DNA of 43,039 bases from a virus (IMGVR_UViG_3300049982_000091:1-43039); one strand, 5' to 3'. Counted from the stretch's first letter, positions 1-43,039 are shown. Notes: generated by a model not told the origin, from the sequence alone. A program made the numbers and translations.

Positions 1-157
1 CTTCTTCAGCGCCTCGATGTCGGGCGCCGACGCCTTGACCGCCTCGGCGAGCTGCTGAAGGACCAGGCCCTGGGCGGTCAGCATCGCGCGAAGCTGGTCG
101 ACGCCTTCGTGGGCCGCTCGCGCGTGGCCGTAGCCCGAGCCGAGGGCCGTGTTGACT
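1..157. repeat. Terminal direct repeat (circular overlap), copy 1
   Basis: 1-157 matches 42883-43039 except C31 vs A42913; the endolysin frame runs continuously across the join. Confidence 0.95.
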
Positions 158-717
158 GCGACCTTCCCGTCCGTGATGGTCTTGTCGTCCTTCCAGTGCT
201 TGACCATCCAGTCGCCGATTTTGAGCTGGTCGTTGGGCTGCATATCGTCTGCCTCCGAGGTTGATCCGTACTTCAGATTTACGTATCCGCTGATCACGGA
301 CAGGGAATAGGTCTTCGGCTCGACGGCGTCATCGCTGCCGTCATAAACGGTGTTGCCCGAGAACAGGTCGAAGGTGGTCGACCCGACGCGCGTCACGAAA
401 CCGATGTGCTCGAAGCCACCGATCGCCGCAATGGCGCCGACCTTCACACCGGAATGGCCCGCGCGGTATCCGGGGATGTTGCGGATGTACGGTACGTACG
501 CCTTTTTGCCGGCGATCAGGGCGAGGCCCTCGGCTTGCGTTTTCGCCGCGTGGGCGAGGACCCACGAAATGAAGATGAAGCAGAACGCCGCCGACGTGTG
601 ATTGCCGTAAAACCAGATGGTGTAATCGTTGACGTTCTCGCCCAGGCGGCCCTTCGCCCACTTCGCGCGCTGGGCCTTCGCGAGCGTGTAGACCTGGGCC
701 CAGGTCGGCGCCGCCAT
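1..717 (-). CDS. Endolysin with CHAP-type domain, 5' part (continues across the junction to 42817)
   Basis: Translated by hand (absent from the ORF track): MAAPTWAQVY...NDYTIWFYG..AAFCFIFISWV...FEHIGFV...SGNT. These are the Cys/His/GN motifs of CHAP peptidases. Lies upstream of the holin-like gene. Confidence 0.8.
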   Translation of the reverse strand, partial: MAAPTWAQVYTLAKAQRAKWAKGRLGENVNDYTIWFYGNHTSAAFCFIFISWVLAHAAKTQAEGLALIAGKKAYVPYIRNIPGYRAGHSGVKVGAIAAIGGFEHIGFVTRVGSTTFDLFSGNTVYDGSDDAVEPKTYSLSVISGYVNLKYGSTSEADDMQPNDQLKIGDWMVKHWKDDKTITDGKVAVNTALGSGYGHARAAHEGVDQLRAMLTAQGLVLQQLAEAVKASAPDIEALKK

Positions 718-890
718 CAGGCCGCGTCCGGGGTGTCGTTGTCGGGCTCGGTCGCCGGGACGTCCTCGGGCAGCTCGGCCGGCGCGCCGCCCAGATGCTT
801 GTCGGTCGCGCCGCCGCCGGCCGGCGGCTGGGGAATCGGCTCGTCCGGGTCCGGGGCGATGAAGTCGGCCGGGGGATTCGGTTCGGTCAT
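717..890 (-). CDS. Small acidic Pro-rich protein (57 aa)
   Basis: MTEPNPPADFIAPDPDEPIPQPP...DTPDAA; AGAGGA RBS; TGATG overlap with the endolysin start. Confidence 0.6.
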   Translation of the reverse strand: MTEPNPPADFIAPDPDEPIPQPPAGGGATDKHLGGAPAELPEDVPATEPDNDTPDAA

Positions 891-971
891 CTGTCCTCTT
901 CCATGCGGAAGCCCCCGGCCGGTCGGGCCGAGGGCTTGGCGGATCTGGTCGGGGGGTTGGCTAAGGGCGCG

Positions 972-1397
972 TCACCGTGCGAGGCGTACGCACGCGCGCA
1001 GCTCGGCGGCCGAGAGGCCGAGCAGGCAGGGCGAGGCGGTGGTGGTGGGCGGCGCCGAGGGGCGAGGCCCGGACGGCGTCCCAGGGCCAGGGCGCGGCGC
1101 GGCGGCCGCGGGCTCGCGGGCCGAGGTGACGGCGTACCCGCCGCCGCCCTGCTCGGGCTGCCCGGTAACACCGCCAGCAGGCGAGCCGGTGGTCTTACCG
1201 GGGGGATGCTTCGGCGGCCGAGGCGTCGCGGCCGGTGGTTCGGTGACAACCCGCGTTGTCGTCGGCCTCGGCCGCGCCGCCGCGGCTCGGCCGGCCTGGT
1301 CGCTGCGTAGCCCCGAGGCGGCGAGCCATGACGCCGCGACCAGGCCGGCCGAGCCGAGCAACGCCCCGGCGTCGAGGACGATCGCCTTACGGTTCAA
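972..1397 (-). CDS. Membrane-anchored Pro/Thr-rich protein of the lysis region
   Basis: TTG start overlapping the upstream stop (TTGA); N-terminal hydrophobic helix then Pro-rich linker; two C-terminal Cys. Confidence 0.55.
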   Translation of the reverse strand: MNRKAIVLDAGALLGSAGLVAASWLAASGLRSDQAGRAAAARPRPTTTRVVTEPPAATPRPPKHPPGKTTGSPAGGVTGQPEQGGGGYAVTSAREPAAAAPRPGPGTPSGPRPSAPPTTTASPCLLGLSAAELRACVRLAR

Positions 1398-1729
1398 TGT
1401 CCAGTCCCTCTCGTGAGAGCGTTGATGACCTCGATACCGATCGCTGAGGCGATGGCCCCAACGGCGGCCAGCAGGGCCGCACGGACGCCGCGGGCCTTCG
1501 CCGTGACGTCCTCCTCGATCCGCTTGATGCGCGCGTCTCGGGCTTCCTCGCGAGCGTCTCGGGCCTTCTCGCGGGCGTCGTACACCTGGGCCAGGACGTA
1601 GCGGTCGAGGATGGCCGAGGCGGTCACGAACTGCGCTTCCAGCCGAGCGATATCGGCGGTGGTCTCGCTGTGGTTGCGGTCGATCCGCTCGACCAGCCAC
1701 CGCAAGTCAGCGGGCGAATCGTCGGCCAC
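1394..1729 (-). CDS. Coiled-coil protein with C-terminal TM helix (lysis-associated membrane protein)
   Basis: GTG after GAGGGGGG; charged helix then LLAAVGAIASAIGIEVI; typical position between tail and lysin genes. Confidence 0.65.
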   Translation of the reverse strand: MADDSPADLRWLVERIDRNHSETTADIARLEAQFVTASAILDRYVLAQVYDAREKARDAREEARDARIKRIEEDVTAKARGVRAALLAAVGAIASAIGIEVINALTRGTGH

Positions 1730-1758
1730 GCTGGCCCCCCTCATGTGGTCCGGCGCGC

Positions 1759-2244
1759 CTAAGCCCACCGGTGCACGATCAGCAGCCCATACGGCTGATC
1801 GACCGTGAGCTTGTCTCCGGGCTGCCAGGCGGTGGAGTGCGCGTCGGCCTGGTAGGCAATCGTCATTCGGTGTCCGGCTGGCCAGTTCGCGGGGACCTGA
1901 TAGGTCGCGGTGGTGGCCAGCGGCAGGTGATGCCGATCTTTCGTCACGTTGTCACCGTCGACCGGGCTGATCAGCGTCCACGGCTGGGCGTGCGGCCAGG
2001 CCACGCCGTCATCGACATCGAACATCCACAGATGCCAACCGACGCCGATGGTGTATCCGCAATCGTTGGTGACTCGCGCCCGTGCGCTGACCTCGAAGAT
2101 TTCGCCCGGAACGGTGGGGTCCATCACCAGGCGCATCAGCATGACCGGCGTGTTGGTGGACAGATCCACCGGGATCGAGGACGCCACAACCTCATCGGTC
2201 GACGTCATCGAAACCAGCGTCCGATTGCCGGTGCTAAGAATCAC
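1759..2244 (-). CDS. Hypothetical beta-rich protein, probably tail/fibre associated
   Basis: AGGAG RBS; directly follows the fibre gene. Confidence 0.6.
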   Translation of the reverse strand: MILSTGNRTLVSMTSTDEVVASSIPVDLSTNTPVMLMRLVMDPTVPGEIFEVSARARVTNDCGYTIGVGWHLWMFDVDDGVAWPHAQPWTLISPVDGDNVTKDRHHLPLATTATYQVPANWPAGHRMTIAYQADAHSTAWQPGDKLTVDQPYGLLIVHRWA

Positions 2245-2257
2245 GGGGAATCTCCTG

Positions 2258-4321
2258 TTATGCGGTCTGGTAGGTGAGGGACATCGTGAGTACGTGGCCG
2301 CTGGCCAGGGCGGCGGGAGTGTCGTTTTTCATGTTCGCGCCGGTGGTCGCGGTGCCGCTCGCCGGGAACGTTGCGTTTATGAGCGCGGAGTTGGCGCCGA
2401 GGGTGACCTGTCCGATCCACACCGAACCGGCGGTAAGCCGCGCTACGCCGAGGTATCCGACGCCGGCGTTAGCCGAGGTGAACGGCAGGCTGAATAGGTA
2501 GGTGCCGCTACCAACGTTGGTCGAACTTCCAACGGTCAAGGTGATCGACACATGCACCGTTTTGCCGATCCGCATATACCGACCGATCAGGGTCCCGTTG
2601 CCAAGCGCCGGATTCGTTGTCGACGCCGTCCATGCGGGGGTGTAGGACGGCCAGGCCGCAGTGATGTCGGTTCCGCTGATCCCCACGCCAGCCGGGTAGC
2701 TGTTGCCGTACGGGTCGACGCCGGCCACCGATGCGATGGAACACGCCAACGCCCGGCCGGTCGAGTAGCTGACACGGACCTGGCCGCGCGCACCGTTCCC
2801 GCCCTTGCCTGCGCTCGACCCGCCGCCGCCACCGCCGCCGCCACCGCCCCAGACGTTGCCGCCCTGGCCGATGGTGTTCGAGCTGCCGCCGTCGCCGCCG
2901 GACCCGGACGAGTTGGTCACGCCGGCGCCGCCGGCGCCACCGGATGAAGACGAAACCGAGTTGCCGTTGTTGCCGTTCGTGGCGAGGCCGGCCGAAGCGC
3001 CACCGCCGCCGCCGCCCGAGCCGGTGGCGGACCCGCCGTTGCCACCGGAGAACTTGACGTCGCCGGTCGAGGTGGCCGCCGCGCCGCCGGTGCCGATGTG
3101 GGCCGAAGTCGCGGCGACGCCGCCCTTCGCCACGCACGCGGTGGCGTTGAACGATGTCGACCCGCCGTTGGCGCCCAGGTTGTTGGCCGCCCCACCGGAC
3201 CCGCCGCCGCCGACTACGTACGGCAGGACGGCGCCCGGTGTGACCGCGAGGGCGTTCACCTTCGCGTAGGCGCCGCCGCCGCCGCCGTACCCGCCCGAGT
3301 TGGACCCGCCGGCGAGACTGCCGCCGGCGGCGCCACCGCCACCGCCCCAACACTCGACGGTCAGCGCGGTGACGCCGGCGGGAACGGTGAAGCTCCCCGA
3401 GCTGGTGAAGTTGAGCGTGCTCGACGTCGAGACGTACACCAGCAGCGTGCCGCCATTGGCGTCGAAGGTGACGTCCGCGTTCTCGATCGTGCCGCCCCGA
3501 AAGTCAGAGTTGACGACCTGCGAGCCACCGACCGAGCCGGCCGAGATGGCGCCCGCCGTGATGGTCGAGGCGTTGATGATGGCGCCGTCGATCTCGCCAG
3601 CAAAGACATTCAGGCCCTGCGTGTAGGTATTGCCGAAGGCGTCGGCGCCCGAGTCCGAGGAGATCGACACGATCAGGTTCCCCGCGGCCGGCGGCCCGTC
3701 GTAGATGTAGACGCCGCCCGTCGAGCTGTCCGTGATGATGGTCGCGCCGGTGATGATCTTGCCGTCGATCGCGTCGGCCGAGAGCGTCTCGGCGGTCAGG
3801 CCACCGGCGGCGACCTGCGCGGCGGTCAGGGTGTTGGCGGCCACCTGCGAGGCGGTCACGGCGCCCGCCTGGATCGCGTCGGTACCGACCGGCAGGGCCG
3901 CCCAGGCCGCACCGTCGTAGCGCTTCAGGACGTTGCCCGAGCTGGTGTCGATCCACAGGTCACCCTCGATCGGGCCCGTGGGCTCAGTGGGCGAGGTGGT
4001 GGTGGTGACGCCGGACAGGTCCCGCGCGGTGAAGGTCACCTTCGAGGGCCCGATGGTGTTGTCCCGGACCACCTCGCCGTTAAGGTCGCCCACCTCGGCG
4101 CCGAGGCCGGCCGGGACGGTGTTTCCGTCGTCGTCGGTGTCGTCGGCCGAGGACAGAGAGGCGATCACGGCGCCGGTGTCGCCGTCCAGGACGGTCAGCT
4201 TCCCGAAGGACACGGACGTGTTCCCCGCGCGGGTGGCGGTCTCCAGGGCGGCCACACGCTTGGCCAGCTCGGCGATGTGGCGGAACAGCGACCGCTCATC
4301 CTTGGGCATGTTCTGGGCCAT
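2258..4321 (-). CDS. Tail fibre / receptor-binding minor tail protein with Gly-rich domain
   Basis: GDLWIDTS motif, small-residue beta-solenoid repeats, ECWGGGGG Gly-rich domain, C-terminal YTPAWTA..GRYMRIGKTV head domain. Confidence 0.8.
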   Translation of the reverse strand: MAQNMPKDERSLFRHIAELAKRVAALETATRAGNTSVSFGKLTVLDGDTGAVIASLSSADDTDDDGNTVPAGLGAEVGDLNGEVVRDNTIGPSKVTFTARDLSGVTTTTSPTEPTGPIEGDLWIDTSSGNVLKRYDGAAWAALPVGTDAIQAGAVTASQVAANTLTAAQVAAGGLTAETLSADAIDGKIITGATIITDSSTGGVYIYDGPPAAGNLIVSISSDSGADAFGNTYTQGLNVFAGEIDGAIINASTITAGAISAGSVGGSQVVNSDFRGGTIENADVTFDANGGTLLVYVSTSSTLNFTSSGSFTVPAGVTALTVECWGGGGGAAGGSLAGGSNSGGYGGGGGAYAKVNALAVTPGAVLPYVVGGGGSGGAANNLGANGGSTSFNATACVAKGGVAATSAHIGTGGAAATSTGDVKFSGGNGGSATGSGGGGGGASAGLATNGNNGNSVSSSSGGAGGAGVTNSSGSGGDGGSSNTIGQGGNVWGGGGGGGGGGSSAGKGGNGARGQVRVSYSTGRALACSIASVAGVDPYGNSYPAGVGISGTDITAAWPSYTPAWTASTTNPALGNGTLIGRYMRIGKTVHVSITLTVGSSTNVGSGTYLFSLPFTSANAGVGYLGVARLTAGSVWIGQVTLGANSALINATFPASGTATTGANMKNDTPAALASGHVLTMSLTYQTA

Positions 4322-5487
4322 TAGGCGGCGTCTCCTGGTGTGCGTGGCGCCTCGACGGCGATCACGGTTTTCTCGGGCGGTCCGGGTGCCGTCGTGATCT
4401 CGATGGCCCGCATGAACGTCTCGAAGGGCTTCAGGTCCGACCCGGCGAAGCGGGCCGGGTCGCTGATCCGGACCTTGACGTAATCGCCGGGCGAGACGTC
4501 GGGGCGGCCCTCGACGGTCAGCGTGGGAACGATGACGTCACCGGTCAGGGCTTTGGCGTCGGCGGTCGCATGGGCGGCCAGCGTGGCCTTCACCGACACG
4601 GACTTGTAGGAGGTGGTCCGCTCCAGCAGCGGGTAGCCGCCGAGCAGCTCGGCGGCCACGTACGACTCGCCCCACACCATCGCCTTCTCTTCGCCGGCGC
4701 CGATCGCGGCGACGTAGTTCGGCGAGGTGGTCCCGTCCTCGGGCCACTCGTAGTCGACCACCGCGCCGGGGTACTCCAGGACCACGGCGTCGTCGTTGGG
4801 CGGGTGGCCGAGGTAGGGATAGCCGAGCCGCAACGCGCGGTGAAGGCTTCGGTTCGCGTCCAGAAACGAGTCGATCCGCCACTCGAAACCGCCGTCCACG
4901 TTGGCGAGGTTGTCGAGCAGCTCGCCATACGCGGCGAAGTCGTACCCGTGGTACGCGCCGGCCGCGGTCTTCGTGTCCTTACGGTCGCGCTTGACGCCGG
5001 ACATCTGCGTGGCGTTCATCTCGATGCCCAGGTCACCGACCGGCAGGCCGTTGTAGGTGACCGCCTGGCAGTCGGCCAGGATCGCGCGGAAGATGGCGAG
5101 CTGGTCCACCTGGTCGAAGGACAGGGTCTTCGTGTGGCCGACGCCGAGGGTGGGCCGAAGTAGGCGGTGGTCGAGGTAGGACCGAAGCTCGCTCGCGCTG
5201 ATGTTCAGGCGGCCCTCGGTGGGCTTGTACGGCGGGCGCTGCCAGATCAGGTACTCGCCCACGACCGACTCGTCACGGAGGATCACGACGGTCGTACGGC
5301 GCGGCCTGGTCTTGTCCCACGGCTCGAAGGCCCAGATCTTCGGGTCCCGGACGTTGAGTGTCGGCGACGTCGAGCCAGCTTCGACCAGCGACCGCGAGTA
5401 GTCCGGGACGTTGAACGGCAGATGTTCGGTCAACACGCTGCGCGTCAGCAGGTCATAGAGCGCGAAGCGGTACGCGGGCTCGGCCAC
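4321..5487 (-). CDS. Minor tail / baseplate hub protein
   Basis: GTG just after the upstream stop; YGELLDNLANVDGGFEW and PGDYVKV motifs resemble siphovirus hub proteins; synteny. Confidence 0.75.
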   Translation of the reverse strand: MAEPAYRFALYDLLTRSVLTEHLPFNVPDYSRSLVEAGSTSPTLNVRDPKIWAFEPWDKTRPRRTTVVILRDESVVGEYLIWQRPPYKPTEGRLNISASELRSYLDHRLLRPTLGVGHTKTLSFDQVDQLAIFRAILADCQAVTYNGLPVGDLGIEMNATQMSGVKRDRKDTKTAAGAYHGYDFAAYGELLDNLANVDGGFEWRIDSFLDANRSLHRALRLGYPYLGHPPNDDAVVLEYPGAVVDYEWPEDGTTSPNYVAAIGAGEEKAMVWGESYVAAELLGGYPLLERTTSYKSVSVKATLAAHATADAKALTGDVIVPTLTVEGRPDVSPGDYVKVRISDPARFAGSDLKPFETFMRAIEITTAPGPPEKTVIAVEAPRTPGDAA

Positions 5488-5488
5488 G

Positions 5489-6409
5489 TCACGCAACCGG
5501 GGTGACGTCAAGCTGGCCGCTGCTGATGGTCGCCGTGCTGCCGCTGCCCGAGGAGATGCGCCATTGCGGCGTCACGGTGACCGTTCCGCCAGGCGTCAGG
5601 CCGGTGGCGGTGAACTGGCGCGACATCGACATGTTGTCCGTGCCGCTGGCCAGGACACACTTCGAGTCGAGCGGGTCGGCGCTGATGGTGTTGGCGCCCG
5701 AGATGCGGAACGCCACGCGGATAGTCGACGTGCCGCTGGCCGAGTTGGACAGGTTTCCGACGCCGACCACCACGCGCAGCATTCCCGAGGACGGGACTTT
5801 CAGCGTGGCCGCCGGCCACTGGGCCGAGGTGAAGTCGACCCACTGGTTATCGGTGCCGAAGCTCGGCTTCGTCACGAAGTTGGTGATCACCGGTCGAGGC
5901 GAGATCGTCGCCGAGGGCGCCACGAAGGTGACGTCCTGGGGGCGAACCTTGCCGTTCACCTCGGCGTTCGCCTGGACGAAGACGTTGCCGATCCGTAGCG
6001 TCCGGGCGGCGAGCTGGTCGGACGGCGGCAGCGCTGGCGCCACCGGCGAGGCGAGCGGCGTACCGGGCAGGACACGGAAGCGTCGGAGCAGGGTCGCAGG
6101 GTCGCCGGTGTCGAGGACCTCAGCGATGACCGAGTCCAGGCGCGGCAGTGTCGCCGAGCTGGCGCCGATGTCCAGAGTGACGTCTGCGGGCAGCGACAGA
6201 GGGACCAGGCCGCCGCCGCCGTCGTCCACCACACACACCCCGGCCGGCAGCTTCACCACCATGTCGGGCGTTGCAAGCGCCTGGACGTTCAGGCCGCGGA
6301 CCACGCCGGCCGCGGGGAACACCGCGCCGGACAGCTCGCGCCGAAGGTCGGCGGCGGCGATGTCCTCGCCGTCGAGCAGCGTCGGGCTTGCGTCAACGAT
6401 GCTGGCCAC
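5489..6409 (-). CDS. Minor tail protein
   Basis: GLNVQA...LPRLDSVIA...VLPGTP..PVAPALP pattern of actinophage minor tails; follows Dit. Confidence 0.75.
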   Translation of the reverse strand: MASIVDASPTLLDGEDIAAADLRRELSGAVFPAAGVVRGLNVQALATPDMVVKLPAGVCVVDDGGGGLVPLSLPADVTLDIGASSATLPRLDSVIAEVLDTGDPATLLRRFRVLPGTPLASPVAPALPPSDQLAARTLRIGNVFVQANAEVNGKVRPQDVTFVAPSATISPRPVITNFVTKPSFGTDNQWVDFTSAQWPAATLKVPSSGMLRVVVGVGNLSNSASGTSTIRVAFRISGANTISADPLDSKCVLASGTDNMSMSRQFTATGLTPGGTVTVTPQWRISSGSGSTATISSGQLDVTPVA

Positions 6410-6421
6410 GTGGGCGTCTCC

Positions 6422-7306
6422 TTAGATCCATGCGCTACGCCAGGTCATGGTCAGCAGCGGAGTCAGGTCGGCGACCGTGCGGGCGCCGAGCATCTGAAGG
6501 CGGTTCGGGCCACGCGGCAGCAGGAAGCGCGCGACGACGGTCGAGCCTGGCGAGGGCGCCCGGTAGGCAGTGCCGTTGATGGCCGCCGTGCCCACGGCGG
6601 TATCGATGACCAGCTCATCGCCGGTGAGCAGCTCGAAGGGGTAGACCAGCGCCTGGCCCGTGGTCAGGTTCGCCACGCCAAGGTTGCGGCCAGGCCCGGC
6701 GATCCTGATCAACGGCGGCGTCTCGTACTCGCCGGCGTTGTCCGCGGTGAAGAACTCGCCGCCGACGTCGCGGGCCGGCAGGACCAGCGGCAGCGACGTG
6801 GGCAGCAGGACGCCGCCGCCGACCTCGCCGAGCGTCGCCTGGACGGTCTGAAGGTCGACCTGATACTTCCGAGGGTCCGTCGCCAGCAGGGCCACGCTGT
6901 ACTCGGCCACGACGTCGGTCAGCTTGTTGGTCATCAGGCGACCGGACCGCCGCGCGCTGATCTGCTTCGGCGTCGACTCCTGGACCGTGAGCGTCACCAT
7001 GCGGCCCCGAATCGGGACCGCGCCGGCGAGTCGGTCCATGGCGGCGTCGAGCGCGGCGGCGTCCGGTGCCTTCATGTGGCCGTCGATCGTGACGATCCGG
7101 CCGCCGGCGTAATTCAGCGCGTCCCACATGCCATCGCTGCCGGTCCGGTTCTCGGCGGTTTCGGCGACGTCCGGCGAGTCCCAACCGGGCAGGCCGGTGT
7201 ATCGCCACTCGACGCCGAGGTCATCGGTGGCGCCGAACGGGATCACGGCGCCACTGCCGGTCGCGTCGTCCAGGACCGCGAGCTGGTCCGTAAACGTGCT
7301 GGTCAC
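6422..7306 (-). CDS. Distal tail protein (Dit-like)
   Basis: Follows the tape measure gene; GWDSP, ATDPRKY, NAGEYETPP, GPNRL and C-terminal WRSAW motifs. Confidence 0.8.
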   Translation of the reverse strand: MTSTFTDQLAVLDDATGSGAVIPFGATDDLGVEWRYTGLPGWDSPDVAETAENRTGSDGMWDALNYAGGRIVTIDGHMKAPDAAALDAAMDRLAGAVPIRGRMVTLTVQESTPKQISARRSGRLMTNKLTDVVAEYSVALLATDPRKYQVDLQTVQATLGEVGGGVLLPTSLPLVLPARDVGGEFFTADNAGEYETPPLIRIAGPGRNLGVANLTTGQALVYPFELLTGDELVIDTAVGTAAINGTAYRAPSPGSTVVARFLLPRGPNRLQMLGARTVADLTPLLTMTWRSAWI

Positions 7307-7307
7307 G

Positions 7308-9839
7308 TCATCCCCTCAGCATCCAAGCCATTTCGCGGGCCGACTCTCGGGCCACGACGTGCGGGTCCTGGGCCTGGAAGTAGTTGGTCTGACTGATCTG
7401 CGAGGGCCTCGACCCACCAGACGCGCCCGACAGAGTCGAGGCCACCGCGACCGGCGACCGCCCCCGGCCGTAGTTGATGAGATCGAGCAGCGGCCGAAAC
7501 TCCGCCGTCCGATCGGCCCGGACCACGTACTCGCCGTTAGACACGGCGGTCAGGATCGAGTCGGACGTCCCGGTGCCAGGGCCGACGACAAGGCCGCTCG
7601 GGCCGCCGCCGGCGAGGCGCTGCACTGGGCCGCCGGCGGCCCTGTGGACGATGCCCCCCTTGGCTTTCACATTGAAATTCGACCGCTTATTGACGTACGC
7701 CTGGACCGCCGAAAGATGCATCTGGGCGTAAATGTCAATGTGTCGAGTCCCGACCGAAGACGGCAGGCTATGGACCGCCGACCAGAACGGCGCGGTGTTG
7801 CCCGTGATCTTTCCGGTCTTCGTGTTGATCTTCAAGTGGTTGGCCGCCAACCACTTGTTGTAGTAGTCGGCGTTATCGCCTCTGAATTTGCCGGTCTTCG
7901 GGTCGATCTTCAAGCCCTTGGCCGTCAACCACTTGTTGAAGTAGTCGCTGTTATTGCCCTTCAGCAGGCCCGTCTTTGGGTCGAGCTTTAGGCCCTGGGC
8001 CTTGTGAAGCTTCACCATGAAGTCGGCGTCATTCATCGACAACTTGATGGGCGGCGGTGGCTTGATACCGAGCAGCTTGTTAGCCAGGTCGTTAGCCGCG
8101 CTGGCCGAATAGTGCATCTTCTCGGCCATCGAAACAATGCGCTGGCGGGCCTGCTCCAGGAACGGCGCCGGGTCCTTACCGGACGCCTTCATCGCCTCGG
8201 CGGCGGCCTGGGCGCTGATCGCGAGTTTGTCCAAGGCCGCCTCATTCTCGGCGCCCTTCTGCGTGGCGAAACCGTGCGCGTGGCCGTTGTCCTTCAGCGC
8301 CTGATTCATCGCCGTAATGGCCTGGCGGTATCCCACCAACGCCTCGCGCTCGGAAAGCGTCTTACCGGTCAGGGCGTCGAGTGCGGCCTTGAGCTGGTCG
8401 GCACTGAGGGCCGCGGCCTGCTCGGCGGTCATGAGCTGGCCCGCCTTCGCGCCCGCAACGGTGGCGCCCTGGGCGAAGGTCTCGAAGCTGCCGCCGCCGA
8501 TCTTCAGGCTGTGATCGGTCTTGACCAGGCCGAAGGTCAGCTTCGAGAGGCCGGTGTGGAGCGCATCGACGGACATCCCGCCCTTGGCCATAATCCCGAA
8601 GACTGGGGACAGGTACGGGCCTGCCTTCACCGCCCAGTCGAGCAGATGGGCGGCCACCGGCAGCATCCCGGCGATGGCCGAAGTGACGTTCGCGAATTCG
8701 TCGGCGTTCTCGCCGGCGGACTTCGAGACGATGTCGATCGCGTGGCCGAGGCTGCGCGAGATCTCGGGCAGCTTCCCGCCCAGGGCCTCGATCAGCTTGT
8801 CCGCGGCGTCGGTGGCGTGGCCGAGGCTCGGCCCGAGCAGCGTCGCCGCGTACCCGGCCGAATGGACGAAGTTGGTCACGACGGGGGCGATCTTGGCGAA
8901 GTCGCGGCCGATCTCGGGCGCCAGCGCGTCGAAGGTCTTCGTTCCCTCTTGGGCGATGGCGAGCCATGTCTGTTTGAACGGCGCCGCTAGTTGCTTGGTC
9001 TCGCTCTTGACGTGCGACGTCATCTTGCCGAGGGCGGCCTGGACGTCGGCGTCGCTCTTGGTGGCCATCAGGCCGAGGCCGGCCAGGGCGCCGCCGATAC
9101 CGCCGGCGATGGCCACCTCGGCGCCGAGCGCGGCGAACGGAATCGCGCTGATGACAGCCCCGACCATCAAGGCCGTTCCGACGCTGGTGTTACCGAGCGC
9201 GGCGAACGCCTTACTCCCGGTCGTTTCCATCTCATTAAAGGCGGCGCCGCCGGCGCTTCCCAGCTCGCCGAAGCGGGCTTTGACGTCCTTCAGCAGGCGG
9301 TTATGTTCCCTGGCCATACCGTTGGACTTCAGCCAGCCCAGATGTTCCTTCGCCGCCGCCAGCTCGGCCTCGCGGGCGGCCTTCTTCGCGTCCTCGGCGT
9401 TCTTCCGCTCGGCGTCGGCGGCCTTCCTCGCCGCCTCGGCCTGGAATAGCTGCGCCTCGGCCGCCTTGATCGCCGCGCGCTCGACCGCTTCGTCTGCTCG
9501 CGCGGCGAGCTTGTCGGCGCGTTCTTTGTCGAAGGAACCCTTCGCCGCGGCCTCGGCCGCCGCGGCGGCCCGCACCTGGGCGCGCTCGGCCTGCTCGGCG
9601 GCGCGGGCCACTTCCAGGCCCATCTTCCGGGCCGACAGAGCGGCCTTGTCCTCGGCCTTCGCATACTCGCGTACGGCGAGGGCCGAGGCGGCGGCCACCT
9701 TTTCCTCGGCGGCCTGCTGGCGCTCCAGCTTCGCCAGCTCGCGGTCGAGGACGCGGGCTTCCGCGGTCGACTTCGCCAGCGCGGCGTCAAGGCCGGCGTC
9801 GTCGCCATCGATCGACACCTTCAGATCACGGTTCGGCAT
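7308..9839 (-). CDS. Tape measure protein
   Basis: 843 aa Ala-rich helical protein; C-terminal AGG..GPGTGTSDSI...SNGEYVVRA motif. Confidence 0.9.
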   Translation of the reverse strand: MPNRDLKVSIDGDDAGLDAALAKSTAEARVLDRELAKLERQQAAEEKVAAASALAVREYAKAEDKAALSARKMGLEVARAAEQAERAQVRAAAAAEAAAKGSFDKERADKLAARADEAVERAAIKAAEAQLFQAEAARKAADAERKNAEDAKKAAREAELAAAKEHLGWLKSNGMAREHNRLLKDVKARFGELGSAGGAAFNEMETTGSKAFAALGNTSVGTALMVGAVISAIPFAALGAEVAIAGGIGGALAGLGLMATKSDADVQAALGKMTSHVKSETKQLAAPFKQTWLAIAQEGTKTFDALAPEIGRDFAKIAPVVTNFVHSAGYAATLLGPSLGHATDAADKLIEALGGKLPEISRSLGHAIDIVSKSAGENADEFANVTSAIAGMLPVAAHLLDWAVKAGPYLSPVFGIMAKGGMSVDALHTGLSKLTFGLVKTDHSLKIGGGSFETFAQGATVAGAKAGQLMTAEQAAALSADQLKAALDALTGKTLSEREALVGYRQAITAMNQALKDNGHAHGFATQKGAENEAALDKLAISAQAAAEAMKASGKDPAPFLEQARQRIVSMAEKMHYSASAANDLANKLLGIKPPPPIKLSMNDADFMVKLHKAQGLKLDPKTGLLKGNNSDYFNKWLTAKGLKIDPKTGKFRGDNADYYNKWLAANHLKINTKTGKITGNTAPFWSAVHSLPSSVGTRHIDIYAQMHLSAVQAYVNKRSNFNVKAKGGIVHRAAGGPVQRLAGGGPSGLVVGPGTGTSDSILTAVSNGEYVVRADRTAEFRPLLDLINYGRGRSPVAVASTLSGASGGSRPSQISQTNYFQAQDPHVVARESAREMAWMLRG

Positions 9840-10170
9840 GTTGGGCGCTCCCCCGTTTCTGAAGTACGACCTGGACGCCGGGCTGGCGCTGCTCGTCGGT
9901 CAGGCGCTTGTCGCGCTGGTCCTTCGCCTGGCACCCACGGCACACCTCGACGTGGGCGAGGTAGGCGCGGCGGTGGCCGCCCTGTTTCGGGTCCCACTCA
10001 TCCGGCCGCGTGCCGCACTGCTGGCACGTCTGCGCGGCCCGGACATGCGCCCAGATGGCCTTATCTCGGTCGTCCTGCGACCAGGCCAGGAACGCACTGT
10101 GGGCGATCTTGTAGTCGCGGCAGACCTCCAGCTCGATGGCGAGCTGGGGATCTGCCTTCAGACGGAAGGG
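9826..10170 (-). CDS. Tail assembly chaperone C-terminal extension (likely -1 frameshift product)
   Basis: Coding-like frame (WSQDDRDKAIW, CQQCG, CRGC) with no evident start/RBS, overlapping the chaperone 3' end in the -1 frame. Confidence 0.6.
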   Translation of the reverse strand, partial: PFRLKADPQLAIELEVCRDYKIAHSAFLAWSQDDRDKAIWAHVRAAQTCQQCGTRPDEWDPKQGGHRRAYLAHVEVCRGCQAKDQRDKRLTDEQRQPGVQVVLQKRGSAQHAEP

Positions 10171-10673
10171 ACGGCGCCCGAGGGCCAGCGGGCATTGACG
10201 CTGATCGCCACCAGGAACATGGATTCGCGCTCGCCGGCCGAGAGGTTCTCTGTGGCGAAGGAGTCCCAGTCCTCGGCGGACATGTCGCCGCTGGTGTCGA
10301 CGCACGCGAGGAAGCAGGCCCGCGGGAACGTCGCGCCGTCCCACTTCTCGTCGCGGCCCTCGCGCGGCGGGTGTGCGGCCACCAGGTCCTCGAAGGCCGC
10401 CGGCAGTAGCGCGGTCAGCGGTACGGGCTCGTAACACGCCTCGACCGCCGTACGGGCCGCCGCCAGGCGGGCCTCGGCGTCGGCGACCGCCTGGGCGGCG
10501 CCGTCGTCGTCGCGGAACCCTGCGCGGTCCAGTGCTTCCTTCGCTGCGTTCAGCTCGGCGACCGCGTCCGTGTCGTCATCGACCGCGAGCTGGTAGTCCA
10601 CGGTCGGGCGCTTGCGGGCCAGCAGGCGTTCCCGCCGGCCCGCGCCCTTCGTCTTCGTCTTGGCGGTGGTCAT
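10158..10673 (-). CDS. Tail assembly chaperone
   Basis: Between major tail and tape measure genes; FEDLVAAHPPR motif. Confidence 0.75.
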   Translation of the reverse strand: MTTAKTKTKGAGRRERLLARKRPTVDYQLAVDDDTDAVAELNAAKEALDRAGFRDDDGAAQAVADAEARLAAARTAVEACYEPVPLTALLPAAFEDLVAAHPPREGRDEKWDGATFPRACFLACVDTSGDMSAEDWDSFATENLSAGERESMFLVAISVNARWPSGAVPSV

Positions 10674-10675
10674 GA

Positions 10676-11185
10676 TCAGCCCCCGGCAGCGGCCGGGATG
10701 GCCACGTCTTCGGCCGGCTCGCTCGTGATGGCGAACATCACGGTGATGTCGGCGTCCGCGTTGTCCGGGATGCTCTTACCGGCCGAGGTGACCTCGACGG
10801 GGAAGACATCCATGGTCTGGGCGGCGACGTCGCCGCCCCACATGATCAGTACGTAACCCTTGGTGCCGCGCGGCAGAATCTCGCGGATGTCGTGCGTGTC
10901 CAGGGACTGGTAGAAGACCAGGCTGGAGTCCGCGACGCTGGTCCGGCCGGGCGTCTGCGAGGTGAAGCGCGAGCCGTAGTCGGGCGCGTCGATCATGTTG
11001 CTGGAGACGTTGAAGCCGTTCACGGCGCTGACTTCGTTCATCAGCTCCTTGCCGGCGTCGATCTGGGCGCGCGTCGGCGCGGCCTTGTCGAAGGTCGCGG
11101 GCGTAACCGGTTCCGGGATGAAAACGATCTTCGTGATCTCCGGGGCGAAGAACCGATCCGCCTTGTCGATGACGGGTGCGGTCAT
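10676..11185 (-). CDS. Major tail (tube) protein
   Basis: APTRAQIDAG...IDAPDYGSRFTSQTPGR...DVFPV; AAGGAAGG RBS; synteny. Confidence 0.85.
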   Translation of the reverse strand: MTAPVIDKADRFFAPEITKIVFIPEPVTPATFDKAAPTRAQIDAGKELMNEVSAVNGFNVSSNMIDAPDYGSRFTSQTPGRTSVADSSLVFYQSLDTHDIREILPRGTKGYVLIMWGGDVAAQTMDVFPVEVTSAGKSIPDNADADITVMFAITSEPAEDVAIPAAAGG

Positions 11186-11403
11186 CACTCACCTTCCTTG
11201 TGGGCGCGCCGACGGCTCGCCGGCGCGGTCTGGTCCGGCGCCGGGTCGGCCGGTGGGTCCTGGTCGGCCTGGTCGGCCTGCTCGGCCTTCGGCGTCTCGT
11301 CGGCTGGAGTCCAGCCGGACGCCTCCCAGTGCGGGACCGCCGACGGCGGGACCTGGGCCTCGCCGGCGGACGGGTGGACGATCTTGACGGTCTTCACGGG
11401 CAT
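11185..11403 (-). CDS. Small hypothetical protein
   Basis: GAGGAG RBS; SAVPHWEASGW motif; stop/start overlap with the major tail gene. Confidence 0.7.
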   Translation of the reverse strand: MPVKTVKIVHPSAGEAQVPPSAVPHWEASGWTPADETPKAEQADQADQDPPADPAPDQTAPASRRRAHKEGE

Positions 11404-11412
11404 CTCCTCGGG

Positions 11413-11826
11413 TTAGAAACCGGTCTCGGCGGCGGCCTGGTCGAGGGCCTCGCCGAGCGCCTCGACCACGCGGCCGGCGCCTTCCTGTACCGAGCGGTAA
11501 AAGAAGGGGCGGGCCGCGTGCGGATACCAGTGCTCGCGGTCGCCGAACAGGGGCGCGCGGAACGGGTCGCCGCTGATGCCCTCGTAAGGGCGGGCATGTG
11601 GGGCGCGGGCGGCGTTGGTGCGGAACCGGACGCCGATCGCGGTACTGGACGCGGTCATCGAGATGGCCGAGGGGATGCGCGACGACCAGGACGCGTGAGA
11701 GCGCATCAACTCCAGGACGCCGCGGCCGGCGGTCAACATGTGCGGCCGGGCGGCCTTGCGGAACGCCGGCGGCAGCTCGCCCAGGTCGCCGATCAGCGCC
11801 TGAAGCTGTGAGCGGTCGACGCTCAT
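11413..11826 (-). CDS. HK97 gp10-like tail completion protein
   Basis: APHARPYEG...AARPFFYRSV motif; synteny. Confidence 0.75.
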   Translation of the reverse strand: MSVDRSQLQALIGDLGELPPAFRKAARPHMLTAGRGVLELMRSHASWSSRIPSAISMTASSTAIGVRFRTNAARAPHARPYEGISGDPFRAPLFGDREHWYPHAARPFFYRSVQEGAGRVVEALGEALDQAAAETGF

Positions 11827-12275
11827 CTGGTGTTGGCGTCCACGTGGAAGGTGACGAGCAGCGTCGCGGCGGCGCCGTCGGTGGTCTGCTCAGGCACGTA
11901 CGTTTCGGCGCTGATACGGCAGCGCTTGACCAGGCCGCCGAGGCGCGGGTTGGCGGCCAGCGCGGCGCCGAGCGCGTCGAGCAGCGCCAGGGCGCCGTCG
12001 CGGGCGGCCTTCAGGTTGTTCTCGCCGCCGAGCCAGCAGCACAGCAGGCACGCGACGTCGTATGACTCGGTATCCGGGCTGGTGGCGTACTGCTGCCGGG
12101 ACCTGGTCGACGTCACGCCGGGCTGGTCCGGGCCGCCCCAACCGACCATGATCAGCTCGCCGGCCATCAGCTCGGTTGGTGGCCCGTCGAACACCTGGAC
12201 CTCGGGCAGCGCCGTACGCGCGAGGGCCACCAGGGCGTCGAGGACAGGCCCAATGGTCGAGACGGTGGCCGCCAT
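11823..12275 (-). CDS. Tail terminator-like protein
   Basis: ATG in TGATG overlap; VQVFDGPP and ANPRLGGLV motifs; synteny. Confidence 0.7.
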   Translation of the reverse strand: MAATVSTIGPVLDALVALARTALPEVQVFDGPPTELMAGELIMVGWGGPDQPGVTSTRSRQQYATSPDTESYDVACLLCCWLGGENNLKAARDGALALLDALGAALAANPRLGGLVKRCRISAETYVPEQTTDGAAATLLVTFHVDANTR

Positions 12276-12874
12276 CAGCCCACCAACAGGTCGTCGGTCG
12301 GGTTGGCGCCGAGGCCGAGCAGCTCGCGGACACGGATCGGCAGGGCGTACGCGGCGCCCGGCATGGTGACCTGGTCGCCGCCGAACCCCGCCGGCAGGCG
12401 TTGACTGGCGTTGTTGAGCTTCGACGCCTTCCACAAGTGCCCCGCCAGCTCCAGCGCGGCGAGGCGGACGTTGGCGGGTACCGGGGCGCGGCCGGCGAGG
12501 TACGTCACGCGGACGCGCCGGGACACGGCGCCGGTGACGAGCAGGACGCCGCCGGCCGCGAGGGTCCAGCCGTGGGCGTTGGTGAGAGGGTCGGCGGCCG
12601 GGACTACTTCACCGCCAGGAAGCGCCTCGACCGCCGACACCTCCGCGACGGGCCAGTCCGGGAGAACTGCCCCGTCACGTCCTGGGCGCCGCCGGCGAAG
12701 CGTGACGTCGGCGGTCGCGGCCACCGGCGACACCTGGCCGACGCGGTCCACAATCGCCGCGCACGCTGCCGCCACGAAACCGGCCAGTTCGGCGTCATCG
12801 GCGCCGGCGGTCTTGCTCATGTGCGTCTTCAGCTCGGCAACCGTGATCCACGGGTCAGGCGTCGCAGTGATCAC
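12275..12874 (-). CDS. Head-to-tail adaptor (gp6/gp15-like)
   Basis: ITVAELKTHM...VTYLAG..PVPANVRLAALEL...LPIRVRELL; GTGA overlap. Confidence 0.8.
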   Translation of the reverse strand: MITATPDPWITVAELKTHMSKTAGADDAELAGFVAAACAAIVDRVGQVSPVAATADVTLRRRRPGRDGAVLPDWPVAEVSAVEALPGGEVVPAADPLTNAHGWTLAAGGVLLVTGAVSRRVRVTYLAGRAPVPANVRLAALELAGHLWKASKLNNASQRLPAGFGGDQVTMPGAAYALPIRVRELLGLGANPTDDLLVG

Positions 12875-13092
12875 TTGTCGGCGGCCTTCGCGCGGACCTT
12901 GTTCGCCGGGGCGGGCTTCGCCTTCGCCTCGGGCTCGGGCTCGGCGTCGGCCTTCGTCTTCGGCAGCTTGTCGACGTCGCCCTTGGCGATCTGGTCGCCA
13001 GGCGCATAGGCGAGGGCGACGGCGTCCGGGTCGCCGTCGAGGACCAGGCCGCCGTCCTCCGTACGCCAAAGGCGTTCGGTTGCCGTGGTCAT
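12871..13092 (-). CDS. Small hypothetical protein
   Basis: ATGA overlap; C-terminal APANKVR motif; tight operon packing. Confidence 0.7.
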   Translation of the reverse strand: MTTATERLWRTEDGGLVLDGDPDAVALAYAPGDQIAKGDVDKLPKTKADAEPEPEAKAKPAPANKVRAKAADK

Positions 13093-13271
13093 ACCTGCAC
13101 ACCAACCTTCGTCCACACGGTGGCCGCGAGGGTCCCGGTGTTGATGTAGAGGACGCCGTTGGTCGAGTCGATGACCAGGTCACCCTTCGCGGCCTGGCCG
13201 TTGAAATCGTTGTTGGCGGGCGCGCCCGCCTTGCTGAAGGGGCGCTTGCTGGCGCCCTCGATGACTGCCAC
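13089..13271 (-). CDS. Small hypothetical protein, possible head decoration
   Basis: AGGAAGG RBS; GDLVIDSTNGVLYINTGT..WTKVG; immediately after the capsid gene. Confidence 0.6.
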   Translation of the reverse strand: MAVIEGASKRPFSKAGAPANNDFNGQAAKGDLVIDSTNGVLYINTGTLAATVWTKVGVQV

Positions 13272-13292
13272 GCGGCTGCCTTCCTGTTGGAA

Positions 13293-13336
13293 GCCGAAGG
13301 GCGCCCTGCCACGGGGAAGGCAGGGCGCCCTTCGGC
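13293..13336 (-). terminator. 18-bp perfect stem-loop after the capsid gene
   Basis: GCCGAAGGGCGCCCTGCC-N8-GGCAGGGCGCCCTTCGGC. Confidence 0.7.
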
Positions 13337-13354
13337 GCTCGGGTTGGGACGGGG

Positions 13355-14593
13355 TCAGATGCCGGTGACGGAGCAGATCGCGGCCGGCCGGTAGACCACC
13401 AGCGCCACGCGAGTGTCAGCCCTCACCGCTTGCTTCCCCTCTGTGAAGAACGTGCTGTGGGAGTTGCTGACCTGGACGTCGATACCGCGCCGGGTGTCCA
13501 GCTCTGTGAAGGTCGTGTCGAGCACCAGGCCGGTGTTCTGCGTGAGCGCGTCGGACTGGGCGATCGGCAGGCCCCACATGCGCGCCGGGCCGGCGTCGGA
13601 CGGGCTACCCCAGATGTAGATGCCGTCCGCGGTCCGCAGCAGGCGGACGTCCTGCCAGTCGAGCGGGTTCATCACGATGGCGTTCGGCATGGCCCGGCCG
13701 GTGACCTGGACCTGGACCATCGCCTTGTAGAAGGCGTCCGGCGTCGGGTCGGTGCCCTTCGCCATGGTCTGGATTCCCACGGTGTTCAGGAATCCGCGCA
13801 GGTTCGGCGCGGTGCCGTCGCCGACCAGGATCTGGGCGTCGAGGCGCTGCCGAAGCATGAACGGCAACCTGTTGTTGATGTAGCCGCGGGCCTGGGGGAC
13901 GTCTTCGAGCTGCTCGTCCGTGACCGGCAGGAAGGTGGCGATCTTCCGGACCGGGCTCGACTTCTCGGTCAGGCCCAGCGCCGACTCGACGTAGGGCGAA
14001 CCCTCCGCAGTCTCGGCCGCGTTGTTGGTGAACGTGGTCTCTTCCATGTAGACCACGGCGGCCTGACTGGTCGTATTGCCGGGGACCAGGTCGATGACCT
14101 GGATCGGCCGTACGGCCATGTCGACCAGGTGGCCGGTCCGCGTGGTCTCGGGCGTCCAGCCGGCCGCCGTGGTCATCAGCGCCTTGACGTCGATGTCCAG
14201 GGACGCCTCGGGCCCGATCGACCCGCGCTTGCCCTTGAACGCCACGGACTCGGTGAACAGGTCGCCGAGCGACTTCACCTCGACGCCGCGACCATCGGCC
14301 GGCCGGCCGTCGCCGGGCTCGCCGCCGCGGGCCTTCGCCTCGGCGTCGGACTCGGCGCCACGGACGCCCTCGGCCGCCTTCGCGACCTGCTCCAGGCCCT
14401 CGACCTTCTGGGCCAGGTCGTCCACCTCGGCGTTCTTCGTACGGATCCACTCGACCACCGCGGCCGAGTCGCCGTCGACCGACTTCACCTTGGACATGTC
14501 CAGGGTGTCGCCCGCCTCGGCGAACACGTCGCGCAGCGACTTACGAGCGGCGTCGAGGCGCCCGCGGGCCTCGGTCAGTGCGGGGAATTCCAT
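13355..14593 (-). CDS. Major capsid protein, HK97 fold, with N-terminal delta domain
   Basis: VRKIATFLPVTDEQLED, QILVGDGT..NLRGFLN, AIVMNPLDW, RMWGLP and YRPAAI motifs; AAGGAG RBS. Confidence 0.95.
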   Translation of the reverse strand: MEFPALTEARGRLDAARKSLRDVFAEAGDTLDMSKVKSVDGDSAAVVEWIRTKNAEVDDLAQKVEGLEQVAKAAEGVRGAESDAEAKARGGEPGDGRPADGRGVEVKSLGDLFTESVAFKGKRGSIGPEASLDIDVKALMTTAAGWTPETTRTGHLVDMAVRPIQVIDLVPGNTTSQAAVVYMEETTFTNNAAETAEGSPYVESALGLTEKSSPVRKIATFLPVTDEQLEDVPQARGYINNRLPFMLRQRLDAQILVGDGTAPNLRGFLNTVGIQTMAKGTDPTPDAFYKAMVQVQVTGRAMPNAIVMNPLDWQDVRLLRTADGIYIWGSPSDAGPARMWGLPIAQSDALTQNTGLVLDTTFTELDTRRGIDVQVSNSHSTFFTEGKQAVRADTRVALVVYRPAAICSVTGI

Positions 14594-14610
14594 CGCTGTG
14601 TTTCTCCTTG

Positions 14611-15327
14611 TCAGGCGATGTCACGAGCGACCGCGCGCAACCATTCGCGCGTGATGTCGTCCGTTTCGGGGGTGGTGGGCTCGGGCGCCTCGCCGAGGAC
14701 GTCGCGCAGACGCTTCAGCTCTGCCTCGATCCGCTCGACCAGCTCGGCCGAGTCGGGAGACAGGCCCTTGCCCTTTTCGCGCCGCATCGCCATGACGTCA
14801 GCGGCTCGGTCACCGAAGGCGGCGAGCGCGGCCAGGACCGCGGCGCCGTCGTCGGCGAAAGTCAGATTGCGGCCCTTGGCCGCGAGGGTCCGGGTATCGA
14901 CGCCGGCGCCGATCAGGACCGGCGACACCTCGTGGACCTTCAGGCCGTCGAGGAAGCGGACCTTCTGGCCGTCGTGCTCGCCGTACGCCACCTCAGTGAC
15001 GTCGTAGCCGTACGACCACTGGCCCAGCTCGCCCAGGTTCTTGACCGACTTGAACGTGTCGGCCCCATGGACGGTGTCGAGGAAGAACTGGCCTTCCAGC
15101 ACTGCCTTCGTGTCGTCGGCCCGGATGATGCCCTTGCCGACCGGCAGGGCGCCGCCCCACGACGCGTGTCCGAAGGCCGAGATCACGACGGGGGCGCCGT
15201 CAGTGAAGGCGCCCTTCCTGGTGACGTCGCCATCGGAGTCGACCACGCCGAGGGTCGAGAACACCGCGGTGACCTCGCCACGGTCGGCGTCCTTGACCTC
15301 GACGCCGCATAGCGTCTTGGTGTCCAT
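14611..15327 (-). CDS. HK97-family prohead protease
   Basis: DSDGDV..KGAF, GH, PVGK, WSYGY and HEVSPVLIGA motifs. Confidence 0.9.
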   Translation of the reverse strand: MDTKTLCGVEVKDADRGEVTAVFSTLGVVDSDGDVTRKGAFTDGAPVVISAFGHASWGGALPVGKGIIRADDTKAVLEGQFFLDTVHGADTFKSVKNLGELGQWSYGYDVTEVAYGEHDGQKVRFLDGLKVHEVSPVLIGAGVDTRTLAAKGRNLTFADDGAAVLAALAAFGDRAADVMAMRREKGKGLSPDSAELVERIEAELKRLRDVLGEAPEPTTPETDDITREWLRAVARDIA

Positions 15328-15331
15328 GGGG

Positions 15332-16708
15332 TTACTCGCTTCCTGCCGGCAGTGCGGGAGGGTCGGGGGGGTTGTCGGCAGGCTTCGGCGGTGCCGTGCC
15401 CGGTGGCTGGAGTTGGACCGAGAACAGGCCGGTGTGCTGAAGCAGACTCCAGTCCTGGGCGATCACGGCGGCCACCACCGAGTCGTCGGTGTAACCGGCG
15501 TCGACCAGGGTCCGGATCGATTGCGCCTCGACGCCCTGAATGTCGGCGGCGTCGCGCTTGTCCTCGCGCAGGAAGGCGATGTCTCGGTCGTCGTACCAAA
15601 GCTCTGCGCCGTTCTGGCGCGGCAGCAGCGTGGCCAGCGACCCGGCCGCGTTCCGCCAAAGCGGCCTCATGGTCCCGTCTGCCAGGCGCCGGCGGCTCGC
15701 CGAGTAGTTACCGGCGTTCAGGCTCGACCCTTGGAGGCCCTCGGAAAACCCGACGATCACGGACGGGACGCCGGCCGCCGCTGCCAGGCGGGACTCGCCG
15801 GCGCCCTGCGTGGCCTTGAAATCGAGTTGCTTCATGTCGGCGCCGAGCACCTCGGCGTTCGCGCCGCCGCCCAAATAGATGGTCTTGTACGCGTTGTCGA
15901 CGCCCTTGTGTTGCTCCTCCATCAGCGCCATGAAGCGCTCGAAGGACTCGGGCTTAGTCGAGGCGTCAACCGATACGACAACCTGGGGCGATACGCCGTT
16001 CTCGAAGAACTTCCACTTGTGGAGCGTGGCCGCCGAGTCGCTGGAGATCTCGCGCAGCACGGGCGTAAGCCAGCTCATCCCGCGCCAGTTGGCGAGCGGG
16101 TCCGGGATCGGCGCGAAGTGGGCGACCTGGTCCGGCAGGAGAAGGATGTCGTCGTCGCCGACGTTGCCGCGCGGCGAGTAGATGTAACCGAGCAGCTCGG
16201 CGTCCAGGGCCGCGCCGAACAGCTCGGGCTCGGTCCTCGACCCGGACACGATCGTTACCCAGTCCGGCCGAAGGCGCCGGACGTGACCGTTGATCTTCGT
16301 GAAGTAGGCGTTGCCGGCCAGATCGGCGTCGGCGATCATGCGCGTGAGCAGGTCACCGGTGGTGCCGTTCTGCCACGGGGTTTCGAGCAGGGCCAGGTCC
16401 GGAGTGCCGAACAGGGCGCCCGGCCGGCCGTTGCGCATCTGCCGCCACTGGAAGCGCGCTTCGCTGAAAATGGCCTGGCGTACGAACATGAGGGCGGCGA
16501 CCGCGCCGTTACGGCGAAGGATGCCTTCGACGTAGCCCTCAAAGTTGGTTTCGATCTCCTCGCGTTCGGACCCTGCCGTCGTAGTCGAGAATTGCGGCCA
16601 GCGCAGACGGTCCAGGTCCCACAAGGGCGGGTCTTCGTACCCGGACATGCCGGCGGACTTGCGGGCCACGGCGGCGCGCTGCGCGTTGACGCGCTCCAGC
16701 AGGCCCAT
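15332..16708 (-). CDS. Portal protein, HK97 family
   Basis: GNAYF, LRPDWV, GMSWL, FFENG and AAGVPSVIVG motifs; ATG in TGATG overlap. Confidence 0.92.
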   Translation of the reverse strand: MGLLERVNAQRAAVARKSAGMSGYEDPPLWDLDRLRWPQFSTTTAGSEREEIETNFEGYVEGILRRNGAVAALMFVRQAIFSEARFQWRQMRNGRPGALFGTPDLALLETPWQNGTTGDLLTRMIADADLAGNAYFTKINGHVRRLRPDWVTIVSGSRTEPELFGAALDAELLGYIYSPRGNVGDDDILLLPDQVAHFAPIPDPLANWRGMSWLTPVLREISSDSAATLHKWKFFENGVSPQVVVSVDASTKPESFERFMALMEEQHKGVDNAYKTIYLGGGANAEVLGADMKQLDFKATQGAGESRLAAAAGVPSVIVGFSEGLQGSSLNAGNYSASRRRLADGTMRPLWRNAAGSLATLLPRQNGAELWYDDRDIAFLREDKRDAADIQGVEAQSIRTLVDAGYTDDSVVAAVIAQDWSLLQHTGLFSVQLQPPGTAPPKPADNPPDPPALPAGSE

Positions 16709-16953
16709 CACTCGCCGTCCGGGGGCGCATTGGCGCTGCCGTACGCGGCGCGCCAACCGACCACGGCGGCGGCCCAGGTCCAGGCGAGCGCCGTCCAGGC
16801 CGCGCGGACGATCCACGCGGCGACGTAGCCGAGCAGGAACGGCAGCAGCGCCAGCAGCGTCAGCAGGGCCTTCAGCGGGTCGGCCTTCGCGGCCTGATCC
16901 CGGACGTCGTCGGCGACCGAGGACGCGCGCAGGACCAGCGTCGGCGTCGTCAT
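16708..16953 (-). CDS. Small membrane protein
   Basis: Hydrophobic segment; overlaps both neighbours. Confidence 0.65.
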   Translation of the reverse strand: MTTPTLVLRASSVADDVRDQAAKADPLKALLTLLALLPFLLGYVAAWIVRAAWTALAWTWAAAVVGWRAAYGSANAPPDGE

Positions 16954-17156
16954 CGGCCATCACCCGGCCGGTAAATGGCCATCTCCTCGACGCCGCCGAC
17001 GATCAAGACTTCGACGTCCGGTAGGGCTTCCTGGACCGCAGCCCGGACCGCGTCCACGTCTTGCGGCCGGGCGCGCTCGGCTAGGCGGAGGACCAGCGTG
17101 TCGCCTGGCCGGACGATGGCCGTCGCCTCGATCGGGAGGGACTGCGCGTCACTCAT
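16950..17156 (-). CDS. Small hypothetical protein
   Basis: MSDAQSLPIEATAIVRPGDTLVLRL; ATGA overlaps at both ends. Confidence 0.65.
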   Translation of the reverse strand: MSDAQSLPIEATAIVRPGDTLVLRLAERARPQDVDAVRAAVQEALPDVEVLIVGGVEEMAIYRPGDGR

Positions 17157-18631
17157 CGAACGATCACCCATGGCACCACGTCGTCCTCCTCTTCCTCGTA
17201 GGTCACGAAGCCCCAGCGGGCCAGCGACGCACCCATCAGCGGGGAATGCGCCGACCATCGCCAGGCGTCGGCGAGTGGCTTCTTTTCCGCGGCGGCCACG
17301 GCGGCGTCGAGCGCGGGATGTGGGACATAGCGGATGGTCGGGTCGTCGCCGTCAGCGGCGCCGGTGGCCACCACCAGCGACCCGCACGAAGCGGCCACGT
17401 CACGCGCGGACGGTTTCGTTATCTCGATACCGGCCGCTTCCAGGTCGGCGATCAGCGCGCCCGTCCGCGACCCGGCGTCGACCACCGTCGCGAGCGGGTC
17501 CCACCGCTCGCGCAGCGTCGCCATGCGGGCGACCACCCATCCGGACCCGCGGCGGTACTCGATCACCTCGATGTGGCCGACGCCGTCCGGCCTCAAGCCG
17601 TACGCGACGATCGCGGTGTATGCGCCGTCCGACGTGACGTCGATGGCGAAGGCCACGCGGCCCTCGGCCGAGCTGCCTTCGTCGGCGAGGCCGCGCCACG
17701 TCTTTTCGCTGATGATCGACCACTGGGCGTTCTTGTCGACGGGCCAGTTACCGACCGAGAGGCGCTCTCGGGCGAACCCGGCGGCGCCCATCGACGTCTG
17801 CTCGCCGGCGATGAAGTCCTGGGCGATCCGGCGGCCCATCGCGGGATTCGTCTTCACCCACACGCGCGGGTCTGCAGGGTCGTCGTGCTCGCGGCAGTCC
17901 TTCGGACACTCGTCGTTGCACAGCTCGGCGGACCACTCCAGCCAGACCAGCCGAGCGGCGTCGCCCTTCAGCGCACGGCGCCGCACGCGCGCCATGTGCT
18001 CGGCCGGGGCGATGTCCTTATCCGGCGCCGATAGGCCGTACAGAAGTTGCGGATTCGGGACCGCCGACATCGTGGGCATCAGCGCATCGACGGCGGCGTC
18101 CGGCAGGTTCTGGGCCTCATCGAGGATGTTGCAATCGCCGGTGAAGCCTCGGCCGCTCGACTTCGAGCGCGCCATGAACCGCAGACGCTGGCCCGCCGGC
18201 GTCCGCTTCGTGGGCAGCAGCTCGATGCCCTCTTCGCCCTTGGACCGAGTGACCGCCTTGACGCGCTTGCGCATCGAGGGCGTCCCGGCGATCAGCTCCT
18301 CGATCCGGCGGAACATCTCGGCGGCGGTCTTGAATTCGTGGGCCGAGTACATGATCAGGCGCTCGCGCAGGATGAACAGGCCGGCGAGGACGCGGGCCTC
18401 GAAAAACCCGCCCTTGCCGTTCTGCCTCGCGACCAGTAGCGCCACCTCGAAGGCGGCCCACCGACCGGTCGGACCCTCGCCGAGGGCGTCGTGTAGGGCG
18501 TCCTGCTGCCACGGGTCCAGGTCGAGGCCGGCGACGCGGGCCAGGCGGACCGCCTCGGGTCCGGACGTCGACACGTACGGCGGGACGTAACGATGCGTCG
18601 GGACCTGACTGCCCAGCAGCAGCTCAGACAC
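17153..18631 (-). CDS. terL: Terminase large subunit
   Basis: LDPWQ, Walker A VARQNGKG, Walker B ILDEAQ, NPAMG, nuclease FAIDV. Confidence 0.95.
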   Translation of the reverse strand: MSELLLGSQVPTHRYVPPYVSTSGPEAVRLARVAGLDLDPWQQDALHDALGEGPTGRWAAFEVALLVARQNGKGGFFEARVLAGLFILRERLIMYSAHEFKTAAEMFRRIEELIAGTPSMRKRVKAVTRSKGEEGIELLPTKRTPAGQRLRFMARSKSSGRGFTGDCNILDEAQNLPDAAVDALMPTMSAVPNPQLLYGLSAPDKDIAPAEHMARVRRRALKGDAARLVWLEWSAELCNDECPKDCREHDDPADPRVWVKTNPAMGRRIAQDFIAGEQTSMGAAGFARERLSVGNWPVDKNAQWSIISEKTWRGLADEGSSAEGRVAFAIDVTSDGAYTAIVAYGLRPDGVGHIEVIEYRRGSGWVVARMATLRERWDPLATVVDAGSRTGALIADLEAAGIEITKPSARDVAASCGSLVVATGAADGDDPTIRYVPHPALDAAVAAAEKKPLADAWRWSAHSPLMGASLARWGFVTYEEEEDDVVPWVIVR

Positions 18632-18887
18632 TGCGAAGCCGCCGGTCGTCGTGCTCGCCCAGGATGCCGTCGATCTCGTCGGCCTCGGGCTCGACCACGT
18701 CCGCGGCCAGCTCGACCAGCTTCAGCAGCGTCTCGCGCAACTGCGCGTAGTTCTGCGCGGCCGGGGTGTCGGCCATGCCGTCGTCCAGGCGGCGAGCGAT
18801 GTCCAGCGCCAGCGCGGCCAGCGACGTGTCTGCGACGTCCGGGCCCCAGCGCTTCAGGTCGGCGGCCACCGCGCTTTCGAGACTCAC
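18624..18887 (-). CDS. Probable terminase small subunit
   Basis: Short helical protein (LALDIARRLDD...QLRETLLKL...DEID) overlapping the terL start. Confidence 0.65.
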   Translation of the reverse strand: MSLESAVAADLKRWGPDVADTSLAALALDIARRLDDGMADTPAAQNYAQLRETLLKLVELAADVVEPEADEIDGILGEHDDRRLRSV

Positions 18888-20167
18888 GACGCCGCCGGCG
18901 CCACAGGCTTACGCCTCGCCTTCGGCCCGTTCAGCGCGCGCTCGCGCTGCTTCGGATCGGCAGTGCGCCACTCGGCGACCCGGCAGTAATCCGCGGACAT
19001 GTCCACGCTCACGCCATGCCGGCCGAGCACATCGGCGACCAGCGCCACCGTGCCAGTCCCACCGAATGGGTCGAGGACAACCGCGGGGCGGGTCGGCGCG
19101 GACGTGTCAGGGCACGCGCAGGCGTATCCGGTGATGAGCGCGCCGACGCCTCGGTCAAAGGTGCGCTTCCCACCCCACTGGTTATCGGTGCACGTGGTCT
19201 CAGACCAAGACTCAGCCGAATCGGCTGCCGGTCGTTTGCGCCCATCGAGTTGCAGACCCGTGACGCGCTCGCTCACCGGCCGCCGCCCCTCGCCGCACGC
19301 CGTGCAAATCCCGGACGGCGACCAGCCCGAGACGATGCGCCGCGGCCACTCCATCGGGAACGCCGCGAAATGATCCACCGCCAGCTCAGGCGGGACACGC
19401 AACGGCTGCGTGGCGATCTGCCAGACACTGCCAGGCAGCTTGCCGAGCGGATTCGGTGCCATGCCGCTGTTGGGCGTGGCCCCGGTAGCTAGATGGGTCC
19501 CACGTGTGCCGATGCCAGGCGTCCACGTAACGCCCGATGCTTTGCGTTGCTCCCACGTCTTGCCCTTGCGATCGGTAACCTCACGGATCTCGTCAACCGC
19601 GGCGAAATACCGCGGCGACTTCACCAGGTGAAACCACGTCTCATGCGAACGCCGCACGCGGTCCTTCACCGACTCGGGCAAGCCGTTCGGCTTGGACCAG
19701 ATCACCTCGGCGCGCAGGATCAGGCCGAGGTCATCGACGCAACCGAGCGCATACCGCCACGGCAAGCCAGTCAGCGACTTCTGCCGAACGCCTCCGTACT
19801 GCTTCCGTTCAACGCGACGGTTGGCCTGGTCTCGCTGGGCACGCGTATCGTCTGCCGCATTCAGGCTGCTGGCGCCGCCGAGGTTATTAGGGTGATCCGC
19901 GGTGGCGTACTTGTCGCCGAGGTTGACCCACAGCGACCCCTCGGGCTTCAGCACCCGCACCCATTCGCGCGTGCAGTCCAGCAGCGCGGCCACGTACTCG
20001 GCCGGCGTCTGCTCGGCGCCGATCTGCCCGCCGTAGTGCTCGCCACCGTCCTGATACGAGCGCAGGCCGAAGTACGGCGGCGACGTCACGATCAGGTCGA
20101 CGGACTCATCCGGGAACGGGAGGTTACGTGCGTCGCCGCGCAGGACCACAGCGGCCACCGCCACCAC
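18884..20167 (-). CDS. Beta-class amino (N4-C/N6-A) DNA methyltransferase
   Basis: VDLIVTSPPY catalytic motif first, HFAAFP, C-terminal VLDPFGGTGT SAM-binding motif. Confidence 0.92.
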   Translation of the reverse strand: MVAVAAVVLRGDARNLPFPDESVDLIVTSPPYFGLRSYQDGGEHYGGQIGAEQTPAEYVAALLDCTREWVRVLKPEGSLWVNLGDKYATADHPNNLGGASSLNAADDTRAQRDQANRRVERKQYGGVRQKSLTGLPWRYALGCVDDLGLILRAEVIWSKPNGLPESVKDRVRRSHETWFHLVKSPRYFAAVDEIREVTDRKGKTWEQRKASGVTWTPGIGTRGTHLATGATPNSGMAPNPLGKLPGSVWQIATQPLRVPPELAVDHFAAFPMEWPRRIVSGWSPSGICTACGEGRRPVSERVTGLQLDGRKRPAADSAESWSETTCTDNQWGGKRTFDRGVGALITGYACACPDTSAPTRPAVVLDPFGGTGTVALVADVLGRHGVSVDMSADYCRVAEWRTADPKQRERALNGPKARRKPVAPAAS

Positions 20168-20358
20168 CCGCTCTCTATTCAGTTGGGGGCGCGAGGCGCC
20201 GCCGGCGTCAGCTATGACCGGCGACGCCCCGCACGTCGAAGGGGGCGAAATGCCCGGATTTTGTAACTCACGAGATTGTTCGTTCCCGCAAGTTACCGGC
20301 GCGTAGGGCGCCTCATCTGAGGGCCGATTATGAAAGCGGCCCAGGTCAGCGCGGGCGC

Positions 20359-20562
20359 TTAGGTTCTAAGCGCCGGCCGCGCGGCGTCGATGATGGCGGC
20401 CACGCGGCGTCGCATCTCGGCCGCCGACGGCGGCCCGGGCCGAAGCTCGATCGCGCCGTGGCGGTAGTCGATCAGGACCACCTCGCCGAAGCGCTCGACC
20501 AGCTCGACCGGCGAGAGGCCGAGCACCTCGGCGACATGCTCGGTGGCGTACGGGATCGGCAC
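20359..20562 (-). CDS. Small hypothetical protein
   Basis: GTG after GGGGG; VPIPYATEHVAEVLGLSPVELVERFG. Confidence 0.5.
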   Translation of the reverse strand: MPIPYATEHVAEVLGLSPVELVERFGEVVLIDYRHGAIELRPGPPSAAEMRRRVAAIIDAARPALRT

Positions 20563-20599
20563 GATGACCCCCGTTTTTCGTGACGCTGCGTGGCTTGAT

Positions 20600-20720
20600 T
20601 CCATGATCGGAAACTCTGGGGCGCCCGGAGAGAAAAGCGGGCGCTGGTGTGGCGGGTCCCCCGTTTCCGGGCCTTCCCGTCGAGGTGGGGCCCCCCTGCC
20701 CTGGTCGTCACGCGCTGTCA
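20600..20720. other. Possible cos / packaging-initiation region
   Basis: Non-coding gap between HNH and the terminase block with G-run, GACCC and TTTTCTCTCC elements on the minus strand; the usual cos position in HK97-like phages. Cut site not identifiable. Confidence 0.35.
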
Positions 20721-20842
20721 TCGAAGCGATGAATGAACGTCGGTCGGGCAGGCGGCCAGGGCCGGGCAGGGGGCGGCAGGGCGGGCCAGCGGCAGGCGCC
20801 GAGGGCGCCGGCGTGGGCCACGGTGCGGTGCGGTGGGCGTGG

Positions 20843-21148
20843 TCACCAGTCGCGGCTGTGGATGATGGGCACAACGGGCGTGAGGCTTCCACCCTTGACC
20901 TGGTTGCAGTAGCGCTCGCACGTCGGGCACGGGTTGGGGCGGCGGTAGTCGCCCGAGCCGTGGGCTACGCGTAGGTACTCAGGATCGCGAGGGTCGAGGC
21001 CCTCGGCTTCGAGGACGTGAAGCGGTGGGTCGTGGTCGATGGTGCGGGCGCCGCCGTGGCCGCATAGCCAACAGACGTCGGTCGAGGCGAGGACGTCGAG
21101 GCGTACCCGTCGCCAGGGGCGCCCCGTCCTGCCTTTGCTGCGTGGCAT
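20843..21148 (-). CDS. HNH endonuclease (terminase cofactor type)
   Basis: CWLCG...TIDH..P...VAH...CNQVKG; upstream of the terminase block. Confidence 0.85.
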   Translation of the reverse strand: MPRSKGRTGRPWRRVRLDVLASTDVCWLCGHGGARTIDHDPPLHVLEAEGLDPRDPEYLRVAHGSGDYRRPNPCPTCERYCNQVKGGSLTPVVPIIHSRDW

Positions 21149-21179
21149 CGGTGCGTCTCCCCTGGTCATGGCACGCGAA

Positions 21180-21210
21180 AGGCCCGCACACTCTCTTGGC
21201 GTGCGGGCCT
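21180..21210 (-). terminator. Stem-loop upstream of HNH
   Basis: AGGCCCGCAC-N11-GTGCGGGCCT followed by a short T run on the minus strand. Confidence 0.45.
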
Positions 21211-21332
21211 CATCACGGGGTCGAGCAGGCTACGGGGACACCTCACCTGCTGTCATTGACCATTTCACCACACGTTGAGTTACTTCGACAACTTGGACAC
21301 GCTGCCGCGGGTTAGGTTCTAAGGGCCCCAGG

Positions 21333-21590
21333 TCACGGGCCTGTTTCGCGTGCGTCGTCGTCGTCCTGGCCGCCGAGGTGGTGGGCCAGCGTCTGCTCGA
21401 CCAGGGCCAGCGGGACCGCGTCGCCGGTCGGGCCCTCGATGCGTAGGCCGCATGAACACCGGGCCCATCCTCGGCCGGTGGGAAAGCGCGTCACCCAACC
21501 GCCGTGGGCGACGTCCTCGACCAGCTCGTGGTCGACGGTCCAGAAGTGGGCATCGGTCGGCAGCTCGGGCAGCAGCGCGGGCAGTGGCAT
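21333..21590 (-). CDS. Hypothetical protein (CSCG...H motif)
   Basis: TGATG overlap; possible Zn ligands. Confidence 0.6.
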   Translation of the reverse strand: MPLPALLPELPTDAHFWTVDHELVEDVAHGGWVTRFPTGRGWARCSCGLRIEGPTGDAVPLALVEQTLAHHLGGQDDDDARETGP

Positions 21591-21865
21591 CAGGGTTTCC
21601 TCTCGAAGCCCTGCCACGGTACGCCGTCGAGGACGTAGAGCCATGCGCCGTCGGCCTCGCGTACGACGTCGGTACGCCGGTAGGTCAGGACGGGAAGCGG
21701 GTCGTTATGCCACGTCACGCGCCCGTAGACGCGTACGCCCTCGTGCGGGTCGATCGGCTCGGGCATCTCGACGCGCTCGGGCAAGTCCTCGACGCGGTAC
21801 TGGTGGCCGTCGTGCCGGCCGCCGCACAGCTCGACCAGCTCGCGCCGCATTCCCCAGGCGGTCAC
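21590..21865 (-). CDS. Hypothetical protein
   Basis: VELCGGRHDG motif; overlaps both neighbours. Confidence 0.6.
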   Translation of the reverse strand: MTAWGMRRELVELCGGRHDGHQYRVEDLPERVEMPEPIDPHEGVRVYGRVTWHNDPLPVLTYRRTDVVREADGAWLYVLDGVPWQGFERKP

Positions 21866-22059
21866 GCGACGTCCTCGGCGGCAGGGTCGGCCAGCGCGCC
21901 GGCGAGGGCCTCGACGTCGCGCAGGTCGTAGAGCGTGCGGCCCTTCGCGTCCTGGCCCTGCCGTGGCAGCAGCGTGGGCATACGCGACGCCATGATCCGT
22001 ACGGCGTTGGGCGTGGTTTCGAGCAGGACCGCGACGGCGGCGGTGTCGATCAGGGTCAT
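21862..22059 (-). CDS. Small MerR-like HTH DNA-binding protein
   Basis: IDTAAVAVLLETTPNAVRIMASR...GRTLYDLRDV; GGAGG RBS. Confidence 0.7.
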   Translation of the reverse strand: MTLIDTAAVAVLLETTPNAVRIMASRMPTLLPRQGQDAKGRTLYDLRDVEALAGALADPAAEDVA

Positions 22060-22235
22060 GATGCCTCCAGGTACAGGTAGTGCAGGCGCCCGCGCTTGCG
22101 CTCGACGGACACGATCAGGCCGGGCACGCCGAGCTTGATCCGGAGTGCGTCGCCGTACTCCAGGGCCCGCTTCCACACTTCGTCGTCGGTGCCCTCGACC
22201 GAGTCGAGGAACGTCCGACTGTCGGCGCCGCTCAC
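22056..22235 (-). CDS. Small hypothetical protein
   Basis: GTGA/ATGA overlaps fill the gap exactly. Confidence 0.55.
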   Translation of the reverse strand: MSGADSRTFLDSVEGTDDEVWKRALEYGDALRIKLGVPGLIVSVERKRGRLHYLYLEAS

Positions 22236-22618
22236 TGGCCGCGCTCGTGGGCCTGGCGGTCGATGGCTTCGAGCAGGCGCCCAAGCTCGCGGGTCTGCCG
22301 GCCGTCGCGGGTCATGAACCACAGTCGCCGGCGGGCCCACTGCCGTACGCGCTGCCGCCGTGTCGGCGCCTCGACGCACTGGGCCCAGACCTTCGGGTCG
22401 ATCCATAGGCGCGAGTCAGGGATCGAGATCTCGCCGCGGACCGGCCGGCGCCACTGGGCCCGGTAGCTCGGGACGTAGGCGGCGCGCTTCCCTGGCAAGT
22501 CGTCCAGCGGCCGGGCCTCGATGTGACACCACGCCGTAGGCGTGCCCTGGCCGACGGGCCCAAGGCGTAGTAGGTAGTTCTGCTGCCACTCGGGAAGGTC
22601 ATCCCATCGGTACGTCAT
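22232..22618 (-). CDS. Hypothetical protein
   Basis: ATGA overlap, same operon. Confidence 0.55.
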   Translation of the reverse strand: MTYRWDDLPEWQQNYLLRLGPVGQGTPTAWCHIEARPLDDLPGKRAAYVPSYRAQWRRPVRGEISIPDSRLWIDPKVWAQCVEAPTRRQRVRQWARRRLWFMTRDGRQTRELGRLLEAIDRQAHERGQ

Positions 22619-23334
22619 GCGCTCGCCTTCGGGTTGATGCGGTGCCGCTGTGCGGCCACCAGGCGGCCGAGGAAGGCATATTCGGACGGGCCCCAGGCGC
22701 CGCCACAGTGGCGGCAGTGGAGGCCGTCACCGCGCTGCCAGATGATCGCCTCGCGGTCGCCTCGGGCGTTGGGGTCGATGCGGCCTTCGTCGCCGTACTG
22801 CTGGAGCTGAACCAGTGGATCGTCGTGAAGCGGGCAGTGGATCGGCCGGCCGTTGCCTCGAAGCGGCCGGTCGGGTGTGGACAGGCCGATGGCGCGGCGC
22901 GTGAGGTGATGCCACCGGAACACGTCGATGGCGAGGACTCGGGCAGGGCTGCGAAGCTGCCGACCGACCAGGCGCCGGTAGAGGATGCCGATCGAGGCGA
23001 GGGTGTTGGGGATGTCGCCCTGGACGCCGGGCTCGCCGAGGGCTTCGCGTGCGGACAGGGCGGCCGGCCATGCCTGGTCGTGCAGGGCGTTGATGGCGGC
23101 CAGGACGTCGAGGTTGACGGGCAGGACGTGGACGTTCGCCGAGGTGGTGACGCGTTCGCCTTCGGCGGTGCCGGCGTCTCGCTCCAGTGCGGTGGCCAGG
23201 CGCGGGTAGATCTCCAGGATGTCGGCGAGGGCGTCGTCCACTCGGTCGCCGAGGCGGTGAAGGCTGTCGGGCACGGGTCCCTTCCAGGTTCTGGGGGTTT
23301 TGGGGATGTCCCAAGGGCGTATTTGTCTGCTCAT
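22615..23334 (-). CDS. Zn-ribbon protein, possible late-gene regulator
   Basis: LPVNLDVL helical region, HCPLH and CRHCGGAW; at the end of the early operon. Confidence 0.6.
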   Translation of the reverse strand: MSRQIRPWDIPKTPRTWKGPVPDSLHRLGDRVDDALADILEIYPRLATALERDAGTAEGERVTTSANVHVLPVNLDVLAAINALHDQAWPAALSAREALGEPGVQGDIPNTLASIGILYRRLVGRQLRSPARVLAIDVFRWHHLTRRAIGLSTPDRPLRGNGRPIHCPLHDDPLVQLQQYGDEGRIDPNARGDREAIIWQRGDGLHCRHCGGAWGPSEYAFLGRLVAAQRHRINPKASA

Positions 23335-23725
23335 CCCTACGGAGGCCCTCGACCGTCGCTGTCCGTGCCCGTATGCGTTCGGCCAGTAGTAGTTAGTCCT
23401 TCTGAAGGTCTATTTAGGGAGACATCCCCAACATCCCCAAAAGGTCGAAAGTCGGGATCGCCGCAGGTCATGGCCCGTAGGTTCTGGGGACATCTGGGGA
23501 TGCCACGCGCGGCCGATATCCCCAACATGTCCCCAGAACGGGCGTTTCCGCAGGTCAGGCCGGGTATTGCGGTGACATCCCCAAAACCTCCCGAGCAGTG
23601 CGCCGGCGGGACGTGGCGGTGGCCTCGAAGCGCCATATCCGCAGGTAGCGGCCTCGCGAGGTTTTGGGGATGTCGCCTCGGCCGCCGGACGGGCCGAGGG
23701 TTTTGGGGATGTCCCCAGAACGCGC
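23290..23725. repeat. Iteron cluster, candidate lytic replication origin
   Basis: GGTTTTGGGGATGTC at 23296, 23660 and 23699, inverted at 23574; partial copies at 23421-23444, 23481, 23528 and 23709; AT-rich patch at about 23386-23416. Confidence 0.75.
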
Positions 23726-23754
23726 CGCCGGTCTCGGTCGTCCTGCGTGCCATG

Positions 23755-25641
23755 TCAGCGCCCCTCGATCGCGGCCGGGTGCGCGAGGAAGGTCCCGTCG
23801 CGCATCTTGCGCTTCCCATCGGCCATGACGCGCTCGACGGTCGTGATCCACCCGTATTCGGCGAGCGTTACCAGGGCCTCGCGGACGTCCTCGCTCGACG
23901 CGCACCAGGACTGCCCCCGCAAGCCCTGCCACGCGTCCCGGACGGTGAACTCGGCGCGGCCAGAGCGGCCGATCCACGCCAGCACCTTGGCGGCGGCGAC
24001 GTTCTGTGCGGGCGCCCGCCACGCGCCGTAGACCTTCCGCGCGTGCTGCAACAGGACGTCGCCGATCTCCAGGGCGGCGCGCATCGTGTCGAAGGACACG
24101 GGCCGCTCGGGCGCCTGCCGCTTCGCCAGGTGGAGCAGGCCGGCGATGCGCAGAATCCGGCCGGCGTGCTTCCCCGCCCAGTCGGCCATGTAGGCCAGGT
24201 CTCCGGTGTCGGACGCCAACCGCGGTTCGAGGGCGGCCCGGTAGTCGCGGTGGGCCTGCAGGGCGTCGGCGTCCAGGACGATGATCCGCTGTTCGTCGTC
24301 GTCGCCCACGGCGGGCATCGCGGCGACGTACTGGAGCAGGTCGCGCCACTCCTCGGCCGCCGCCGCGGGCATGTCGGGCGCGTCCACGGTGCGGGCGCCT
24401 ACCGTGTCGACGGGCACGGCGTAGCAGAAGCGGCCCATCAGACCGCGTTCCTTCAGCGCCGGCGTCTTCGTCGTCTCGGCGAGGACGTCGGGCTGGACCG
24501 AGAGCGAGAGCGTCACCGCCGGCCGGTCGACGCTGATCGGCTCGCGGCCCACACGGTCGGCCCGGTACGGCGACCCGTCGTAGGACTTCAGGACCAGGTC
24601 GAGCTGTGGGGTTCCCTGCGTGTAGCGGCCCGTCAGCGCCCCGAACACACCGCCCTCGGCGGTGACGACGCCGACGTGCCCCGAGTTGTTGCGCAGCGCC
24701 ACGGCGAGGGCCTCGGGCGTGAAGTCGTCCAGCAGGAACCGCGGCGCGGGCCTGGGCGTCAACCGCTCGATCTCGGCCGAGATCGACTCGATCTCGGCCC
24801 ATTGCTCGGCCAGCTCGCCGTCGGCCTGGCCCGCGTCTCGAAGCAGCTTTTCCTTCCTCTTCTCGGCGATGATCAGGCGGTCGGCGTCACCGGCGTGCTC
24901 GGCCTCATGGTCGAGGCGCGCGGAACGCTCCAGTGAGTACAGCGGGCGCGCGACCGCGTCCGTCACAGCGGACTTCCGCGACGCCGGCGGCAGCACAGTG
25001 ATTGACCACAAGACGAGCGGCTCGACCCACCCGCCGCCGCCGGCGACCCACGCACGGTTAGCGGCGGCCACGGACAGGGCGCCCAGGGCGGTCATGGCGG
25101 CCAGCTCGACGGGCGTCTGTGTCTGCTCGGCGAGGGCCTCGACGTAGCGCCGGACACGGTTGGGCAGGGCCTCGACCGGGAACGCGTCGGCGTCCTCGGC
25201 TTCCTCGGTCAGTGGCTCGGGCTCGGCCCACGTGTGCGCCTGCTCGGCCTGCTGCTTCGTCTCGTACGTGCCGCGCAGGATGACGTCACGGGGCGCCGTG
25301 CGAGGGTTCAGCGTGCCCTTCGACATGCCCGAGCGGATGGTGGCTGTGATCTCGCGGTCTTCGAGGCCGGCGGCCTGGGCGGCGTTGGTCAGCTCGGCCA
25401 CCACCTGGTGTTCGGTCAGCTCGCCGCCGGCGACAAGCTGGCCGAGGCTGAAGGCCGCACGGTTGAGGGCGTCGTTGCGGGTCCCGCTGGCCGCGCTGCG
25501 CACTGCGTCGGCTTCGCGCTTCAGCGCGGCGCCGGCGTAGCCGAGGCCGCGCGTGTTGCCGCCGCCGGCGGGCCGAGGCGTCGGGACGGGCCGAAGGTTC
25601 GGCTTCTGGTCGGTCTCACGGACCGAGTCGATCCACCCCAT
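23755..25641 (-). CDS. DUF3987/YfjI-type replication protein (probable helicase) with N-terminal primase-C-terminal-like domain
   Basis: RNDALNRAAFSLGQLV, FPVEALP, PPASRKS, DFTPEAL, ADRVGR, VQP and GLMGRF motifs. Confidence 0.8.
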   Translation of the reverse strand: MGWIDSVRETDQKPNLRPVPTPRPAGGGNTRGLGYAGAALKREADAVRSAASGTRNDALNRAAFSLGQLVAGGELTEHQVVAELTNAAQAAGLEDREITATIRSGMSKGTLNPRTAPRDVILRGTYETKQQAEQAHTWAEPEPLTEEAEDADAFPVEALPNRVRRYVEALAEQTQTPVELAAMTALGALSVAAANRAWVAGGGGWVEPLVLWSITVLPPASRKSAVTDAVARPLYSLERSARLDHEAEHAGDADRLIIAEKRKEKLLRDAGQADGELAEQWAEIESISAEIERLTPRPAPRFLLDDFTPEALAVALRNNSGHVGVVTAEGGVFGALTGRYTQGTPQLDLVLKSYDGSPYRADRVGREPISVDRPAVTLSLSVQPDVLAETTKTPALKERGLMGRFCYAVPVDTVGARTVDAPDMPAAAAEEWRDLLQYVAAMPAVGDDDEQRIIVLDADALQAHRDYRAALEPRLASDTGDLAYMADWAGKHAGRILRIAGLLHLAKRQAPERPVSFDTMRAALEIGDVLLQHARKVYGAWRAPAQNVAAAKVLAWIGRSGRAEFTVRDAWQGLRGQSWCASSEDVREALVTLAEYGWITTVERVMADGKRKMRDGTFLAHPAAIEGR

Positions 25642-26330
25642 CAGGCCCGCCCGTTGGCGGCGCGCAGGCAGACGGGGCGAAGCGGCAGCGGGCCGAGAGG
25701 CTCGGTCCAGGCGTACCGGTTGCCGGTCGCCGAGATCGAGGGCGGCAGTGCCACGTACCCGCCCAGGCCGCGGTAGTCGACGCCGGGCCGAACCTTCGCG
25801 CCGTTCCCGTCGCCGGTCGGGCGGATGAACAGGTGGATGCCACGGCGGCCGGTCAGCGCGCGGCCGATGGTCGGCGGGATCTTCCCTTCGTCGCGCAGCT
25901 TCGCCAGCGACATGTAGCCGTGTGGCGGGTCGATGTCGATCACGTCGAAGTGGTGGCCCGTCGGCGCTCCCACGTTCGCGTCGGGGCGCTGCTGCCACCA
26001 CCGGTCGATGCGGACGGGGTCGAGGGTGGCGTCATAGAGTCCGTGGCCGTCGCGGCCACACTCGCCATGGCACGTGTCGTATCCGGGTTCGCCCTTACGG
26101 TGAGCGCGGCCGAAAAGCGGCCGCTTGTCGCGCGGCAACAGGGGGAAGACTGCGATGCCCTGCGAGGCGTACCAAAGGGCCGCCGAGCGGAGCGCGCCCG
26201 CCCGGCGAAGGCGCTCGTCTTCCTCGGCTTCGAGGTCCTCGACCAGCGCGGTCAGGTCGCGGACCGCGTCGTCGTCGCCGCGGTCGAGGGCCGCCTGAAG
26301 CTTGTCGATGATGTCCTGATCGAGGATCAC
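25641..26330 (-). CDS. Bifunctional DNA primase/polymerase (Prim-Pol)
   Basis: AVFPL..DKRP, ATLD...WW..PDANVG, VIDID, TGRRGIHLF and DYRGLGGYVALPPS motifs. Confidence 0.92.
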   Translation of the reverse strand: MILDQDIIDKLQAALDRGDDDAVRDLTALVEDLEAEEDERLRRAGALRSAALWYASQGIAVFPLLPRDKRPLFGRAHRKGEPGYDTCHGECGRDGHGLYDATLDPVRIDRWWQQRPDANVGAPTGHHFDVIDIDPPHGYMSLAKLRDEGKIPPTIGRALTGRRGIHLFIRPTGDGNGAKVRPGVDYRGLGGYVALPPSISATGNRYAWTEPLGPLPLRPVCLRAANGRA

Positions 26331-26423
26331 GCGGTCTCCCCCGCTGTTGTTGCTGGTGTCGTCTCTTACGCGGGTGCGGCGCCGCCCTCGACAGCACGTG
26401 GCCATCGGGGGCGGCGCGGCGGG

Positions 26424-27131
26424 TTAGAACGGAGGGTCAGCCGTGGCCGCCGCCGGCGCGGCCGGGGCGGCCGGGGCGCCGCCTCCGCGGGCCACCGCCA
26501 CCTCGAAGTGCTTCAGCGTCTTGCCGCCGCCACGCTTCTCGATCTCGGTCAGGACGATCCGGATACGGTCGCCCACCTCGGGCCGCTCGTCGGTCAAGGC
26601 GGTCTTCAGGCGGATCTGACCGCACGTGACGGTCTTCTCCTCGCCGTCGTCGGTGGTGAGCAGAAGCTGGGGGACGGTCTTCGTCCCATTGGCGTCGGTG
26701 AAGGTCTGCTTCCGGATCGCGTCGATCCGGCCCGTGATCGAGTCGCCGACGTTGACGAACTCGACGTAGTTGCCGGACTGGCGAAGCTCGGGGTCATCCC
26801 AAATCGACATGCTGGGCCTTCCTGTTGCGCCCTGGTCGGGCGGTGGCGGTGATGCGGCCGGGGGCGCCGGCCGCGGTTTGCACTTGTGCTCCAGGTGGAG
26901 CGGCAGCGGGCCACGCTGCGGTGTGTCGAGACACGTCCACCCGCGGGCCGGGTGGCGCACCCAGATGGTCCGGTCGGGCGGCGCCCTCGACGGGTCGCCG
27001 GCGTACGGCTCGACGTCGACCCGCGCCTGGAGCGCGGCGGCGCGGGTCCCGGACTCCTGGACGAAGGCGACCAGGACGCCACACCGGCGGCAGAGCGCCG
27101 GTGCGTCGTCGGTGGCGGCCTGGTCGGTCAC
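26424..27131 (-). CDS. ORF with N-terminal CxxC domain and C-terminal SSB-like domain (internal start at 26810)
   Basis: C-terminal part MSIWDD...FVNVGDSITGRI...GKTLKHFEV...DPPF has the OB-fold-like core and acidic PF tail of phage SSBs. Confidence 0.65.
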   Translation of the reverse strand: MTDQAATDDAPALCRRCGVLVAFVQESGTRAAALQARVDVEPYAGDPSRAPPDRTIWVRHPARGWTCLDTPQRGPLPLHLEHKCKPRPAPPAASPPPPDQGATGRPSMSIWDDPELRQSGNYVEFVNVGDSITGRIDAIRKQTFTDANGTKTVPQLLLTTDDGEEKTVTCGQIRLKTALTDERPEVGDRIRIVLTEIEKRGGGKTLKHFEVAVARGGGAPAAPAAPAAATADPPF

Positions 27132-27520
27132 TGGGCGCCGCCCAGGGCGTCGCGCAGCACACGCAAACGCCGCTCGGCGTCGAGTGCCCGCTTACGCCAG
27201 GTGACCAGGTCGGCCTCGGCCTGCTCCAGGGCCTTCACTCGGCGGAGCAGGTCGGCGAGGCTCATCTGTCGGACGTCCTGGGCGACCGCCGTACGCGGCC
27301 GGCCCGGACCGCGCCCGGTGTGGGCCCTCAGGTGGGGGCGGACAGGGCCGATGGTGGGGGCGGTGTAGTCGCAGTGGAGGCAACCGAAGACGATCGTTCC
27401 GTCGTCCAGCAGCAGCTCGCGAATCTGCCGGAACAGGACGGGCTTCGCGTCGGTGTGCAGGGGCGACTTCGCGGGCTGGTCCTCGATCACCGAGCGGCCG
27501 GCGACGATGGCGGCGGTCAC
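27128..27520 (-). CDS. C2H2-like Zn-finger / coiled-coil protein
   Basis: CLHCDY...HLRAH; GGAGG RBS; GTGA overlap. Confidence 0.65.
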   Translation of the reverse strand: MTAAIVAGRSVIEDQPAKSPLHTDAKPVLFRQIRELLLDDGTIVFGCLHCDYTAPTIGPVRPHLRAHTGRGPGRPRTAVAQDVRQMSLADLLRRVKALEQAEADLVTWRKRALDAERRLRVLRDALGGAQ

Positions 27521-27786
27521 TTGCCGTCCTCCAATTTCGTCCAGGTGATCGAGGACGACTCGACGTGACCGGTCACGGTGGGGCACCTGCTGTCGTCGCG
27601 CCAGTACCGCCTGGCCTGGGCTCGCTGCTCACGCGAGATCGCGCCGCGGGCCGCCGCCGCGGTGGCGTACGGTCCGGCGTACGTCGTGGCCACGTGCGGC
27701 GGGCGAAGCGGGTCGACGGGCGGGTACGTCGCGACGATGACGGCGCGGAACGCCTGGGCCTGGTCGCCGTGCATGGTGCGGCTCAT
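27517..27786 (-). CDS. Hypothetical protein
   Basis: YAGPYATAAAARGAI motif; overlaps neighbours. Confidence 0.65.
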   Translation of the reverse strand: MSRTMHGDQAQAFRAVIVATYPPVDPLRPPHVATTYAGPYATAAAARGAISREQRAQARRYWRDDSRCPTVTGHVESSSITWTKLEDGK

Positions 27787-28085
27787 CGACCGAGCCCCCG
27801 ATGCCAGTCAGCGTGTGGGCCGGCCGAGTCCTCGACCAGGGCGCCGCACAGCTCGCACTGACTGATCACTTCATCGTTCGGCCAGTAGCTGGTGAAGCTC
27901 ACGACCAGCTCGACGCCCTCGACGCCCTGGACGCCCTCGGCCTCGCCCATCAGGACCGCGGCGAGGCGCTCCACAGCGTCGATCTTCTGCGGCAGCGTGA
28001 CGCCGTCGGCGTAGCCGCGTGCGTTGTTCGCCAGCGCGTTGACCTTCTCGATGGCCAGGGCCAGGGCCTGCTCGCTCGTCATCAC
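27783..28085 (-). CDS. Hypothetical protein (CxxC...HxxxH)
   Basis: CELCGALV...HADWH; overlaps neighbours. Confidence 0.6.
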   Translation of the reverse strand: MMTSEQALALAIEKVNALANNARGYADGVTLPQKIDAVERLAAVLMGEAEGVQGVEGVELVVSFTSYWPNDEVISQCELCGALVEDSAGPHADWHRGLGR

Positions 28086-28417
28086 GACGCCACCGCCGCA
28101 TCCTGCGCGGTCACGGTCGGGTCGAACGTGCCGTGGGCCTCGGCCCGTTCGCGGGCGATCACGCGGTCCCAGTGCTGGACCAGCACCTGCTTATGGGCCG
28201 CCGCGCGTTCGTGGCCTTCGGCGATCCGCTCGCCCTCTTCCAGCTCGCGCTCGGCGGCGGCCTTCGCCGCCTCGCGAGCGGCGGCGGCGTCGAGGGCCGC
28301 GCGCTGGGCGGCGGCGACCAGGACGTCGCGGTGTTGCAGCATCGGGCCGACGATCTCGGCCGGGTCGACGGCGGCCGGGTCGATGCCGGTCAGGTCGACG
28401 GGGTACGGCTCAGACAT
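28082..28417 (-). CDS. Hypothetical helical protein
   Basis: GGAAGGA RBS; operon packing. Confidence 0.6.
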   Translation of the reverse strand: MSEPYPVDLTGIDPAAVDPAEIVGPMLQHRDVLVAAAQRAALDAAAAREAAKAAAERELEEGERIAEGHERAAAHKQVLVQHWDRVIARERAEAHGTFDPTVTAQDAAVAS

Positions 28418-29441
28418 TGGCGGTGGTCCTTCCAGCGGTGAGAGCGGCGATACGGTCCTTCGCCTGGGCGGTCAGGTCGTCGGTCCAGGCGGCGACGTGG
28501 CGGGCCCAAATGGCCTCGATGGTGGCGCGGTCGGGGGCGCCGGCGATCAGCGCGGCCAGGTCGGGCTCGACGTGCGGCCACTCCTCGAAAAGGTCCTTCC
28601 GCTTACGCCACTCCTCGACGTCGACCACGGTCCGGACCGCGTCCCAACCGGCGGCGATGTCGACCCAATAGAGCGAGCCGGTACCGGTACCGGCGGGAAG
28701 GTGGCAGACGATCGCGCGGTCCTGGTCGACGCCGAGGGGCGTCCGGGCGGCGGCGGCCTGCTCGGCGGTGTACTCGATCCACTTGCCGTCGGCGTCCTTC
28801 GCCGGGCCGGGCGCGGCGTAGACCACCGACCGGGAGTAGATCGCGAGCTGGATTGCGATCTTCAGCTCGGCGTAGGTGATCGATCCGGTCTTCAGGTCAT
28901 CGATGTACGTCCGGCCCAGGTACTCGGCCGTACGGTCGTGGGTCCCCCCGATGCGCAGGCCATCTAGCACGGTGAAGCGCTCGATGCCGGTTACCTTCAG
29001 CGGCGCCATCGCCTCGCGGTAGGCGAGTAGGTCGTTGACGTACTCGGCCGGGACGGGCGGCAGCGGTTCGCCGCGGTCGATGTACTCGGTCAGCTTGTGG
29101 AGTGACGTCCCGATCGAGGCGGCGACGCCTGCCTTCGCGGCGTCCATGGCGTCGCGGACGATCCCGTCGAGGGCCTTTTTGTCGTCGCGGTGGGCGTTGA
29201 CCGACAAGATCAGATCGGGGCGGCCGGCGACGCCGATCGCGGTCATGCGCTGCTTCCAGCGCGTCAGCCCGTACTCATCCTCGATCTTCCCGGCGAACGT
29301 CGTACACCTGGTGTACGGCACGGCCCGGCCGCCCTCGGGCGGGACGATCAGCGGCCGGCCGAGGTGGTCTCGGTCGACCTTCTCGATCAGCGGCGTCGTG
29401 TCGATCGAGTCCCAGTCGAAACCGGGTCGTACGGCGTTCAT
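28410..29441 (-). CDS. PD-(D/E)XK exonuclease (Cas4/RecB-like recombination nuclease)
   Basis: GTSLH, E, GTHDR, DLKTG and QLAIYS motifs. Confidence 0.85.
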   Translation of the reverse strand: MNAVRPGFDWDSIDTTPLIEKVDRDHLGRPLIVPPEGGRAVPYTRCTTFAGKIEDEYGLTRWKQRMTAIGVAGRPDLILSVNAHRDDKKALDGIVRDAMDAAKAGVAASIGTSLHKLTEYIDRGEPLPPVPAEYVNDLLAYREAMAPLKVTGIERFTVLDGLRIGGTHDRTAEYLGRTYIDDLKTGSITYAELKIAIQLAIYSRSVVYAAPGPAKDADGKWIEYTAEQAAAARTPLGVDQDRAIVCHLPAGTGTGSLYWVDIAAGWDAVRTVVDVEEWRKRKDLFEEWPHVEPDLAALIAGAPDRATIEAIWARHVAAWTDDLTAQAKDRIAALTAGRTTANV

Positions 29442-29719
29442 GGCGTCATCCCCCTGTCTGCTTCGCGCTGCTGCTGCGCGTGCGGGTCGCAGAGCAGGCG
29501 CGTCGTGATGCCTGCCGTGCGCTTGTGGCGGGCCTTCAGCGGCGCCGGACCGTGGCCGCCGTTCTGGTGCAGGTAGGCCAGGCAGTCGTCGCAGTGCGCG
29601 GCGACCTTCGGCCGGTACTTCGCCCACACCGGCCGGGCAGTCGAGGGCGACGTCCTGGGCGCGGGCCGCGCCGACGGCTCGGGCACGTCGAACATCGGCG
29701 GCGTGTCGGCGGCGGTCAC
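29438..29719 (-). CDS. Hypothetical Zn-binding protein
   Basis: CDDC...LCDPHA; GTGA/ATGA overlaps. Confidence 0.6.
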   Translation of the reverse strand: MTAADTPPMFDVPEPSARPAPRTSPSTARPVWAKYRPKVAAHCDDCLAYLHQNGGHGPAPLKARHKRTAGITTRLLCDPHAQQQREADRGMTP

Positions 29720-30264
29720 GCGGCGGCCCTGCTCGGCCAGGCGTTGATCGCGGGGAGGGTCCGACGGTGCGTCTTCGGCATGCCACACAACGGCACGCCG
29801 GCGCGGTCGAGGGCGGCGGCCAGCATGGTGAAGGCGTCCGCTTCGTTGTTGTTGGCGATGGCGGCCAGCGGCCAGCGGTTCACCGCGGCCACCAGGACGT
29901 CGTCCTTCGAGGCGCCGCCGTTGCCGGTGGCGTAGACCTTGACCGAACCGGGCGTCATGACCAACAGCGGGACGTAGTTACGCCACAAGCGCCAGGTGAC
30001 GTTCCACCACAGGCCCGCGCGTTCATGGTGGCCGCGCTGGCCCTTCGCTGAGCCGTACGACGGGCCCTCGATGATGGCCAGGTCGACCTGGCCTCGCGCG
30101 GCCTGGCCATAGACCGCGCCGGTGATCTCGTGCAAGCGCCCGTGCGGGTCGCTCGCGGCGGTCTTGGGCTTGTAGGTCTCGGTCCAGGGCTTCGGCCAGT
30201 TGCCGGCCAGGCCCGTGGCGGTCAGGGACAGGTCGATCGCGAGGACCCGAGGGGCGTCGGCCAT
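29716..30264 (-). CDS. RuvC-like Holliday junction resolvase
   Basis: AIDLSLTATG, IEG, VKVYATGNGGASK and NEADA motifs. Confidence 0.88.
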   Translation of the reverse strand: MADAPRVLAIDLSLTATGLAGNWPKPWTETYKPKTAASDPHGRLHEITGAVYGQAARGQVDLAIIEGPSYGSAKGQRGHHERAGLWWNVTWRLWRNYVPLLVMTPGSVKVYATGNGGASKDDVLVAAVNRWPLAAIANNNEADAFTMLAAALDRAGVPLCGMPKTHRRTLPAINAWPSRAAA

Positions 30265-30452
30265 CAGGCGCTCGCCTCGACCTTGCACTCTTCGACGTAG
30301 GCCGCGAGCGAGTCGGCGTCGATCCGGTAGTGGCCGTTGACGCCGGCGCCCTTGATGGCGGCGAGTCGCCCCGACTTGATCAGGCGCGTTACCTGCCACC
30401 GCGAGATGTTCAGCGTGTGACAGACCTGGCGCGTCGACAGGTAGGTAGTCAT
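30264..30452 (-). CDS. Xis/Cro-like HTH protein
   Basis: YLSTRQVCHTLNISRWQVTRLIKSGRLAA...YRI; first gene divergent from the repressor. Confidence 0.8.
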   Translation of the reverse strand: MTTYLSTRQVCHTLNISRWQVTRLIKSGRLAAIKGAGVNGHYRIDADSLAAYVEECKVEASA

Positions 30453-30490
30453 ATGCGCCCCCGTGTGATTGATGGGGTGTTTGATACACA

Positions 30491-30591
30491 CACGCTACAA
30501 CCTGCTACAACGTGCCGCAACATGCGACAAGCCGTGACAGATGTCAGGGGCGGCCTGTCACAACTCCTAACAACTTGCTACAACTACGGGT
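30491..30591. promoter_or_regulatory. Genetic switch: divergent promoters with 10-bp phased ACAAC repeats
   Basis: Leftward TTGCGG-17-TAGCGT; rightward CTGTCA-18-(TGc)TACAAC; GCTACAAC-like units at 10-bp period. Confidence 0.7.
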
Positions 30592-30963
30592 ATGGATGAG
30601 ACGAGCGCACCCGCACGCCCTCTCTTCGATCGGATCGAGTCAATCCGCGCGAACGCCGGCATGACGAAGACCCGATTGTCGGAAATCACGGGGTTGCCAC
30701 GGGCCACCATCGAGCGATGGCGGGACCAACCACGCCCACCGCTACCCGAGTCGGTGATGAAGGCCGCCGACGCCCTCGGGATCGACCGCGGCGAGGCGCT
30801 ACGCCTCGCCGGAATCCTCGACGGCGTCCCGCCCCCGCTGGACCGAGACGGCGCAGTGGCCGAGCTGCGCGCGAAGCTGGCCGAGATCAGCGCCAGCTCG
30901 GCCGAGATCGAGCGGCGCCTGGCCGAGCTGGAGCGCAAAAACCGACGCCCTAAGGCGGGCTGA
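30592..30963 (+). CDS. Immunity repressor, XRE-type HTH with C-terminal coiled coil
   Basis: RANAGMTKTRLSEITGLPRATIERW...AADALGIDRGEALRLAG; divergent from the early operon. Confidence 0.8.
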   Translation: MDETSAPARPLFDRIESIRANAGMTKTRLSEITGLPRATIERWRDQPRPPLPESVMKAADALGIDRGEALRLAGILDGVPPPLDRDGAVAELRAKLAEISASSAEIERRLAELERKNRRPKAG

Positions 30964-31063
30964 CGGTTGGGGTTTACGCAAACCCAAGCGAGGCCCTAAC
31001 TTGTCAGGCGCATGTGGTGTCATCAGGCGTTACGTCTGGACACGGAGTGGAGGGGGGGTTTAG

Positions 31064-31837
31064 TTGACGATCGAGTTGCGCCAACTACGTGAGTTGGAGA
31101 TTGAGGCCGACCGAGCCGTGGCGCGAGCAGTCGCGGCCAGGGACCGGGTGCGGGCCCTGATCGCCGAGCATGAACAGGCCGAGGCTGAGGACGACGCGCA
31201 GCGCCGCCGCCGGCGGTTCCGCGTGATCGCGCTTCCTGCCGCGCTCGGGATCGGCGTCGCCGCGGCCCGTACGGTGGCCGATGCCTCCTCGAAGACCGTC
31301 GTGGCGGTGGCGGCCAGTAGCACGGTGGCGGCCACGGTCGTGGCGGCGGTGTACCTCGGGCACGCCGGCGGCGGGAACGGGCCGCAGCAGCACGACGCGT
31401 CCAGTCAGCCGAGCAGGCCGGCGGTCGCCGCGCCCGCGCCTCGGTTGCCCCACAAGGCCACGCCGACGCCCACACCGCCCTCGGCCACGCCGACGCCGCC
31501 GGCCGATAGCCCACCGCCGCCGTCGACCAGCCCGCTACCGGGCGTGGACCTTCCCGTCGATGACAGCGCGCCACCAGCGCCGGACCTGCCGCTGCCGGAC
31601 TCCTCGCCCCCCGCCGCAGACACCCACCCCACGCATCCCGCGCACCCTGCGAAGCCCCCGCACGCGGCCCACCCCGAACACCCTGCGAAGCCCCCGCACG
31701 CGGCCCACCCCGCGAAGCCCTCGGCGCTGCTGCCGGCCGCGCCGCTGGTCCAGGTCGACCTCATGCGACAGCGCGTGACCGTGCGGCCTGGCGCGCTCCT
31801 GCCGCGCCTGCTCGGCCAGCACCGACCGGCCGCCTGA
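31064..31837 (+). CDS. Membrane-anchored Pro/His-rich protein
   Basis: GGAGG upstream of TTG; coiled coil, Arg patch, TM segments, HPAKPPHAA repeats. Confidence 0.55.
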   Translation: MTIELRQLRELEIEADRAVARAVAARDRVRALIAEHEQAEAEDDAQRRRRRFRVIALPAALGIGVAAARTVADASSKTVVAVAASSTVAATVVAAVYLGHAGGGNGPQQHDASSQPSRPAVAAPAPRLPHKATPTPTPPSATPTPPADSPPPPSTSPLPGVDLPVDDSAPPAPDLPLPDSSPPAADTHPTHPAHPAKPPHAAHPEHPAKPPHAAHPAKPSALLPAAPLVQVDLMRQRVTVRPGALLPRLLGQHRPAA

Positions 31838-31850
31838 CCCTCCGAACGTC

Positions 31851-31882
31851 GAAGCCCTCGCACCCATCGGTGCGAGGGCTTC
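31851..31882. terminator. Terminator between convergent genes
   Basis: GAAGCCCTCGCACC-cat c-GGTGCGAGGGCTTC (14-bp stem, 4-nt loop). Confidence 0.75.
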
Positions 31883-31920
31883 CTGGCGTCTGCCTTGACA
31901 ATGTAAAGGCGGTGGGCTGG

Positions 31921-32976
31921 TCACCCTGCCGCGAGGTGGCGAGGGTGGCAGCGCGGGCAGGGCCTACCGGCGCCGAAGTCGTCGGCGCTGCCGTCGTTGA
32001 CGTACAGATACCGGTCGCTGGGCACGGCGGGGTCGTGGCGAGGGTCATCACACCGCGGCGGCAGCGCGGGCGCTGACGGCGCCGAGGCGGCCTCGGTGGC
32101 AGCGCCCCACCACGGGCCATCGACGGCGAGCCGGTTGGGGTGAACGGTCGCAGCGTCGGCGGCGAGGACCAGCAGCGCGGGCCCACGCTGGGCGGCAGGG
32201 TGCGCGAGCACCTCGGGCCGCGCGAGGGCGTCTCGGATCGAGGCGACCGACCAGGCCGGCCGCAACGCCCGGACGGCAGTGATCAGTGCGTCGTGTTCTC
32301 CTCGGAGGTCTCCCCCCCCGTTCTGGGCCTCGGCCGCCGCGGTGCCGGTGTGACTCGCGAGGGGCGCGTGGGGGGGTTGTTGTTCTTGTTTAAGTTCTTC
32401 TAGTTGGGGTGCGCTGGGGCGCAGTACCGGGGTGCGTTCTGGCGCAGTACGTAGTGCGTTTGAACGCACTACGGGCCGGCCTGGGGAAACACCCTTCCCG
32501 CCCTGCTCGCGCCGTGCTGCGTTTGAACGCACTACGGGCCGAGCTGCGGAAACGTCGGCCTTCAGGCGCCGGTGGAAGTCGCCGACCGAGCGCGGGCCGG
32601 TGAAGGCGTCCGGCGGGTTGTGGCGCAGGATGTACCGGTTACGGGACCGCATCCCGGCGCTGCTGTAGGTCTGGACGACGTCGAGGGCGCCCGCCTTGAC
32701 CAGCTCGGCGATGTAGGTCGACACGGTCCGGGCCTGCTTCAGGCCGGGGAACGCCTGGCGCATCTGCTCCAGGGTCGGGTAGGCCACGCGGTCGCCGCGC
32801 TGGGCGTTCACGTGGCCGAGCAGCAGGGCATACGTCTTCAGCGCGTTACCGGACACGGCGAACATCAACCATTGCGGCACCATGACCCACGGGGCGACGT
32901 CGCCGGCCATGTGGATCTCGATGACGTCGCCGTCGTCGGGTGCGTCGCCGTTGTCGGCGCCGCTTGCTATGGTCAT
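31921..32976 (-). CDS. HTH replication initiator (lambda O / plasmid Rep-like)
   Basis: WVMVPQWL..VSGNALKTYALL...AYPT...TVSTYIAELVKAGAL...NRYIL winged helix; internal iterons; C-terminal Cys/His cluster; AGAGGAG RBS. Confidence 0.75.
   Translation of the reverse strand: MTIASGADNGDAPDDGDVIEIHMAGDVAPWVMVPQWLMFAVSGNALKTYALLLGHVNAQRGDRVAYPTLEQMRQAFPGLKQARTVSTYIAELVKAGALDVVQTYSSAGMRSRNRYILRHNPPDAFTGPRSVGDFHRRLKADVSAARPVVRSNAARREQGGKGVSPGRPVVRSNALRTAPERTPVLRPSAPQLEELKQEQQPPHAPLASHTGTAAAEAQNGGGDLRGEHDALITAVRALRPAWSVASIRDALARPEVLAHPAAQRGPALLVLAADAATVHPNRLAVDGPWWGAATEAASAPSAPALPPRCDDPRHDPAVPSDRYLYVNDGSADDFGAGRPCPRCHPRHLAAG
32377..32541. repeat. Intragenic iterons plus AT-rich tract (second origin)
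   Basis: Four 19-bp units at 32409, 32432, 32454 and 32517; T-rich tract at 32377-32405. Confidence 0.75.
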
Positions 32977-32979
32977 CTG

Positions 32980-33065
32980 AGACGTACTCCTCTTAGGGTT
33001 CTGGCGAATCTGTGGGGCGTCGGGCCCGCACCTGGTGGCGACCGGGGGCGGGCCTTCTGTTTTTT
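32980..33065 (+). ncRNA. Candidate antisense copy-control RNA opposite the rep leader
   Basis: Extended -10 TGCTATGGT (32965-32973) and a hairpin plus T-tract (33023-33065), both on the strand opposite the flanking genes. Confidence 0.5.
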
Positions 33066-33366
33066 ACGGGTCCATGGTTTTGGACCGTAGACCTGCGCGG
33101 ACAGTGGGGCCAGCGTCACGCGCCGTCGAGGCGTCGCCGGCCGCCGCCTCGGCTTCCAGCTCGCGGACGTGCTGCCATGCCAGGTCGGCCACCTCGGCGG
33201 CGTCGGCCACCTGGTCGCGCTCGGCGATGGCGGACAGGACGGTGGCCTTCCTGCGGTGGTAGGCGAGGCGCTCGGCCACGGGCACGTCGTGGCGCTGGCC
33301 GAGGTCGAGGGCGATCCGGGCCAGCTCGCCGATCTCCTCGGCCAGGCTCGGCAGCTCGGCCGCCAT
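33064..33366 (-). CDS. Hypothetical protein
   Basis: ERLAYHRRKATVLSAIA; TGATG overlap. Confidence 0.65.
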   Translation of the reverse strand: MAAELPSLAEEIGELARIALDLGQRHDVPVAERLAYHRRKATVLSAIAERDQVADAAEVADLAWQHVRELEAEAAAGDASTARDAGPTVRAGLRSKTMDP

Positions 33367-33722
33367 CAGGACGCCGCCGTTCCGTCGAGGGTGGCCACTG
33401 CGTGGTCGATGGCGTCGGCGAGCTGGCCGTTACCGAGGACGCGCAGCAGGGCGGCGACCGAGGGCGCCTCGCGCGGCGTCAGCAGCGCTACGCCGCTGAA
33501 GCCTCGGCCGCCGTGGTCCGTGCCCGAGTGAACGATGCTGATCCGGTTCTCGCCGGGCCGCTCGCCGCCGGCCAGGAAGACGTTGATATGGACATCGCGC
33601 TGGCCGTCGGCGCTGGTGGTGATCGGCGCCGTCGTAGCGGTGCCGCTGTGGATCGTGGCGACGTGGGCGGGTTCGTCGGCGTGATCGGTCATGCACCAGT
33701 TCGGGCATGGGGTGTTGGGCAT
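33366..33722 (-). CDS. Hypothetical protein (CPxWCxxxH motif, DUF6907-like)
   Basis: PCPNWCMTDH...H...LTPREA; GAGAGGA RBS. Confidence 0.65.
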   Translation of the reverse strand: MPNTPCPNWCMTDHADEPAHVATIHSGTATTAPITTSADGQRDVHINVFLAGGERPGENRISIVHSGTDHGGRGFSGVALLTPREAPSVAALLRVLGNGQLADAIDHAVATLDGTAAS

Positions 33723-33740
33723 GGTGCTGGTCCTCTCGGG

Positions 33741-34502
33741 TTACTGGTCGGCGGTCAGGTCGTAGGTCACGGGCCACGTGCGGCCGGGGGCGATGACGTC
33801 CACGCCGTACTCGATCGGCGCCCCGTCGATGTCGGTCACCTCGGACCCGATCACCAGGACGGCGGCCGGCGACTCCAGGCCGAACGCCTCGGTCTCCTCG
33901 GGCGTGGCGAGGCGGGCCTGGGCGGTGGCCACCGCGGTGGCGGCAGTGCGGCCGGTGGCGGCCCGTACGGCGCCGATGGTCCCGCCCTCGATCGGCGCCA
34001 CGTCGAGCAGCTCGGGCGCCGCCTCGGCCAGGTCGCCGTCGAGCCACGACGTCGAGATGGCGGCCAGGCCGCGGTCATCGATGAAGTGCCGCACGCGCCG
34101 GACCGCGGCGGCGCCCTGCTCCAGGCCCAGGGCGGCCTCGACGTAGGCAGGGGCGCCGCTCAGCTCGGCCGATTGGATCTCTGACCGCTCCCCCGGCCGC
34201 GTGGCGCGCCCTGTGGCCAGCATCCGGCGCCACCGCTCGCCGCCGGTCTGGGCGGTCGTCGTGGGCGTGGCCACGGTCGACACGACGCCGTGACCGCCGA
34301 TCAGCAGGCCCTCGGCGCGCAGCGCAGACAGTGCCTTATCGGCGGTCGCATGGCTGACGCCGTACTGGGCTGCGAGGGCCCGCACGCTTGGGACGCGGTC
34401 GCCAGGCCGAAGGGTGCCGTTCTCGATCTGCTCGCGCAGCGCCTCGGCGATCTGCGCGTACGGCGGTACCCGCTGGATCTTCGCGGGCTTGTCCTCGGTC
34501 AT
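33741..34502 (-). CDS. korA: GntR (HutC/UTRA) repressor, KorA/TraR type
   Basis: PPYAQIAEALREQIENGTLRPGDRVPSVRALAAQYGVS..TA.KAL..LRAEGL plus UTRA-like C-terminus; divergent from the transfer operon. Confidence 0.85.
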   Translation of the reverse strand: MTEDKPAKIQRVPPYAQIAEALREQIENGTLRPGDRVPSVRALAAQYGVSHATADKALSALRAEGLLIGGHGVVSTVATPTTTAQTGGERWRRMLATGRATRPGERSEIQSAELSGAPAYVEAALGLEQGAAAVRRVRHFIDDRGLAAISTSWLDGDLAEAAPELLDVAPIEGGTIGAVRAATGRTAATAVATAQARLATPEETEAFGLESPAAVLVIGSEVTDIDGAPIEYGVDVIAPGRTWPVTYDLTADQ

Positions 34503-34540
34503 CTCGGGCCTTCCTTGTCATGGTGTCAGCGACTCCCAGA

Positions 34541-34587
34541 ATCCTAGCCGCTATTGCTTGACACTGTCTAGGACACTAGGACAGTAT
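34541..34587. promoter_or_regulatory. Overlapping divergent promoters and probable GntR operator
   Basis: Rightward TTGACA-18-CAGTAT; leftward TAGACA-18-TAGGAT; tandem CTAGGACA x2 within ACTGTC...GACAGT. Confidence 0.75.
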
Positions 34588-34594
34588 GAGGTCT

Positions 34595-34870
34595 TGTAAG
34601 GCAAGGGACCACGCGGTGAGAGCCGAAGGGCCCCCGGCCTCCGGATCTTGAGAACTTCACATAGGACCCGTCGCCCCCACCAGGGGCGCGAACAGTAGGC
34701 CGGCCGTAGGGCATCCGGTCCACACCAGGGCCGAACCGTTCGCCGGTCGGCCACGCCATGACCCCCCTCGGGGCGAGCGTGACCGCGGTCCTGGCCCGCT
34801 TCGGCGGGGGAACAGTCCGCGCGGCGACCGCCGTACGGGCCGCACCCCAACCGAAAGGCATCACCACCAC
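34595..34870 (+). ncRNA. Long structured leader with boxA-like motif
   Basis: GAGA and C(UUCG)G tetraloop hairpins, further stems, TCTTGAGAACTTCACATAG at 34646. Confidence 0.45.
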
Positions 34871-35008
34871 ATGACCGAGATTCTGTCCCTGCGCGAGATC
34901 GAGATCCTGACCGGCATCTGCAACGAGTTTCACGATTGCGCGAGCAACTGCGGCGAGCGCGAGCTGGCCCGCCGGCAGGAATGGGAGCGCGAACAGCCTG
35001 CTGCGTGA
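34871..35008 (+). CDS. 45-aa Cys/His peptide (cassette 1)
   Basis: MTEILSLREIEILTGICNEFHDCASNCGERELARRQEWEREQPAA; GAAAGG RBS. Confidence 0.6.
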   Translation: MTEILSLREIEILTGICNEFHDCASNCGERELARRQEWEREQPAA

Positions 35009-35071
35009 GCGTGAGCCGGCGGGGCCCGTCGAGTACGGGCCCCGCCGGGTCGAGTCAGGCCGCACCCCAAC
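35003..35071 (+). repeat. About 70-bp hairpin-containing intergenic repeat, copy A
   Basis: Near-identical to 35295-35364. Confidence 0.9.
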
Positions 35072-35084
35072 CGAAGGGCACCAC

Positions 35085-35285
35085 ATGAAGATGGTCGACC
35101 GGCACCGGAAAGCGCAGGACGACGCGTACCTCAAGGATGCGGAAGCGCGTGAGGCTGACGAACCGGGAGCCACAGAAAACGCGAGGGCCGCTCTGGAGCG
35201 GGCCGCCGCGAGGCGGCTGGAAGAGGAGAGCGACCAGCCGCGCACCCCGGTCAGGGATGCGATGCGTAAGCAGGGACTGATCTGA
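35085..35285 (+). CDS. 66-aa hypothetical protein (cassette 2)
   Basis: GAAGGG RBS directly after the repeat. Confidence 0.65.
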   Translation: MKMVDRHRKAQDDAYLKDAEAREADEPGATENARAALERAAARRLEEESDQPRTPVRDAMRKQGLI

Positions 35286-35294
35286 CCCCCGCTG

Positions 35295-35364
35295 GCGTGA
35301 GCGTGAGCCGGCCGGGCCCGTCGAGTACGGGCCCGCGCCGGGTCGAGTCAGGCCGCACCCCAAC
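35295..35364 (+). repeat. About 70-bp hairpin-containing intergenic repeat, copy B
   Basis: Near-identical to 35003-35071. Confidence 0.9.
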
Positions 35365-35379
35365 AGAGAGGACCAGAAC

Positions 35380-35643
35380 ATGGACACATCACCGGAAGCG
35401 CACTTCAATCTCGGCGAGCAGCACCTGAAGGCCGCCGACCGGATGGCCTCCGTCGACTTCGAGGCGGCGGTGTCTTACGGCGTCCTGGCCCGCGCGCACT
35501 TCGATGCGGCCCGGACGGCGAAGGCACTCGGCCTCGACGTCCCGGCCGAGGCGCCCGAGGCGCCGAAGGGCCCGCTGGCCCGCCCCAACTCCTCGGGCCC
35601 GTTCTTCTCCTGGATGGACAACGGCGGTATCGGCGATGACTGA
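35380..35643 (+). CDS. 87-aa hypothetical protein (cassette 3)
   Basis: GAGAGGA RBS directly after the repeat. Confidence 0.65.
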   Translation: MDTSPEAHFNLGEQHLKAADRMASVDFEAAVSYGVLARAHFDAARTAKALGLDVPAEAPEAPKGPLARPNSSGPFFSWMDNGGIGDD

Positions 35644-35899
35644 CCCGCGCATCGCCGACATGACGCTGGCCCAGGTCGGCGAAGTGGTCTTCATGATCGC
35701 CCCGGCCGAGGACGGCAGCGGCTGGGCGGTGAACTCCTGGTGGGGCGGCGAGGACCCACACCGCGACGCCCCGGCCGGCGAGGCCACCGCGCCGACGATC
35801 GAGCAGGGCATGGCCGCCGCCCTGAAGGACATGACCGAGGACGCCACCGAGGAAGAGCCGGACATGGACGGGCCCGTTGGTGGCCCGGTGGTCCGGTGA
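35636..35899 (+). CDS. Acidic hypothetical protein
   Basis: MTDPRIADMTLAQV...; overlaps both neighbours. Confidence 0.6.
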   Translation: MTDPRIADMTLAQVGEVVFMIAPAEDGSGWAVNSWWGGEDPHRDAPAGEATAPTIEQGMAAALKDMTEDATEEEPDMDGPVGGPVVR

Positions 35900-36099
35900 A
35901 GGCCCGCGCGCTCGCCGAGCTGCGGGCACACAAGGACATCGTGCGCTTGTGGGCGGTCGCGCTGGTCGCCCTCGCGCTCGGCTTGCTCATCCTGGCCGCG
36001 CCCCACGACCGGTGGGTCCGGTCCGCCGTCGGGTCGGTGTTCCTCAGCCTCTCCACACAGTGCCTTATGACTTTCGTCCGGAAACGGCGGAAGCCATGA
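35896..36099 (+). CDS. Small two-TM membrane protein
   Basis: GTGA overlap; two hydrophobic helices and a basic tail. Confidence 0.6.
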   Translation: MKARALAELRAHKDIVRLWAVALVALALGLLILAAPHDRWVRSAVGSVFLSLSTQCLMTFVRKRRKP

Positions 36100-36266
36100 C
36101 CGGCGGCCCGTTCGCCGAGGGCCAGCGCGTCATCGCCGAGGACGGGCGCGTCGGGACGTATCGCGGCAGCTTCGGCGATGGCGTCTACGCGTTCGTGGCG
36201 GTCCCCGGCCTCGACCTCCAACTCATTCCGATGGCCGAGCTGGCCGAACACTCCGACACCCCGTAG
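36096..36266 (+). CDS. Small beta-rich protein
   Basis: MTGGPFAEGQRVIAEDGRVGTY; ATGA overlap. Confidence 0.55.
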   Translation: MTGGPFAEGQRVIAEDGRVGTYRGSFGDGVYAFVAVPGLDLQLIPMAELAEHSDTP

Positions 36267-36278
36267 GGAGCACCCAAC

Positions 36279-36563
36279 ATGTCCAGCATCACCACACTGG
36301 CCGCCGCCGCCGTGCCGGCGAAGGTCTCGGCCGGTACCGGCGCCGCCATCGGCGGGACCCTGTTCGTCACGCTCGTACTCGGCGCAATCATCGTCTACTG
36401 CGTGAAACACAAGGGATGGGACACGCCCCAGATCGTCATCGGGTACCTGTTCTGTCTCACGGTCAGCGGCGTGTCCTGGGGCGCGTCGTTGAACGGCTCG
36501 ATCTCGGGCGGCCTGTCCAGTCTCTACGGCGGCGCCATCAACTTCCTGTCGAATCTCGGGTGA
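36279..36563 (+). CDS. Small membrane protein, Spd/transfer-associated candidate
   Basis: AGGGAG RBS; two TM helices plus amphipathic tail; upstream of traB. Confidence 0.65.
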   Translation: MSSITTLAAAAVPAKVSAGTGAAIGGTLFVTLVLGAIIVYCVKHKGWDTPQIVIGYLFCLTVSGVSWGASLNGSISGGLSSLYGGAINFLSNLG

Positions 36564-36567
36564 CGCC

Positions 36568-37707
36568 GTGATCCTCGCCGTACTGGTCGCCGTGGTCCTC
36601 ATCTCGGGCGGTATCGCGGTCCACAAGTACCTTCGCGAACACCCGCCGCCCGACCTCGGCTCGGCACTCGCGAAGATCTACCGGGCCGACCATCCGAAGG
36701 CCCTCGCGCGGGCCCAGGCCGACAAGCGGGCCATCGCCAAGGGCGAGACGGTTCCGGACGGCGTCATGGTCGCACTCGGCCACCTGCTGTTCGGGACCGG
36801 CCGCGCGCTCCGCTACCTCGGCCGCAAGATCCGCGAGCGTGTCGAGGCGGGCCGCGAGGTCCCGCCCCTGGAGATCGTCAACGCCGACGCCGCCGCCCCC
36901 GCGGGCGGCGGCCCGGCCGCCCCCGACACACCGCCGGCCGAGGCCGAGGCCGAGGCCGAGCAGGACACCCCGCCCCCCGACACGACCGCCACCGCGCCGC
37001 AAGAGGAGACAGCACCGATGACCACCACCACCCTGGCCGCGCTTTACGAAGCGAGCGAGGACGCCGCCGCGCAGAACTTCGAGGGCGTCGTGGCCGTCGA
37101 GCGCTTCCTGAAGGCGGTTGCCACCGGTTGCGAGTCCGTGACCCACGTGTGGGTCCGGTGGGCCGAGCGCCTCGGCGGTCCGCTCCATGTCGATGACTCG
37201 GTGGTTGACCACATTCGGGCCTGCGCGCCCCACCAGGCCACCATCGCCGGGCTGACTGGCGAGGCGTCCAGCCACGTGACGGTGCTGCTCGACGGGTCGA
37301 TCACCGAGGCACTGGAGCGCGGACAGGACGTGCCCCACCACCACCTGATGAACTCGGCCGGCGGGTATCCGGCCATCCCTGCGTTCTATGAGCGGTTCGG
37401 GACGTACATCACCCAAAAGCGCGAGGACATTCGCGGCGAGCTGCTGCTGATGGTGGCGGTGAAGGACGCCAGCGCGAAGCAGGCCGAGATGTTCCGATCG
37501 GCCGCGCGCCGAATGGCCGACGCGAAAGACATCAACGTGAAGCGCGCCGCCGAGAAATACCTGGCAGCGGCGAGGGTCCAGGATGCGATCACCGAGCGCG
37601 TCGAGGCGGCCCACGTCCAGTTCGCCGTCATCATCCGGATGTCGATCCGCGCGCTGGCCGACTCCTCGATGAAGGCCCCGAACGCCCAGCTTCATGGCGT
37701 TGGTTGA
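36568..37707 (+). CDS. Transfer-associated membrane protein (traA position)
   Basis: N-terminal TM, Pro-rich linker, helical C-terminal domain; immediately upstream of traB. Confidence 0.6.
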   Translation: MILAVLVAVVLISGGIAVHKYLREHPPPDLGSALAKIYRADHPKALARAQADKRAIAKGETVPDGVMVALGHLLFGTGRALRYLGRKIRERVEAGREVPPLEIVNADAAAPAGGGPAAPDTPPAEAEAEAEQDTPPPDTTATAPQEETAPMTTTTLAALYEASEDAAAQNFEGVVAVERFLKAVATGCESVTHVWVRWAERLGGPLHVDDSVVDHIRACAPHQATIAGLTGEASSHVTVLLDGSITEALERGQDVPHHHLMNSAGGYPAIPAFYERFGTYITQKREDIRGELLLMVAVKDASAKQAEMFRSAARRMADAKDINVKRAAEKYLAAARVQDAITERVEAAHVQFAVIIRMSIRALADSSMKAPNAQLHGVG

Positions 37708-37742
37708 TCCGCTCCACGCCCACGACAGAAAGGACCGCGGCG

Positions 37743-39917
37743 ATGCCCGGTAAGAAGTCACCTCGCGCGCCGCGGACCGCGGCCGATAGGAAGAAGCAGA
37801 ACATCGCGAAGCGCGAGGCGAAAAAGGCCGAGCAGGGCGGCGCCGGCGGGAAGTCGAGGAAAGCGCCGGCGCCGTACATGCTCGGCCAGCAGAACGCGCT
37901 TTATGACTACTACATCGACGGCGGCGCCCCGCTGCCCGAACGCAAACCCGCGTCGTCGTCGGCGTTCGCCTCGGTCTTCTGGTGGTGCCACAAGCGGCGC
38001 GTCGAGCTGGCGCCGTTCGCCGTCGGCGCGGGCCTGCTCGCCACCTCGGCCGCGCTCCACCACGCCGACGCGCCCGCCTGGGCGCCGTTCGCCGGCGCCC
38101 TCGGGAACGTCGCGGTGTGGCTTCCCTGGACGCGCCGCAAGTGGGACCGCCAGGAAGAGAGGACGTACGTCCGGGCGATCATGGCGGCCGGCTCGGTGTG
38201 GACGTCGACCGCGGCCTTCCTCGGCCCGCACGCCGTCATGTTGGCGTTGCTCGCCGGCGGCGTCCTCGGCGGTGGCTACTTCTGGTGGCGCCACAAGTTG
38301 GTCCGGCCGCCGGCCGAGGGCAAGAGCGACGGCGAGCTGCTCGCCTACTGGCGCGCGCAGTGGGAAGCGGTCCGGGACCGCCTCGGGCTGGAAAAGTCGC
38401 GCGTGATCGAAGCCGAAGGCGATGACGACTATGTGGCGCTGACTGTCCAGCTCGTTCCCGGCGTCCAGGTCGCCGAGGACGTCAAGGCGATGAAGGTCAA
38501 GATCGCGGGCGCCCTGCGCCTGCCGGTCGCCGGCGTCCGGGTCGAGACGGTGAAGGCCGACGCGTCGCTGGTGAAGATCTTCATCGTGAAGGTCTCGCCG
38601 ATCTCGGCCGAGGTCAATTGGTCCGAGGCGGCCACGATGCTGCCGACGTCGCTCGCCTCGCCCTCGACGTTCGTGATCGGCCGAGACGAGACAGGGAAGT
38701 GGCGGCGGGTCGACCCGCGCGGCCACTGGATGATCATTGGAGAGTCGCGCTCGGGCAAGTCCAACGGACTCCACGCGTTCATGGCGAACGCCACCGCGTG
38801 CGACGACACGCTGGTGTGGTTCATCGACCTGAAGGGCGGCGCCGTTGGGAAGCGGTGGGGCGACAGCATCGACCGCCTGGCCGACACGATCGACAAGGCC
38901 GAGGCGCTGCTGGAAGCCGGAAACCTGATGATCGACCAGCGCCCGCACTTCGCGCCCGTCGGCGAGGGCGACGGCGACCAGCTCGACCCGAGCCCAGACA
39001 TGCCGGCCATCTTCATCGTGTGCGACGAATTCGCCGAGGCGGTCCGGCGCGGCGGCGCGAGGCTGGTCGGCCTCTTCGAGTCGATCGCGCGCCGTGGCGC
39101 GGCCCTCGGGATCTACCTGGTCCTGGTGGCCCAGGACGGAAGCCTGGAGTCCTTCGGGACCGAGGCGCTGCGCGGCCAGCTCACGCGGCGACTCTGCTAC
39201 CGGGTCGCGAAGGCCGACAACGCCCAGTACGTCCTCACGGGCTGGAGCAAGCTCGCCGTGACGGCGCTCGAAGATGGTCAATTCTTCTGGCACTACCGAA
39301 GCGACGATGAGACGCCGGTCCGGGCGCCGTTCATGACGCCGAAGGGGAACCGGACGCTTCCCCAGCAGATCGCCGCGGAACACGCGGCGTTGCGGCCCGA
39401 CCTCGACGCCCAGACGGTCGCCGCCGGCGGCACGTTCTACGCCCAGGGATGGGACGACACACCCCGAAACGGCGCCACGCCGACGAAGGCGGCAGCGCCT
39501 CGGCCGGTCGAGCGCCAGAATGCCAACACGACCGATCGAGGAGATACCCGCATGGACAGTCCAGCGCAGCGCGCCGCCCAGGCCGAGGCCGAGGCCGCCG
39601 AGCTGTTCGACGGCGTCGCCGAGATACCGACGACGGTCGAGCGGTTCGACGCCGAGCAGATCGACGCCGAGGTGGCCTCGGCCGAAGGTCGCTTCGCGGC
39701 GGCGTTCGCCAACGCCCCGGCCGAGGGCCTCGGCCGCCAGGCCCTGATCGAGATCACGGGCATGTCGAAGTCCTGGACTGATGAACGGCTGACCGCGTTG
39801 ACCGATCGCGGCGTCCTGGAGCGGCCCACACGCGGCAAGTACCGGGCCGCCGCCGGCGCCGACGTCCGGGCGGCCCTGGTCGAACACGCGGACCGTAAGC
39901 GCGCCGCCCTGGTGTGA
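37743..39917 (+). CDS. traB: TraB-type FtsK/SpoIIIE conjugal DNA translocase
   Basis: About four N-terminal TM helices; Walker A GESRSGKS; IDLKGG; Walker B IFIVCDEFAE; ARRGAALGIYLVLVAQ; C-terminal wHTH (GMSKSWTDERLTALTDRGVLERPTRGKY); GAAAGGA RBS. Confidence 0.9.
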   Translation: MPGKKSPRAPRTAADRKKQNIAKREAKKAEQGGAGGKSRKAPAPYMLGQQNALYDYYIDGGAPLPERKPASSSAFASVFWWCHKRRVELAPFAVGAGLLATSAALHHADAPAWAPFAGALGNVAVWLPWTRRKWDRQEERTYVRAIMAAGSVWTSTAAFLGPHAVMLALLAGGVLGGGYFWWRHKLVRPPAEGKSDGELLAYWRAQWEAVRDRLGLEKSRVIEAEGDDDYVALTVQLVPGVQVAEDVKAMKVKIAGALRLPVAGVRVETVKADASLVKIFIVKVSPISAEVNWSEAATMLPTSLASPSTFVIGRDETGKWRRVDPRGHWMIIGESRSGKSNGLHAFMANATACDDTLVWFIDLKGGAVGKRWGDSIDRLADTIDKAEALLEAGNLMIDQRPHFAPVGEGDGDQLDPSPDMPAIFIVCDEFAEAVRRGGARLVGLFESIARRGAALGIYLVLVAQDGSLESFGTEALRGQLTRRLCYRVAKADNAQYVLTGWSKLAVTALEDGQFFWHYRSDDETPVRAPFMTPKGNRTLPQQIAAEHAALRPDLDAQTVAAGGTFYAQGWDDTPRNGATPTKAAAPRPVERQNANTTDRGDTRMDSPAQRAAQAEAEAAELFDGVAEIPTTVERFDAEQIDAEVASAEGRFAAAFANAPAEGLGRQALIEITGMSKSWTDERLTALTDRGVLERPTRGKYRAAAGADVRAALVEHADRKRAALV

Positions 39918-39926
39918 CGGAGCGTA

Positions 39927-40044
39927 GCCGAGTCCCAAACGATCATGACCTTGGGACTCGGCGACCCTCCTTACGCGTAGGCGCGCGAAACGATGTCCCA
40001 TGGGACTCACCCTGGCACTTCGCCGTGGCAATCCCGTGGGACTC
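39927..40044. repeat. TGGGACTC repeat / inverted repeat cluster after traB
   Basis: 12-bp IR at 39927-39938 / 39951-39962; TCCC(A/G)TGGGACTC at 39996 and 40032. Confidence 0.7.
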
Positions 40045-40107
40045 CCCACCACCACCCACAGTGACCAGCACCGACACCCCAACCACATCCCCGAGGAGAC
40101 ACCCCAG

Positions 40108-41010
40108 ATGAGCAAGGACGACACGGCGGAACAGCCCGAGGGCGTCGGATGGCACGTCGGCGGCCTCCTGTTCTTCGGCGGCCTCAACCTCTATTTGAAC
40201 GGTTGGCACGCGCTCCACGCCGGCGGCGGGTCGCTCGTCATCGGCCTGATCGTCGGCGTCGTCCCGCCGGCCGTCGCCGCCTACATGAGCCACGACGTCG
40301 CGAAGGGAAAGGACGTCGGGCTGTGGGCCGGCGCGGTGTGGCTCGCGTGCGCCCTCGGCATGGCGTTGTCGATCAACGCTCAGGCCGCGGTGGTTCGGCC
40401 GTACGCCGGTGACTACGTCTGTTGGGCCTTCCCGCTGATGATCGACGTGGCCACGTTCTACTCGCTGTCGCGTCTCGTGGCGGCGTCGAAGGCGAAGGCC
40501 CAGGCCCGCCAGCAGCGAGCCGAGCAGGCGGCCCAGGCCCGCGCCCAGGCTCTCGCCGAGCGCAAGGCCCAGGCCGACGCCCGACAGGCCCAGGCCCTGG
40601 CAGAGGCCCAGGCCCGCGAGGCCCAGGCCGAAGCAGAACGGGCCCGGGCCCAGGCCCAGGCCGACGCCGAGGGGCGGGCCCAGGCCGAAGCAGAACGGGC
40701 CCAGGCCCGCGAGGCCGAACGGGCCCAGGCCGAGCAGAAGCGGGCCCAGGCCCGCGTGTCGAAGCGGGCCCAGGCCGACACGACGGCGGGCCCGAGGACG
40801 GGCCCAGGCGTCGGTCAGGCCGAATGGCAGGACCGTATCCGGGCCGCCCTCGACGCCGATCCGGGCCTGGAAATCAGGCCCTCGACGGTCGGCGCCGCCC
40901 TCGACGTCGACCCGCAGATCCGGGCCAGCGGCGCCTTCAAGCGCGCCGTCGCGGCGGTCCGGGCCGAGCGCGAGTCGGCGCCCGTACGCCTCGCAGCCGT
41001 CGGCGAGTAG
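40108..41010 (+). CDS. SpdB2/DUF2637-like four-TM spread protein with AQA coiled coil
   Basis: GAGGAG RBS; LNGWHA, VVPP, MALSINAQ, AFPLMIDV; C-terminal HTH-like region. Confidence 0.7.
   Translation: MSKDDTAEQPEGVGWHVGGLLFFGGLNLYLNGWHALHAGGGSLVIGLIVGVVPPAVAAYMSHDVAKGKDVGLWAGAVWLACALGMALSINAQAAVVRPYAGDYVCWAFPLMIDVATFYSLSRLVAASKAKAQARQQRAEQAAQARAQALAERKAQADARQAQALAEAQAREAQAEAERARAQAQADAEGRAQAEAERAQAREAERAQAEQKRAQARVSKRAQADTTAGPRTGPGVGQAEWQDRIRAALDADPGLEIRPSTVGAALDVDPQIRASGAFKRAVAAVRAERESAPVRLAAVGE
40498..40809 (+). repeat. 15 direct copies of GCCCAGGC, candidate clt/TRS array
   Basis: Counted by eye at 40498, 40531, 40543, 40567, 40588, 40606, 40621, 40648, 40654, 40678, 40699, 40723, 40744, 40768 and 40802. 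Confidence 0.65.
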
Positions 41011-41093
41011 CGCCACAACACGACGGGGCGGCCGGGTCCGTAACCACCTGGCCGCCCCATCTGCGCCCCCACCTTGTAACGGAAGGCAGGAAC

Positions 41094-41474
41094 GTGAACA
41101 CGGACACTATCCACCCCCCGCCACTCCCCCAGACGAAGATCGAAATCAACTTGCCGAAGATCTTCACGAAGGCCGCCGACGTCCTGGCCGCCAACGGTCA
41201 CTACAAGGGCGACTTCTACGACATGGCCCAGGTGGTCCGCGGCCGGCGCGCCGAGGACTGCGCGGTGTGCGCGTACGGCGCTCTCAACATCGCCGCGGGC
41301 GGCAGGCCCGACCAGATCAACGGGATGAGCTGCCTTGCGGCGATGGCCCTCGCCGGCTATCTCGCCATACCGGCGACGCCGGCCGCAATCGGCACATGGA
41401 ATGACGCCGACGCCCGGACGCCCGAGCAGGTCGAAAAGGCGTTCCGCGAGATCGCCGAGGAGTTGGCCCGATGA
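41094..41474 (+). CDS. DUF6197-like hypothetical protein
   Basis: KAADVL..NGH.KG...CAYGAL...WND..RT.EQV..FR. Confidence 0.7.
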   Translation: MNTDTIHPPPLPQTKIEINLPKIFTKAADVLAANGHYKGDFYDMAQVVRGRRAEDCAVCAYGALNIAAGGRPDQINGMSCLAAMALAGYLAIPATPAAIGTWNDADARTPEQVEKAFREIAEELAR

Positions 41475-41698
41475 GTGAAACCCGCCTGGTTTGCCTGTCC
41501 GAAGAGAGCGCGGCGACCGTGGCCGACGCATACGCCGATCCGTTCGGCGACAACCCGAGCAACACCGTTCGGCAGGACGGCGCCGAAGTGGTCATCGACT
41601 ACTTCGACAAGCGGTGGCCGCTCGATATCGCCGAGTGGGCTGCCGAGCAGGGCCACGCGTCGGACGCCGACGCCGCTCGCGTGATCGGCGGCCTGTGA
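41471..41698 (+). CDS. Small acidic hypothetical protein
   Basis: GAGGAG RBS; ATGA overlap. Confidence 0.65.
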   Translation: MSETRLVCLSEESAATVADAYADPFGDNPSNTVRQDGAEVVIDYFDKRWPLDIAEWAAEQGHASDADAARVIGGL

Positions 41699-42342
41699 TG
41701 ACCGCCGCACCTGGCCCGCGCGACATCGCCGCCGCCTGGCGGGCCCTCGGAGGCCACCCCGCATACCCACGTCTGCGCGCGTACGCCGAGCAGCGCGCCA
41801 CCGAGAGGAAGTCGCCCACGATGACCGAACCGCCGTTCCCGGAACCGTTCGGGCCCGACTACGTGCGGCCCGAGGGCCCGCCCTGCCCTGACTGCGCGTG
41901 CTGCACTGCGCGTCTGTGCGAGGCCGGCCGCGAGGTCACCGGCGGTTGCGGCCACGTCGGTGGCACGAACCGCGACGTCGTCCTGGCGTGCCCGTGTGGC
42001 ACGGCGCCCGGCAGTGTCGACGCGCTCGGGCGGGAAGTCCGCGACGTGTTGCGCAGCATCCCCGAGAGCCGGCGGCTCGGCGTATCGACGGCGGCCCGGA
42101 TGGCGGGCCGGCGGGCCATACACGCCGGCGTCGTCGGGGCGCCGGCGCGAGTGATCGCCGAGGCGATGCTGGCGCGGGCCCTGGAGCTTCGAGACGAGAT
42201 CGCCGCCGAGCCGGCGCGCCCGCCCTATCCCGAGCCGGGGAGCGAGATTCCCGACCAGCCCGGTTACGTCGTGGGCACGTGCCAGCACCGCGTCGCGGCC
42301 AGCGAATGGCGGGCCGGTTGCCGAACGTGTGAGCGCTGCTGA
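41698..42342 (+). CDS. Cys-rich hypothetical protein
   Basis: TGATG overlap; CPDCACC..LC, CPC and CQHRVAASEWRAGCRTCERC. Confidence 0.6.
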   Translation: MTAAPGPRDIAAAWRALGGHPAYPRLRAYAEQRATERKSPTMTEPPFPEPFGPDYVRPEGPPCPDCACCTARLCEAGREVTGGCGHVGGTNRDVVLACPCGTAPGSVDALGREVRDVLRSIPESRRLGVSTAARMAGRRAIHAGVVGAPARVIAEAMLARALELRDEIAAEPARPPYPEPGSEIPDQPGYVVGTCQHRVAASEWRAGCRTCERC

Positions 42343-42352
42343 CCGAACGATC

Positions 42353-42388
42353 GAGGCCCGGCCACCCTGCGAGGGGCGGCCGGGCCTC
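42353..42388 (+). terminator. Stem-loop ending the transfer operon
   Basis: GAGGCCCGGCC-ACCC...GGGC-GGCCGGGCCTC followed by TGTCGTTT. Confidence 0.6.
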
Positions 42389-42497
42389 TGTCGTTTCCAG
42401 GACCTGAAGGGACACCCCTGCCCCTGGTCCCGGACCAGCACCACACCCCCAACGATAAGGCCGCGAGATCGTCCGCGGTCCCGATCGCCAACGCCAA

Positions 42498-42532
42498 AAC
42501 GGGCCCCACACCTTCGCGGTGTGGGGCCCGTT
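42498..42532. terminator. Bidirectional terminator
   Basis: AACGGGCCCCACACC-ttcgc-GGTGTGGGGCCCGTT flanked by A and T runs, between convergent operons. Confidence 0.8.
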
Positions 42533-42550
42533 CTGTTTCCGGGGTGAGTC

Positions 42551-42751
42551 TTACGACAGCGGCGCCGCCGAGGGCGAGGTGGCGGCCGGCGCCTTCGCCG
42601 GGGCGTTCGGGACCAGCAGCACCACCGCAGCGCCCACGGCAGCGATGACCGTATTCAGGACCAGCTCGGCCGTACCGGCCAGCAGGCCGGACGAAGCGAC
42701 CACGCCAGCGGCGGCGAGCGCGGCGGCGATGGCCTTGCGGTACCTATCCAT
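42551..42751 (-). CDS. Holin-like two-TM protein
   Basis: MDRYRKAIAAAL...VVLLVPN; GAGGAG RBS; directly after the endolysin. Confidence 0.75.
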   Translation of the reverse strand: MDRYRKAIAAALAAAGVVASSGLLAGTAELVLNTVIAAVGAAVVLLVPNAPAKAPAATSPSAAPLS

Positions 42752-42816
42752 CGAGATCTCCTCGCATGAGAACACCCCGGCCATCAGGTCCGGGGCGTGT
42801 CGGTTGGGGCGGTGGC

Positions 42817-43039
42817 CTACGCGCCGGTGGTGTCGCTGACCGCCAGGCGGATGTCGACCTTGGCCAGCTCGTCGGCGATGGTCTTCTTCAGCGCCTCGAT
42901 GTCGGGCGCCGAAGCCTTGACCGCCTCGGCGAGCTGCTGAAGGACCAGGCCCTGGGCGGTCAGCATCGCGCGAAGCTGGTCGACGCCTTCGTGGGCCGCT
43001 CGCGCGTGGCCGTAGCCCGAGCCGAGGGCCGTGTTGACT
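42817..43039 (-). CDS. Endolysin 3' part
   Basis: ...DIEALKKTIADELAKVDIRLAVSDTTGA-stop (TAG at 42817-42819), in frame with 1-717. Confidence 0.8.
   Translation of the reverse strand, partial: VNTALGSGYGHARAAHEGVDQLRAMLTAQGLVLQQLAEAVKASAPDIEALKKTIADELAKVDIRLAVSDTTGA
42883..43039. repeat. Terminal direct repeat, copy 2
   Basis: Matches 1-157 with one mismatch. Confidence 0.95.

Follow-up and report, generated by a model that had tools for sequence, protein, structure and literature searches.

Genome organisation

The window, meaning the whole 43,039-nt stretch that was analysed, holds a soil tailed-phage genome. The ends of the record overlap by 157 nt with one mismatch, giving a circle of 42,882 bp, and the lysin frame from 717 continues across the overlap to a stop at 42817, in agreement with the closed circle of the preliminary description. 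At position 42913 the probable source run agrees with the start copy (depth 12.2/12.2). The IMG/VR entry for the record reads ‘linear, 51% complete’; the terminal repeat probably escaped IMG/VR owing to the single mismatch. A circular assembly can equally come from replicating or packaged phage DNA, that is, from the lytic form. The circle carries no host DNA. The element is known from one metagenome only and is absent from sequencing runs X2 and X3, and scans with the exonuclease and KorA found no close sister phage (best 47%; a short match at 43%). The host is likely a member of the Streptosporangiales and not Streptomyces, the setting proposed earlier.

The features are listed in Table 1. 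The terL, portal, protease, HK97 capsid, adaptor, tail tube, tape measure, Dit and fibre genes are uninterrupted, and the virion and packaging gene set is complete. The lysin has no family match and in pairwise comparison resembles another phage lysin only weakly; a motif suggests that it may be CHAP-like. The head and tail genes are thus intact as claimed, with the lysin identified weakly. The cI-like gene is divergent from the HTH_17 gene, which scores above the TIGR01764 cut-off. The profiles point to an excisionase-like protein rather than Cro, so the repressor half of the proposed repressor/Cro switch stands and the Cro half is not supported by them. An excisionase-like first early gene hints at an integrating ancestor. 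The proline-rich membrane protein has no family match. Replication genes form two distinct sets, and a repeat cluster accompanies each; in L008, too, repeats are clustered at the equivalent site after the helicase.

Table 1. Features of the window (positions in nt; strand and evidence where given)
Feature	Position	Strand	Evidence or remark
Siphovirus head, connector and tail operon	1759–18887	-	Pfam/PHROGs
ACATCCCC-type repeat cluster, candidate lytic origin	23298–23719		both orientations; after the Prim-Pol/helicase pair
Second replication system, likely lytic: DUF3987 helicase and Prim-Pol	23755–26330	-	PF13148 E 2e-90, PF09250 E 1e-33
HTH_17 excisionase-like gene in Cro position, heads early lytic operon	30264–30452	-	PF12728 E 5e-11
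cI-like repressor	30592–30963	+	HTH_3/HTH_26; PHROG repressors
Proline-rich membrane protein	31064–31837	+	two hydrophobic segments
Winged-helix replication initiator, likely plasmid Rep	31921–32976	-	phrog_270 E 1.5e-6; HTH_36/Phage_rep_O look-alikes
Repeats inside rep, candidate iterons/origin	32404–32553		two 41-nt copies (88% identical) plus an inverted pair
Two small genes between korA and rep, one DUF6907	33064–33722	-
KorA/TraR-like GntR-UTRA repressor	33741–34502	-	PF00392 and PF07702
Candidate tra promoter; tandem 8-nt repeat in spacer (34568–34583), candidate KorA operator	34558–34587	+	read from sequence
Seven small genes heading the tra operon, two membrane proteins	34871–36563	+	codon-model calls; hydropathy
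TraA-like protein, N-terminal membrane anchor	36568–37707	+
TraB-like FtsK/SpoIIIE dsDNA translocase	37743–39917	+	plasmid_TraB best NCBIfam match, E 2e-23
Candidate clt: conserved purine-pyrimidine core (39972–39988) flanked by TGGGACTC-type 8-mers	39918–40107	+
Spd-like membrane protein, coiled coil, HTH-like C-terminus	40108–41010	+	homologues after traB in L001, L005, L007, L034; alignment
In-gene GGCCCAGG array, candidate site of the Spd-like HTH	40497–40808	+	14 copies
Three downstream genes, first DUF6197	41094–42342	+
Holin-like gene (42551–42751) and lysin 3' end crossing the circle junction	42551–43039	-

The slot after cI holds a winged-helix Rep, a repressor of GntR/UTRA type and, divergent from it, an operon that encodes TraA-like, TraB-like and Spd-like proteins. 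The same layout could result if a phage and a conjugative plasmid had been assembled into a chimera, and the single metagenome, the fact that no listed contig covers the whole stretch and a 10-nt break between pieces at 31672–31683, within a tandem repeat, would fit this. When the probable source run is assembled separately, however, single pieces span cro, cI and the proline-rich gene (29606–31672), the proline-rich gene, rep and korA (31683–33980), and spd, holin and lysin (39976–43039 and beyond); the pieces across the junctions all have a depth of 9–12.8, and GC3 is similar in both arms (0.82–0.94). The unrelated phages G002 and C70 carry the same cassette beside tail or lysis genes, which makes a chimera unlikely; we consider it very improbable.

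The rep and korA region

Rep was absent from the preliminary description. Its profile matches a pFP1 protein with E 2e-23 and an S. anulatus plasmid protein with E 3e-23, and homologues are found on 20 actinomycete plasmids including pFP1, where the gene likewise follows a GntR gene; pFP1 is without annotated virion genes. The profile gave no match to solved structures. Among 12 related viral records no full-length Rep match was seen, and one has a short C-terminal match. Homologues occur in phages, annotated as RepA-like, and beside DnaB in the Thermobifida phage P1312, so Rep could be a lytic initiator; the lytic arm, however, is probably already served by the Prim-Pol/helicase pair, and rep and korA point in one direction, as they do on plasmids. 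The peptide repeat encoded by the repeats within rep recurs in P0040 and P0042. P0040, a Rep homologue (70%), and P0003, a TraB homologue (82%), both lie on 28,313-bp contigs, probably one contig.

The slot between korA and rep holds one small gene in pZL12 and the S. anulatus plasmid. The repressor is 38% identical to the pFP1 GntR and 33% to pZL12.80. It is divergent from the transfer operon, as had been described and as for TraR/KorA. A promoter consensus scan gave other sites nearby, not the candidate tra promoter, and a scan for an 18-nt leader motif gave two loci, neither with tra genes.

The tra operon

A small membrane gene lies upstream of traA in L001, L004 and L008. The TraA-like gene, which has 33 relatives, is immediately upstream of traB in L001, L004, L005, L006 and L008. 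The C-terminal region of the protein is conserved and resembles a duplicated unit of ~110 aa; neither protein nor domain matches a Pfam family or PLSDB entry, and the Atlas gave no family (best 0.80).

The translocase has intact Walker A and B motifs and one hydropathy segment that passes the cut-off of 1.6. Its C-terminus shows a conserved helix pattern and a weak HTH match (E 0.007, residues 680–702). The membrane segment and FtsK domain noted previously are therefore present, and the winged helix is a candidate. The score against the plasmid_TraB equivalog is 82.8 bits, compared with a cut-off of 800. The translocase has 38 homologues including itself. Another relative of TraB, WP_452419643, is encoded on a 37,955-bp contig of Nonomuraea sp. 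NPDC004354; in IMG/VR a single-protein scan found no relatives and an alignment-based search was needed. In a tree of 37 sequences and 262 columns, with five P-rows left out and pPaSha2 and Wofford included, the translocase clusters with the Tra proteins of actinomycete plasmids (UFBoot 100) apart from chromosomal FtsK, the outgroup being two gammaproteobacterial FtsKs only, with no actinobacterial chromosomal FtsK. Of the protein described as having four transmembrane segments, two segments pass at 1.6 and two more hydrophobic stretches are visible by eye.

The intergenic region after traB has TGGGACTC-type 8-mers at 39930 (reverse) and at 39952, 40001 and 40037 (forward), four of the seven copies of TGGGACTC in the genome. 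This repeat count is equalled in 35 of 854 background windows, so the case for clt rests on conservation. The core lies no more than 120 nt from the traB stop in all 14 related loci, with flanking repeats that are locus-specific. The mapped clt of pWTY27 also adjoins its tra gene (PMC3583192). The core was found after none of the eight reference tra/FtsK-like genes listed, and a 19-nt pattern scan returned three loci, the L001 record again and two chance matches without traB. On pattern and position, core and repeats are likely to be a clt. The in-gene array of the Spd-like gene was considered as clt and rejected, the cross-locus comparison favouring the intergenic site.

The Spd-like protein has no match to Pfam DUF2637 (SpdB2) and may be regarded as a spread-protein analogue by position and topology only. 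Within its gene, GGCCCAGG occurs 14 times, compared with a mean of 4.5 and a maximum of 12 in 2000 synonymous-codon shuffles. Arrays of different words occupy the same place in L001, L004, L005, L007 and L008, with 11–16 copies of a locus-specific 8-mer, and none of eight sister-clade loci has one. L004, L005 and L008 are alike in the Spd HTH stretch and in-gene word and differ in the TraB helix and post-traB repeats. The array thus appears to track the HTH of the Spd-like protein, a pattern drawn from six loci, three of them close kin (TraB 54–61% identical).

Integrase and partition genes

Six-frame searches with PF00589, PF07508, PF00239 and PF13614 gave no match at E≤1, with positive controls detected in 14, 6, 13 and 14 of 14 genomes, respectively. 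Another 130 ORFs, namely the lysin and 129 that reach 100 aa or more in other frames, gave no match to an integrase or Par family. The reported lack of a tyrosine or serine recombinase and of ParA is confirmed; ParA-type partition is common, not universal, in phage-plasmids. Lacking both ParA and resolvase is unusual among low-copy plasmids. pZL12, pFP3 and a 36.7-kb NBC_01259 plasmid have both. The genome does not qualify as an AICE of the pSAM2 type, which has an integrase and an att site usually in a tRNA gene, no integrase or att having been found.

An alternative is a phage, integrating or lytic, whose integrase was lost recently or which integrates through a host recombinase; the circle would then be only a replication or packaging form, and Rep a spare lytic initiator. 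The excisionase-like first gene, the P1312 Rep homologue beside DnaB and the lack of Par or resolvase agree with this, as do the relatives. In a provirus with a 57% identical TerL a tyrosine integrase occupies the slot after cI, cassette and tyrosine recombinase occur together in five of 12 related viral records including both complete ones and also on contig C70, and one related record is classed as a provirus. The genome itself, however, shows no trace of an integrase in any of the six frames, nor a gap that could hold one (the largest without genes is 513 nt); an Rfam search gave no match, no tRNA or tRNA fragment was called, and a dif-like arm shows no excess over chance (five matches, 3.3 expected). 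We judge this explanation quite unlikely. As related phages carry the cassette with a recombinase, the cassette alone does not imply a plasmid prophage, and that part of the earlier argument falls. The anatomy nevertheless favours a conjugative phage-plasmid: the translocase is TraB-like, and Rep and the clt candidate strengthen this reading.

Comparison with known systems

Virion genes with a TraB-like gene are found in pZL12, the S. anulatus plasmid, pFP3 and pPaSha2, as the mention of earlier plasmid-phages had implied. Hybrids of phage and TraB module are already known; new here is the stripped-down variant. In pZL12/phiZL12 (NC_013420) and the S. anulatus plasmid NZ_CP108377 (89.7 kb, capsid and terminase genes), virion genes accompany a tra operon, divergent GntR, small gene and Rep-like gene, as here. 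The TraB profile matches pZL12.71 with E 5e-14 and the S. anulatus plasmid with E 2e-24; the Rep match to pZL12.82 is marginal (probability 4.5%), and the TraA-like gene is unrelated to pZL12.72. Both plasmids are about 90 kb rather than 42.9 kb, have no TerL or capsid match to the present genome and carry the module beside the terminase, whereas here it is found between the cI and lysis genes. Unlike pZL12, with its ParAB and recombinase, the present genome has neither, which places it outside the pZL12-like group with its homologous head genes.

pFP3 (NC_023067, 34 kb) and Pseudonocardia pPaSha2 (CP052773, 41.9 kb) are small HK97-type siphovirus gene sets deposited as plasmids, and each sequence record includes genes for FtsK/TraB and DUF2637 proteins. 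A divergent GntR is present in pFP3, and the pPaSha2 cassette lies between holin and repressor, as here. Unlike the present genome both retain a recombinase gene, pFP3 has ParA and DnaB, and their translocases fall on other branches of the tree. pSVH1, pIJ101, pWTY27 and Nocardiopsis pSQ10 have in common with the present genome a GntR repressor transcribed divergently from small genes and from an FtsK-like ATPase with a membrane anchor, with short repeats directly after the tra gene; TraB here is about 23–26% identical to theirs, and, in contrast to TraB/clt/Spd systems, the genome has no DUF2637/SpdB2 match.

SpdA2 of pIJ101 is described (PMC4170104) as a DNA-binding protein with a site (sps) within its own gene that aids segregational stability. 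It may serve as a model for the Spd-like HTH and array; SpdA2 is small and its conserved 12-bp palindrome occurs 2–3 times, whereas here a 300-aa membrane protein is paired with an 8-mer in 11–16 copies.

P1312 (KT021004), a cultured Streptosporangiales siphovirus, carries an FtsK-like gene (29%) followed by repeats, as well as a Rep homologue (31%); it differs in having a serine recombinase and DnaB. The portions of the P1312 paper available (PMC4569894) propose DNA segregation and there make no mention of conjugation. Alternatively, the pump may spread phage DNA across cross-walls within one mycelium, during infection or carrier growth, with no mating between colonies. TraB and Spd proteins are responsible for intramycelial spreading, and some actinophages have SpdB2 homologues that were proposed to aid the spread of phage DNA (both PMC4447253). 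P1312, lytic in behaviour, and Streptomyces phages such as Wofford carry FtsK-like genes of the same group as the translocase, and the cassette lies beside recombinases in the five records above. Against this, TraB alone is described as crucial for transfer of pSVH1, KorA control, Rep and clt are arranged as in the conjugative plasmids pFP1 and pSQ10, and the equivalent region of pZL12 is cited as needed for conjugal transfer (PMC3583192). Purely intramycelial spreading is unlikely in our view.

Proposed lifestyle and implications

The lack of integrase and partition genes, the plasmid-type rep, and a DNA pump with a likely loading site together point to a probable plasmid that could pass between filaments. 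We favour, with moderate confidence, a complete circular integrase-free siphovirus that probably persists in a filamentous actinomycete as a plasmid prophage and whose spread is predicted to use both dsDNA transfer by TraB and virions. Plasmid state and conjugation are both inferred from the genes; that conjugation bypasses receptor resistance is speculation.

As the lifestyle is envisaged, cI would silence the lytic arm, and Rep, initiating at the repeats within rep, would maintain the circle as a theta plasmid. KorA would repress the divergent tra operon until hyphal contact. TraB would then load through its C-terminal helix on the 8-mers after its gene and pump the uncut circle into the recipient hypha. 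The membrane-anchored Spd-like protein, bound to its in-gene array, would tether the circle or spread it through the mycelium; protein and array may replace the missing ParAB. Upon induction, replication by Prim-Pol and helicase would start at the second origin, and the genome would be packaged into the HK97-type head.

A more far-reaching proposal is tentative and rather doubtful. It takes the element as a minimal Streptosporangiales phage-plasmid without recombinase or Par, whose lysogeny would depend on two self-encoded protein–site pairs, a new bidirectionally loading TraB clade with its core and swappable 8-mers, and a membrane HTH protein with an in-gene array as ParAB substitute. The cassette would be a mobile lysogeny module of many unrelated soil actinophages, and dsDNA conjugation a common second route.

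Phage-plasmid surveys sought conjugation through relaxase and mating-pair genes (PMC7969092). A one-protein TraB system probably has neither, so conjugative phage-plasmids of TraB type may be undercounted. The genome extends the type beyond Streptomyces and is a clean case, its reading not blurred by a recombinase or Par. With 14 natural TraB-helix/clt pairs and six HTH/array pairs, the recognition code and a possible Par-free segregation are directly testable.

Circular genome and virion genes

The window forms a closed circle, as the preliminary description proposed. Its ends share a 157-nt overlap with one mismatch, and the lysin reading frame, which starts at 717, continues across this overlap as far as 42817, so that the circle measures 42,882 bp. 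The IMG/VR listing gives the record as linear and 51% complete. One public run contains the stretch and is possibly where it came from; in contigs assembled separately from that run, the mismatched base is the same as in the start copy. Single contig pieces of this run span 29606-31672, 31683-33980 and 39976-43039 (the last extends 303 letters past the end), and their depth, 9-12.8, is like that of the phage arm. The first two pieces are separated by a break at 31672-31683; a phage/plasmid chimera is highly improbable.

Among the 69 proteins called, family matches cover terminase, portal, protease, capsid, adaptor, tail tube, tape measure, Dit and fibre. The head and tail genes described earlier as apparently intact are thus matched, but the lysin of the lysis block is weakly supported; the spacing of its Cys and His is presumably CHAP-like. 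A second product, made up of the lysin C-terminus, may arise from an internal ribosome-binding site before residue 159. Two membrane-anchored proline-rich proteins look unrelated to one another, and neither has a family match. A Prim-Pol, a helicase and a repeat cluster (23298-23719) belong to the lytic arm. An analogous cluster with a different word is found in the related locus L008 (1198-1487).

Coordinates of features in the window
Feature	Position	Strand	Remarks
Lysin	1-717	-	Cys/His, Ser where CHAP-like enzymes often have Glu
Proline-rich protein	887-1400	-	Lysis block
N6/N4 DNA methyltransferase gene	18884-20167	-	Directly before terS
Candidate lytic origin	23242-23754	.	Gene-free, 3' of helicase; ACATCCCC-type repeats in both orientations, AT-richer centre
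Proline-rich protein	31064-31837	+	After cI
Leader, two copies	35003-35074, 35295-35367		About 70 nt, perfect 14-pair hairpin; ahead of tra-operon small genes
Internal ribosome-binding site and ATG	37002-37022		Strong; before conserved C-terminal region of TraA-like gene

Lysogeny slot and initiator

Six-frame searches of the window gave no tyrosine recombinase, serine recombinase, resolvase or ParA, and 0 of 130 further ORFs matched the recombinase, resolvase or ParA families, which upholds the absences first noted from the sequence; the largest gap without genes is 513 nt. The slot after cI holds an integrase in a provirus whose TerL is 57% identical to that of the window. Here cI is followed by a proline-rich membrane gene, and the opposite strand carries korA, a pair of small genes and a winged-helix initiator (Rep) of 351 aa, on which the preliminary description is silent. 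The initiator has repeats inside its own gene and the Prim-Pol, helicase and repeat cluster are separate from it, so the window has two replication sets. Initiator homologues are present in 20 actinomycete plasmids and 14 phage records; in pFP1 and a capsid- and terminase-bearing S. anulatus plasmid the gene lies 3' of a GntR gene, as in the window.

The transfer cassette in other phages

The cassette recurs among unrelated phages. In the IMG/VR record G002, traA-traB-spd adjoins tail genes, and in the 35-kb contig C70, which also encodes terL, its neighbours are holin, amidase and tail genes. A sister translocase clade is carried by nine more viral loci. In a survey of 12 viral records (these nine, G002 and two weak matches), a tyrosine recombinase was found in five, including both complete records, a serine recombinase domain in one and ParA in none; three gave a match to the terminase profile that was applied, and one record is labelled a provirus. 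On C70, too, there is a tyrosine recombinase. Because recombinases co-occur in these records and C70, the cassette, real and mobile, does not by itself imply a plasmid prophage. That reading of the window rests on Rep and the missing recombinase; a non-plasmid phage, as the recombinase-bearing relatives might suggest, is unlikely.

A PP2C-like phosphatase gene and an unknown regulator replace KorA in L019 (9691-12416, on C70) and L004 (2260-3937), and the tra operon of C70 additionally begins with an SsgA-family gene. C70, the actinophage contig (69.5% GC) that holds L008, is binned in a genome titled uncultured Cellvibrionaceae and is probably mis-binned. In G003 (L011, 185-5365) a block of about 2.9 kb forms a tandem pair, which may have arisen in assembly.

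The leader copies are 98% and 92% alike in two blocks, and a further copy of their last part precedes 34871. Folding of the region is much more favourable than that of shuffled sequences (z -5.3); it has no Rfam match, and a motif scan gave no related cassette. For the TraA-like gene there are stand-alone relatives of 220-226 aa and 110-125 aa.

Translocase and host

The TraB-like translocase belongs to a set of 38 homologues, itself counted, almost all of which come from metagenomes; the sole named one is from Nonomuraea (41%). Its top NCBIfam match is plasmid_TraB, well under cut-off. In a tree of the motor domain (37 sequences), its clade and the viral sister clade group with plasmid Tra proteins (UFBoot 100) against two gammaproteobacterial FtsKs, an outgroup with no actinobacterial FtsK. 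The FtsK-like protein of the Streptomyces phage Wofford (L051, 2389-4203) is sister to the pFP1 Tra protein (UFBoot 100). Among named organisms, Microtetraspora and Microbispora have the closest homologues of the capsid protein (71%), and the host is therefore likely a filamentous member of the Streptosporangiales.

Candidate sites in and after the transfer genes

In each of the 14 loci whose traB end is complete, a core of the form RCGYRGGCR is found no more than 120 nt from the traB stop; only 2-24 such matches occur across each whole locus. Short repeats that are specific to the locus flank the core, with the upstream-side copies reversed in most loci. We take this site as a candidate clt since the mapped clt of pWTY27 lies at the equivalent place and combines direct with inverted repeats (PMC3583192). 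The case is carried by conservation and not by repeat count, which was equalled in 35 of 854 windows.

Within the Spd-like gene, GGCCCAGG occurs 14 times, more often than in any of 2000 synonymous shuffles; recent tandem duplication could be another source of the copies. Arrays of other words occupy the same place in five relatives, and none of eight sister-clade loci has an in-gene array. L004, L005 and L008 have a common array word and a common HTH stretch at the Spd-like C-end, while their TraB helix and post-traB repeats differ; in L001, L007 and the window both HTH and array word differ. This pattern, from six loci of which three are kin, suggests two protein-site pairs. SpdA2/sps of pIJ101, with an in-gene site aiding segregation (PMC4170104), is a precedent for the array.

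Proposed life cycle and known systems

In known systems TraB acts as a dsDNA pump that starts from clt and is controlled by TraR, and it is Spd proteins that distribute plasmids through the mycelium (PMC4447253). Gene content, circle, conservation and co-occurrence are directly established for the window. From these genes we favour, with some confidence, a prophage that Rep would maintain as a plasmid, TraB would transfer and the Spd-like protein would tether, with Prim-Pol replicating it lytically. Spread within one mycelium only, a role known for Spd proteins, is rather unlikely.

The conjugative phage-plasmid originally proposed is thus plausible from sequence, though not unprecedented. The literature cites pZL12 as a plasmid-phage that depends for its transfer on a tra gene and the two genes beside it (PMC3583192, PMC7157519). 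Its record shares the order tra, GntR, small gene, Rep-like gene, but additionally carries ParAB and a recombinase. By analogy the window would work like pZL12, yet it is outside the pZL12 group. pSLE1 resembles pZL12 (PMC4487206). In Nonomuraea, phiNon1 exists in circular as well as integrated form (PMC5431353). From their sequence records, pFP3 and pPaSha2 are small plasmids with siphovirus genes and an FtsK/TraB gene; the Thermobifida phage P1312 encodes a recombinase in addition to the pump (PMC4569894). No paper dealing with the TraB clade, with the clt core or with an example that lacks Par was found by title or opening abstract, a weak negative from a search that reached few subscription journals. 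The window would add a recombinase-free, Par-free minimal form, an apparently uncharacterised TraB/TraA clade, a putative two-site architecture and, likely, a Streptosporangiales host.
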